This document shows positions 1 to 64,000 of a DNA stretch of 64,000 nt, piece by piece (within the stretch, counting starts at the first letter, position 1; the number at the start of each line of letters is the position of its first letter). The stretch comes from Styela clava (Eukaryota). The notes under the pieces are model-generated. The model worked only from the letters and a program-made list of their open reading frames with translations. It was not told the origin of the DNA and searched no databases. The stretch is taken from positions 14,198,001-14,262,000 of the forward strand of contig NC_135253.1 in assembly GCF_964204865.1 (NCBI RefSeq). Reading direction: 5' to 3'. The position numbers and the translations under genes were made by a program.

Positions 1-3000
1 TATTAGCATAACTTTTAGATCTTTCTTGCAACATACATCCAAGTTAATATAAAAAAGAAAATCCTAAATCTTATATCTATATCGTTAAAATATCCTCAAT
101 TGAACAGCGTACTGAATACTTTTTGCTTCCAGTCTTTACTGTGACCCTATAAACGTAAAGAACCAGAAAACTAAATTCTCAATTTCACAATCTCGTGATT
201 TAGATTATTTTTAGGCGTAACAAGGCGTAACAAACCCCGAAGCTATTGTGTGATATTTTCACTTAGCATACACGCGAGAACCGAATAATAATCTGAGTGT
301 GTGACTAATGCTGGCTAAAACATGGCAATCCGTAATAGTTTTATAATATCATGATTTCCAAAAGAAATTGCTCCGCTGAAATTGTTCTACACGAAAAGAC
401 CACAATCTAATAAATTATATTAGATTCATTAGATTTTATTGGAATTTTCCAATAAAATACATTAGGCATATAATTCAGCATATTATGTTAATATTGTCGC
501 AGTATTAAAATAAGATGTCTTTTTTCAATGCCACAGTTAATTAAAAAAATCACTTTAATGTTGTTTGAATGTGGATTCCAACTGTTAAAATTATTTCAAG
601 CTTATTTGAACTCATCAATTCCAAAGTTTGAATAACGCTTTAGTTCTGTCAAGTCAAATTGTATTTTAGCTACATATATAACTAATCCTTAATTTTGACT
701 GAAGGAATTAACCAAATCTTATTTGCAAGTTCACCCAGCCCAAAATATAAATTTGATAAAAACGTTTATTTGTTTAATATTTCTTCCGAAATTCGCAAAT
801 GAAATAACCAACATGATTTAGTAATGAGGTAGTATTTGTGTAGCTGACAACTTCAAACTTGCCCTTAGTTTGTTATTTAATTTTGTATCCGGCTGAATAA
901 CATGTTAGCGAGCTTGGCGATTACTTATTGTAGCTTTTTGAAATTCTTTTTCCACGTTGGAATTTTATCTCCTTAAAATATCACCTCTCTTGTTCTCTTA
1001 GTTTCTTGACGTTTTCTTAGGATTTCATTTTACTTACTAAAAGTCCATCAATGTCAAAGAGTGAGAGCATTGAACGGTAGCACAGCACAAATATTGACTG
1101 CAATAAAATTGTTACTCGATACAAAAGCCGATTTCGTTTTACTGGCCGTAACTGTGCACTTTATACAATTCTCAACATAACAAATATCCCGTCAAGAGCT
1201 ATTAACGTATTGTACTTTTAAAAAATACACAAATTCAACTAAGATAAACAGAAATAAATAGAATATTCTTATTACAGCTTTCTCTGGAAAAATTATCATG
1301 GAACATTTTATCAAAGAATATAATTTTACGAGAGGCTTTTGCTGCGAGCAAGACCTTGGCCAGCAGAGAAGGAGCTAGCTACTATATTTTAAGAGTACGG
1401 GTATCTTTAGGATTCGTTATCAAATATGTTGCATCAGACGTCAGGGATTTGTATTTTATATATTTTTACTTTCGATGTTTTAACTGATCGCAAAGTCTGC
1501 TACAATCAACAGATTCATATGTTGTTTATATTTCATAACTTCAAAAACTATATTACGTTAAAAATCACAGACATAGTTTTGGTTTTTTAAGCAGTAATAT
1601 TCTAAAACAAATAGTGACATGCTTGAAATGCATTGAGTGCACGCACAGTGTGTGACACTACAACACGGACAACTGGATAAAAATTGTTTACCGGGCTGAA
1701 ACTGTACATAAACAAGGCTTCCCTTGTTTTCGAGCATGAATCACATGTAGATAACATACGTAAAAGCAAAAACTGATGATTCAAAAATATGAGTTGCATG
1801 GCTAAGACATTATTGGAGTTAAAAGTCACCAAAAACGATATAAGTACTTTGCATAATAAAATTAAATTCAGGTTTAAGGCCAAACTGCGGCCTATATCTG
1901 GCACAGAATGGTTTCCGATCGGATTACGCAACAATAAATAATAAAAAAAATTGAGTTACCAAAATAAAATCAACTGAAAATTTCAAGTTATACTCAAATA
2001 ATCAGCGCGTTTCCGGTGAACACTGGCAGTCCTAATTAAGTTGGCTTGGCATATTGGACCTCTCTGGTTTAATTCCTATTATAACAGCAATATTTCGAAC
2101 AGACGTCTCCGTAATTTTGTCATATTATTACATTTCTTGTGATTTAAAAATATACTAAGTATCTATGTCCTATGTCCAATCTCTTAACAACAGCCTGTTT
2201 GTCGTCTACATGTATAAATCAAGTCAGAGCCAGTCTTGCAACTTAAAAAAATATATTCATCATGCCAGTTTTTACATACAGGATAATCCTAGGTCTTGAG
2301 TCATTTTGTTTCGGTGACGAGTATATTGCGCCACAATCCCACGAAATGTGGCAATGCAATCCAATTTCTATCATAAAGAGTTGGTATGACTTTTTTTTTT
2401 TGAGAAAAAAATAATACTTCTCACAGTTCGTTTCGTTGTACATGCTTTCTTGGGAATGCGAATGGAAAGGTAAAAGTGTTCACCTTCCATATAGTGCCAT
2501 GGATAAGAAGAAATCTATTTTAAATATATCTTTGAATAAACATTGTCTAATTTTCTGATTATCGCACTGCCGTGCAGACTCACTAATCTTTCCGTAATAA
2601 CGTCTGATTTTTTATAAATCGTTATGTCGATTTCTAAGATGTTTACGTTAACAACACGCACGGCTGTTGAGAACAGTTCTATTTTAAAAGATTATTTTCG
2701 TCGACTGAAACTTAGTGAATGTTAAACCTGCATTAGGACTTATATCGTTTACTAATTGAGTAATCAATATTATAATTCGCTATACTCGATATCATCAATA
2801 ATGATTAAAAATTCGGATCGCCAATAATCAACATTATTGCATCATTTAAATATTAAATGAATCTTGTATCCTTAAAAAAGAAGTTTATCATTTTAAGTTG
2901 TTAAATAAAGTTATCATATGACAAAAGAATTGGCAATGAAATAGAATATTTTTATGAGAGGATTCGAGTAAAATTTGCTCGAAGTCAGACTTTGGACAGC

Positions 3001-6000
3001 AGTCCCATACGCAGAGAGTAAATACGTTAAATGTTCTACTAAAAGACTGAAATGCGCAGAAGAAAGTATTTGAATGCATGCATATGGGGTCATACACTCC
3101 GTGCGGAAATGTAAAGTGATTTATACAGATTGTAAAACTCAATAAGCCTATTGATAGCTGAAAACACTGTTAATAAAATAGTAAATATAAGATGGTTTTT
3201 GAGTCTAACACAATACAATGTACAATTCGTTACAATGCACGAAAGACAAAAACCATTTTGTCATGTCTTGTATTTCAGAATTTAGATATTCGGTGAGTCG
3301 CGTAGGTTCCACGCGGAAAATTTTTACCAGTAAGTCTTCGCTCATTATTATTGAATCCCGTTGAGTAAAAATAATTATGGTTACAATTGTGCGCATTCAA
3401 AACTGTTTAAATTTTAGTCCAGATCTCAAATACCACCAAACTCTATTCCAGATGCATATTTTCAAACCTAACCTTACGATGCTTCGTCTATTTTCACTAT
3501 AAATCGCTTATAGTCAATTTTCAAGTGGGACTTCCCATGCAGAAGTGGTTTCAATACGGACGGATGCGATTAAGCCTATAATAAAGCCCTTTACCCCAAC
3601 AAGATTCGCGTTCTAATTTCCTCTTTGCTACAACAATAGCGTATAACTTGCAATCTAAATTTGCTGCTTAATGACTCGCTGGGCCTTTGACAACAACATG
3701 ACATGCAAAACCGTATGATTATGAGACTGATGGAGGAGCTAAGCACAAGCCAGGTAATTGAACAGGAAGGCATTTGTTTGCGGTTACATATAGGGGAATT
3801 ATGATAGATTCCATCGACGGGTGACACCGTTCAAATAAATGGCAAAATCAGCCTATAAGGAGCTGTTCCTGTTAACTGAAAAATATAGTGGCATACTTCT
3901 AAGAAATAAAAGTTGCAAAATAATGAAAAACAAGCAGTTTACGGCAGCCGTAATTATGTTTATTCATGTTATGACATTTATCTTCTATGTCACATTATAT
4001 AATCATAAATTGAAATAAGTACAAAAGCTGGTCCTGTCCGCCCAAAATATCGGCACGAACAGCATAAACAAGTTTGTATTTATACAGTATTTAACGAGTT
4101 ATCGCAATCACTCGGCATTCACAGGTATGTGTATAAACATATGCTGAAGCTACCTATGATCAGTTTTTTGCAACACAGAGACAAAGACCTAGCCCTCTAA
4201 GAATATTTAGGTTGACTCACAAAGTACATCTAAACTGGAAAACCAAATATCGATGGGGCAAAAGTACATCATGTTCGAATTTACCAAATTAACGTTTGCT
4301 GATTGCTCATCGTAAAAAAGGTACATGCATCTAAAACAATCCACAAAACTATTTACTGTAGTCCTGAATCGGGTCGCATTTCCTGCACTCAATCACACAG
4401 TTTACCCCAAATGCTCGGCTTAGCTTGAAAGCAGCCATTGTGGGAAATTTGAATGATTTGAAAATCTCGAAATCCCTCTTTCCTCGAATATGTACTCTAC
4501 CTTTGTCTCGATTTACATTCAATCCACTATATATTTATATAGACTATGAATGCCATAGAAATTGTACAATATATAAGTTTATTGTTACACAAATTAATAA
4601 TAGAAATAGCTGAGAATAAGCCCGATATAATTGTAGGATTAGGCAAAATTTCAAAAGTAAACTTTTCTACGAAAACAATACAAGTAAAATATTCTCAACA
4701 TAATAAATTTGTTAGTCTATATATGAGCTGAATAAGAAACGACGATAGCGGGCACGGTCCATAGCAAATCTTCTCGTAGGCGAAAGAATTGGTTGAATTT
4801 CAATAAATTTAGACTCGGAAAATCAGCAAGTTATTATTTATTAAATCGAATTAAGACTGTGAAACCAAACCATCGAACTTTCGAGCATAAGCTTATTGCC
4901 TTATAGCCGCAAACAGAAATATCTTTCCTGTCATTTTATTCATACACAATAATTTTTTCCGACCTTAACTTTAAATTATGATACAACTTGTTATTAGAAT
5001 GTTATTGATGAAATTATTATGCAAACCGATAGAAATAACTTCTCGTGGATTTGTCAATTAAGCCCCACTGCTGTATTCAGCACTAAAAATGGAAAATATG
5101 AATTGATTCAGATCTTAGATGGGTACCTAATTGTGTTAGAAATTAGAACAGACTTGCTTTGCAGTATTTATTAAAAGTGCTGAGAAATTCCGTTAATCGA
5201 AGATAAAGTTTGCAGATTTGTGTGAATGGTGCCGTTGTTGCAACTTTGTATGTTGTGAAGATTAGTTCCCTTAATATATATGTTTAGCCTTCAATCGCGT
5301 GAGTGTCGCATCCACGCACGGCATTTTGCGTTTTGTGGGTTCAAATAAAATGGCGTAGTGTTGCTCGTTCAACGTCTAATTCACTCATTCTAAATTTAAA
5401 TTACCGCAGTCGATGAATGCGATGTAACATTTAAATACGTCCCATAAGATTTGAATGGACGCATACGCATTAATATAAATATATACCTAACTATGTACCA
5501 GAAACAGATGCGAGCACGTACGCATTTAAAACCGCTTGTACGTTGAAGATCACAGAACGCGACCTCCTTGACCTGAGTGTGACTTGAACCAGCTGAGGAG
5601 AATTTCGTAGTTGGTGTGAAAATATGAATAAAAGTTTATTTTTAATTCTGTACGAGAGTATTTGGAAAAGTACTCATACTATTAACTAACTCATACTATA
5701 ATTCCAGTAAATGAGCTGCGATTTTATTGTTGTGTACTTCGTGAGTATGAAACGAACTGTGAAATAAAATCTCCGACCGATTACCGAAAATTTACGATTG
5801 ATTTGAAATTGCATCGAATTATGTGGAATTTTACAACAGAACGATAGAGAAATAGCACTAGATAAATATGTCGAAAACGAAATTGTGTCTTCACAGTATA
5901 ATTGAAATATAACTTTGCCTGATAGTTTCAATATATAAACTCACCATTTTAAAAAATGTTCTAATAACGAGAATAAAAACGAGCAAGATGTACGTTCGCT

Positions 6001-8309
6001 GCGAAAATAAGTGCATGGCCACTATTAAAGTTCTATCGCTGAAACTTTAATTGTTTAGCGTTAGCCTATATAGCAGTCTGAACAGTTCCTCATATAAACT
6101 TTCACCACCCTGATACGAAGTCGGCACTATTATTTTTATTTCATCCTAGATTTAAAATGCTTTTTTTCGATACTGATTAACTCAATGTGACATTTCTACA
6201 ATTCGAAAGTTAATTTTCTTGCACGCTTTGTCTTGTACCTGAATACTTACACATTTCTAGATATATCTCAACCATAAATATCATTAACTGGCTTTATCCC
6301 TCCCTATTAATATTTTATATTAAATTATATTGTCGCATCGATTTATTTGACCCGCAAGAAATATATTCTGGAACTTCATTATGCAAAATCAAATGAACAA
6401 TACAATATTATAATTTTCCCAAGGAAATTGCTTTCGTGGAAATTACTGGTCTGATAATATGCCACTTCATTAATAATATCAGGTAAAATGCTATTTAATG
6501 TTACGGGTATAGTAAGTATTAACAATGATAAGCATTTATTTGGAAAAAAAAGTTTTTCCATACCTGCCAGATTTAATCGAAATAATAAATTGTGCAAATG
6601 TACAACAACAGAGCGTTGTTGTGAATGCTGTGTCTGCTTTCGATTTTTAATGTGTGTTTTTTTTCAAAATTTGAATATTTAAAAATCACTGAACAAAATA
6701 TTTTCAAATCAAAAGCATTTTATTGTCTCAAAAGTGTTTTTACACGTTTGATCCGTTAATGACATGATTAATTAGACCATGTCTACCCATCTATTTGGTA
6801 AGAGTTGAACCCGTTTAATGTATATACGGTATACTGTAATCTAAACATCTAAAACTATCTACAAAAGTTACGCTATAATTTCTGAGCACTGTAAAAACTT
6901 ACGGCGGAAGATTCCACATTAGAGGATAAGCAAAGAAAATAATTTCCGATTTGTGCACCACAAAGATTTCTTTCAAATAAACGTCACTCTACCTGTGGGA
7001 AACACTCAAATATTCAACATTCACACGTTGGTCTGATGAGCGTGTACACTGCGTCAATCCCACGCAGACCAATCCGTTTTTTCAATTTGTGGGAGGTCAC
7101 AACACTGATAAGAAATCCGGAAATTACATTGGCTAGCGCGATAAACGCAACAAGGTACCCCCGCATGGACAGTCCGCAACAATCACTTTCCACTAATTAA
7201 TATGTGTATGGAAATCAGTAAAAGATCGGAAAATTCGTACTCTTTTTAGTTAGATATTCGTTGGTCAGGGTATTACTGTATACTACCAACAAATAACGAC
7301 GTTAATACCTGTTTTAATGCCAGTATCTTATATTATAGTATTTGAAACCCGAGCCCTTGCCCTTTGTACGTACTTCATTGATATTTGTTGATGGTAAAAG
7401 TATCGAATATCATCTATTCTAAAGCATATTTTCAAATCTATTTTGGACAGTATGTCATGGAATGACCTAATGGACGTCCAGTTGAACAACTCGGAGAGGA
7501 AAATACAATATATAAATAAATATTCGTCACCAAAGAAAAACTCTTCGCTCCTATGGTTTCCATCCATTGTATAATACGATCACGGAGTTGATCATATTGT
7601 TTCAATGCCTGGTAATATCCTTCGGAATGTCCTTAATAACATTATTGACACATCAAAACGTGACACACAATAAAATTTCGTCAAATCAATTTTTTAAAGT
7701 CAAATTGAGGCGACGCGGTTAAAGAATTTACCATGGTTAAGGTCGACCCACATTCAGATGGCATGGCTATATTATAAAGTCGGCTCAGGTTTTTGCTACG
7801 AATCTCAAAGAGTGGGGTGTGGAACTTCCAGTATTAATATTTCGTTCACAAGAGGGAGGGGAGTAGTGGAGAAAGCTTTCATAATATCTAAAAAAAAAAA
7901 AAAGAGAGCAATGCGAAAAGCCTCATAGCACCAAGTTTGCAGAAAGAACCACGGACAAGCAAAGACGGGGGCGATCGAGCAACAAGGAATAAATAGTGTT
8001 TCTTTTATTATTGACATGCTAATTTAATGCTTCAAATATGTCATAATCCTATTTATATTTTATACAAATACCGTCTTTTTCTCGTACCCCCTTGCGCAGC
8101 GGAGGCCATGGCTACTAGCAAAGGTTCCAATGATCTTCTATGAAAGTACATAAAGGCAATCAAACAAATTTTATGGACAGAAAAGTATTCTGCGACATTA
8201 TAATAGTTTTGACGTACCGATTGACAAATAGAATCTTAAGTGTTTGCTGGGTTCAGAGAGACCTGTCACTGAACGTTGCTAATTATTTGATTTCACATCG
8301 ATGCCGGAA

Positions 8310-8436
8310 TACTGACTGTGTCTCATCATCGCATATAGTCAAAATGCACTTAAGCTTATCCTGAGAGGCATCAATAAATATCAAGAACAATGTAGGCCTA
8401 AGAATAGAACCATGCGGGACTCCAGCATTAATAGAT
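8310..8436 (-). mobile_element. Degenerate non-LTR retrotransposon (LINE) reverse transcriptase fragment
   Basis: The minus strand reads SINAGVPHGSILRPTLFLIFID...ICDD, a decayed GVPQGSILGP-LF-I-IND...YADD signature. No open ORF remains. Confidence 0.7.
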
Positions 8437-8822
8437 CAGGCTTGGGGACTTGGCAAGCAACGTTGACTTGCGACCAGTCGAGAAAGATCTCATGATGGCG
8501 AAAACTTGACCAGATACACCCCACGATTGCTTACTAGTCCAACCCAAACTTATTAATATTCAGAGAAACGGACTTCGTTTCACAGCGGTCATCCACTTAC
8601 ATGTTTTGAGCGCACTTGGTTGGAAATTAGCGGCATTATATCAACGGCAAGGCAATGATCGGGAGCGTTTCATCGGATATGGAGCTAGCACTACATGTGA
8701 CCAGCAGTCTTCGGCGATCGCTTTACTTTGCTTAGAGGTGTGAAAAAAGAACGAATACCAACAGGTTCACAATTGTGTTGTGTTTTATTGCACCGGTTGT
8801 ATATGAAACATGGGTCATAAAA

Positions 8823-11800
8823 TCACAAACATTCGCATGGATTTCCGCATTTATTTTTGTTTTCCCAGAAACGCTTCAAATCATAGGTTGTGTGTTGCGT
8901 TGACACCATCATGTTTGGAAAACAACTATCGTCACATAACCATTGATCGTTCTGAACATAGAAAAGACACATAATAATATAACACACATCCAAGATTACA
9001 GATTGTATTGTACACAGAATAGTATACCTCAAAATGACTCTTCTCAGAAACAACAGCGACCTAGTTTTCGAAAATATGTGGCAAGGATTCTGGGATATAA
9101 GCTATTCCAAATCACACCGTTTTCCCCCTAATCGAATGTATTATAAACGCCGTTCATCAAGGACACGCAGATATATCCGTTTATGGAAATTGAAACCGCT
9201 TGACAACCAGACCAGATGAGGCAAAAATACGAATTTAGTAAAGACATGCCGAGCTCTACGGGAGGGAATGTTGTCTATGATAACATTAGAAATGAAATTA
9301 ACATTTTTCTTAGAAACATTGACAACTACATTATATTCACCTCAACAACCAAGAAATCAAAACTGTTGACAGGAAAGTTCAAATTTTGGAGACAGCAAGA
9401 GCAGCCGAGTCATTTTTATTATTCTTACCTGAATATATTCAACATCTAGAGCAGACATCCATATTCCCATGGATACATCCTCTCCTTGATAAAATTTCAA
9501 GTTTCGACTGTTAATAGCCAAATACTTGGAAATATTCGACGAAATTATGTTGCCAGCACCACATGCATATGCAGGATAAACAGAGGCAGTATATTGATAT
9601 TCAGCCCATTTTCCCCATCTATCAACAATCCAATCCCTGCGAAAATTCCCCAACCATATTCCAAGTCCATAGCGTGGCTCCTCCTCTATTTGTTTAACAA
9701 GCTAAAAACATATTTTTCAATCATTACCCACATTTCAAGAACACGATAACCAAAAGGATAACTATGATGGCATTGTACAATATCGAATTTGGTTTGAGTC
9801 ATGCTCCTGATCAAGTACCCATTAAGCAAGTTTTCGGAACACCTATGATTTGAACTATCCGAATTCACGAATAGCAGATCTTTTTCAACATTGTATGAAA
9901 CGCTATCAATTAGAGTTAGACACTCGCACAGTGATTACTCATATATTCATTATTTTGAGTCATGTATGTTTGGAACTAACAACACACCTTATAAATCTTT
10001 CCAATATCAACATATGAATCATCGTCTGTTTTCATGATAAAATCAGCATTCAAACTTCTTGCCACATACTGATGAAAACTAATAAGTTTCCTTGGAACAT
10101 TCCTATAAGTCTCTATAATATCAGCACCATCAATATCAGGAACGATCAAAATATCATCATGTTCTTGAATCTCTTGCTTTATTTTTTTATCAGTTTCAAA
10201 TATGTGTTGCTGTTTTTCAGAATAAGCAGATTCTTCGTTTTGTACATACTTCCTCAATTGTGTAATATCTGAAATAAGATTGTAATAATACATACGGTAG
10301 ATCAAAATGCAAATAGGATATTTATTGAGAGTTGATAAACCGGTTTTTATTTGTGGTAAATCAAGGTCAATCGTCCAGAATGGGTATGGGAATAGTTATT
10401 TCACTTGTGTCCGAGTAGCATTATTATGAAGACGAAACTGGTCACATCACCATGCGGGGGCGAGGAGTTCAGCGATCCCCTCACAGATGAGTTGACCCAT
10501 GAATTAAACCTGTGAATCTCACTATTAAAAAATTTTTAGGTTTTGCAATCAAATGCTATTTAGTAATGAAAATCCGAACCCCAAATACAATCTGATTAAG
10601 TAGGTAGAAAGAAATTAAGTAATCTTCCTAGATGAGCAATAACTCACCTGCAAATTCTATTATTAAAGATGCAGGCAATATCATATTTTCAAGTGTCACA
10701 GGCAAGATATGAATTGGAAAATCTCCTTTCTTCAGTGAATAACAAATGATCTAAATATGTAAATTTGACATCTAATTTGAATAAAAATAATAAACTGATG
10801 GCTAAAATTGGTTCATAAGATTAGCAATACGCTAAAACATCATAAAGAGTTCCAATCATTGCAGGGTATCAAGAATAAACTTGAAATAGGTTATAGTTAA
10901 CTAAAATTAATGATTCTTCCATCAGCTTATTATTGAATTAAGGAGGACAATGAGTCAAAGATTAAAAACACAATTGAATGAAATTTCATATTCACTGGAG
11001 TGATATGATCAGATGCAAGTAGGAAATACAAGTACAGTATATAACACACTTTAAATTGCAACTAATATTGAATAAATGTTATCTTGATATGTTTCAATAT
11101 TTTAGAGTTATGGATCCATATTGAAATATGCAATTCAAAACTAGGTCTGCATGTTCACTCAAGGTAGTACAACTTACTTAATTATGGGCTGATATAAACA
11201 AACAGCAACAAGCCCATTGAGTTCTCATCAAATAACTTACAGGACTTATCTTTATAGCGGGATGAAACGAATGCCTTTGAAACCAACTCTTCACACCAAC
11301 ACATGATTTTTGCCTATCGCATACAACAACTAAAGATCCAAGAAATCCTTTCGGTAATAAATGAGGGTGGAAACCATATTTGTATATGTTAGATGTATTG
11401 TCACGATGTGGATCTCTTGCTTCAACAACAAGACTCTGTATATATAAAAATTGAGAGAACAAGTTATTGATATTGATTATATAGAACACAGAGAAACATG
11501 TAAAAAATACAGGCAAATAAAATAATGGTTTTCTCAGGTCAAATTTACCATTGTGCAAATAACCATGCAAAGGTATAAATAGAAATATACTTGAAAGTTC
11601 GTAAAAATATTTGTTTCAAATCAAAATTTGGAGCTCATGCTATCGAATGTCACTTGTCCTGATATTTAATATATTTGAAATCAATCTGTGATATGATAAG
11701 GCTTGAACCCAACCTGATTAAGTTATTTTTGTGGGTACAATATTTCCGCTGATTACATGATGCGATGATTAGGCTTATGTTATTCCAAAAAAGTTTTGGT

Positions 11801-14498
11801 TACTCATTTCAGTCAGATATTTTTGCTATTTAAAATTAGCATATGCCTATTGTTATAATATTCTTACATCCGCTGCCAGATTCCATAGTTGTACTATAAC
11901 ATTTTGTCCATTTGTTATAGGTATGGTGATACCAGATAGAATGACATCAAACGCCACTACAAAATCATAGCCCACTGCCACAAAATCCGCTGAATAACTC
12001 TCAACATTTTTGTTATCAACAAAAGCATGGTGGAGGATATCGATTGGACCTTTTTGTTCTGAAATGTAAGAATAAGTAGAAATGAACATAAGCAAGTCTC
12101 AACACGGTAATAACTTCCTACTCTGTAGCAAGTGCACATTACAGCATAAAGTTAAGAGAACAAATTTGACGCAGCTATATTTTTTCGTCAGTAGTCACTC
12201 AAGTTACCGTACACATTTTTAATGGTGTATTAGTATGCATGTATATTTTGTTCAATTTGCATCACACAATTTTGGCTTTTATGGATGGATGGACTACTAA
12301 CTATTTTCATTACATTGCTACACATTTGACTGATAAACAATGTGCTCACCTGGTAGACTTTTTCTTGCTTCTTCACAGGTATAAGCATCATTTCTGTATT
12401 CAACTGGAATATTACAATCCTGGTTTGCCAATATAAATTTCACAAATATGCTGTGTATAAAATAGTATAAAAATAATAAAATAACATACAGAAACAACTA
12501 CGAATGTTAGAAAACATCAAATCTAATGCGATAAATGGTCCATCTCAAATGGCATAACAAGAAGAAAGAAAGATTCTGGCCAAGCAATGTGTATGTCTAG
12601 TGAATCAAAACAGAACATTGCTTTCAAACATTGAATTTGTCCATGGTTGTAAGTACAAAATCGAAACGAAACTACACACAGATATTGTTGCTGTTACTGC
12701 ATATGAAAAGTTTGTAACTATACTCAGTGAAACTGTACTGGAACATATAACATGTGCAATAATATAGTAAAGATGCTTCGAACTCTGACCCCAAACAATT
12801 GCAGGGAGTAACAATAATTTACCACAATTAGCAAAAAGTAGTGCTTGACATATCTTCTTAGCATTGAATACAATTTGTTTAGATGTTGAAAAAAGTAAAA
12901 CTGATGGTAATTTTGGCATCAAAATAACAAGAAGTTTTTGAATAACATAACATAAGAATAACACAATGAATATAAATAAGCTTAGTTCAAGTCCTGATAC
13001 AGTAGTCATGACGTAAAGTTGTAGTTGAGTTGCTGCATGGAATACAACATCTTCAGAATTTGTACTGTTTCTATCATCAATGGTTGCGCTGGGTGCATTT
13101 TTTGATATCCACTTCATATAGCCATCACAAAACAAGCACAAAAAAGCCAATTTCCAGTGTTCATTACCAGTGTCTCGATTACACAATATGTGACGAATGG
13201 CTGCAAGTCGCAGAAGAATTAAATCCAAGAATACGAGAGTGATGTCAAATTCAATATATTTGTCAACAACTTGCTTGCACTTTGTACAATGTTCTATCTT
13301 AAGGATCCCAGTATTAGGGAATGTGGAATACAAATCTTTGCATTGTTCACCGCATTCAATACATGTGAACATATCAAATTAACTGTACAACCTAAAACAA
13401 CAAAATATGTATAAAATATATAACACTCACTCATTGAAAAGCTCTGTATTGCTGACAATGGAGAGCCAAGTTGAACGAATAGTATCTCGCTGAACAAAAT
13501 TTTCCCTGGCAGACAAGATTCCAATTGCCAATTTATACTTGTGCAATTTTGACCATTTCAATGCTGAAATTAGATATATTTTCATAAGCATTTCATCAAA
13601 ACACTTTTAATTATCAGGGTTGGCAACAAGTACACATCTGCAACTTCAGTTGCTGAATTACGCATATTCGAATCTTGTCTGCCAGCTGCTGATCTGGATG
13701 ATCATGTGCAACACAGCAGCAGAGCATTGCATCAGGCAGTCAGGGTTAGCTTCTCCCCACCCATTTACAGATTTATGCATTCAGGGAATTTTGACTGCCT
13801 CATATCTGCAGTATCTGATTGCTGGATTGAGGTATATGGTAAGTTTCGGTGCCTGTATTCAAGTATTTCAGTATTGACAAATTGTACACATGAATAACTT
13901 GTACTGTAGGCCTGTTTCAGTACTGTAGTTGGATAGAATTTTACATATATATTTCTGGCGGTGAGGAGAGCCGATTAGACGCCTTAATCATATGGCGAAC
14001 CACAGCCTCTCAGGGTCACATGTAGTTTCGTACCTAACATACTTCTAGTGGGCGTAGCATAACAATTTTTTCATGTGTCAATCCTAACCCCCAGTCCCCC
14101 ACCAGACTATACCATCCAAAAATTATGTCACTAGTGATGTAATAAAGCCCTTCAAACTATACGAACTGTCATCCAAGATGCGCAGTTGAGTACCCAAAAT
14201 CGAACAGCTATTTCTCTAGTTTTGTTGTCGCGATGATCCCAGCGGACAGCGGTTACGTAAACCACCCATAGTAATAAAGCCCTGTCTCACCTTTTGAGAC
14301 ATATCGGTACTTACATAATTATAACAGTTTAATATACACAGAAAATTTAATATGCATAACACCCTAGCAGGGTACCGGAATGCTGGTATGCTTTTTACCT
14401 ATATTTTTCTAGAAATTGGACTGACCTGGTCGTATGAAAATAGACAATATCGCAGTAGAAACGATGAAGACAAACAGAGCTGCATTTGAAGATCTCAT
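8823..14498 (-). CDS. B3GALNT2: UDP-GalNAc:beta-1,3-N-acetylgalactosaminyltransferase 2 (GT31), 9 coding exons: 14498-14426, 13563-13431, 12450-12350, 12058-11868, 11435-11241, 10750-10648, 10268-9988, 9701-9429, 8951-8823
   Basis: GT-AG junctions are phase-compatible. The N-terminal signal anchor MRSSNAALFVFIVSTAILSIF is followed by IGILSARENFVQRDTIRSTW, IFVKFILANQDCNIPVEYRNDAYTC, LLPKGFLG, KTDDD, YPAYACGAG, QGEDVSMGIW and C-terminal WLC...CGNPCEC, which follow the motif order of vertebrate B3GALNT2. Confidence 0.93.
12605..13372 (-). CDS. ARV1: Protein ARV1 (ER membrane protein; sterol/sphingolipid homeostasis and GPI-anchor biosynthesis), intronless, nested in B3GALNT2 intron 2
   Basis: Intact 255-aa ORF. 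It has an N-terminal Arv1 homology domain (CxxC...CxxC, DKYIEFD, DLIL...AIRHILCN), then LCDGYMKW and several hydrophobic segments. Confidence 0.93.
   Translation of the reverse strand: MFTCIECGEQCKDLYSTFPNTGILKIEHCTKCKQVVDKYIEFDITLVFLDLILLRLAAIRHILCNRDTGNEHWKLAFLCLFCDGYMKWISKNAPSATIDDRNSTNSEDVVFHAATQLQLYVMTTVSGLELSLFIFIVLFLCYVIQKLLVILMPKLPSVLLFSTSKQIVFNAKKICQALLFANCGKLLLLPAIVWGQSSKHLYYIIAHVICSSTVSLSIVTNFSYAVTATISVCSFVSILYLQPWTNSMFESNVLF
13931..14011 (-). mobile_element. 3' fragment of the tRNA-derived SINE family
   Basis: Reverse complement of the SINE tail at about 14900-14983 (gaggc..tggttcgccatatg..taag.cgtct.atcggct..cctc..atatgtaaa..ctatcc). Confidence 0.75.
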
Positions 14499-14640
14499 AA
14501 ATTTGTAAATATAAACTAGTCTGGCACTGCATGAATACCGGTACCGGTACCTGTGTGATACGGTAATAAGTTTACTTATGATGCGCTGATGCTGAGCCTG
14601 AGGTATATGGTCACTTTGCACTTTGCTGAGGTACGAATGC

Positions 14641-14983
14641 GGCGCGGCGGTGTGGCTCAACGGGCTAAGCGTTAGGAATACGCTCGCCACCGCACCTCTA
14701 ATTACTCTGCGTGGGTTCGCAGGTTCGAATCCCATGCAGGGATGGTTATGTGCGAGAGGATTGCTGGACTCCTCGCCGTCGTTGGGTGGTTCACGTAACC
14801 GCTGGTCGGTTACGGCTTCCTCCACCACCAAGTCCATGCTTCCGAAAAACAAACAACACAGTAAAAACTAATCCCATACCCGACTTGGAATGGTAACCGG
14901 ACGAGAGGCCGTGGTTCGCCATATGGATAAGCCGTCTTATCGGCTTTCCTCTCCCCCGGGATAAATATGTAAATCCTATCCTA
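14641..14983 (+). mobile_element. Apparently full-length tRNA-derived SINE (about 340 bp)
   Basis: Pol III A box TGGCTCAACGGG (14653) and B box GGTTCGAATCC (14722), followed by a non-tRNA body and an (atcct)n tail. Related copies or fragments lie at about 10450-10520, 13931-14011, 29956-30378, 53935-53990 and 61495-61740. Confidence 0.88.
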
Positions 14984-15542
14984 AAGTAAATTTAATTTAT
15001 GCACCAAACGGGTCAAAGGTTGAAAAATAGCTCGAAACTAGAGGGGCAGTTGATAGCTGGACCGAATTATACAATACCATATAAGCGTAAATATAGGTAT
15101 ACTACTACGATATAGGTATATTGAATCAGGTACCACCCAACAAAGATCTGGTGCAATTGTGTTCATGTGTAATCGTGTAGACGAAAAGTGATGTTTTATT
15201 GATAAATAAATAAAAACTGAAAAAAAAAGATCTGGATTATTTCCATATCCGACCTCGATTTGGTAGCCATGCAACAGATCGTGTTGCCTTTGTCATAGGT
15301 CTAAAACGCTTTTTCGATGTTCATTATGGAGAAACGCCAGTGTGGTATATTCTCATTGCTCGGCATAATCAGTACGCTGAATATCACACGCGCGTAACTC
15401 ATCTTGGCCAATATAGAAGGTGTCATACCACTCAAAGAAACAATTAGCAGGAGTTTTAGCTTCTCACGAATATACCGTTAGTCTGCCCGATATAAAAATG
15501 TACAACCTCTACTAAAGCGGGGTGCATCGCTACTGTTGGCCC

Positions 15543-15565
15543 ACTACACTACCCGCAGTCCCGCG
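15543..15565 (+). promoter_or_regulatory. Possible ZNF143/Staf-type motif in the divergent B3GALNT2-MLH3 promoter
   Basis: ACTACACTACCCGCAGTCCCGCG resembles the ACTACAnnTCCCAnnATGCnnCGCG consensus and lies 72 bp upstream of the MLH3 ATG. The match was made by eye only. Confidence 0.35.
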
Positions 15566-15636
15566 TGGCTGTAGAAATTACGAGGTTGGTGTCGTCACAA
15601 TGTGCTGGATACGTTTACAATAGACAGAATTTTGAA

Positions 15637-18600
15637 ATGGCTACTTTATCGACTTTGCTTTCTTCTGTTTCATCCGGCATCCGAAGTGGAATCGCCGCTC
15701 CAAATCTTGGGCAATGTATCGAAGAATTGGTGGTGAACAGCTTGGATGCCTATGCTACCGATATATCTGTGGAATATGATTCTGTTCGTCTTGATTTCAA
15801 AGTTACTGACAACGGTCATGGATTCTCTGAAGACAACTTGAGGAAAGCAGGTAGTAGCCTATAACGTTAAACCTGTTTGCTTTTTATTTTATTGACTTGA
15901 TCTCACGTTTGGTCAATTTAGTTCACGTTTCAGTTCGGAGCATGGAAACCATCCGTTTTGAATTCGAGGACATTAATTTTATGAATAATATTAATAATCA
16001 AAACATGAAGCCCCATTAAAACGTTCGAATTGAATGACTGGAGTATTAGTCTACGTATGTTTACAAGTTGACGTATTTTGCGATGAAAACTTAGTCGCGA
16101 ACCACCAATTATATAAACGAACTCCATGCTTTTGTGCTTTTTAAACCGTTCCCTTAAACGCTTAGTCTACCACGGACAGTCCCACTCCCATTTCTGACAA
16201 CTAACATTTGAAGTGATGCTGGCACAGTAACAACTGACATTGCTATACTGTAAATGCCTGGATTAAATCAACTACGTTAATGTAGTTGAATATATTTTGC
16301 AGGAATTCGTTATTCCACAAGCAAGTGCTCCACCAAAATCGATATTGATGAAAATCTACATTTCTACGGATTTCGAGGGGAGGCGCTCGCTAGTATAGCG
16401 TACCTTTCAAATATAGTGGAGATCACCAGTAGAGAGAGCGGCGCAAATAAAAAGTTTTACAAAATTGTTGAACAGGGGAAGAATCAAGAAATAAGAGTAT
16501 TGCCATGTGATATTGGCTATGCGAACGAAACTAGCGTTGCAGTGAAAGGACTTTATAAAGATTTGCCAGTCAGGAGGTAAACAGATTAGAGGAAGTATCC
16601 ACAGTAGCATTTTTAGGTATCTTTCATGAAGTAAGATTTTTATTTCGTCATCAATGCGCTCTTAACATCAAATTGTAGTTTTTTTGTTACGAAATGAAAA
16701 ATTTCGATAACAATAAATATTAATTTTGAATATTAAATATCATTTCTTTAGATATGGGCTGAATGTGGAGTTGGAATCAGAAGCTATCAGTGAGAGAATA
16801 AAAAGAATTTCAATAACACATCCTTCAACTTCTTTTGTGCTGATAAACACTTCAAAACCAGGATTCGATTTCCGAGTCCCAAAACACAAATCCTGTCTGT
16901 CAAGGTTAGTAATCCGTACCAGTCCTACATAGAAGAACTAAATACAGTTTGCCTGATTTTAATCTGTACGTTCTTATTTAGATTTCAGTTTGTGTTCGGC
17001 CATATACCACCTATTAATTTTATGAATGAAATTTCGTCTCACGAGCCGGAATACCAAATTTCGGGCGCGATTAGCCGGCATGGTTTTGATAATAAAAACC
17101 TACAGTTTGTCTTTGTAAACAGAAGACCTGTTTTAAAGGTAAAGAACATTTTACAAACAAATTAATTGCTGATTACAGATATCATTTTGCAAATGTTTCA
17201 TTTTTTCAGACTAGGATTCATAAGGAAATAAGTGAAATATTGAAAAAATCTGATATAGGCAATCGAAAAGAAGTATCTACGGAAGTACAGAGGAATAATA
17301 TACAAAAGATGAGGAATTCGGATTATCCTGTTAAAATTATTACCAAAAGAACATATGGGATTTATTTTATCAATATTATGTGAGCATATTCATTTATTTT
17401 CTAATTACGAAAATGAAAAAAAAAATTATTCAACACTTGATCGTCTGTTTGTGTACGATTGTACCCGAAAGATTCAGTAATAATCCAAGACGCTCTGCAC
17501 AAAGTTATGTTTCCTCTAGGTCTAGCTAGGATATGTTCTAAAATCTAAATGACTTGAGTTTTTATTTAGGTCACCCTAAAAATTGCGAATACATTTTCAC
17601 AAATATATTATATACTAAATATATTTTTGAAGGTGCTCCCACAGAAAATATGACATTTCGTTCGAGCCAGAGAAAACCATGATCGAATTTAAAAACTGGA
17701 ACCAAGTGCTTGCAGTCGCACTATCCACAATCATGCGATTTTTGAATGAAAATAATCTTTTACTTGCACCGCGAAAAGTAGATAAAGAAGAAGATTGCCA
17801 GAACAGAAAATTGGTAACAATATTATATATATATATGAAAATTCTGCTAATTTTACACCATCTTTTTTAAGTAATTAAGGTAAATTTTCCAGGATGGATC
17901 GTTGAAATTACCGACTGCCGGAGATATATTACCCCACGATGCCGCAGTTTTCAGCAAAATGGCTCAAAATAAGAATACAATCTCCTCTGCTTCTACCTCC
18001 AAGTTCTCTGTGGTTAATAGGAGTAGTAAGCTATCAGACATCAGCAATTCGATTTTTAGTGATCAAAAAAGCTCACATGCTATAGAGAACAAATTAGTCA
18101 GTTCCATTATCACGAACCCCGAAGGTGTGTCGATGAAGACATTGAAATCAAATTGGATTTCTAAATACAATGCGAAACTTGGAAGAAATGTTTACATAAA
18201 TGTTACAACGGGAATGTCGACAGAAAATGATCCCAAACTTACAGGTAAAACGCTAAAAATTTTAATACTTGTGTGAATTTTGATATTTGTTTACTATCGT
18301 TTTAATGCTTGCTGTCAATATCAGAAAATGCAGTATCTTGAGTTTTCATGATGTAAGGTGAAAATTAAATTTTTTATATGGAAAACAGCGAATTTATTGT
18401 ATTCTTCAACTATAATTCTGTGCGTAAAATATCATAATCAAAAATTTGCTTGTCAGATGCTCCAGAGATTACTTCCATTGGATTGGAATACGAGTTCAAA
18501 AATTGTGAACGGGAATTTGCACCCATTCCGAAGGAAGAACGCCCGAAGTTCGGTTGTCATTACAGGTAATAATTTATTTTGCTTAATTGTGTATATTTCA

Positions 18601-21600
18601 TATTTTACTATAAATTAATAAGTTGTCATTCAATTTACAGAAAATCGAACAAGATTGAAATAAGTCATTGGGAAAACCCAGCTATTCCTATAAAAGCAAA
18701 GGTAAGCTCGGTCCCTATAGTTGAACAACGCATGCTGATACAGCGACATTCGATATCTTGATGCTGAATCACAGTTTCTAAAATAAAAAATAATTACGCA
18801 TGGAGACTTCCTTAACACTTAAATTTCAAAAAACTCACTATAAATTACAAATTCATCATCCAAATCAGTATTTCTTAACTTGGGTTTGATTAAACCTATG
18901 TGGTTCGGTGAAGCTGTTCCAGGGGTTCGGCGAAGAAACACTTTTCGATTCCAGTATACTTCATGGAAAACTCATATCGCCACATATGTGCTTGGCGACT
19001 TGGGTGTACTTCTCTACTCATCATCTACTGAGTGATGAATGAATATTTCAGTGCAGATCTTTGCTTAAAATTATCATAATTTCTTCTGGACGACTTCATG
19101 ACGCAGAAACACCATTGTGGATCATAATGGCTAGTTCTATGCATACACCACAATGGGCATTTATATAAAATTGCAATAATCGTCTTCTTCTTTATAAAGT
19201 TCAAATTGCGATATTTTAATCGTTCAATACGAATCGTAATATACGACGGATTTCGATGTGAGCTTGCAGAATAGCGCAGGTGTTCGACATGCTCGCGAAG
19301 GTTAAGAACCACTGATCTAAATCGACTTGTTTCGCTTGTCAATCAGCATGATATCGGTGTATAGTTTGGCAATCAGCACAATTAACTAACCTTTTTGTCC
19401 CTACAGTTAACTATCGTTCTTACCACACACGATTATACAAATTATTGTACAGAACTCACTTCAATTATAGTTCTTATTAGATTTCAGATCATCTTGACAA
19501 ACGTACATTTTCATCTTTATTCTCATCATCTGATATTTCCATGAAATTTGATAAAGATATATTTCAAAGACTACAAGTAATTTTTATATATTCATTAGAT
19601 GAATTTCATTGTTGAAAGTAAGTAAACTTGCAATACCCAGATTCGGAACAAAGTCGTGTAAATTCATTTTGGCAGAGGTTTACTCAAACTACTGCCACAA
19701 GTCTGCATTCATAAGCAATAAAACACACCAGCGGTCTGCGAACGAACGTTGGCTCAAGTCAATTGATTGAAATCGAGAACAATGAGATTTCTTACCGGCC
19801 ATAAATGTTGCGCTGTTTCTTTTTAGCTGGGGATGGAATGATATATTTGTCATGCTGTCTATATAGCTGCGATGACATCATTGTCTTGCATCGACACGCG
19901 TCAAACGGCTGAAATCAAATCCTCAACATAGTAACCTCCGTTTATTACATATTACAAAATTTAGTGAAACAATTTTGGCAAGATTTTAAAATACGTATAT
20001 GACATTGTAAAAATTGCTAATCGAATATCACACTAGTATTTGAATTGCCCCTTAATATAAATATGTTGTTAGGTGACAATATTTGTATATTTTCCAGATA
20101 ATCGGACAACTTGACAATAAGTTCATTGTTACACTTTTGTCTCCTGCTAAAACAGGCACAGATGATGAGACAATTACAGATAATGAGAAAAGTACGATTG
20201 TGTTATTCGATCAGCATGCAGTACATGAAAGAATCCGTTTAGAGCGCTTAGAGAAAGGTACTGAATTTGTAACATTTTTATAAACACGATGGTCTAATGT
20301 TCACACACAAAAATATTGGAAAAATAATAAAATAAACGACGATAAGAAAGGATTAATGGAAGCAAAAACCAAATCAATCAAAATAATATAGAAGTTTAAA
20401 ATTAAAATTGGAGAACAAATGAATAAAACTTATTCAAATTTACTTATTCAACTCACATATTTAAATTTTGATTTTTCTTTAAGCTTATTAGATGAACAGT
20501 GAATAATACATTCACTGTTGTGCATGGAGATTTCATAGTAAATGAATTATTTGCATTGTTTTAATTCATTTTGTATGTGGTCGGTATGAGCCAGCATGTT
20601 GCGCCTGACATGTGGTTCCAGTATGAAATAAACTTTAAAAACGTCTAGATATACAAAGCAATGATGGCATAAAATCTGCCACACTGAAGAATGAAATATC
20701 GATACACATGAGGGAAAGCGAATGCACACTCATGGAAGCCTGGAAAAATAAATTTGCTAAAATTGGCTTACAATATCGGACAGAAGACAACAGAGACAGT
20801 AAGCATCAGTTATTAAAATTTCTACGCGGGAATTATATAGAGTGTCTCACTGACTCTACCACAAATTCAAATTCAGTCTATCTTTATTCATTTTTTTTTA
20901 TTTATATCTCTAATGCTCATATTCAATTCATTGATCTCATCTCTCAAAAAATTGAATTGAGCTTGCAGAAGAAGCGTTTAGTTGTGTTGGAATGAACTTT
21001 CAATATTCTCTGACTGGGTATGATATGTAAAACTACAATTCACTACATTCGTTATATAAGTTTGCAATTTTATGTTAGTAACAATTACCACACCATTACT
21101 TTACGATCGAGGAAGTACGAAAATACTCATTTTTACACGTGGCCGTTTGCTGTACCGAGTAAAAAGATTTACACTAAAAAACGGAGAGTACGTATAAATT
21201 TATACGCAATAGGCCCTTCTCAGCGTTTGGTATTCGTATTGGGAAATAATGAACACAAACGAGAGAAACTGATATACATCACTAGCGTTAAAATAGGGAA
21301 AAACTAAAAACTGATGTTCTGATTTTGTTCTCTTATAAAAGATAAAAAAGATATGAAACAAGAAAATATTTGATTAAAGAAACGTATCTCAAACAAACAT
21401 GTGTAAGTTATTACCAACTCGTAACAAGTATCGAAATAAAACATCATTATAGCATTTTTTTTAAAGAATATGGTGTTCATTCAATTATAGGTTTCTGAAT
21501 AAAATCTGACGTTGGCTAGTCTACCATATTTTAATACTATCATGGCAAATATACGACGGAGCATTAAATTATTATGTTTGTACTGAAACAAAATACTATT

Positions 21601-24600
21601 CTATATCTTGAAAATTTTGCACAGCAATAATTACACTGTATGTAGACCAGCTTTGATCTATAAATGATGTCGCGATATGTATGAGTTATAGAGAAAAGGT
21701 TTTTACAAAATAATTTTACATTGTACATTCCAAAACATTGTTATCTGGAAGATGTACCGATAATAACTTTTTAATAGGAAATTCCAACCGACAGAGATTG
21801 TTTGGATAGGTTTTCTGTAGCCCTGGCCCACTTGGTGTTTTAGATTTTTTGTTACAGATTTTGGTCGGAAAACAGATTAGGCTCTCTTCTTATTTGTTAC
21901 TAAAGCAGATATTATCAATCGCACTATACTTGATGAGTAAGTCTATTCGATGGTGTAAGCTTAAATTTTGCCCTGGTTTGACTTTATTTTATTCTTTGTA
22001 CACAATGTCAACAATATATGACATATATGTAAATCTTGACAAACTGTACTTCAATGCATTATGCAATAAGGGTTACATTACATCAAAATTGAATGATTTT
22101 CAAATCGTGTCAACGATTAGGAGTATGATGTGCGAAAAGTGTTGCATATGAGGTAGTGGATGCTATTAAAATGTAAAAATATTTAAAATAATTCGTTTGC
22201 TCATAAGGCACATAAACGTACAAATAGGACCAACCGTGAATAAATTGACTTTTATTCATTTTGTTTTAACTGTATACCGTCCGGACAATAATGTTTAAAA
22301 TTTGTCGTATTCATACATTGCCAAATCTATATCATACATACTCAGTAGATGTGCTATCTTATCAGGGTGCAACGTTTTATAATATTTGTTCAAAAGAGTC
22401 GGCGAAGTCGTCCTCTCTTTTTCATGGAGCCATTTTTCCAAGTAAAGACCTGTTGCGTTGTGAATAACGGCAAGATCCTCAGGAAGCGTTTCCAATTTTC
22501 CTATGAAATCATACCTTATGAAGCAAGGATGACATAGTTTATGATATTGTTTCCAATGAGTGTTATAATGCTTCATCCTATACCCAGGGTCTGTTAGCGT
22601 ATCTACAAATTTACTAAAAGAAATTGTATTTTTGTTATTAGGTCCCTCCGTTTTAACTCGCATAATAACTTCTTTTTCGTGATAATAATTCCCTTCATAA
22701 TCCACAGAGTGTTTAGTAGATGGTATCCATTCTATTTCACGATTTTCCAGCTTATTTCTGTAGGCAGATAGTAATCGTTCAAATGGATGACGCACAAACA
22801 TAAACTTGAAATAATTTTTCAGTCTATAATCTTGTTCTTCCGGGGTGTAGTATCGCAAATCTGGAAGAAGTCTTTTTGCGTGTACGTCTCGTATGTTTGA
22901 AGAACCATTGACCTTAATCTTGAGGTCGTCAATGAAGACTCGTTTCCAGTTGCTGCTCGCAACCTGAATTCAAAGAATGACGCGATTTAAAAAAAGGATA
23001 TCAATAATGGTATAATCGATTAATAATTTGCGATTTTTAAACAAGAGAGCGATGGACACGTAGACCAAAACGAAGTAGTACAGGTATATTGTCACAGTAG
23101 ACCACCGATACTGCAGTCTTCGCCTGACCACTAACGCGAAACCACCACAAGGTGCTTAATTTTGATGAGGGTATCGCAAACAAAAAAATCCTATAGAGTC
23201 CACAAACACTTTTGAAATAAATAAAAGTAATAAGTTAATAATCTCCGATCAAAAACTCGTTACGTTAGATGTCATTGGCTCTTGTACAGAGCCTTGTTCG
23301 AAGCGGAAGGCGTAATAAGCGTCGTATGAAAATTTGATACATTCATTTCGCAACTTTGATAAAAGGAATTAAAGAATGTATTGCTAATCAGAAACCCTTT
23401 ATTAAAGTTAAACTCCGCTTTTCACGGTAAGTCACATTCGTCCCTGCTAAAACGTTCGAAAGTTTTTCCGATTCCAGTGAAATATTCTGCTAGAATGTCT
23501 CAACGAGAAGGGCCCAATTTTATAGTTGAGCATCTAGAAATCTAGTTTTTTTTGTTTCCTAACAGTGTGCGTATAGACTATTAAAGGCTTCGGGACGTTG
23601 CATTTTACATTTAATGAATAATATTCTCAATCGATCGTGCAAAACACAAGCCCCAATTTAGCATATCACGTTTCAGTATTACCAAATAGAATAGTAACCT
23701 CATAGAACGTGATAGAGGGGGCTAATAATTTTATGCAACCTTTCATATGATTGAAATTTATAGACCAAACAAAATGAAAATTAATCTAAGTATCTTGGCG
23801 AATAATTTTGTAAAGTGGGTTATGACGTCATGGAAATTTACTGCTTATATGACGCTATGCATCGTGTTTGGCAACTGCGGCAACTTATCTTTTACATTTG
23901 TTTGTTTTATTGTTCTTGCAAAATTAAACGCGAATTTGTTTTCGTATTTTTGCAATTATTATTGAAAAAAATGTGAACTCGAAAAGGTATGATTTGTTGA
24001 AAAAAACAAATGCACAAACAAAAGTTTGATTAGCGTTGTGGGGAAGTTAGTTACCAGTGCGTGGTAAACAACTCTTCGCGCCTTGAACATTTGAAAACAT
24101 AACCATCTTGAAATATTTCACTGTACTTTAAAACGAACAAAAGCATTTATATTCGAAATAAATTAAAGTATGAGTCAAAAATACTGTGTTTAATTTTTTT
24201 TTCTCAAAAAAAAAAAAAAACTTTTTCGAATTATTGAGGGGAGGGATCTACAATTTAAATCCAATCACTGTGTATAACATCTGAAATCATATCGCTTGTA
24301 AAAACATATGTGAGAGAGAAAACATTGGCCTAATCCTTTCAAATATACAACATCGCTATGTGTTTGTTTACATCTGCATACATGCTGCAGTATCAATCGA
24401 ATTCATCTGCAACTTCACGCACAAACCGCTTCATCACAGCAATGAAAGGAAATCGTTATAATCAAGTAACTTTTGCTGCAAAGTAGTATTGCAATTTACT
24501 TTTAGCTAAATTTCCCAATAAGTCTTACCATTACTATTTGAAATGGCGTTGCTGCCTTTTGTTAAATTTGCAAGATCGTATTGCATGTAAATTATCAGCA

Positions 24601-27600
24601 CCAGGAAATAGAAACATGGCTCGGAGTTTCGTTAGAACTCAGCTAAAAAAGTGCGGCATTGACTGCATATGTTCAAAATATGAGCAAACCGAATTTGGTA
24701 TAAATCGTATAAAACTATATGTGATTATATGTAAATTATCTTTCAACTAAGTTTTTAACGAAGCTGAATTTTTTACAACCCAGATATTGAACCATTGTGG
24801 TTAAAATCAAATATCCCTAATATTTATAACAATATGTATTCAATTTAAAAAAAAAAAGTTTAACCTTCGGAATGTCGCAGAACAGTATCCTTCTTTCGTC
24901 ATCCACGATCATATGCGGAATAGCATCTTTCCTACTTTTGAGTTTCAGCTCTTCATCATATTTTTCACATTCTCTTTCAATTGTCTTTAAACGACTTTTT
25001 TGTTCAGCTGATAATTCTAATTTTGCATTGAAAGTTCTCGATTCCTCTTTTGTATTTCCAACTGTTGATGTAGTAATCCAGACCAGTTTACAAGTTTGGC
25101 AAAGCGCCACAAAGGCAATTATATAGCAAAGATAAGTCCCTCTAGATTCTGCCATTTTCAAACTGACGGTATCGCATTTGCAATCGCCTTTTCATTGTCT
25201 TTTTCGATATAAATGCTACCTCAATGATAACTCGACACGAAATGCCTGTCTTTAATTCAGTTTATTATTTTATATGCGAATCTATCTTAGCGTTGTGATG
25301 CTGCTCCATTTAGCGTGCTTGGGTATGACATAAACTGTCGTGATGGTTGTCGGCTGTTGTGACAAATTACTTTGTTTTTTTCTTCTGTTGCTGTAAGTTT
25401 GAACTGTAAAAAATGCGACAATTTAATTGTAATTTCTTGTCGTAGCATTTTATATTTCACCGCGAGTCTGTATCAACCAAATATAACAAGAAGTTCAACA
25501 CCCATTGAAATTATTCTAGTGCTGACGATGACAACAAAAGAAGGTTTTGAAAATAAAAATACATAAGAATATTAGTGGATTTACCGCATTGTTTCGACAG
25601 TTAGCTAACAATATTTGCCTGTTAGAACTAACCGCGCAACTCCTAAAGTCCCAAACCGCAAGATTGCGAATTTGCTAAACAACCATATTAATCAAATTGC
25701 CTGCGAATTGATTGTTTCCCAGTAATCCTAACCACGAGGCGTTGAGCGGTGCACACTGGTTTATATTGTAACTCGCGACTTTCCTCACTTGTCATCCAGG
25801 GGAGATAAATGATCTATTTCCTGAACTATGGAACAGTGGCAGTTCGACTGTGCCGCATGAGAGCGAGTTGCGCCGTCATTTTTTATTGATAAATATGATA
25901 ACTACGTGTGCATAACAACATTTCTTTATAATATCCATCAATAATAACTACAATGTTTGTGAGACCAGTGACGGCTCCACTGGTCAATAGTCATTCTCTC
26001 AGAATCTTTTATTAGGATTGGCGTATACGGTGTGAACAAAATGAACCTGATATACTGCGTAACGATTGAGCGACATTGCATTCGAGTAAACAACTGTTTA
26101 TACCAGAATTACATCCCAAAAAAGGGGAAAAGTATCAGTCATTTTAAGCCAGACTTTTGAATAAATCCACTTGTTTTTCTGACTGAACACGATATATTCC
26201 ATGTTCACGCAACATATAAAATCGTAATGTAATTCACAACTCTACAATTCAGACATGTTTCAAGGGCTAAGATATTGTTTAAACTCAATGAGTGGTTGAG
26301 TATATTATGCAAAAATAATATCACTAATTTGTTTACTACTCGACGAAACTAGAGAAAAATTGTTAGAGCAGAAGGCATGAAATTACACGTCATTTACCGG
26401 TCTCCAATCTTCGCAGAGATACAGACATTGGGCATTCTACCGAATACGCATGTAACCATTTGTAAAAATTATCATTTCGATATTTATTTCCGTTTGCAAG
26501 GTTTATGACTCATTATGTTGCTCCCAATTGGCAGAAATGACATTTGTCCGAGGCCTTCAAAAAAGTGCGTTTTGGTATTAATTACGACTCTTACGTAATT
26601 AACGGTATTTCGATAGATTTTGTTTGACCACAATATAGTATATAATTTGTATATTAAAACTTCTCCAAAGCGATGTCATAGATAGTCATCCCAAAGTAAA
26701 AGAAGCCGATTTTACAATAGTCACGAATGACCTACAAAGAAATTGTATATTTCAATGTCATTTAATTTAGTTGCGTCTATAATGCCCGTTGACTCGAGAG
26801 TTTCAGTCACTTTTGTAACATTACATACTTTTGTATAATACAAGAATGTGTTATATATCCTAAAAGTTTGTAAAGTATGCATCGTTTCACTGTGAATACT
26901 TGTATTGAATAAATAAATGACTTTTTGTCTGTACGTCGTGAACCACGTCACTGATTCCATACAAAATTATATTTCTTCATCCCTACTGTAGATTTCTTGT
27001 TCCGTTGGTTCTGGTTGTAAGTTGCACGAATATCGTACCACGTTCACCCTTCAAGTTTATGTTCACCATAGAACTACAATCCTCCGTGCTTTATGACGAA
27101 TTTCATTGTTCGCTTTTGAATTTTTTCGTCTTAATATTACTTTTAAGGCAAACGGCAACGATCAATTAAATATGGGAATTTTTTCTGATTCAGACAGTGA
27201 AAATCTGCTTGGTATTATATCATGCTGTCAATTTCAGTCATTTACAATAATTTAAGTCAAGTTTAGACCTCAAAACCCAATGATGTGAAACCCGCTGTTG
27301 GCTGAAGTTTCGATTGTGGATGTACTGTGATATTGTGAACTAATATATATTATAATGACTACCTTATACCTGATAATTATTACAACTGGAGGAAGTAATC
27401 CAGTTAGCTCATACGAGAAGTATTATTTTCATTTTTTATATTTCATAGACACAGTACTTCGTATTACGGCAGTACCTGCGCCCCTGCTTACCAAAGTAGA
27501 GAGGTTCCACAAAGAAAATGAAAAGCAAGCAGAACTTTCTATTACGATACAGCGTCTCATCCGAGAACAACTCCAGGTTGGGATAATAAAGCAGTTTGAT

Positions 27601-29223
27601 TTTTTTCTGCTATGATGATTTATTTTAAATTACTTTAAAGCACACAACCTCCAAAAGGTCTGGGTCTTTCCACGCGTCCTCGAAAATATAACTAACCCTC
27701 ATTACTGATATGTTAGCATATCATCGGTAATCTGAGAACGCACACTATGTTTACATGAAATACATTCATTATACTTTATGTTCTCTAACCAGCAATAAAT
27801 ACACGTCGACATATTTATCAGTGGATGTAATCAAACAACATTCAATTTATATTTCAAAAATGTTGTTTCATATTAAGTTGTTAAATTTCCATACCCGTGC
27901 ATTTGTTGATTGATGTCATGGAGATTCCGCGAATCTCTCTCGTGGTACTTTATTCACACTAGGTCATCATAATCCGGTCAAGGCGGTCATCATTACAAAA
28001 CACACAGTCCAAAACGCTGTTCAAACGATTTCAAAGACGTGGGGTTTCTGGTCCACCATGGACACCACGAGACTCAGAAATACACTATTAACGATTGCCT
28101 TGACTATCTCTACACCTTACATGGGCATAGTACAGTTATTGTTATTCTCTAAGATTAAATACCAGCGCGAAAGGGGAATATGAGTTACATTCTAGTTTTT
28201 GAGATGAGTCTTTGGGTCTACCTACATTCTTCCCATACGACAATGTTGTCCAAACAAGTATGTGCTCCATGCACTATAATAGTGTATGGTTGAATATACA
28301 TTTGGATTTACTTTACTAATCCTGATTATATCTTTACCATATTGTATGAAAATGTGCAGGTTCTACGTGAAACTAGCGGAGCATCATATTCAATACCAAA
28401 ATGTATATTTGACATTCTTTGCTCTCAAGCATGTCATGGTAAGAAATAGAAAAGTTTAAACAGAACTAGATTTAAAATAATAAGGATTTTCAGTTCATAC
28501 AAGGCTCGTTGATAGCACCCGCCTATGGACATATTATAGAGCTAATCATAACTTAGTATTTCGCGTAACCTACTTTTACATACATGTAAATTTCATGTAC
28601 CTAGGCAGAGTGGGGCTGAAGCCTGTGACGCAACGTATAAAACACAGATGATTATACGACAATAAATTTTCTTCCTGGAAAGATAGCTTTATGAACAAAT
28701 AGTATTCTGGGGGTTTCACTGTTTTGCTTAATCTTGAATTTGCATCAATTTAAACATTTTAAATTATGGGAAAGCTATTTTGGCTGCTGTGACGAACGAG
28801 GGTATTTACGTTAAGGTGTAAACTTTACTACGGTAGTGACATTCACCGGGTATATTCGCCACAAGATTTGCGTGTGGTCAAGTCATTTTTGTCTAACTCG
28901 CTATGATACTTCTTAAAATTACCTTGTTGTAGTGTATTTACGAATATAGAATAAAGCTTAATATAATACAGAAGATTTATTTCTTTAAATAATAAAATGT
29001 CACTGTATGATTAAATTTAACTATTACAGGGGCGATTCGATTTGGTGATCGACTAAGTTTGTCACAAGGCGAAGAATTATTAAAATTTTTATCCGCGTGT
29101 CAACTTCCATTTCAATGTGCTCATGGAAGACCAACTCTCACTCCTATTTGTTTTCAAACTTCTATAATGCGAAATCGATGTTCGAAACCCAACCTACAAC
29201 GGCTTAAGAAAATTTTCAAATGA
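15637..29223 (+). CDS. MLH3: DNA mismatch repair protein Mlh3 (MutL-gamma subunit), 15 exons, about 825 aa: 15637-15850, 16303-16576, 16752-16904, 16982-17138, 17210-17379, 17633-17813, 17893-18244, 18457-18565, 18641-18701, 19481-19576, 20098-20257, 20649-20798, 27449-27576, 28360-28438, 29030-29223
   Basis: GHKL ATPase motifs EELVVNSLDA, DNGHG and GFRGEALASI; YDISFEPEKTMIEF; endonuclease motif DQHAVHERIRLE; QACHGAIRFGD; C-terminal CQLPFQCAHGRPT. All junctions are GT-AG and the exons sum to 2478 nt, in frame. Confidence 0.95.
18866..19314. mobile_element. hAT (Charlie-like) MITE in MLH3 intron 9
   Basis: TIRs cagtatttcttaac.../...gttaagaaccactg with a near-perfect 8-bp TSD (atccaaat/atctaaat). 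Same family as 62853-63314, in the opposite orientation. Confidence 0.75.
22295..25155 (-). CDS. Golgi carbohydrate sulfotransferase (Sulfotransfer_2; CHST8-14/HNK-1ST-like), 2 exons (25155-24865, 22963-22295), antisense inside MLH3 intron 12
   Basis: Type II anchor YLCYIIAFVALC; 5'-PSB motif CDIPK|VASSNWKR assembled across a phase-0 GT-AG intron; 3'-PB motif FMFVRHPFERLLSAYRNK; HW...LCHPC...YDFIGKLETL. Confidence 0.92.
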
Positions 29224-29659
29224 TATGATTGTGACGCCAAATTGAAGAAATAGATGTATTGTTATCGGGGAATGTTTTCTGAATTCATGTGGGCTTTTGA
29301 GTCTAGCATAATCTCTATACTAAAATAGATCATACTGTGATATGTACTTGGATATTTTAGGTATTAAACTTTTTTTTTATATTAGTTTGTTGTATTTTGA
29401 ATAAAATATACTTCATACATTACAGCGTTTTTTCCATACAATCTGCGAAGTATAGCCAACAGTTCCAAGCACTTCAGTTCAATTTGATTAAATTTTGTTG
29501 ACATATAACTTTGATTACTTAATAGACTATGTTACAATGCAGTGGCTTCTTCCCAGAATTTAAAAAAAATCAATGTCGTGAATTATTTAAACTCTATTTT
29601 TTAGTTAAAACTTACGGAAAGATTTTAACAAACTTATAAAACACAATGATGAAATAACA

Positions 29660-31477
29660 TTATTTGAATATTTTAAATTGAAAACATAATGCTGCTCCTA
29701 CTATCCCGGTTACGCATAAAATGCTTAAATTCGTAATCATTTCTTTTCTTGCTCTCTTTAGAAATGGCGCTTCCCACATCAAATGAGCAATTTCTCCGCC
29801 CTTGTTGATCCACGGAAACCTAGTTAATGGAACCGGTTTACCTAGGAACTCGCATAATGGTTCCCATCCTTCTTTGCAGTTATAGACAAGAAGTCGATTT
29901 TTTGGGCATGACTGAAATATAAGTTAACAGTTTCAAGAAGTCTTAAGTTACAAATTAGGATAGGATTTACATATTTATCCGATAAGATGTCTTAATCATA
30001 TGGCGAATCACGAGGAGTCCAGCAATCCCATCGCACATAATTATCCCCCACGGGATGCGAAACCATGCAGGGTTCAAAGGTAGGGTTACCATGTTTGAAA
30101 AAGCAAAATTGCGGACAGTGCATGACTATTTTCATGACCTCGTAGTAAAAAATAATGCGCATGGTACGAGGTAACACTGTTCTGTATTAGCAGTGTGCAC
30201 AGTACGATTGCAGATGCAGTAAAATTCCGGTTTCCGGACATTCAAGCAATTTTTAAATTCTTCCCGGACGCAAAATTTAACCTTAAATTCCGGAATTTTC
30301 CGGACGGTATGGCGACCCTATTCAAAGGTGCAGTCGCGAGTGTATTTCTAGCGCCGAACCAAATTAACTATACCACGCTTCAGATCAAACGACAAAATTA
30401 CCTTTATCATTTCTTATGAGGACACAATGTCCACGACTTCGCATAAATTTTATAAAACTTTCCAGTGACTTATGTGGTCCAACACCCAATAGAAAATGAA
30501 TATATATATATCGTTAAACGACTGGAAGTCGTAAGGAAAATTCTACTTCGTCATTTTGCTATCAGGTAGAAAAAATAAGAAATTGTTAACTTACATGAAC
30601 AACGTGTGCGTTATGCCTCCTGTAAGTTTGCTTGGATATAATCTCTACCGTTTCTGGCCAATAACTTTCAATACCATACACACTTGTCCAATATCCAAAA
30701 GGAAGCAAACCTAGATATAAAAAAAACCTTAAACTTCATTGTATCAGATCATAAGGCAAATTCAGATATATATATATCGTTTATTCGCGGAGGCCTTATA
30801 TTTAACGCAAGCTTGCCCATGCAACTAGAATTCCATGTTAAGGAGTTCCTATGAGTATACTTTGCTTAAATTAATAGAGAATGAATGATATATATATAAT
30901 ATTAAAAGTCGGGCGCATGAACAAGTAAAGTCATTTTTAAGTCGACGTTTCCATTTTTTTTTCGTGCAATTTTACTTACAAGCGTTCGTTCCAAATACAA
31001 AATATTTTCTCCAAGTTGAAGATAAAAACGGGTAATAATACATGTGCCATCCATTCAAAACTCTCATCTGTTTACTGCTACTTTTGTACCAAGCCTCTAC
31101 GTTGTCTCGTGTCATAAGTATCACCTGCAATTTAATTAACATATTTCTCGACAACGACATGATTGCTTTTCTTAATTACTGGAATTAATACAATCTTAAA
31201 TAAAGTGTGTCGTAGTGACTCTAACCTTTGCATCGGGAAAAGCTTCCGCAAGTTCTTCCCAAAAATAAAACATTGGAGTGTCAACAACAGCATCAACATT
31301 CTCAAATCTCTGTCGAAAGTCTTCAACAGTCCAGCCTTTGCTAGTAAATCTCCAAAAATCTTTTTCGTAGTTGTCAAAGACCTCGGGAAAGTCATATACC
31401 GAATATCCCAATTCTTCAAGAGCAACATGTAATGTTTTTGTTCCACTTTTAGACATTCCAGCGCATATCACTTTCAT
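29660..31477 (-). CDS. Sulfotransfer_4-type P-loop sulfotransferase-like protein with a C-terminal hydrophobic helix, 4 coding exons: 31477-31226, 31124-30980, 30710-30595, 29911-29660
   Basis: Motifs MKVICAGMSKSGTKTLHVALEELGY, FPDAKVILMTRD..WY, YRRHNAHV and RLLVYNCKEGWEPLCEFLG..P...FPWIN. Junctions are phase-compatible. A likely 5'UTR intron lies upstream (acceptor about 31509, donor about 31673). Confidence 0.88.
29956..30378 (-). mobile_element. Internally deleted SINE copy interrupted by a MITE
   Basis: The tail and body at 29956-30072 and the head at about 30329-30378 match the 14641 SINE in reverse. Confidence 0.7.
30081..30320. mobile_element. hAT-type MITE (240 bp)
   Basis: TIRs tagggttaccat/atggcgacccta with a perfect 8-bp TSD ttcaaagg (30073-30080 and 30321-30328). 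Repeated internal tccgga motifs. Confidence 0.85.
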
Positions 31478-31740
31478 TGTTACTGTTTTAGAGATGTATC
31501 TGTCCAATCTGAAGCAGTAGGAAATCGATGGACGCCCAACAATGTGAATACTAAATGGTGTTCAATAAGAAAAATGACGAGACTCAAAAATGCAGTATTG
31601 TGTGACTGTTTTTTGACTCAAATTCTGCAATTAAAATTATATATATATATATATATATATACACATACAATACCTTGAGTAAACTTCAACACTGAAATCA
31701 TTTACATTCAGTTCAGTTCTATCATTCAGTTTACTGAATA

Positions 31741-32860
31741 TAGTTCGCTCACGTCCGGTACGCTACGCATGAGTGATGCGTTTCTACGTCATCAGTTTGC
31801 TATATTTTGAAGCTTGCGGAAGAAAATTTCCGTTGAATTTATTTGCGTATTTGGAATGGTTTTGTTGGTTAAAACATCTGAAAAGATATACTGAGGCATT
31901 AGGATAAAGTAGGGGCTCGTGGTATCTGTCAACCATCTCTGCGTCGGTACCATAAGTTATCAAAGTGGAGTCGGGGCGTCAATTTTTGTATTTCGGATAA
32001 TTTATTAATCAGGGGCGAGCGTTATTCTCTCGCAACGAAATCTGTCTCACGTGATTATACTTGTGTTTTCTCGCAAAGAGTCCGCAAACGCGTTTTCGGC
32101 AGATATCAAACACGGTAATCCCAGCTTGAATATTCAGAACGCGAATACGGCGTTATTGCACCATTTTATTTATTATCATTGGTGCCAACTGCCATCTTAC
32201 AGGCGATTTTTTGATTGCAACAATCATAATTTTTTGAAGTAGTGAAACTTTCTTTATTTTATATTAAATGACTTTTCGAGTTCTCCAGGAAAATGATGAG
32301 TACCCGACGTTAGCTGATAAAACATTATTTGCAATTACTTTAGATCAAATTTTACTTTTCACGACACTCGGTTTCCGAAAATACAAAGTTCTAACGCAAA
32401 ACAATGCGCTTTGTCATATTTATTTTGCCCTCCCAATAAAATACATATATCTTGGATTTCGAGTCGCTGCTGAATCCGTTTCTATTGCCCAAGCGCGACA
32501 CGCGCTTGGTCGGGTGTCGGGCGGTATTTTAGTCGACGATAAATTAAAAAAGTTGCGATGATAACTGGAAGTTAAAATATGGTAACAGAAATGAATTTGT
32601 CTCAAGATGTTATTTTACGAGTTTTGCTCTCGTTTCGTTTTCTGTCAAATGCACGAAACATTCAAACAATATATTACGATATCATATCATTCCGATAACC
32701 TACATCCTCTTTAGACATCGGCTACAGCCAGATAACCGAGGCCTACACGCGCAACAATATCGCCTTGAGAGAATACCATGACGCATCACTCAAGCGTAAC
32801 GAGTGTGTAACAAACTGCGTAACATAAATAAACAAAGACGGAAAAAGCGTGAGCGAACTA
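31741..32860. mobile_element. Non-autonomous TIR element (1120 bp)
   Basis: Perfect 13-bp TIR tagttcgctcacg/cgtgagcgaacta, subterminal inverted tgagtgatgcgt/acgcatcactca, TA on both flanks, and no coding capacity. Confidence 0.65.
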
Positions 32861-33128
32861 TAAAGTTAACTATGCTGAAATCACGACCTTGTCCATCATG
32901 CGATATAGAAATTGGTCAACTGTAAAACCTATTCTCCTCCGTCAACACCAAATATACGTAAATTAAAATAACCGATCTTCACGGTGTTAAAAATGTATTT
33001 TTTACCTGCCAATTTGCATTGCATATTGCATTTAAACTACTAACACTACCTTCAGTTCAAAATATGTGGACGGTGTGGCTTTTCTGGCAATTATTAATAC
33101 ATTGTTCTTGCAACCCCAAAATGTTACT

Positions 33129-33455
33129 TTTACAGATCGCTTCGACCGTAATCGCATGGTAGGCTATTGCTGCTGATTTCGTTCAGTAAATTTCGCTGCG
33201 TTAGCTCATTGCTTGATCACTGCGAAGCTAGTAGCACGGTGAACTTTGTGTGCGACCAGCGTACTACTAGCTTCACAGTGCGATTTACTGCTAGCTTTAC
33301 AGATCGCTTTGACCGTAATCGCATGGTAGGCTATTGCTGCCGATTTCGTACAGTAAATTTCGCTGCGTTTGCTCATTGCTTGATCACTGTGAAGCTAGTA
33401 GCACGATGAACTTAGTGTGCAACCAGCGTACTACTAGCTTCACAATGCGATTTCG
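33129..33455. repeat. Two tandem copies of a 167-bp unit, each with an internal hairpin
   Basis: acagatcgc recurs at 33132 and 33299. Each unit holds the inverted pair gaagctagtagcacg...cgtactactagcttc. Confidence 0.85.
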
Positions 33456-33825
33456 TATTCGATAAATGATTGACTATATTCCCAAGCCGTGGCGAGCGCA
33501 GTCGCGTCTTTGCAAGACACTTCAATGGACGTCGCGCCTCCAAAACAAAGTGATTGATGCTAACTAAGCACGAAACGTACTGCATTACGGACCACAAGGC
33601 GCACGTTAAATCCACTTTCCCCAAAATTGATCGTGCGCCTTATAGGCAGATACGGTTAATGTATGGGTAAGGTAGTGCTTTAGTTTAGACCAGTGGTTTT
33701 CAACATTTTTTTCAAGCAATTTAAATTTTTTTGAAAATCAATTTTGTAAGGACATGCTCAAATACTAGTACTTTTATGGTTCAAATTTAACTATCATTTT
33801 TACATAACATTTATTATCCCATAAA

Positions 33826-35200
33826 TTACCCCAAAGTGAGGAAGCAGCGCTTGTTTGCCATCAGCGATTTTTTGAAATGGTGGTGTGACTTTAAATTGCT
33901 TTGTTTAAAGTTTAAGCATAAATATACTCTGCATTTGGTACATCTGATTACCGGCATACGATCACGCCCTGGGCAACGACATCGCTGTCTCTTAGCTTCT
34001 ACCACAGACCAATGACCAGTGGCGTCGGTTCGAACCTCGTTGTTGGGGTGTGAAGTAACTGCGCTTCTGATTCGGGATTCTGGTAAGGTAGTAGACAATG
34101 GTCTGCCTCGTTAAGTGGAGTCGATGTTTTCCCAGGCTTGCAATGAGGTTCTGTCAAAAAACTTCGAAACGACAAAAGATCTCGTTGCTTGTTACTCGCA
34201 ACTCCCAGGGACTCCCAATCTCTTCTATATAGGATCCAGCTGTTTACAATAGCCAAATCAACCAGGTGGAAGATGATCTTCAGGCAGTACTTTTTTGACT
34301 GAATGCGTATATTATAGTAGGGTATAAGAGCATCCAACAGGAAAACGAACTGGCAATAGTTACACTTCGTTTATCATGCCATTTCATAACTCTTATTTCA
34401 GTGCCCTCAACACATGACGTATTTTCCTCATAACATCCCGGTCCTCTTTTTTCAAATTCTTGTCAGATACCAGCTCGCATTCAAATAACCGGTTTTGTCC
34501 CGCCTTCCCAATAAAATAGATCTTCCTTTTGGCAAGAACGGACATCGAATGTATGGACGTAAACCAATTGTCAAAACAGAATAAATGTGACTATGTTGGC
34601 ACTAACTCGGAGATCAGGGTAACCAGACACAGGATGTATCTTTCCAGTAGATATTTCAAAGTTGTGCATCAAACCATCTCTTCCACACAACAAATATATT
34701 TTACACCCCCATTTGTGAGGCTTTTTGGGAAGATATTGTTTCAGCCCTGTCTTTCCAGTAAACGAAACCATTTGCTCGTCGATACATAAAACTTGTTCTT
34801 GATGTAGTGGTTGAATTTTGCTTTAAGAATTTCTAACGTGGGTCTGATTTTGAACAATCGATCTTGACGAACATCAGAATCGCTATGAAGTAAATCGTTG
34901 TTATTGAAATGGGGCATCTTTTTTGTTCTTTTCCATCGATCACGGGCCATTGCATCGGCGACACAGTTAACTTTGGTTTCCGCAGCCCAGCCCAAAACAT
35001 ACGTGTTCTTGGTAGACAAAAAATAGACACGCAAACGACAGCCAAGAAACTTCTCCATGTCTGGAATTGTAAGGTTTAGCTGTTTGGAAGGATCGCTTTG
35101 GCTCGCATAGATATTAGTTTCCGCAACTATTTGATGCATTTACACCCGAGTCAAAAAATATGTAAAATATGCAATAGGTGGTCGCACTGTTTCCGATTCA
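33826..35200 (-). pseudogene. Decayed piggyBac transposase (PGBD2/3-like, DDE_Tnp_1_7)
   Basis: Frameshifted segments DRLFKIRP, DEQMVSFTGKTGLKQYLPKKPHKWG, KIIFHLVDLAIVNSWILY and Cys-rich RCRCP...RCTKCRVYLCL. The YNxxMGGVD region is missing and TIRs were not resolved. Confidence 0.9.
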
Positions 35201-37978
35201 TACTGACGGCGTTTCCATACAGGCAACTCTCCTACCAATGCTGGCACTTTCCCGCACAATGCCCCATACGGGCTTCTTACGTGGGAAATAGATAGCAATA
35301 CACACCTCGACTTCAACCACAGCAGAAACTCGCTTGACCCTCTTGCTTCCTGGTCACTTTCTCCTTCCTGGATATATTCTGACTAACTTCTTCACCATCT
35401 GAACCTTTTGACAACAAGACATATAGACTCTAATTTTAGTATTATTTCGGTGGGTGAGCAGAACGTGTTATATTGATGAAATATATATTTTTAAACATAA
35501 AAAATAATGTAATTGAAACTGATTAGCTATTTTGGGGATTAGACATTGTAGATACTGAGAATTACATTGGTTTTTGGAATGTTTAGTTTTCAGGACTGGT
35601 GCATATAGTAGAGTTGCAAAATTGCGTATGTCCCCAAGTCATAGACACATTTCTGCCTAAGTCACAGTGCGCCATTATGACGTCACTTAACTGCGTCATA
35701 CAAATGAACTTAAATCCGGCTACGATAAAAAAATTGAACCATGGCAAATTATTGACTCTCAATGGCATAACAATATCATTAGGAAGTTTTTTACGTTTTT
35801 CTCAAAACTGCTAAATATGACTTACGCAATTTGGTTATTAGCGTGACGATATATTATCATCACTTCACCGAAAACCATAGAGTACCGTATCCTGCACAAA
35901 GCTGAACAGTGAAACAGCTAACTTACATGGCTATGGTAACCGACTTACTAGTACCGGACTACCGGTACCCAGTACGACACAGTTTACCAGTTTCTTTCAA
36001 AAAAGCCTCCATATTAAAATACATTAATTACAATAACTGTGACTGCAAGCCCCACTTTCAAGAGATTGTTTGAGCTTTCAAAGCGGCACTGTTACAGGTC
36101 TGCAGGTACAGGGATTTTCCAGTTTCTTTGCAATTCTGTTTCAACTTGATTAAGATACCAACTGATTCGAGATACCACGGTATCATAACAGTGATAGTGC
36201 CAGCACAAAAACAAATCATTTACTTGTCAAGAAAACGAATCGCACTGTGCTACCAGGAACATTTGAAATAAATGAAAGTAAAAGCTCCCCGGAAAAAATT
36301 CAATCTTCAACCCCCGGAAAAATTTCAAAGCAATTGGTCCAGTATTCGAAGAGAAAAGCGATTTTATGGTGACGGGGAAGAATATGAACGAGAACAACAA
36401 CATAATATCAAAACAATCCATAGGTCCACTCACGTGTCCAATAATAAAAGAAAAAATTTTATTGAGGAAAAGAGAAGCTGATCATGCAGTGACAATATTA
36501 ACATATTAAAATTTGAACGAAATTTCAACCATCTCTTTGGTGCTCAACCAACAGTCGCAAGTTGGCCAACGTCGGTAAAAGCAATATATATCATTATTAT
36601 GTGGAGTTGGATTTTCAAAAATATCGCAATTTTCAGTTTCTAAAGTGAAGCGTTCGAGTGTCAAGAATGATCATTAGTTGACCAGAATTTTTTTTTGTTT
36701 TACAAAAAATGAGAAATCTTGTATATATCAAAGTAGAGGGCCACAGTCCGAGTCAAAATCTGTGTCGAACGCATTCGTTTTTTTTTTTAATGGAACAAAC
36801 TTGGGCGTTTTTTCTCTACAGCAGGAGTCTACAACCTGTGGCCCACAAGAAAAAAATGTGTGGCCCGCAGATAAGTGCCAATTTTGAATGGTGTGCGGCC
36901 CTCAAAACGAGTTTTTGATTTATTTTAAACCAGTACGTGCGAGTAATTTCATTTCCGTTGCGTTGTGAAGCCTATACCTGCTAGTGCAAAGCGAACAACG
37001 CATTTTATAAAATAAATAACCAATGTTTTTGTGCCTGCAACTACTACAAACTCTATATTAAATAAAAATGCGGTCCGCCGTTTCACCCAGTAATTTGTAT
37101 TTGGCCCTCCCGTATTAACAATGGCAACTGATTTATTGTGATGTGTTGCTGCTTTCCCATTCCCACATATATCAACGTGGGCACGACTGCTACATATTTT
37201 CCCAACATTTAGTTGGCAGCATTTACCTGGGCTGTAATTTGTTTTAAAATGTGTTGAATGAAAACACACATAAGTTTATGAGGTATATTGAGATCAGTTT
37301 TTGAATATTTAATTTATTTTCGTTTATTGTAGTTAATATTTGAACATGCTCAAATTGGGTTTAATAGTATTTAATTTTCCTTAGATGTTTTCCTCATTAA
37401 GATATGGACTTCGAAATTGAAGAACATAAATTCCTTATCTCTGATGGTCGACGCCCAAAAAGCATCCAATCTATGTCCATTGTTATAGCATTGTTTAAAT
37501 AAGATACTGTTGAAACAAGGGTTTCGACCTCGTTTACATGTTAATGCTTGTAACGCACACACGATATTATTTGCTATAATAAATTATTGTAATAAAGTTT
37601 TGATCACTCTGACGTAATACCAAACACACATCGGTTAAGACAGCATCAAAATACTTCATGCTTCTAAAAATGCATCAAATTGTTGAATTTTATAGTAATA
37701 TGGCTTAGAAAAGTCAAGCTTTAGTGAATTATGAAAAATACCCGTAGGAATTGGGAATAATATGGAAATATGAATATATCTATCGTATACTCTTGATCTT
37801 CTATCACGTTGTTGATAGCAACAGCTAAGAAGAGAAAATAAAAGTTACATGCAGATGGTAGTAGGCGCGCCACATTTCAACACTCTTAATAGAAGTCATA
37901 TAGCATGCATACACTGCGCATAACTTCATTGCTGTTCTCGACTAGAGTGGAAAACATTGTATATAAGACGACATAGAT

Positions 37979-40900
37979 ATGAACGTCGCTATCCGATTGC
38001 TAGCTATTATTTTCGGCTTAATTGTGTCAATAAGGGCTGCCCCGATCCTTGTTAATGCGGGGCCGGCAAGAAGAGAACACCACAAATTATTACTCATATC
38101 GTTTGACGCTCTCAAGTAAGTGAAGTGACACATTCATTACTTGCTATTATGAAATGATTTTTAGCCATTTATCTTTTCAACCTAATAGTGTATCTTTTCG
38201 AGACCATGTGGAGGTAAATAAATATTAAATTGTGCAATATTTTTTAAAATTGTTTTCGTTTTGGGATATTTGAGAGTTTTCAATTATAAGAGGAAATGTC
38301 GTGTTCATTTTATATTTGATTCAATAGATGGAGCTACTTCGATCGTGCAAAAGAAATGCCTGGTTTCAAATTCTTGTCGGAAAACGGAGTTCGCGCGGAA
38401 TATATGAAACCTGCATTTCCTTCTCACACGTCTCCATGCCACACTACGATTGCAACAGGTAATTTTCTTTGTACCGTATGTGTTAAGTTAACACATTATG
38501 GTATACAGCTATAGAATACGCATAACCCAAGTTATTCCATAAAGTAATGTACTTCATGCTCCGACTCACGGCTTTTAAAGCTGGTTAAAAAGTTGAATCT
38601 CGGTTGCCAGCTCTCTCCCTCTGTGTTGGATACTGCATTTGGTGCAACGCCCATCAAGTCTCTTCCCTTCAACGATCTCAGCATTCAGATTTCCTATGAA
38701 ATGCTTACTAGAATACTGCTATCGTGATTTTGAGAAACATTTTCAGAATCTATGATCACCTTCCGAATTTGCGCGCTTTAGGTATAGCATATTCAGTTAT
38801 ATATTCATTATTCACGATATTACGTTTCTTATCAAGGTCTATATCCTGAAAGTCACGGCGTTGTTCATAACTGTGTTTACGATCATCACAATGACAGCAC
38901 AGGGCAAACCGACTTCTACGGAGCTTTAGCTGTGAATGATTGGTGGGACAATGGCCAGGAACCGATTTGGATAACAGCATCATCACAGGTAAAAGGTCGC
39001 GATGGATTACTTTACCTGTACCTTAGAGAAAAAAGCTTTTGCAAACATCTTAATCGCGACATCCAGATGTTTCATAGAAGGGTAGTTTAGTGTTACCCAT
39101 CTGCACAAATAGTGTGTCATTTTGTCTCATTTCTGTAGAGTCACGACTTCTCTTTTGTTTGTCGATCTAAGTCTGGTATACACCATATAACCGGCGAAAG
39201 CCTATAGCTGTATGAACGAACGCGATTGGTGTAGGGAATTCCAACCGCCCTGAGCGTTACGACGGTTTGTTAGCACGTAGCTTAACGGTCCTCTCACGCA
39301 CGACTAATGTAATCTACGGCGACCGTACATTTGAACCCATATATACATTTGTACCGGTATATCCGCGGGTTCAATCTATATGCGGGTGCTAAAATCCATG
39401 GGTTAGGGTTAGTATGGGTTCGAATATCCGTAAAAAAAAATTTCCATAGGTGCAATTGTCGTGGGTTTAAATTACGGGTGCAAATGTACGTGGGTGCAAA
39501 TGTAATGGGACCGTAATCTACAATTTATTCTGGGTACCATTGGCGAAATTGAACCAAAGTTGCAACAAGTCAAATTCTCATTTATTTAGTATTAAAATTG
39601 CTTTTTCAATTCTTTCTCTTCAGGGCTTGAAAAGCGGAGGATACATGTATCCGGGAAGTAACGCCACTAATGACGGTCGAACTGCGACAAGATCAATTCT
39701 TGAATTAAGAACGACGTCTTACAACGAGGAAGCTTGGCGGAAACGAATTGATGACGTCATGTCATGGTTTAGTGACGATGATTTTGATTTTATTGCCCTC
39801 TATTTTGAACAGGTACTGTGACACTGCCATCATTGTTATTATGGGGTTTGTAAAAAAAACTTGTTTCGAATATGCGCAGTAAATGAAAGATTCCTCCAAA
39901 ATCACGTAAGCTATATATACTTGAACTTTTCAACATCACTCTATCAGTATAATAATGCAACGCAACGAGCTGAGAACCTATATAGATGAATGATTCTAAA
40001 TTAAATACAGTAGAAATAAAACTTAGATTGATATACCTTACTTTAAAATTTATGCAGCCAGATGTCGATAGTCATTTATGGGGGCCTGACTCTGACAGAG
40101 TTGACGATGTGACTTTACCTTTGGTCGATCGCACGATACAATATTTATTCAACCAAAGTTACAACTATGGTTTATTTGATGACTTGAATATTATAATTAC
40201 AAGGTCAGTAAACGTAACGCAGGGGAATTGAGAATTTTTTAATTTTATTGATAAATAATAGCAGCAATAGAGAATAATTACATGTTTAATATACATAGGC
40301 ATCTGGTCTTTCCTTTCATACTTTATCCAATGCAATGTAAGCGGTAACGGTTTGATCTTGATTCTATTGTCACTATGACTAAACTTGTATACGGCAAAAA
40401 ATTCTCCTGGCTGTCATTGGTTGGATATTTAATATATATTCTGCCGAGGTCAATTCACTTTTACTGCTTCCAGTGATCACGGGATGTTGAATGTCAATAC
40501 CAGCGCTCGTGGTGACGATACAATTTCTCTGATGAGATATGTAGATCCAAGTTGGGTTTCGTTTCAACTCAGCTATGGACCATTGGGTCTGATAGAACCT
40601 GTTCCAGAGAATAAAACCGCTGTGTATGAAGGACTGAAAGGTAAATGTAAATTAGCTACTGCATATTAATTCATTTGAAAAAACTGCCACTAAGTATCGA
40701 ATATGTCGAAGTTTTTTTCCATCACCAAAAATTTTGCTATTTTGTGGTATATATAGTGCACTAGCACGTGGTATTTCCCCATTGAGACTGAGTCTGCCAT
40801 CTTTTCGGCAAGCGTGGGGCTCAGCTGAGGTTTTAATAGCATACGTGTGATTTGTTACGGCGCTGGGGCTTAATTTTGCTACGAAGTCACTGTTTTGCTA

Positions 40901-42959
40901 TGTCTGACAAGGAATCGACAACGTTTTTTTTTATATTGGAGTCATGTTGTGATCAAAAAGTTGGGAGGTTAGACAATAAGTGGCGTCTGGAAAACTTTGT
41001 TGTTCAACACAAGAGAGCAACGCTCAAATATAGGGACACGTGCACTAGAGCGAAGCAGGGTTTACCTTTGACGTTACCGGTACCGTACCCTCAAAAAGTT
41101 CCGGGTTTTCAGTCGCAAGAATTTTCACAGTCAGCCGTCACGCTTGGCGGATTAAAAACCGTGTTCCCATAATTAAAAATTAATACAGCGCAATTTTGAA
41201 TGAAATATTAGATCTCATAAGATTCATAGAAAATTCAGGAATAAATGAAAGTAATAGCCTTCTGGCAAAAAAATCAATCTTGAACCACTGAAAGTTCCGA
41301 AGCAATTGGTCCAGTATTCGAAGAGAAAAGCGATTTTTTAATGATAATGACGAAAGAAAATAACAATAACAACAAAATTTTGAAACGATCGTTATGGCCA
41401 CTAAACGTGTCCAATAATCAAGATGTGGTTTACGTAATTTGTCCAAACGAGCGACACTATTGTGCAAAACCTCATGCTAGTTACGATAGCAGTGCGGACG
41501 AAATATGGGAAATATTCATGGAAATGTGTACCCGAAGAACAAATATTTCGCGAATTCGATATTTCTTTCTCGTTCAACAGTGGCTCCAATTTGTGCTACC
41601 AAATGATATATAAAGACAAACGTTAATTATTTTTCTCAGCTGGAAGTAATCGAATGGAAGTTTATTACAAAGAAGAGATCCCGGAAAGATATCACTATAA
41701 AAACAACGATAGAGTCCCGTCCATTGTGATAACGGCACATCATGGATACGATGTGTACAGGGTAGGTCGCTTTAAGAATAATGTATTTATTTTTCGAATG
41801 GCGCGTAGAGTAGTCTGTTGCCCATTAATGTCTATATGCATATGTATTTTGACTGACAACCAGACGAGAGGCAATGGTTCGTCGTATGATTTAATCTCCA
41901 ACTTTCCTTTCCCGTGGGATTAATGAGAAAAATCCTATTTCAATGAGAATTTCGTCATATTGAATAGGCTGGTGATTTTCAACTGCGATTCTTCAATTTC
42001 ATCGATTTCTGATTTGTTATCGTGAAATATGCCAATCAGAAAATAATGTGTAACAACAATTTGACTCTAACACCTGAAGGCCTTTCTTGGAACATTGATT
42101 GAAAATTATTGAACTAGACTATTATATCTACAGATATAAGGCGCATTGAATCGGGACAACACTAGAACTGTCTATTAGTAGCCTACTAGTTCTAACAATA
42201 CAACCTACTTCTATTGTTTTACTAATTTGTGATATATATTTGCAACGTAAATTTGATCCTCAAATTTGAAATGCCCGTTATGCTAACAAAGAATCATTTA
42301 AATTTGCAGTATTTTCCCGGAGCTCATCCTAACCGTGGTGATCATGGGTTTGACAATGATTTCGAGGATATGAGAACGTCATATTTTAGCATAGGGCCAT
42401 CTTTCAAGGTAAACTTGTATCCTTTGTTAAATTGGTCATCATATTTGTATCAGCTAACAAATGACTATGATATTGCGGACCTTTTACACCAGTAAAACGT
42501 TTCATACGCCGTGATATTTTCATTTACGTGGTACTCAAGGATCACACACTGTCTATAAAACTCCTAACTCGTCGTCTTCGCATATATATATATATTTATT
42601 ACTAGTTGACTCGATACGTTAAAAAAACTTAAGATAAACAGAACAGATTGTATATATCAATTATAGATATGTTTGATCGATTCATCACATTTTCTTTGTT
42701 CAATTTGAACTTTTAGAAAGGCGTTACTGTCGATGGGTTTGAATCTGTGAATATTTATCCGCTCATGTGTCACTTACTCGGACTAACACCTGCACCAAAC
42801 AACGGATCACTTGAAGTTCTGTACCCAACCCTGGCATCCGATCCTGTCACATCAACGCAGAGTGAAATGACAACAAGCGGAGGCGTATCAATTGTACATT
42901 ATAACACAGTTATTTTTTTCTCATCGCTACTTTCTGTCCATATATTTTCATTTATATAA
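37979..42959 (+). CDS. ENPP7: ENPP7-like ectonucleotide pyrophosphatase/phosphodiesterase (alkaline sphingomyelinase-like), copy 1, 9 exons, about 461 aa: 37979-38115, 38328-38458, 38837-38988, 39624-39812, 40058-40203, 40474-40640, 41640-41761, 42310-42408, 42717-42959
   Basis: Signal peptide; KLLLISFD; catalytic PAFPSHTSPCHTTIATG (TSPCH as in ENPP7); HGVVHN, WWDNG..PIWIT, LYFEQPD...H, IITSDHGM and GDHGFDN; hydrophobic C-terminal anchor. Orthology within the ENPP4-7 group has not been tested. Confidence 0.85.
39318..39512. mobile_element. MITE with a 9-bp TSD (Mutator/MULE-like), only in ENPP copy 1 intron 3
   Basis: gtaatctac lies at 39309-39317 and 39513-39521. Imperfect TIRs gg..c..tacatttg.accc. 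Absent from the paralogous intron. Confidence 0.75.
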
Positions 42960-43130
42960 ACAACACTATGTCAGTTCGAAAGAAATAATTTAGACTCCTA
43001 CAAATTGGTGTATAACTCCATTGGAGACCGTTGTACCGTTTTTCTTTGTCCGAATATTTTCATTTAAATAAATCACACTATATCAATTCTAGTAGAAATA
43101 TTCAGACTCCTATTTCAAATTGAATTACAA

Positions 43131-43977
43131 CTAGAGCTGCGTGCAGCTTTAACAGGCTTCCCGCGTAAAAAAAACTGAAGAAGCGTTTCGCTCACTGGAG
43201 CGTGAAAGCGTGGTCAGTCATGCATAAAATTTGCAATTTATGATGGGGGACTTATTATCTGCATGTGATGTAAATTTCAAGTCTCTAAGTAGTGTCGTTC
43301 TCGAGAAGAAGATGAAAATGTAAAATCCTATATTGCTCACTGGAGCGTATCGCCGAGGTCACTCATGCGTATCCTTGACATGTCGTATCCGGAACATGTC
43401 CATTAATCATTGTTATGAATTTCAACCCAATAGCATGTATCAATTTTGAGAAATCGCAAAAAAACTGAAGACGCGTTTTGCTCACTGGAGCGTGAAAGCG
43501 TGGTCAGTCATGCATAAAATTTGCAATTTATGATGGTGGACTTATTATCTGCATGTGATGTAAATTTCAAGTCTCTAAGTAGTGTCGTTCTCGAGAAGAA
43601 GATGAAAATCTAAAATCCTATATTGCTCACTGGAGCGTATCGCTGAGGTCACTCATGCGTATCCTTGACATATTGTATCCGAAAAATGTCTATTAATCAT
43701 TGCTATGAATTTCAACCCAATAGCATGTATCAATTTTGAGAAATCGCAAAAAAACTGAAAACGCGTTTTGCTCACTGGAGCGTGAAAGCGTGGTCAGTCA
43801 TGCATAAAATTTGCATTTTATTGCTAGCTGAGAACTTCTGCACATTTGAGGTGAATTTCAAGTTTGTAGGACCAATTTGAAAAAAAAAATAATAAAAATA
43901 AATAATAATAATAATAAATAATAATAATAAAACACAGGAATACAATAGGTTCCCTGCTGACAAGCAGCGGGAAGCCT
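43131..43977 (-). mobile_element. Helentron/HINE (DINE-1-like) non-autonomous rolling-circle element with an internal tandem array
   Basis: The minus strand reads TT, AGGCTTCCCGC with a partial inverted copy, a (TTA)n tract, 290-bp tandem units, the subTIR GCGGGAAGCCT, hairpin AGCTGC-ac-GCAGCT, then CTAG-TT. Absent from the copy 2 flank. Confidence 0.78.
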
Positions 43978-45229
43978 AATTACATTAAGATCATTATCCG
44001 AGATTATCGTTCATGTTATGCAACCAGAAGATGGCGCTGGTAACCGCATTGGGCGAGTGTCATAACTAACCCGAGACCAATGAGGATTTTTTCTGTTAAC
44101 TTTTTTTATTGCATTTATATAAATCAATCACACAATATCAGTTCTACTAGAAATATTCAGACTTCTATTTCAAATTGACCTAGAATTACATTAAAGATCG
44201 TTATCCGAGGGTACCGTTCATGTTAGGCCAGATGATGGCGCTTATAACTGTATCGAGCGAGTGTCATAACTGACCAGATATCAAAGAGGATTTCGTCTGT
44301 AAACTTTTTTTATCGTAAATGTCATTTATAATTGTAATAAAAAGTAATTTTCAAGTGTAATGGAGCTTGTTTGTGTAAGCACAACATTGGTGACTTCTCG
44401 AGCACATTCGCATCTGCTAGAACTTGAACAACTCGTTTGAATCTTACATTTTCCATTGTTTTTGAATCCTTTTATGTCTAACAAGGAATCGACAACGTTC
44501 AACAGTGGCTCGCCAAATGGTCGATCCCTTCGAAAATATCAAAGTAGAACAAAATTACTAGCGGTCGGGCCAATCCAATCGAGAAGATTCCATAATTTTA
44601 CACCAATCTTGAAATCATCTTTCTTTTGGCATTTCATAATGGTGACAATCTTATGGTCTGATATAATCTCAAATATTTATCTACCCCTGAATATATTACT
44701 GTAGTTATACCGTGAATTTCTATACAGTATGAAAGTTATACTCTCGAGAAAACAGTAGTTCCGAAACTAAACTTCACGATCTTTTTAATTAGATTTCAGA
44801 TCCTTGAGTGTCGGTACTCGATATCCAGCTTTGGTTCCTCGTGGCTTCCCCTCCTCAGTTAAAATGCGTGATTATTATTTTTTTTTCGTATTTTGCGTAA
44901 AAGTGACATTTTAACTGGTTGGAAAAAATAAACTAGACTATGGCTTAGAAAAGTCAAGCTTTAGTGAATTGTGAAAAATACCCGTAGGAATTGGGTATAA
45001 TATGGGAATATGAATCAGCCTATCTATCGTATACTCTTGAGCTTCTATCACGTTGTTGGTAGCATCAGCTAAGAAGAGAAAAATAAAAGAGTTACATGAA
45101 AATGGTAGTAAGCGCGCCACATTTTAACACTCTTAATAAAAGTTATATTTATAGCATGCAGACACTGCGCATAACTTCATTGCTGTTCTCGATTGGAGTG
45201 GAAAACATTGAATAAAAGACGACATAAAT

Positions 45230-48200
45230 ATGAACGTCGCTATCCGATTTCTAGCTATTATTTTCGGTCTAATTGTATCAATAAGGGCCGCCCCAATCCT
45301 TGTCAATGCGGGACCGGCAAGAAGAGAACACCACAAATTATTACTCATATCGTTTGACTGTCTCAAGTAAGTGAAGTAATATATTCATTACTAGCTATTA
45401 TGAAAAGATTTTTGTCCATTTATCTTTTCCTCCTAATAGTGTTGCTCCTAATATATCTTTTCGAAACCAATATGTGTTATGTGAAGGTAGAACAAATATT
45501 AAATTGTGCAATATTTTTCGAAATTGTTTTCGTTTTGAGAGTTTTCAATTGTATGAGGAAATGTCGTGTTCATTTTATATTTTATTCAATAGATGGAGCT
45601 ACTTTGATCGCACAAAAGAAATGCCTGGTTTCAAATTCTTGTCAGAAAATGGAGTTCGCGCAGAATATATGAAACCTGCATTTCCTTCTCACACGTCTCC
45701 GTGCCACACCACGATTGCAACAGGTAATTTTCTTTGTACTATAGGTATTAGGTTAACACATCATGGTATACAGCTATAGAATACGCCTAACCCAAGTTAT
45801 TCCATAAAGCAATATACTTCATGCTCCGACTCATGGCTTCTCCAGCTAGCTAAAAAGTTGAATCTCGGTTGCCAGCTCTCTCCCTCTGTGTTGGATACTG
45901 CATTTGGTGCAACGCCATCAGTCTCTTCACTCCAACAATCATGGCATTCAGGTTTCTGATCAATTTCGCGTGCTCACTAGAATAATGCGATTGTGTTTTT
46001 ATTGTTTAAGATAGCGACAATAATGACTTTGAGATCCATTCCAGGGTCTGTGATTACCTCCAAGATTTGCGCGCTTTAAATATAGCATCTTAAGTTACGA
46101 TCTTTATCAAGGTCTATATCCTGAAAGTCACGGCGTTGTTCATAACTGTGTATACGATCAGCACAATGACAGCACAGGGCAAACCGACTTCTACGGAGCT
46201 TTAGCTGTGAATGATTGGTGGGACAATGGCCAGGAACCGATTTGGATAACAGCATCTTCACAGGTAAAAGGTTGCAATAGATTACTTTACTTGTACATTA
46301 GGGAAAAAAACTTTCGTAAACATCCTAATCTAGACATCCAGATGTTGCACAGCGAGAACTTATGTACATTATACACAAGATAGTTTAGTTTTAATTAACC
46401 ATCTGCACAAATAATAAGCCATTTTGTCTCATTTTCTTAGAGTCACGGCTTCTCTTCTCTTTGCAGATCTAAGTCTGACATAGGAATATATAACCGGTGA
46501 AAGCGTCTAGCTGTATGAACGCGATCGGTGTAGGAAATAGCAAACGGCATGCGCATTATCACGGTTTGGTAGTACGTAGATTAACGGTCGTCTCAGAAGT
46601 TGAACCAAAATTGCAACAAGGCGATTCATCATTTGCTTAGTATTAAAATGGCTAAGTTTGTTGTCTATTTTTACCCTTCTAGGGTTTGAAAAGCGGAGGA
46701 TACATGTATCCAGGAAGTAACGCTACTAATGACGGTCGAACTGCGACAAGATCAATTCTCGAATTAAGAACGACGTCTTACAACGAGGAAGCTTGGCGGA
46801 AACGAATTGATGACGTCATGTCATGGTTCAGTGACGACGATTTTGATTTCATCGCCCTCTATTTTGAACAGGTACGATGAGTCGGTGACATTATCATCAG
46901 CGTTATGTCAATGCCAATTCTAGGACAATAGGTACTAGGGATGGGACGAGTCCAGCATTACAGAGATTCGATGAATCCGAGTAATAGGACAATGACTCGA
47001 ATCGAATCCTTCGAGTCCGTGACGTCACAATGTAAAAGTAGAAAAACACGTTTTTGACCATACTACAGCAGCACGCGCTCACAAACATACGTCGTAGCTC
47101 ATATTTTTTGCCTAATGGTTCCGCAAATAGCTGTTGAATCAATTTAAAAATATATTTTTCCTCTTTTTTGGCGGCCATAGTACAAACGTAAACGTGGGTC
47201 AATGTGCGCCTTAGCTGTGAACTGGATTCCAGCCCACCACCTTGCGTCAATTCTGGACGGCTATTTAGAAACTTTTACATGTCAATATGAAAAATAAAAA
47301 GCTTTTGACTACAATGCTTTCCCATAATTCCAGATATTTCTAGCCTTAAATTTACTATGTCGCGTGTGCAAATGGTAGAGAGATGCCACTCGTCGTCAAT
47401 ACAGTGCTTGCATTTTAGTAGTTTCTGTAAACGTTTCAAAACGCTCCATGCTTTCCATTGCTCCCTTTTAAGAGAAAAGATTGTACGTAATAAAGTCGAT
47501 TTAAAAGAGGTATTAATGAAATTCATTTTTGGGTTGATCCTGCGCATGTTTCATATTTATTTACGCGAATCGAAAACTCAAAAATATTGCACATATTTTA
47601 TTGTGTACCACATGTATACCAAAAAGGATAGATAGTTTGAAGGCGACTGGCGCATCATTGTTATAAGCTATCAATAGTTTTTAACTTGCGTTATATTATC
47701 TGGATATCTGTCGTCTTTTTTATTAGGTGTGTTTATAATACACACGAGTGATATTGTTACATATCTAATCTTGAATTTCAACTAGTTAAGGTATGTAGTG
47801 AGATTTATAGGGGTAAAAGTACACACAAAGGCGTAAATTAGTGAAAACAGAATTGATTATAGACTCGGTAAAAACGACATGGACTCGAAATCGAATCCGA
47901 GTCCGGATCCGAATCCCGGCCCATCCCTAATAGGTACACAAGTAAACCTCTTTGTGAACAAGAAAGCTGTAGGGTATTCATGCGTTTTATTTCAAATCTG
48001 ATTTAATTCAGTATTTAAGATTTTCCTCGACGGATGGGACATTGATTTCCCCAATAATAGCAAAAAGACATTATGGTTTGTCAAAAACTTGTTTTTAATA
48101 TGCGAAGTAAATGAAAGATAAATAACATGATCTCTTCAACGAAATAGTAAGTATATTTGTGAGCTTTCGTTAGATCATGGTCTAACTTCTTCAAACAATA

Positions 48201-50891
48201 CAAGATATAACTGTAAATATAGGATTTACAGTTATATCTTGTATTATTTGAAGAAGTTAGACCATGATCTAACGAAAGCTCACAAATATACTTACTATTT
48301 CGTTGAAGAGATCATGTTATTTTTACTTTTCACTTTAATACTTTCTTGTTCAAGCATCCTTGTGGTGAGTGCCACATACGGATCCGAAGTAGAAAGTAAT
48401 CAAGGAGAAAGAACCTGCAGTTCAATACATATTATCCAAGTTCCCCTAGTAAATGAAAGATGTCTTTAAAATCTAGATAACACTGGGGGTTTCTCAGTTT
48501 GTTGATACCAATGACAATGAGTCAAATAAGCTACTTGAACTTATCATCACCCCGTCAGTATGATAATAATCGATAATGCAACGCACCCTCCCATGGGTTA
48601 TGCTGAGTGGAAAATCTAGATGAAAGATTTTATTAAAATTGAATAAAAAGTAGGCCCATAGTTCTACAACACCAGTTTTGCTTCTGATGAACTATTATCA
48701 TCGTTTATTGATATATATACCTTACTTTCTTTATGCAACTTATGCAGCCAGATATCGATAGTCATGCATTCGGGCCTGACTCTGACAGAGTTAACGATGT
48801 GACGTTGCCTTTGGTTGATCGCACGATACAATATTTATTCAACCAAAGTGACAACTATGGTTTATTTGATGACTTGAATATTATAATTACAAGGTCAGTA
48901 AACGTAACGCAGGGGAATTGGGAATTTTTCAATTTTATTGATATATAATAGCAGCAATAGCAAATAATTTCATGTTTAATATACTTAGGCACTTTTCAAT
49001 TTTATTGATATATATATAATAGCAGCAGAATTTTTCAATTTTATTGATATATAATAGCAGCTATAGCAAATAATATCATGTTTAATATACTTAGGAATCT
49101 GGCTTTCCTTTCATACTTCATTTAATACAATGTAGGCGGTAACAGTGTTTGATCTTTATACTATTGTCACCATGACTAAATTTATATAGGGCGGAAAATT
49201 AATTAGTTGGATCTTTATGAGGGATTCTGCCGACGTCAATCCACTTTTTTACTGCTTTCAGTGATCACGGGATGTTGAATGTCAATACCAGCGCTCGTGA
49301 TAACGATACAATTTCTCTGATGAGATATGTGGATCCGAGTTGGGTTTCGTTTCAATTCAGCTATGGACCATTGGGTCTGATAGAACCTGTTCCAGAGAAT
49401 AAAACCGCTGTGTATGAAGGACTGAAAGGTAAATGTAAACTAGCTACTTCATACGTATTAATTCATTTGAAAAAAAACCATCACTGGGTAGCAAATATCT
49501 GCAAGTATAACAAGTGTTTTTCCGTCACGCCCAATTTGGCTATTCTGGAGTATAGTGGGCCACCACGTGGTATTTCCCAGTTTAGCTTTAGTCCGACATC
49601 TTTTCAGCAAACAGTGTGCCCACTTAGGGTCTCACTGGTACCTATGTGAATTGTTACGGCCATGGGACCTAATTTTAATACGAAGCATTTGAATGATCAG
49701 AAAACAGATTTCTTCTTCCAGATAAATAGGAAACTCCCATTGATCCATTTCTGTTTGTGAAAATTCCAGTTGACATCCAGAAAGATACAATAAATATCGC
49801 AATGATAGTAATAGTCGTCATTCGAACTTACCTCCGCATACTGTAGTATATATATATGGGATACAAATTTCCAATTCGTATTATCAAATGACGAAGACAA
49901 ACGCCAATTATATGTTTCTCAGCTGGCAGTAATCGAATGGAAGTTTATTATAAAGAAGAGATCCCGGAAAGATATCACTATAAAAACAACGATAGAGTCC
50001 CATCCATTGTGATAACGGCACATCATGGATACGAGATATACGAGGTGAGGGACTTGTATAACTATTTTACTTTTTCGTATGGCTCGCAAGGTAGTCTTTT
50101 GGCGATTTGTGTGTAAGTCTATGCATATGCATCTAGACTGAAAACCAGGCGAGAAGAAGTGATCAAGCTCCAAATTTCCTTTCCTATGGAAAAAATCCTA
50201 TACAGATGAGAATGTCGTCGTATTGTCTATGCCGGTGATTTTCAACCGCGGAACACTTTCATCGATTTCTGATTTGTTATCGTGAAATATGCCAATCAGA
50301 AACAATTGTGAACAACAATTTGAGGCTAAACACCATCTCTTGAAACACCGGTTGAAAATCACTGAACCACACTATCATATCCACATAGGTAACATGCATT
50401 GAATAGGAAAGAACACTCGAACTGTCTATTAGTAGCCTACTAGTTCTAACAATACAACCTACTTCTATTGTTTTACTAATTTGTTATAAATATTTGCAAT
50501 GCAAAATTGATCCTCAAATTTGAAATGTTCATTACGCTAACAAAGAATCACTTTAACTTTGCAGTATTTTCCCGGAACTCATACTTACCGTGGTAATCAT
50601 GGGTATGACAATGATTTCGAGGATATGAGAACGTCATATTTTAGCATAGGACCATCTTTCAAGGTAAATTTGTACCCTTTGTTAAATCGGTCATCTTATT
50701 TATATCAGCAAACAAATGTATATGATATTGCGGACCTTTTACACCAGTAAAACTTTCATACACAATGATATTTCTATTTATGCGATACTCGAGGATCACT
50801 CATTGTCTGTAAAACTACTAACGCTAACCCGTCGTCTTCGCATATTACTAGTTAACTCCATACTTCGAAAAAGATTTCATATATAGAACAG

Positions 50892-50926
<35 letters not shown>

Positions 50927-51226
50927 ATTATAGATATGTTCAATCGATTCATGACATCACCTTTGTTTAATTTGAACTTTTAGAAAGGCGTTACTGTCGA
51001 TGGGTTTGAATCTGTGAATATATATCCGCTCATGTGTCACTTACTCGGGCTAACACCTGCACCAAACAACGGATCACTTGAAGTTTTGTACCCAACCCTG
51101 GCATCCGATCCTGTCACATCAACGCAGAGTGAAATGACAACAAGCGGAGGCGTATCAATCGTACATTATAACACAGTTATTTTTTTATTATCGCTTTTTT
51201 CTGCCCATATATTTACAATTATATAA
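45230..51226 (+). CDS. ENPP7: ENPP7-like phosphodiesterase, copy 2, 9 exons with the same structure as copy 1
   Basis: Exons are near-identical with intact GT-AG sites and no stops seen. The catalytic Thr and metal-ligand motifs are retained. Confidence 0.85.
46936..47929. mobile_element. hAT-type non-autonomous element (994 bp), only in ENPP copy 2 intron 4
   Basis: TIRs tagggatggg/cccatcccta with a perfect 8-bp TSD ataggtac (46928-46935 and 47930-47937). Subterminal gaatccgagt repeats. Confidence 0.88.
48120..48322. repeat. Near-perfect foldback palindrome with 99-bp arms and a 5-nt loop
   Basis: 48120-48218 is the reverse complement of 48224-48322, with one mismatch seen. Confidence 0.93.
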
Positions 51227-53639
51227 ACAACACTATATTAGTTCCATAGAAATAATTTAGACTCCTACAAATTGTCATAGAAATACATTGAAGACTGCTG
51301 TACCGTTTTCTCAGTCCGAATATTTTCATTCATATAAATCAATCACACTATATCAATTCTAATATAAATATTCAGACTCCTATTTCAAATTGGCCTAGAA
51401 TTACATTAAAGATCATTATCCGAGGTTACTGTTCATGTTAGGCAACCTAGACGATTGCGCTTATAACTGTATTAAGCGGGTGTTATAACTGACCAGATAC
51501 CAATGAGGATTTCGTCTGTAAGCTTTTTTTATCGTAAATGTCATTTATAGTTGTAATAAAAAGTAGTTTTCAAGTGTAATGGAGCTTGTTTGTGTAAGCA
51601 CAACATTGGTGACTTCTCGAGCACGTTCGCATCGGCTAGAGCTTGAAAAACTTGTTTGAATCTTACATTTTCCATTGTTTTTTGTCTGACAAGGAATGGA
51701 CAACGTTTTTTTTTATATTGGAGTCATGTTGTGATCAAAAGGTTGGAGGTTAGACAATAATTGGCGTCTGGAAAACTTTATTGTTCAACATAACCAAGAT
51801 GAGGTTAACGTAATTTGCGCAAGCAAGCGACACTATTGTGCAAAATCTCATGCTAGTTACGATAGCAGTGCGGACGAAATACGGGTTGGTAGTAGTATTT
51901 ATGGAAATGTGTACTCGAAGAAAAAATATTTCGCAAACCAGATATTACTTTCTCGTTCAACAGTGGCTCGCCAAATGGTTGATTCTTTCGAAAATATCAA
52001 AATAGAACAAAATTACTAGCGGTCGGGCCAATCCAATCGAGATGATTCCATAATTTTACACCAATCTTAAAATCATCTTTTTTGGCATTTTATAATGGTG
52101 ACAATCTTACAGTCTGACATAGTCTCAAATATTTATCTACCCCTGAATCTATTATGTAGTTATTTCTAAACAGTATACTCTCGAGAAAACAGTAGTCCGA
52201 AACTAAACTCTACACGATCTTTTTAATTAGATATCAGATCCTTGGGTGACGATACTCGATAACCAGCTTCGGTTCCTCGCGGCCTCCCTCCCACAGTTAA
52301 AATGTGTGATTACGTTTTTTCTTTGTATTTGACTTTTTAACTGGTTGGGAAAAATAAACTCGACTTGCAAGCAGTCATCAACGCTGCGGCGCTGAACAAG
52401 ACGAATCTCAGGAATTAGCTTACAGATGAGCACTTGCAAGCTCAACTTGAACTTGCTAAGACTAAGACTAGCGAGTGGCTCGATGGCCCGGCCCTGAAGA
52501 ATCGCCGTAATTTTACGTTTTGGCCCATCGCGATAAACAATCTACGCCTGGAGATATGGTAGAGTTATCGCCGACCTACCTCTAAGTCCTGACAATCCAA
52601 GAGGTTTGTCCGTTACCTGTATTATTGGAGACAACAGTTCGGGACTACAGACAGATATTTGCAATGAAACTTTTATGACTTGATATTACTAAGTAAATAT
52701 CTTACAGTAAAAAAAAGAAGATCCAACATGGTCGGCAAAACTTATCACTGATAGTAAATATGCGGCTTAAATTTTTGTATCGACCAAACGTGATTCAGTG
52801 ATAATAGTTTAAAATAATGAAAGTAAGCGTGCATAGCAAAAAAAGCAAAAAGAACATGGGAATCGGAACATGAGAAGCTGAAATTTCGATCATTATAGTC
52901 ATCAGATCATTATAGTCATCAGATAACCTTACTTACACAAAAACGAAAAAAGTGTCAGATAAAGATGGCCCAGATGGGCAAACTTTATTCAATCCAACCA
53001 GGAGTTGACTTACTGTTTGCTTTCATTCTAAGATGATGGCAGTGGAACAAGTATAAACTGAATAAAGTGCGCCAGTCTTGTTTGGTCCGGGATAACATTT
53101 GAAAGTTTTGAGAACAATGTAGTTCTGTAGTCAAATCGAAAAATGAAATCCCCATTTCCCCTCCTGATTGTGAGATCGCATGTTGCATACGAATAAAATA
53201 AGGAGAGATAATGCAAACAATTATTGAAGAAAACGTATACCACAAAAGCATAAAAACCAGAAATAAACCTTTTGGGAAGAATTAAAAATTACTATAAAAG
53301 TCAACATGAAAAACATCCAATATACCCGATACTCAGTTAGTTTTCATTCAAAATTACACCAACAAAAAGTACAGATTGTACACAAGGTGCTAAGGATAGA
53401 ATATGAAATTGAATGATTGTTAACTATCATAAATCAGCACTTTTCAAAAATGGATGAAGTGGTGAAAGATTGTAAACAAAACATGTTGAACTGCAGATTT
53501 GTGACCTGGATAGTATTGCTACAATTCCTTATATAAGTCGAATATAGTGAGTCCATTTTCACCTATCAATATCTTAAATATCTCCAAGATTTTATTCCAC
53601 AGTGGCTAATCACCTATAGTTTAGTTGTGGTTCCATTTG

Positions 53640-56600
53640 TTAAAACATTGAGTACAGATTATCTTCTTCATATTGCATATCGTAATCACCAACAGTGTCA
53701 TCTGATATTCGATTATCATCTGTATGGGAAAAGCAAGATTGTGGTATTTATAACATTAGTATCGTGACTTTGCGCAAGTTATACTAAATTTAAACCTAAG
53801 TTACTATTGCAGAAAATCATGCCCAGGGTGTAAAATATCAGACAGGCTGAGATGGCTCAAAAAATTATGAATGTTTTTAAACTACTATTGTACATACTTA
53901 AACACTGTCACCAACCAGCAATTACCCAATGACAGGCAGCAAGGAGTCCAGGATTCCTCTCACACATAATGAGAACCCACGCAGAGTAATCAGCATTGCC
54001 TTATCAATTTGTTCATTTTAAGATAATTTCAGGTAAATAGATTCAAAGGTTGGATTTTTGTTTGATTTTCATATTATTTTATTAGGTAGCTGTCAAAATG
54101 CAGGAGCAAATCTCCAAAAATGAGAAAATCAACTATTGATATTTCGAAACACAATTTAAAATAAACTATTTTCAGTACCATCGTCGTCATCATCATCGTC
54201 AAATGTGTCATCATCTGAACTCGGAAAATTCCCCTGAAATATGGAAAACGGGTATCACTTACGAACACTAAATGGTTGGACTTGAATATATTAAATCCAC
54301 AAACTAATGACCTTGACTCCGTGTTTACCACCTCCCCCCAGGGTAAAATTAATTGAGTAAATCACTGTTGTTTTCTTTTGAAATTTTTAAGATTTCATTT
54401 ATACCATTCAAACTCATGTTTCAGACAAATCTACTTTTCGAAGTTTTCACAAAACTACGCAAAATACATTGTCCACGAATCTAGCTATGCTCTTTCTACC
54501 AATTGAAAGTAAATTCTTTCTGAATAGCGTCAAAAGGCGGCAAAGTCTTCAAAGATTCCAAACCTCATCATTGTTTTCATCATCATCGTCGTCGTCATCA
54601 TCATCCTCATCGTCTTCATCCCATGCTCTTAGTACAGGATTCAATCTATCAACTGCACTTTCTAATGCAGTAGCATCTCTTCTCCATAACTACAAACATA
54701 AAGAAAACGAGATTAGGTAAAATATTTCTCCATAAAAATAAAAATAGGGGAAAAAAATCAACAGTTCCACACAAGATTTTAAGCTGCATTCCATCCTTAA
54801 CAATCATTAAAGAACCACTAATATTTCCATAAGAAGAATTTGCCCAAAGTATGGTGAGTGGCACTCACTCAGAAGTAAAGGATATTCAATTCTGAAGCAC
54901 TTTTATAAGCACCAGTGTAATGTTAATCTCAACTGAAACTATACAGGTTCAACATGACACATCAGGCACCAACAAATGCTGATTGATGTGGAACTCCCAA
55001 GCAGGTAAAGCCGACATGACCAGGTAAATAAATAGCTATGAGATAATGAATTCTACGTCAAGTTAAAGAAATATTTGGCATGAATTCTTACCTCCAGAGA
55101 GGTAAACTGAGTAGTTCTCTCATAGTCAATGCGTAAAACGATTAAAATCATCCATTTTTAATTGAATTTGGACCATTCAAATCTTTGTTTGCGATTAGCA
55201 TGTATAAAATAATACCAATATTAGAAAAATTACCCCGAATCCAATGTCTTCATCATCATGCTCATCATCAGACATTCCAGCAGGTCGAGCATGAAGAACA
55301 ATGTTACTTCGATTTGTTTTACCATCTGCCAATAATTTTGACAAGGGCAAACCAACTTTCATGTCCTAATTAAATTATAATGAATGAAATAAATAAAATA
55401 CAGAAAGAATAAACCTGTTAAGCCATGATGATGCTGAGTAAATGTTTTCCTGTATTCAAATGAAATTCTTTCTAGTGGTTCTAATTTTAGGTTTTGATAG
55501 CTTGTTGGACTCGTTAGGGTAATGAGTACACAATATTTTAAAGGTGACTTTCATATAGGCGGAATACTCGAATATACTATGCCTAGGTTATTCACTTAGG
55601 TGGTTTCGACATTCAACCATTTTAAATTAGTCATGCCAGATGAACAACTTAAATGCCAATTAGCAGCAACTTTAGAAAATCATAAAAATTGATCAAACAA
55701 ATAAAATTGAAAGGATAAATGTTAAGTCTTGTCTGATAAAAGTAAACAACAAAATATGAAGTGCTTGATATTGAAGCATAATTATTTTTTGTATGTAGGA
55801 CTGCCCGAAACAAAGTCACAAGACTTAGAAAGAATATGAATAGAAACTTCAGTTGATGTCTAAAGTAACTAATGAGAACAATCCAAAATGCACGCCAACC
55901 TGGGCCGAAAAAGTTAGTATTGATTTCAACTGAGTTCCAATTTTGGAAAAATTTTCTTCCATTTGTATGAGATCAGAATCGCTTAAATTTGCGAGAGCAT
56001 TGTTGATATCTGCAACACCAAGAAGGGTTTTGTCTGCAAGAAAGAATATACGAACATTATTATGAAAGAAGAGAATGATTCCATACCAGGAAGCTAACAA
56101 GACAGCTAATTAAAAAATAATTTATTTTCTACTGTCTACTTGATAACTAACTAGTAACTAGTAATGCCTAAATCCAAGAAATTCAGTTTAAATGAAATTA
56201 AAACTATAAAATAATGGTTTATCAACAAAATTCACCATTTTTCTCTGAAGACATGAGTATGAACATATGAATTTATGAAAAATGTTTATCAACAAAGATA
56301 TTATATAATTTTTTTGGCACTCCAGAAGTAAGTGCACCAAGATGGCGCACAACCACCCTAACCTGGCGCAATCTTGGTACACATACTTCGGGAGCACCAT
56401 TTTTTATATGTATATATTCCAGAAGGAAAAAAAAGTCAGGGAAAACGACTCAATCATATGGCAAACCACAGTCCAAGGCTTTTTATTAAATTCATTTAAT
56501 TTATTTATGTTAAAATTGCTTTTGATACCTATAGCTAAAAAGGAGCTACAAACTTCAAATTATCATATTATATTCACCTAAAAATTCCTGTAGTTTGAGA

Positions 56601-59600
56601 GTGTTGTTTTCTAGTACTTGAGAATGAAGTTCCATAGTTTTCATCCTTTCTGTATCGACCGAATAATAACTGAAAATGTTGCTGTATGCCAGTGCCTGAA
56701 AAATGGCAGTGTGTAAGGACTGACAACCAATAGATACATATGATAAAATGAATGTCTGTGTGGTAGGAAATTATATGTGCGAATATCTATATGTCTGTGT
56801 CTAGTATTTGAACTGCACAGGCCTGATGCGGTCACAGGGTTTAACTTTGAATTTTATAAGTTTAGAGTCGAGCACAATACAATTACAATGTTAGCCCGCC
56901 ATTGGGCCATGTCTGCCATTGAAGTAAGTTGGTGTCAAATCAAAGAGTCAGAACTGAAGGTTCAGATTTACCAAAGAATAGAGCTTTTCAGTATAAACTG
57001 AAATGACACCAAGTTAAGCCAAATTTCTAACAGTATCTAAAAAAGCGAATAGAATATTTTTGGAGAAACTGCTGGAGTCAAAATTGATATTTTGTTGAAC
57101 CAAAGTCAGGAGTTGTTTTTTCAATAGAGTATTTAATTTAATTTAAGTATTCAATTTTTTAACCACAAGAACTTTTAACGAGAAGATTTGTGAGATTGAT
57201 GAGTGATCAACCCATAATTATAACATACGGTACCCTGCAGTAAAAAATCCTTCAACCCTTACTTTTCTTGCTTTCACTAAAATGATGCAAACTCTGATTG
57301 CACGAGTGAGTTTGACTGGTGAAACCATTGTTGCATCCACTGACATCATTCGTTTAACGATACCAAGTGGAAACATCTAAATTCAAAATAAGATTGTACT
57401 GTTTAATTGCTTTCATATAAACACATTGTCTTAAAGGTAGATTACATGGAAAAGAATTGGAAAAGTTGTGTTTATTAAAGAACAAATTACCAAATTGACC
57501 ATTAAATAGGGTTACCATATTTCACGGACCATAACCCAGATCAGGATAAATGGGGGAATTCCAATAAATCTTTATTAATACATAAGACGCACTGCACTAT
57601 AAGACACAACAATTTTCATGAAGTTGAAGACAGCATTTTTTTTTATAAAACAATAGTAGCCTACCTAATGGTTTGACTGTAGGCAATAAAGCATGAAGCA
57701 CTACCTGATCCATACATAAGAAACACGATCGAAAGTGTGGAAATAAATGACGTGAAACAGAAATAAATACACTTCTTGTCGGTTGTAGAGCAGAATTTTT
57801 TTGTAAAGAATGATGAATAATTCGGAATAATTTACTTTTTTAGAATATTTTTGAACATCAAAATAGAATTAGTAAACAGTAAATCTTTATTCTATTTAGA
57901 CAGAGATCTGGCAAGCTAAATGATGCAACTGAACTCTAGACTGCATAAAATCATAATTAATGTTCAATGGACAAGCAATGTCTTCCTTCAATGACCAAGA
58001 AAAATACTAAGAAAAATCCTTGACAAAGATGTTTAGAAAACAACATAATCAATTTGAAGCTATTAAAAGTTGTTGGCAAGAATATAGAATAGCTTGGCAT
58101 TGTTTAATGGTGCTGGAGTCAGATCTGAAGTCACAGTTCCAATTATCTGAAGTAGGGATCGGAGATTCTTGAAAATCCTCATGAGTTGAAGTAATGACTT
58201 GCTGTTTCCCCAGTGTAATATATATTGAATTTATTATTCAATAAAAGCAGTTATACAATAACATGTGTTACCGTTGCTTTATGATGAAATTGACATCTCT
58301 TATTATGGTCTTGAAATTTCAATCCTGCTTGTGCCATCTTGCTTACTTTAGCTGAGCATTTATAGTAATCCCGATGTGTTGGTCGCCATGGTTTCAGACA
58401 TCTCCAACAAAAATCATGGCTGCATTTGAGACACTTCATGCTAGAATGAAAAATTTTGTAGAAATAAAAATATATCCTGGTTTTGACACATCTTGATAAT
58501 TTGTCTTAATAAGAATTACTGTTGTCACACTGTCTTTTCTTTCTATCCATTCCAGAACTTCAGCAATGTTCAAAATGCAACATTAATTCTGAACACCAAG
58601 ATAAATCAATTTGAAATATATAAAAATTGAAACAAATAAAAAATAAGCATACTGTAAACATCCATCGTCTTTTTCAATATTAGCTTGGCAGTTTGGACAT
58701 CTTTTTGCAATAAGTCTTGCTAGATGTTTACTTCTTGCATCATCACCCATTCCTTCAAAATAACCTCCATCTTCCAACCATTGTGACATGTGACCACAAC
58801 TTGCAGGATAATGTGACTGAAAACAAGAAATAATACAACTAAGAACATCGTCTTGTAGTAGTAATTTGATTTGGTTATTGAAAAATCCAGATGATATTTC
58901 GTTTTCCTATATTTTCAATTTCATAATGTTTCCACCGAAAGTGTAACAGCAGGATAAACACACCAGAATTATTAGGAGAAATTTCTTCACTTTTGACTTA
59001 TAATTCGATATATTTCCAGGAGAGGATCTTGTTTTGTTCACACCAATCACTTCGGTTATGTCATGAATTAATTTTATCTTTCACTGTTTACTACTGTAAC
59101 TACTTACCGCATCATTCAGCCGCATAAACAGCTTTTTACAATTTCAAAAATAAATTGTTTAAATTTTTGTTTTGTTTAACTCCTTGAGCCAAACTCAATC
59201 ATAGCAATATTTTTTGTCATGCCACGAAAGACAAATAATAAAAATCAGATGAAGAGAGCAAGTCTCAAATTACCTCGGAATAAGTGCAAGCGAAACAAGT
59301 TTCCCAACCACATGCTGAGCAAGTACCGATGTTTTTCCATGAAGAACCTTTTCTCACAACCATATCACATCCTAGTGGGCAATGACACCAGGTTAATGAT
59401 CTGTCACTTTCAACATAGGATCGCACAAGTACCATTTTGTACCTGAAGAATGAAAACTTAGAATTAGTAAAATACCAAAGTGTATTTCATTAAAAAAGTA
59501 TGAATTGAGAGGTTACCACACTTATCAAGCACGTTTAATTTTTGTAATACAAATCATGGCAAAGGGGGAGCAATTTCACTTCTTTATCATCAACTTCAAT

Positions 59601-62600
59601 AAAGCCATTCAATAAATGCGATACGCCAGCTTGTTTTGACGCTCATGGCGGAGTTGAATGTATGATATCTGTTCTTATTTTAACATTAATTTGAATAAGT
59701 TTGATCATTTACACCAGTTTTCAAATGTGGACAGATGAGATGAATTTATTTGGGAAATGGATTTATATAAAAATTGTGCGTGAAATTTAATCATTACATG
59801 AAACAAAAAACTAACCATCTTTTGAACTTATAAACTCTCCAAAAATGAACTAATTCATATAAGTTACCGTTCATAAATATCTTTTTCGTCTTTGAATAGT
59901 CTTTCATATGTTTCCAGTGTTGGACGAGCATCGCATTTTTCAATAGGACACTGAGCATTTGATGCCTGATTTTCATCCAATTTTTGAGTAAGATAGGTTT
60001 TCCAGCAATCCTATAGAAATTGGAAAAGTATAACAAACAACTGGTACAAATATATCACAATATTATCCTACTTATCTTATTTCCATTTTTGCGCTGCAGG
60101 ATAATGTAAGGTAAAGACAACTTACTGAGTAATTACTGCGCACTAACAAAAATATATTTGTGTTTTGTTTAGATTTTTGTAACTTCCCTATACAAACATA
60201 TTTCAATTTGAAATATTTTTGCACTAGTGCGCAGCAAAACTATTACATTATTTAGAACTATCATTATGATATAGCAATGCTAGAGGAAAGAATGGCATAG
60301 ATCAGGGTTGTCCAACCTTTTTGGCGGAAGGGTCACTTTTAGTTTACGAATGATTCCGCGGGCCACTTGGTATGGTCATGGTAGTTATGTTCTAGTTTTC
60401 ATTACACCGGCTACAGATTAATGAAAAACAGCCTGTCACCAAAACTATAATAACAATGAAAATACGAAGATACAGTAAAGTCAAAAGTTTTTACCACCTA
60501 TAGAAATTCTAATGTGAAGTATGAACTGATTTTATACAAAGTTGTCAAGATTAGGTGCGATGGGCGATGTAGAAATGCGAAGTGAATTTTTTATATGAAT
60601 GTTAAAAATTAGTGATATCACAGGGATTTGAGATGGTTCATCCGTGAAAAAACTTGCTCGTATATGTAAGTGCTGTCAAATATTGAGGTCATGAAAACTG
60701 CCTCTTTTAGCTTCACAGAAAAAAAAGCGGTAAAACAGATTGAAATACACAGCAGACGATAAAAATGAAATTTAAATATCTCTTTCTCAGGCAATAACGC
60801 CCGCAAAAAGACTTTAAAAGGATTCCGATAGCTCGTTGGTGCTTATCGCGCGTTTGAATGACGAGAAATAATTAATTTTTTATTAGAGGTTTCAATAGTG
60901 GCTCAGATTTGTAAAAGACATCGGGCTTCAAATAATACAGCGCGGGTCACTCAAAAATCTTCGGCGGGCCACGGGTTGGAGGACCCTGGCATAGATGGTT
61001 GTCAAAAGACACAAAATCCCTTTTGATTAGTTTCAAAGAATTTAAATAGATAGTAACTAAATTATTAAGCAAATATTGGCATCATATTCAGATATCTAAC
61101 TGAAGTTCAGATAATGAAGCACCTTTTACTTGTTTTGTGCAGAAACTTGGCATAAAACAAAGGTTTAAAAAATCTTAAAAAAATATATTTATTATTACTA
61201 AGAAAAGAAGCATTTACCATAAATAGTAGAATAAAATTGATAAGATAACAACTTACAACACAGCATTGATGATCACATTGTAATGCGAGTGAATTTGAAG
61301 ATGTGAGTTCGTTAGTACAAATAGGACAACAATTATCAGAAGATGAAGTTTGACTTTTTGCAGTACTAGCAGATGCTGCAGCAGCACCTTGTTCAGACAG
61401 ATCATCCTCATTTTCATCCGATTCTTTTTCTTCATTTGCGATTCCAATTGCTCTCAATGTTGACTTATTACTTACATAATGCTAAAATAGCAGAAGGATA
61501 CATGTTTATCCCGAGAAAGAGGAAAGCCGATAAGGCGACTTAATCATATGGCGAACCGCATCATCTTGTCTGGTTACCAGTTCATGTCAGGTAGAAGATT
61601 AGTTAGCCAAGTATTTGTTTCAGATACATGGACTCAATGGAGTAAGGAACCCCCAGGTTAAGCTGTTAACCCGTGAAAGATAATCAGAGTTGCGGTGGCG
61701 AGCATATTCCTGATGCTTAGCACGATGCGTCACATCGCTGAGCCAAAACACAATGAATAGACTTAAACAAAAACTTATAAAGAAATATAAGAAAACAAAC
61801 TCATCATCTAATGTTTGGCAGACTGCTGCGTTACATACCCAATATAATTATTCATGTTCATAGCATTGAATTTAGGGCATATTATAAACTATTTTAAATT
61901 AATCTGTCATTATCATTGGTGCCTTTTTTATTCCTATTCTGTATTAAATAAATATACCTCTATCAAATCTTGAACCCTCCAATCCATTTGTAGTAATAAT
62001 GCTTCCACAATACTCTTGTCACAGGAAAGTACTTGAGAAATTCTTGTGATAGATTTTTCAATTGTAGTATATATCTGGAAATAAAATTAGAAATATGGCA
62101 TAATCTCTCAATTTTTTCATGATATTTTCGCTCATCTTCACTCTATTCAAGGCTTCGTAAAAGAAGCTAAATTTCAAATAAAATAACATGTGACCCCCAG
62201 AGCCTAATATGTATAAGTAAACGCTGGCCATATGAGTCACATTAATTAAAAAAAAAAATTGATTCACAGGAAATGTGCTCTTTGTATTAGTCTTGAACAG
62301 TAGTTCTCAAATTAAGGGAGACGTGACAATTTTTGAAGTAGCGTGAAGTTAATTAAAAATAAAAATATTTGTTAGATTTGATCTCGCCCGCCTTATTTTG
62401 GATATTTACATTCAGTCCACATATTTTCAACATGCTTTTTGAATAAAACATACTTTCGCTTTATTATCTGTTATTTGTAGCAGCTTAAAAAGTTTGAGAA
62501 CCACTGTTATAAAAGCAAACGTATCCAGTCTCTCATACCACGAATTCATTAAAATACTATGGAAAGACTCGAAGATTCCAAATGATTTAACAGAATTAAA

Positions 62601-63560
62601 ACCTTTTGATTCGGGAAAAAAAAATTCATGAAAAATCAAATATACCTCGTCTTTTGTGAGTGATTGGCATGATCTTTGTAAAGTGATGATTGCTGGATTC
62701 TCGGACATTCCATGAACAAGATGCCAAGATAATAAGTCTTTGAATGGATAAACTATATCTTGAGGTGCTGGTGTTAATGGAATGACTGGAAATAATTGAA
62801 CACAAACTTGTTAGGAATTAATAAAGATATGGATCTAATGGGGACTATCTCCCAGTGGTTCTTAACCTTTGCAAATGTGTTGAACCCCTACGTTATTCTG
62901 CAAGCTTTCGTCAAACCCTGATGTTTTGAGCAGGGCGCAGCCGAAACTTTATGAAAACATAAGTTGCAACAAGGGAACTACTAACTGCACATAGTTATAT
63001 GACAGCGAGGTTTTTTTGTCGAAGCCATAAGCAGGAATCGTCTAAAAACGAGCGACATTTCCAAAGAAGTATACAGAGATCAATTCATTGCCAGGTCCAC
63101 AGAAACTTATATCTGCGCGAAACTACACATGTAGCTATTTTATGAGTTAAAGTTTGAATATCGGCTGTGAAATAAAGTAATTTTTACATAATTAATAGAC
63201 TGTATAAGAGAAATACTTTATGATACACAAATGTTTCAGAGGACTTTCGTCATACCCCTGGAACAGCTCCACCGAACCCCAGGGGTTCAATCAAACCCAG
63301 GTTAAGAAAAACTGATTTATCTATTCAAGTAAACATAGCGAGGTGTCGTCTATCTGGAAAAATTCGCTAAAAAGTTCAATTAGATATGCTACACACCAGA
63401 ATTATCAGATTCCTTTCTATTTTTGGGAATCGCTCCAGATTTTGATCGAGTTGATGCGGGAGATGACGTAGGATGGGGAATCGGGATAGAAGTCGAAGAT
63501 GAATTAGTAGCTGTCTCCCATTCATCATCATCAGATTCTTGAATTCCATCTGCACTAATT
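53640..63560 (-). CDS. CUL9: Cullin-9 (PARC) C-terminal region: UBA-like, RING1-IBR-RING2, Ariadne domain and acidic tail. The 5' part lies beyond the window and exon boundaries are only partly resolved.
   Basis: HYPASCGHMSQWLEDGGYFEGMGDDARSKHLARLIAKRCPNCQANIEKDDGCLHMKC...DFCWRCLKPWRPTHRDYYKCSAKVSK...RCQFHH and ARK|ALAYSNIFSYY closely follow vertebrate CUL9 rather than ARIH1/2. Stop TAA at 53640-53642. Confidence 0.9.
60303..60988. mobile_element. hAT (Charlie-like) MITE in a CUL9 intron
   Basis: TIRs cagggttgtccaacc/ggttggaggaccctg with a perfect 8-bp TSD gcatagat. Subterminal gcgggcca motifs. Confidence 0.87.
61495..61740 (-). mobile_element. Diverged SINE copy
   Basis: Reverse match to the 14641 SINE (gaggaaagccgataag..cttaatcatatggcgaacc..ggttacca..catggact). 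Confidence 0.75.
62853..63314. mobile_element. hAT (Charlie-like) MITE
   Basis: TIRs cagtggttcttaacct/aggttaagaaaaactg and repeated gaacccc motifs shared with 18866-19314. The TSD is degraded. Confidence 0.7.
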
Positions 63561-64000
63561 TCTAAAAATAAAAATAATAGAATTTGAATGAAAATCAACT
63601 CAAAAACACAATCCTAAATAATTCGGACATATGAAATAGACAACTTATATTACACGCAGATGACAGATAAGTTAAATAAACATGATGGATAACGATAATT
63701 CATCAAATCAGCAAAGTGGAAAATGTAGTTGCATATTGATTTACTACAAAGAAACCTTAAGCCCAGGGTTGCTGAGTGAGGCAAAATTCACGATCGACTT
63801 TGATTCAGAAAAAATTTGATTCGGAACCTCGGGTCATAAAAAAATTTAGGTTCAGACCCGGGTTATAAAAAAATTGTGACTTCATATCCAGCTCCAACCG
63901 CAAGCCAAAATCAAATTTTGATAACGAAGACTTTAGCTTAAGCAAGCCTCATTTGACAAATTGTTACAAATGATTAGCAATTGTTTGAGTCAAATGTTTT

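Follow-up and report, generated by a model that had tools for sequence, protein, structure and literature searches.

An intronless ARV1 gene tightly nested in an intron of a B3GALNT2-like gene of Styela clava, possibly released by spliced-leader trans-splicing

Intron 2 of a B3GALNT2-like gene of the ascidian Styela clava harbors, on the same strand, the only ARV1 gene that we found in this genome, as an intronless reading frame in a block that leaves just 39 nt to the host exon on either side. This nesting is real and unusually tight; how ARV1 is expressed from it is what we infer. The explanation that we favor, with slightly less than even confidence, is that the ARV1 mRNA is freed from a transcript shared with the host by spliced-leader (SL) trans-splicing at the AG upstream of ARV1. 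A more far-reaching version, in which the locus is an intron-nested operon with an acceptor 39 nt from the host donor reserved for the leader, so that the transcript of one shared promoter becomes either B3GALNT2 or ARV1 in a sample-dependent and regulable ratio, we consider somewhat unlikely.

Anatomy of the locus and origin of the nested gene

The analyzed window is a stretch of 64,000 nt (GCF_964204865.1, NC_135253.1:14198001-14262000), and all coordinates are positions within it. The features of the locus are given below together with their support; P0010 is the RefSeq protein of the host, and X1, X5 and X6 are sequencing runs that behave as RNA (see the next section).

14426..14498, minus strand: host exon 1, coding part, with the ATG at 14498 and a signal-anchor (match to the N terminus of P0010; joint 14426>13563 in X1, X5 and X6)
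13431..13563, minus strand: host exon 2, 133 nt, ending in phase 2 (joints and P0010 model)
12451..13430, minus strand: host intron 2, 980 nt, GT..AG, containing ARV1 (the join of NTELFND to IFVKF is identical in P0010)
13392..13430, minus strand: upstream stub, 39 nt, GTGAGT...TTTTAG, comprising the host donor, a U-rich tract and the AG at 13393-13392; predicted SL acceptor (sequence, acceptor score)
13383..13384, minus strand: further AG, at a distance of 48 nt from the host donor, that may act as a satellite acceptor (sequence)
12605..13372, minus strand: ARV1 reading frame, 255 codons, intronless, ATG at 13372, stop at 12605 (Pfam PF04161)
13201..13202, minus strand: cryptic cis acceptor in ARV1 codon 57/58 (joint 13431>13200, GT..AG, in X5 and X6)
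12451..12604, minus strand: ARV1 3' UTR region, 154 nt (bridged unspliced in X1, X5 and X6)
12489..12451, minus strand: downstream stub, 39 nt, GTATGT...ACACAG, comprising the polypyrimidine tract and acceptor of the host (sequence)
12350..12450, minus strand: host exon 3 (joint 12350>12058 in X1, X5 and X6; P0010)
8838..12058, minus strand: host exons 4-9, galactosyltransferase domain (PF01762; RNA joints), individually 12058-11868, 11435-11241, 10750-10648, 10268-9988, 9701-9429 and 8951 to a stop near 8838

The initial annotation had described two 39-nt GT..AG stubs on the minus strand, at 13430-13392 and 12489-12451. Both are present in the sequence, and they are the two ends of host intron 2, flanking the nested ARV1. 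The host was identified as a B3GALNT2-like galactosyltransferase by Pfam and protein matches of the surrounding exons. Its model, built from RNA joints, agreed with P0010 at 347 of the first 363 residues and was identical across the exon 2/3 join, so 13430-12451 constitutes a single 980-nt intron. The ARV1 block (13391-12490, 902 nt) occupies 92% of this intron and carries a conserved reading frame of its own, which lies entirely within the intron and on the strand of the host.

The nested reading frame matched the Pfam family Arv1 (PF04161) with an E value of 1.4e-32 and was 99% identical to XP_039249294.1, an ARV1-like protein of S. clava; five further relatives among 626 candidates aligned over their full length at 52-57% identity. 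Searches of the S. clava genome (G000) returned this locus as the one match by protein and the one match by family, with four of four candidates scored each time. These searches, which short exons could escape, revealed no intron-bearing parent copy. A metagenome scan recovered ARV1 in 1 of 225 stretches (L002), with no ascidian context. This ARV1 bears GT-AG introns after residues 29 and ~69, i.e., at two places within the first 87 residues, and from this one relative it follows that the intronless copy in the window has lost introns. No direct repeat flanking the block was found among 20 of 24 repeat families, and the longest A run past the ARV1 stop is 2, so that neither a target-site duplication nor a poly(A) remnant was detected; such marks would be expected to decay in an old insertion. 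Retroposition of ARV1 with loss of the parent is plausible, although no marks of it remain. In human, ARV1 and B3GALNT2 are within a few Mb of each other on chromosome 1q42, which would suggest old linkage rather than random insertion. From the ARV1 stop through the end of exon 3, AATAAA and ATTAAA are absent.

Two ARV1 relatives deserve mention. Residues 1-23 of P0005 look like an N-terminal read-through (..CCVFLQ..FD followed by M) resembling the in-frame translation of the window stub (..FCCFR..FD followed by M), which hints that a similar U-rich acceptor may lie upstream of ARV1 in another species. P0009 is a full-length relative on a contig of 15,058 bases that may reveal the gene context in another species.

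The host lies head to head with MLH3, 15 exons of which were mapped from P0011 (15637-29220, plus strand), and the two ATGs are 1139 nt apart. A high-copy repeat occupies ~14640-14983 between the two genes, and a phage search with the repeat upstream of the host gave no match, which is uninformative. In the 5' UTR of the host, an AG precedes a GTACCG tandem repeat (14552-14536, minus strand), where 6 bases are absent in X5 and X6; we regard this AG, at 14552-14551 upstream of host exon 1, as a candidate leader acceptor of the host. Elsewhere, the window contains a sulfotransferase reading frame (PF03567; 22298-22969, minus strand) antisense within MLH3 intron 12 (20799-27448), sulfotransferase exons (PF17784; 29660-31560, minus strand), a relic of a DDE_Tnp_1_7 transposase (33800-35140, minus strand) and IBR-domain exons (58250-59490, minus strand).

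Joints and reading frames of the RNAs

All 15 available runs consisted of contigs and none was recorded as RNA; X1 to X9 were presumed to be RNA. Four runs were aligned to the locus: X1, X5 and X6, from three studies, and X10, which is DNA. GT..AG joints at the host introns occurred in X1, X5 and X6 and were lacking in X10, so the former three behave as RNA. The results below refer to the joints listed for these runs, and contigs lose rare forms.

Position 12490 was bridged unspliced in all three RNA-type runs. In X5 and X6, position 13391 and the whole upstream stub were covered unspliced as well, by contigs spanning 13171-13460, which hold 30 letters in exon 2, one below the bridging threshold. 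The same two runs, from two studies, displayed an unpredicted joint, 13431>13200, with 29-30 letters on the short side, that was seen in neither X1 nor X10. Exon 2 is thus joined to the tenth AG, 230 nt from the donor, and not to the AGs at 39 or 48 nt. An 18-nt in-frame micro-exon at 13200-13183 was rejected as an explanation, since the contigs with this joint extend 29-30 letters, beyond 13182. In X6, one contig extends from 13200 across exon 3 (to 12350), of which it covers 101 letters, and continues into spliced exons 4-6. The transcript is therefore not confined to the intron: contigs reach exon 3 (X6) and exon 2 (X5 and X6). Contigs joined across intron 1 in three of three runs, with no branch into intron 1 at 13563, so that spliced exons 1-2 are linked to the read-through RNA.

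The four cis joints that would make a cassette of the block (13431>13391, 14426>13391, 12490>12450 and 12490>12058), as the initial annotation had envisaged, were all missing among the joints listed; rare cis use may persist. The normal joint 13431>12450 was not among the listed joints either. We deduced it in X1 from contig edges and bin arithmetic: ahead of 13431, one contig carries 30 letters that have no placement, and assigning these to 12421-12450 brings the bin to 11.97 against a reported 12, compared to 10.26 otherwise. The same arithmetic yielded no 13431>12450 joint in X6, where contigs cannot prove absence, and in X5 both flanking bins held unexplained depth (6248 and 2628 depth-bases) that unlisted canonical joints would fit.

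Translation of the alternative RNAs gave an early stop in every cis route. Retention of intron 2 ends the host frame at 69 codons, through an in-frame TGA in the upstream stub; the joint 13431>13391 would lead to a stop at 72 codons, ahead of the ARV1 ATG; a joint of exon 1 to 13391 would stop at 56 codons, out of frame with ARV1; and 13431>13200 leaves a truncated host frame of 75 codons and removes the first 57 codons of ARV1. B3GALNT2 thus cannot be made from an RNA in which any part of the block remains. A normally spliced RNA has, in turn, lost ARV1, and, judged from these frames, either-or expression per molecule is real; it follows from the nesting itself and requires no cassette mechanism. 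The retained form carries five ATGs upstream of ARV1, one of which overlaps the ARV1 start out of frame for 46 codons, compared to none in an RNA starting at 13391. With or without the 39-nt stub, the reading frames of the host and ARV1 coincide (13563-13372, minus strand), and two stop codons alone keep the B3GALNT2 membrane anchor from being fused to ARV1.

Splice sites, intron size and the spliced leader

The intron sample comprised 62 introns from seven genes and was not genome-wide: 14 from MLH3, 8 from the host and 40 from five ENPP paralogues. The ENPP introns were mapped with P0029 at shared positions with an allowed minimum of 20 nt, and 2 of 42 (673 and 596 nt, at nonshared edge positions) were dropped. 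The window itself contains two recent tandem ENPP-like genes (PF01663; ~37.7-43 kb and 45-51.4 kb, plus strand) with 8 shared intron positions; used alone, these two paralogues were rejected as a source of intron sizes because they are too alike. A close copy of P0030 was absent from G000. The shortest intron measured 62 nt, none of the 62 fell below 60 nt, and the short class spanned 62-79 nt. Among the 14 MLH3 introns are those of 71, 75, 77 and 79 nt, as reported by the initial annotation, whose concern about the length of the 39-nt stubs holds against this 62-nt minimum. A published minimum intron size for ascidians was not found in the literature searched. On the upstream side, the steric condition is thus present: the spacing between donor and AG is 39 nt, and exon 2 uses an AG 230 nt away.

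Splice sites were scored with a matrix built from 21 introns. The AG at 13392 was the top-scoring AG of intron 2 (6.8 bits versus 4.7 for the host AG). Other high-scoring AGs of the intron lie at 12697 (6.5) and 12733 (4.8), and the cryptic AG that is used reached only 2.7, so a high acceptor score is no proof of use. The AG at 13393-13392 sits 19 nt ahead of the ARV1 ATG, as expected of an SL operon, in which an acceptor AG just precedes the downstream ATG. The GTATGT donor of the downstream stub (12489) scored 1.0, below 20 of 21 real donors; the real host donor scored 0.4, so the donor matrix is weak and does not rule out the stub donor. GTRNGT occurs 1.45 times per kb, and the 154-nt 3' UTR would contain one or more with a probability of 0.20. 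Of 17 other introns longer than 120 nt, 4 had the motif within 60 nt of their 3' end; host intron 6 has a GTATGT 27 nt from its end. The downstream GTATGT is therefore at chance level, which bears out an earlier suggestion that it may be a chance occurrence. An exact length match of 39 to 39 nt has a chance of ~0.0015 at one given position, which was chosen post hoc. Shuffled sequences resemble each other as much as the two stubs do, 56-67% of shuffles scoring as high.

In G000, an array of SL-like RNA genes was identified on C4 (L013/L014, 23.29-23.48 Mb), with 41 exact matches compared to 0 in the control. Its units comprise a leader-like end (TTAAG followed by GTAAG), a hairpin and a U-rich site and are candidate SL genes by anatomy only, so that on this count the genome would contain what an SL operon needs. 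Three leader-like variants occur in the array; after one of them, GC and foreign sequence often take the place of GT. Rfam gave no match in the window, L013 or L014, and the exact Ciona SL pattern was absent from G000. Another array, on C3 (L011/L012, 24.85-24.96 Mb), which shows 2 mismatches to the Ciona SL pattern, was rejected because it has no GT and borders on a tRNA-like motif; it does not display SL anatomy. Its tandem units contain the Ciona leader with one change and a non-GT end, upstream of this motif.

In ascidians, operons are resolved by SL trans-splicing (PMC1488885, PMC2760879), and the upstream genes of Ciona operons are described as mostly lacking AATAAA (PMC1488885). In Ciona, trans-splicing is reported to be possible with a donor upstream, to be higher behind weak donors and to favor the first acceptor of a transcript, with a second promoter being possible (PMC11155486). 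The upstream stub is too short and its AG strong, a leader RNA would have no distance limit, and ascidians use SL; taken together, these points favor leader addition at 13391 or 13382. The AG at 13392 would be too near the host donor for cis splicing and usable by a leader RNA only. Leader addition would then compete with the normal cis splicing of one pre-mRNA, for which we propose three fates. Splicing of 13431 to 12450 would give B3GALNT2, with ARV1 lost in the excised lariat; leader addition at 13391 (or 13382) would yield an ARV1 mRNA without upstream ATGs, host exons 1-2 being discarded; and retention or use of the cryptic AG is predicted to produce dead-end RNA. The 3' end of ARV1 would be located near or beyond the exon 3 acceptor, and some RNA would continue through spliced host exons. 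No leader was seen on ARV1 RNA among the contig ends listed (contigs only). The X1 contig of ARV1 ends at 13383, 8 nt inside the AG, with 13384-13430 uncovered, and the X1 contig of the host ends at 14543, 7 nt inside another AG. That these are leader ends is suggestive, from one study. What X5 and X6 show directly is read-through, which is equally compatible with retention.

Alternative explanations and comparison with known systems

ARV1 might instead have a promoter of its own, its RNA starting in the stub or in exon 2 or intron 1 of the host and receiving a leader at 13391 or not, and interfere with the host as in Mcts2/H13. Such promoters are usual for same-strand nested retrogenes (PMC13309782), putative Ciona promoters overlap trans-splice acceptors (PMC4691747), and single versus two promoters is a choice that PMC11155486 leaves open for Ciona; a start inside exon 2 would yield the same read-through contigs. 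We nevertheless judge this reading unlikely, as contigs join across intron 1 in all three runs without a branch at 13563 and as the host donor is only 58 nt from the ARV1 ATG, so that the promoter would have to be located in a coding exon or in intron 1. Translation of ARV1 from a bicistronic mRNA with retained intron 2, by reinitiation or leaky scanning after the truncated host frame of 69 codons, has the advantage that an RNA of this shape was directly seen (the stub to exon 2 in X5 and X6; 13200-12350 followed by spliced exons 4-6 in X6), and dicistronic mRNAs are common in Drosophila (PMC4528330). Against it stand the five upstream ATGs, including the one that overlaps the ARV1 start, and the strong AG at 13392 would then have no function. 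With the ARV1 stop above six exon junctions, such an RNA might moreover be prone to decay, should the usual rule apply in ascidians. This explanation is quite unlikely in our view.

The initial annotation had proposed that stubs too short to excise impose mutually exclusive splicing, in which the ARV1 block joins exon 1 or an SL upstream and exon 4 or later downstream, via 13391 and 12490. Both stubs do fall below the 62-nt minimum, and lengths that agree exactly would rarely occur at one given position. The steric argument agrees with what the upstream stub shows. The downstream GTATGT is ordinary, given how common GTRNGT is near intron ends, and was not seen in use. The contigs argue against a cassette: exon 2 joins the block (13431>13200 in X5 and X6), 12490 is bridged unspliced in X1, X5 and X6 and 13391 in X5 and X6, and X6 runs continuously from 13200 to 12350, unspliced into exon 3, rather than to exon 4 or later. 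Of the predicted upstream partners, the SL at 13391 remains our best guess, while exon 1 would be out of frame; cis use of the block as such a cassette is very improbable. Hardly more credible is that the stubs are genuine 39-nt micro-introns, or duplicated halves of an ancestral short intron split by an ARV1 retrocopy, as the same annotation had alternatively offered. A retro-origin is plausible from the introns of the L002 homologue, and each stub is 13 codons long. However, no sampled intron is under 60 nt, contigs pass the stubs unspliced, and removal of the upstream stub would lead to the stop at 72 codons before the ARV1 ATG; the split-intron version fails on the resemblance of the stubs, which shuffles equal, on the lack of a flanking repeat among the 20 families listed and on the longest A run of 2.

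If the leader step is true, the locus constitutes a compact natural test bed for the choice between cis and trans splicing at one acceptor, and a longer stub in place of the 39-nt one should convert trans to cis splicing. Changes in stub length were not listed in any of the four runs; in X5, the upstream stub has 3 substitutions. The locus would also show that a conserved single-copy gene can survive inside a coding intron of another gene, and it would serve as a warning that, in such cases, RNA common to host and nested gene enters counts and knock-downs. Should ARV1 simply be driven by a promoter of its own, the nesting is tight but otherwise ordinary.

Judged by title or abstract opening, the literature searched held nothing on ARV1/B3GALNT2 nesting or on a coding intron that houses a gene resolved by a leader, and neither gene was named in the searched supplements, in which the Ciona tables use gene ids. 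Exons 2 and 3 of alpha-tropomyosin are sterically mutually exclusive, and the likeness is a splice site too near its neighbor for joining. Here, however, there is no equivalent pair of frame-keeping cassettes. The single 902-nt block has its own start and stop, it occurs in one RNA with its supposed alternatives (13431>13200; X6 12350-13200), and the constraint acts on the upstream side only. In the unusual or alternative operons of Caenorhabditis elegans, as Morton and Blumenthal reportedly described in 2011, one promoter likewise serves two genes via the choice of trans-splice site, as we propose for this locus.

Same-strand nesting as such is known, with 75 human pairs; it is under-represented and not flagged as exceptional by FlyBase (PMC2330155, PMC4528330). 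The usual case is a small gene in a large intron, whereas here 39 nt remain to each exon and the RNA extends into host exon 3. H13/Mcts2 likewise involves a nested retrogene-type gene whose expression accompanies loss of full-length host RNA; Mcts2, however, is transcribed from an intragenic promoter, and its effect comes about through transcriptional interference and intronic polyadenylation (PMC13309782), whereas ARV1 fills 92% of its intron and a separate promoter is not evident.

The SL operons of Ciona share with this locus unrelated genes on one strand, a downstream cistron that starts at an AG and an inner 3' end without AATAAA (PMC1488885, PMC2760879). Single-exon genes are enriched in them (PMC1488885, PMC2760879), and the authors suggest that one molecule may give only one of the two mRNAs (PMC1488885). 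Those operons consist of whole tandem genes, the first of which is complete and directly adjoins the next. The S. clava locus differs in that the downstream gene is enclosed by an intron of the upstream one. Only host exons 1-2 precede it, so that the RNA thrown away would comprise two coding exons, and trans-splicing would have a competitor in the cis splicing that removes the entire intron. By its layout, the arrangement would thus work like an operon, but not like a tandem one.

What the first reader, a model, noticed from the sequence alone, without database searches (positions are those of the whole stretch)
12451..13430. ARV1 fills a host intron on the same strand with no room for a promoter: a candidate operon inside an intron
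Seen: B3GALNT2 intron 2 is 980 nt, and 768 nt of it is an intact, intronless ARV1 ORF on the same strand. The ARV1 ATG is 58 nt from the host exon 2 donor and follows a clean acceptor (ttttgttgttttag ending at 13392) by 19 nt. Known: nested genes are mostly antisense and in large introns. Ascidians use SL trans-splicing at unpaired acceptors near start codons to resolve polycistronic RNA. Both products are ER proteins tied to surface glycosylation (core M3 O-mannosyl glycan; GPI synthesis). Inference: one pre-mRNA yields either B3GALNT2 (cis-splicing discards ARV1) or ARV1 (SL addition or alternative acceptor use at 13391), making the two outputs compete per transcript.
Basis: partly seen in the sequence, partly recalled or inferred. 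Interest (0 to 1): 0.88.

Follow-up and report, generated by a model that had tools for sequence, protein, structure and literature searches.

The report
ARV1 gene inside a B3GALNT2 intron
In the sea squirt Styela clava the only copy of the lipid-handling gene ARV1 sits, without introns, inside a 980-base intron of the only B3GALNT2 gene on the same strand. It is expressed as its own RNA, whose two ends fall on two splice acceptor sites, which looks like a sea-squirt "operon" folded into an intron.

Summary
RNA contigs from three of four runs (two studies) join host exon 2 (13431-13563, minus strand) to exon 3 (12350-12450). This defines a 980-nt intron (12451-13430) that holds an intact 255-aa Arv1 ORF (12605-13372). 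The host is the RefSeq B3GALNT2-like gene of Styela clava. Both genes are single copy.

ARV1 is expressed. In two runs its contig is separate from the host mRNA contig. In one run the contig ends at 13393 and 12452, which are the AG before the ARV1 start codon and the AG of exon 3's acceptor. Other runs hold contigs that run unspliced from exon 2 into ARV1, and from ARV1 into exons 3-5. They also hold a new junction from the exon 2 donor to a cryptic acceptor inside ARV1 (13202/13201), which gives a dead-end host transcript.

The ARV1 3' UTR has no poly(A) signal and abuts an acceptor. ARV1 has a single exon. These are the published marks of upstream genes in Ciona operons.

The best reading is co-transcription with the host and release by spliced-leader trans-splicing at 13391. 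The scan noted this same stretch before (s1-806587), not on other DNA.

The parts
14426..14620 (-). B3GALNT2-like exon 1 (CDS from the ATG at 14498; the 5' limit is uncertain because it runs into a high-copy repeat)
   Evidence: Junction 14426/13563 in all four runs. tblastn of P0010 residues 1-25. ATG checked.
13431..13563 (-). B3GALNT2-like exon 2; ends in phase 2 and is followed by donor GTGAGT
12451..13430 (-). Host intron 2 (980 nt, GT..AG), which holds the whole ARV1 unit
   Evidence: Joint 12450/13431 in X1, X2 and X5. Same junction in RefSeq protein P0010.
13392..13430 (-). 39-nt AT-rich stub between the exon 2 donor and the ARV1 acceptor (polypyrimidine run plus AG at 13393-13392). 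It carries a TATA-like run. No contig covers it in X1 or X2.
13373..13391 (-). ARV1 5' UTR, 19 nt from the acceptor cut to the ATG, with an in-frame TAA 9 nt before the ATG
   Evidence: ARV1 contigs end at 13383 (X1) and 13393 (X2).
12605..13372 (-). ARV1 coding sequence: one exon, 255 aa plus stop, zinc-ribbon cysteines C4, C7, C29 and C32 intact
   Evidence: Pfam Arv1 1.4e-32. 99% identical to XP_039249294. Alignment with five homologues of 53-58% identity. Covered end to end by RNA contigs in four runs.
13201..13202 (-). AG of a cryptic acceptor inside the ARV1 ORF. The exon 2 donor is joined to 13200 in X5 and X7. The host frame then stops after 7 codons.
   Evidence: Joint 13200/13431, CT..AC on the + strand. 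Frame check.
12452..12604 (-). ARV1 3' UTR, without AATAAA, ATTAAA or any common variant. The isolated X2 contig ends at 12452.
12451..12489 (-). Second 39-nt GT..AG-shaped stub, which ends in the exon 3 acceptor. Contigs of X1, X5 and X7 read straight through it, and no contig was seen with it spliced out.
12350..12450 (-). B3GALNT2-like exon 3
8826..12058 (-). Remaining host exons: 11868-12058, 11241-11435, 10649-10750, about 9985-10272, 9429-9701, and 8826-8960 (stop)
   Evidence: Joints for the first two. tblastn of P0010. Pfam Galactosyl_T on two exons searched separately.

Best explanation
ARV1 is a working single-exon gene that has no transcription unit of its own. RNA polymerase starts at the B3GALNT2 promoter and copies exons 1 and 2, then ARV1, then exon 3 onward.

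The exon 2 donor lies only 39 nt before the strong acceptor at 13393/13392. That is probably too close for the two to be spliced to each other, so the acceptor is left free for the ascidian spliced leader. Adding the leader at 13391 gives ARV1 a capped 5' end 19 nt before its ATG.

The ARV1 RNA ends at or within a few bases of the AG of the exon 3 acceptor (about 12452), without a poly(A) signal. This is how upstream genes end in Ciona operons that lack intercistronic DNA. If instead the exon 2 donor is spliced to exon 3, ARV1 is thrown away with the intron and B3GALNT2 mRNA results. A third outcome, seen in some samples, joins exon 2 to a cryptic acceptor inside ARV1 and yields a dead-end host RNA.

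Shown: the nesting, single-copy status, expression, a separate ARV1 RNA whose contig ends fall at the two acceptors, the shared precursor, the cryptic junction, and the lack of a poly(A) signal. Inferred: the leader itself, the poly(A) site to the base, and the either/or choice per transcript.
For: - **Separate ARV1 RNA.** The ARV1 contigs are 963 nt in X1 (12421-13383) and 942 nt in X2 (12452-13393). In X2 the contig is joined to nothing, and the host contig runs unbroken from exon 5 to exon 1. ARV1 RNA is therefore a separate molecule that is not cis-spliced to host exons.
- **Ends on the acceptors.** The two ends of the X2 contig sit on the AG at 13393/13392 and on the A of the AG at 12452/12451. 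That is where a leader and a poly(A) tail would make the RNA depart from the genome. Arithmetic on the depth table shows no other contig on 13394-13430 in X1 or X2.
- **Shared precursor.** A contig spans 13171-13460 in X5 and X7. A contig in X7 spans 13200-12350 and is spliced on to exons 4 and 5. The ARV1 contigs of X1 and X5 reach 27-30 nt into exon 3.
- **These are RNA runs.** The other host introns have about 0-2 depth, and all joints are GT..AG.
- **No poly(A) signal** of any usual kind in the 154 nt after the stop codon.
- **Ciona precedent.** In Ciona operons the two genes abut directly, poly(A) is added at the G of the downstream AG or 2-6 nt before it, and 16 of 18 lack AATAAA. The authors proposed mutually exclusive output (PMC1488885). 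60% of first genes in Ciona operons have a single exon (PMC2760879).
- **Both genes are needed.** Each is single copy, so selection must keep both outputs.
Against: - No spliced-leader letters were seen on any ARV1 contig.
- The S. clava leader gene was not found. Matches to the Ciona leader turned out to be a tRNA gene array and repeat families.
- Contigs cannot show true RNA ends, caps or tails. The exact-end argument rests on one contig in one run.
- The stub holds a TATA-like run about 30 nt before 13392, so an ordinary start site there would give the same contig end.
- The bridging contigs in X5 and X7 could come from a little ordinary pre-mRNA, because those runs show faint cover of other introns.
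- Within-species variation in the ORF is 6 replacement to 3 silent changes, which by itself is only weak evidence of constraint.
Confidence: 0.6

Rival explanations
1. ARV1 has its own small promoter. Transcription starts at about 13393-13385, driven by the TATA-like run in the 39-nt stub and by sequence in host exon 2. The nearby acceptor is a coincidence. The two genes overlap but are transcribed independently.
For: A TATATAT run lies at 13422-13416, about 30 nt before the contig ends at 13393 and 13383. ARV1 contigs are deeper than the host contigs in X1 and X2, and unlinked to them in X2. No leader was seen.
Against: The stub is 80% A+T, so a TATA-like run is expected by chance. It is unlikely that a contig reaches the very first base of an unextended transcript and stops on the AG, and that the other end also stops on an AG. 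A strong polypyrimidine-AG 19 nt before an ATG is the usual layout of trans-spliced ascidian genes. The RNA also lacks an ordinary 3' end signal, which fits operon-type processing.
Confidence: 0.2
2. ARV1 mRNA is made from the excised intron. Normal exon 2-exon 3 splicing frees the intron, whose 3' end is by definition the AG at 12451. The leader is then added at 13391 and the free 3' end is polyadenylated. One pre-mRNA would then give both mRNAs, so the two outputs are coupled and do not compete.
For: The ARV1 contig in X2 ends one base from the intron's last base, and there is no poly(A) signal that could direct an ordinary cleavage. Satou et al. raised the idea that splicing chemistry itself makes upstream 3' ends in Ciona operons (PMC1488885).
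Against: In X1 the ARV1 contig continues into exon 3 while nothing links it to exon 2. Some molecules have therefore already lost exons 1-2 but still carry exon 3, the opposite order of events. No case of trans-splicing on a lariat is known to me. The evidence comes from contigs only.
Confidence: 0.1
3. There is no separate ARV1 mRNA of importance. ARV1 is translated from host transcripts that keep intron 2, or that use the cryptic acceptor, by re-initiation after the short truncated host ORF.
For: Contigs in X5 and X7 run from exon 2 through the stub into ARV1. In X7 a contig runs from ARV1 into exons 3-5, and no normal exon 2-exon 3 joint was found in X7.
Against: In X1 and X2 the ARV1 contigs are not linked to exon 2 and nothing covers the stub. 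In an intron-retaining RNA the ARV1 ATG follows a 70-codon host ORF that stops 55 nt upstream, which is poor for re-initiation. The cryptic junction removes the first 57 ARV1 codons.
Confidence: 0.05
4. ARV1 here is a silent or decaying retrocopy.
For: It is intronless and lies inside another gene's intron, and 6 of 9 variants in the ORF change the protein.
Against: It is the only ARV1 match in the 377-Mb assembly. The ORF is intact with all invariant family residues. RNA contigs cover it fully in four runs from three studies. No poly(A) tract or target-site duplication flanks it.
Confidence: 0.02

Closest known systems
Ciona-type SL-resolved operons without intercistronic DNA (Satou et al. 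2006, PMC1488885; Satou et al. 2008, PMC2760879)
   Same: A same-strand single-exon gene whose RNA ends at the AG acceptor of what follows. No AATAAA. An acceptor a few bases before the start codon. An unresolved precursor is detectable. The expected output is either/or per transcript. The organism is an ascidian.
   Different: In Ciona the units are whole genes laid end to end. Here the 'upstream unit' is only the first two coding exons of the host and the 'downstream unit' is the rest of the same host gene, so the operon member lies inside an intron and ordinary cis-splicing skips over it. Leader addition was not shown here.
SL1-type operons of Caenorhabditis elegans (no intercistronic sequence; cited in PMC1488885)
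   Same: The poly(A) site of one gene and the trans-splice site of the next coincide, so the two products are thought to be mutually exclusive per transcript.
   Different: The phylum and the leader differ. The characterised nematode cases keep AATAAA, and they are not nested in an intron.
Ordinary intron-nested genes of animals
   Same: A complete gene lies inside another gene's intron.
   Different: By general knowledge such genes are mostly on the opposite strand, in long introns, with their own promoter and poly(A) signal. Here the gene is on the same strand, fills 96% of the intron counted from its acceptor to the intron's end, and has neither room for a promoter nor a poly(A) signal.
Retrogenes that replaced their parent gene
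   Same: ARV1 is intronless and single copy. An unidentified marine eukaryote contig (L021) has at least two introns in the same coding region.
   Different: No poly(A) remnant, no target-site duplication and no parent copy were found. A related protein (P0009, in the 90% cluster of P0006, which is 53% identical to this ARV1) is also called as one ORF on a 15-kb contig. The intronless state may therefore be old.

Membership tests
Arv1 family (Pfam PF04161) | Match to the family profile over its full length, above the curated cut-off | tested here: met
   114.1 bits against a cut-off of 20, E 1.4e-32, profile positions 2-197 of 202.
Arv1 family (Pfam PF04161) | N-terminal Arv1 homology domain with two CxxC pairs | tested here: met
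   C4, C7, C29 and C32 are invariant in the alignment of seven sequences.
B3GALNT2 (GT31 glycosyltransferase) | Galactosyl_T domain with closest named relatives B3GALNT2, not other GT31 members | tested here: met
   An exon searched alone finds RefSeq XP_039249293 'B3GALNT2-like' at 100% identity. The next named hits (scallops, an oyster, a clam) all carry that name at 52-60% identity. Pfam Galactosyl_T 1.9e-22. Other GT31 loci in the genome are only 29-31% identical. Enzyme activity was not tested.
Intron-nested gene, same strand | Host intron borders proven by RNA, with the guest ORF wholly inside on the same strand | tested here: met
   Joint 12450/13431 in three runs; ORF at 12605-13372.
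Ciona-type SL-resolved operon | Same-strand units directly abutted: the upstream RNA's 3' end lies at the acceptor AG of the next unit | tested here: inconclusive
   The isolated ARV1 contig in X2 ends at 12452, the A of the exon 3 acceptor AG. In X1 the exon 3-5 contig is no deeper than the exon 1-2 contig, so little ARV1 RNA runs on. Contigs cannot show the poly(A) junction itself.
Ciona-type SL-resolved operon | The downstream unit receives the spliced leader at its acceptor | not testable with these tools
   Only contigs were laid. No leader letters were seen, and the loose-end table was filled by a repeat. The S. clava leader gene was not identified.
Ciona-type SL-resolved operon | An unresolved polycistronic precursor exists | tested here: met
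   Contig 13171-13460 in X5 and X7. X7 contig from 13200 through exon 3, spliced to exons 4 and 5. X1 and X5 contigs reach into exon 3.
Ciona-type SL-resolved operon | The upstream gene usually lacks AATAAA and often has a single exon | tested here: met
   No AATAAA, ATTAAA or any of 12 variants in the 3' UTR. Single-exon ORF. The published frequencies are 16/18 and 60%.
Processed retrogene | Poly(A) remnant, target-site duplication, and a parent copy elsewhere | tested here: not met
   No A-run at the 3' end. The two 39-nt flanks are no more alike than shuffles (score 7 against a mean of 6.8, p 0.53). There is no second ARV1 locus. Only the lack of introns fits.

The most novel reading that the evidence does not exclude
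The ARV1 mRNA is cut out of the host pre-mRNA purely by splice-site chemistry. Its 5' end is made by leader addition at an acceptor that lies too close to the host donor to be used in cis. Its 3' end is made by cleavage at the host's own exon 3 acceptor and then polyadenylated without any poly(A) signal. An intron would then be a protein-coding mRNA in its own right, and one pre-mRNA could yield both an ER glycosyltransferase mRNA and an ER lipid/GPI factor mRNA.
Probability: 0.12. Interest if true: 0.85.

Novelty: new variant of a known kind. Interest (0 to 1): 0.52.

Why it matters
How upstream genes in ascidian operons get their 3' ends without a poly(A) signal, exactly at the next acceptor, has been open since 2006. 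So has the question of whether the two outputs of such a boundary exclude each other.

This locus puts that boundary inside a gene whose own cis-splicing uses the same acceptor. Three outcomes can therefore be read from one short stretch: B3GALNT2 mRNA, ARV1 mRNA, and a dead-end hybrid. The 39-nt spacing between donor and acceptor offers a natural test of the rule that decides between cis- and trans-splicing. Both genes are single copy and presumably needed, so the balance must be regulated.

It also warns annotators that intron retention and odd junctions at such loci may be real products of a nested cistron.

Tried and rejected
- **Spliced-leader gene of S. clava.** I searched with the Ciona leader plus GT. 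There was no exact match. The two 1-mismatch hits (L002, L003) are single loci without convincing SL RNA features. A 60-copy array of a 2-mismatch match on C3 is a tandem tRNA gene cluster (L004). Other recurring matches are dispersed repeat families or duplicated genes (L005-L020). An earlier scan note says Tx1-type elements sit in the leader genes of this genome. That might hide the exon-GT pattern, but I did not test it.
- **The look-up of encoding contigs was closed.** I could not fetch the transcript or genome contigs behind the five ARV1 homologues, so neither leader-bearing contigs nor nesting in other species could be checked.
- **Metagenome scan with the ARV1 alignment.** It gave one contig of an unidentified marine eukaryote, with an intron-containing ARV1 and no B3GALNT2 exons within 4 kb. 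This is uninformative on nesting.
- **Twin 39-nt stubs as a duplication.** Rejected, because they are no more alike than shuffled sequences.
- **The stubs as real mini-introns.** No 39-nt skip appears among the listed joints, and contigs read through both stubs. However, 33 joints were not shown.
- **Rfam on 11000-16000:** nothing. **ARAGORN on the repeat:** nothing.
- **Literature.** No paper links ARV1 with B3GALNT2 structurally, and none covers trans-splicing in Styela. The Matsumoto 2010 paper on Ciona trans-spliced mRNAs is not held.
- **Joined host model.** I did not build one. Exons were searched one by one by reference, and the public protein found that way was used to place the exons.
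Full report
**What is there**

The window is from the ascidian Styela clava. The 255-aa ORF at 12605-13372 (minus strand) is 99% identical to RefSeq 'protein ARV1-like [Styela clava]' XP_039249294. It matches Pfam Arv1 at E 1.4e-32 over nearly the whole profile. It keeps the four zinc-ribbon cysteines and all other columns that are invariant among five homologues of 53-58% identity. It is the only ARV1 match in the 377-Mb assembly.

I searched the surrounding minus-strand exons one at a time by reference.
- Two of them match Pfam Galactosyl_T.
- One exon, searched against 1.8 billion representatives, finds RefSeq XP_039249293 'UDP-GalNAc:beta-1,3-N-acetylgalactosaminyltransferase 2-like [Styela clava]' at 100% identity. 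The next named hits are B3GALNT2-like proteins of molluscs.

Laying that public protein on the window gives nine coding exons from 14498 down to 8826. This gene is also single copy, and the other GT31 loci are only 29-31% identical. I built no joined exon model of my own.

**RNA evidence**

Four runs from three studies were laid as Logan contigs. They are RNA: every host intron appears as a GT..AG skip, and the other introns have about 0-2 depth.

The exon 2-exon 3 joint (12450/13431, skipping exactly 980 nt) is present in X1, X2 and X5. The distances of 58 nt (donor to ATG) and 19 nt (acceptor to ATG) also hold.

ARV1 is covered end to end in all four runs.
- **X2.** The ARV1 contig is 942 nt (12452-13393) and is joined to nothing. 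The host contig runs unbroken from exon 5 to exon 1, so no alternative junction leaves either host donor in that run.
- **X1.** The ARV1 contig spans 12421-13383. It reaches 30 nt (k-1) into exon 3 but has no link to exon 2.
- **The stub.** The contigs listed reproduce the depth table to the second digit for X1, X2 and X7. For example, for X1 (19x30.1 + 131x12.2)/197 = 11.0. Nothing else therefore lies on 13394-13430 in X1 or X2.

Most ARV1 RNA is thus a separate molecule that begins at or just after the acceptor AG (13393/13392). This excludes a start site in exon 2 or intron 1. For X2 it also excludes cis-splicing from host exons.

**The ends of the X2 contig**

The two ends of the isolated X2 contig fall on the AG before the ARV1 ATG and on the A of the AG that ends the intron. 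In a de Bruijn assembly a contig stops exactly where sequences begin to differ. That is what would happen if mature RNAs carry a leader (the Ciona leader ends in AG) and a poly(A) tail at these two points, while a few precursor reads carry the genomic continuation. This is my inference from one contig, not an observation of a leader or a tail.

**Shared precursor and a new junction**

In X5 and X7 a 290-nt contig (13171-13460) runs unspliced from exon 2 through the 39-nt stub into the ARV1 ORF. In X7 one contig runs from 13200 through the end of the intron into exon 3 and is then spliced to exons 4 and 5. ARV1 sequence is therefore physically continuous with host exons on both sides in RNA. 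This could be a small amount of precursor, since X5 and X7 also show faint cover of other introns.

X5 and X7 also hold a joint from the exon 2 donor to 13200, behind a CTTGCAG acceptor inside the ARV1 ORF. The host frame then reads seven codons and stops, so this is a dead-end isoform. No normal exon 2-exon 3 joint was found in X7, but the tool warns that a hole proves nothing. It shows directly that acceptors brought in by ARV1 compete for the host donor.

**The 3' end**

The 154 nt after the ARV1 stop codon hold no AATAAA, no ATTAAA and none of twelve common variants. In X1 the exon 3-5 contig (12.5) is no deeper than the exon 1-2 contig (12.2), while ARV1 is at 30. Few ARV1 RNAs therefore run on into exon 3. 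This carries the tool's caveat that contig depth is a crude measure. The RNA must end within the last bases of the intron.

**Comparison with what is known**

Satou et al. (PMC1488885) showed the following for Ciona operons.
- The genes abut without intercistronic DNA.
- Poly(A) is added to the G of the downstream acceptor's AG, or 2-6 nt before it.
- 16 of 18 upstream genes lack AATAAA.
- The authors argued that a given transcript can yield either the upstream or the downstream mRNA, not both.

The 2008 gene-model paper (PMC2760879) found that about a fifth of Ciona genes are in operons and that 60% of first genes have a single exon.

ARV1 has each of these marks at its 3' border with host exon 3. 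At its 5' border it has the layout of a trans-spliced gene: polypyrimidine-AG, a 19-nt UTR, then the ATG. What differs is the topology. The units on either side of ARV1 are two parts of one gene, which are normally joined by cis-splicing across it. I found no paper that describes this for ARV1/B3GALNT2, and none on trans-splicing in Styela. RefSeq already lists the two genes separately, with consecutive accession numbers.

**What is not shown**

The leader was not seen, and I could not find the S. clava leader gene.

An ordinary start site at about 13393, behind the TATA-like run of the stub, stays possible (about 0.2). However, that run is expected by chance in sequence that is 80% A+T.

The two 39-nt GT..AG-shaped stubs noted by another first-stage reader are no more alike than shuffles, and no contig was seen with either one spliced out.

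The ORF carries 6 replacement and 3 silent variants among the runs. That is weak constraint on its own. The intact ORF, its expression and its single-copy status argue for function.

**Origin**

An unidentified marine eukaryote contig has at least two introns in the same part of ARV1, so the intronless state here is derived. No retroposition scars were found. A related protein (P0009, in the 90% cluster of P0006, itself 53% identical to this ARV1) is called as one ORF on a 15-kb contig, which suggests that the intronless form is old.

**Verdict**

The locus is best read as a Ciona-type operon boundary folded into an intron (confidence about 0.6). Leader addition, the exact poly(A) site and the per-transcript competition still need to be shown with raw reads or RACE. 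This is a new variant of a known kind and is of moderate interest.

Noticed in passing
window 14641-14983 (also 13956-14350): A high-copy repeat overlaps the 5' end and promoter side of B3GALNT2 exon 1. RNA contig depth there is 10^4 to 10^5 summed over many contigs, with many rearranged joints. Its sequence looks tRNA-derived (SINE-like) by eye, but ARAGORN and Rfam find nothing.
   Followed up: partly
window 15423-16900, + strand: A divergent neighbour gene starts about 800 nt from B3GALNT2 exon 1. Its ATG is at 15637, its first exon matches Pfam HATPase_c_3 (a MutL/MLH-type N-terminus by eye), and it has GT..AG introns at 15847-16298 and 16575-16749 in run X7 only. The two genes probably share a bidirectional promoter region.
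   Followed up: partly
window 13002, 12850, 12784: The window's ARV1 differs from RefSeq XP_039249294 at T124I, C175S and S197R. All four RNA runs carry the Ile allele at codon 124, so the reference assembly has the minor or private allele.
   Followed up: yes
window 14536: A 6-nt deletion relative to the window, in the 5' UTR part of host exon 1, is present in three of four RNA runs. This is a polymorphism.
   Followed up: no
window 13404-13418 and 12462-12475: Both 39-nt stubs contain TTTTATAC(A)TATTTT about 14-25 nt before their AG. This may be a branch-site region or just chance in AT-rich sequence. Overall the stubs are no more alike than shuffles.
   Followed up: partly
L004 (G000:C3:24861500-24864200), array C3:24.85-24.92 Mb: A long tandem array of tRNA genes (two kinds per unit, periods of about 630-1830 nt) carries a 16-mer upstream of one tRNA that differs from the Ciona spliced leader by one base. 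It is not an SL RNA gene.
   Followed up: partly
L005-L011 (seven loci on C1, C5, C6, C9): A dispersed repeat family contains ATTCTATTGGAAAAAG followed by GT. Similarity extends over 100 nt on both sides, so this is a transposable element and not a leader gene.
   Followed up: partly
L021 (marine metagenome contig OREC01024795): An ARV1 gene of an unidentified marine eukaryote, with introns after about codon 29 and about codon 66. No B3GALNT2 exons lie within 4 kb.
   Followed up: partly
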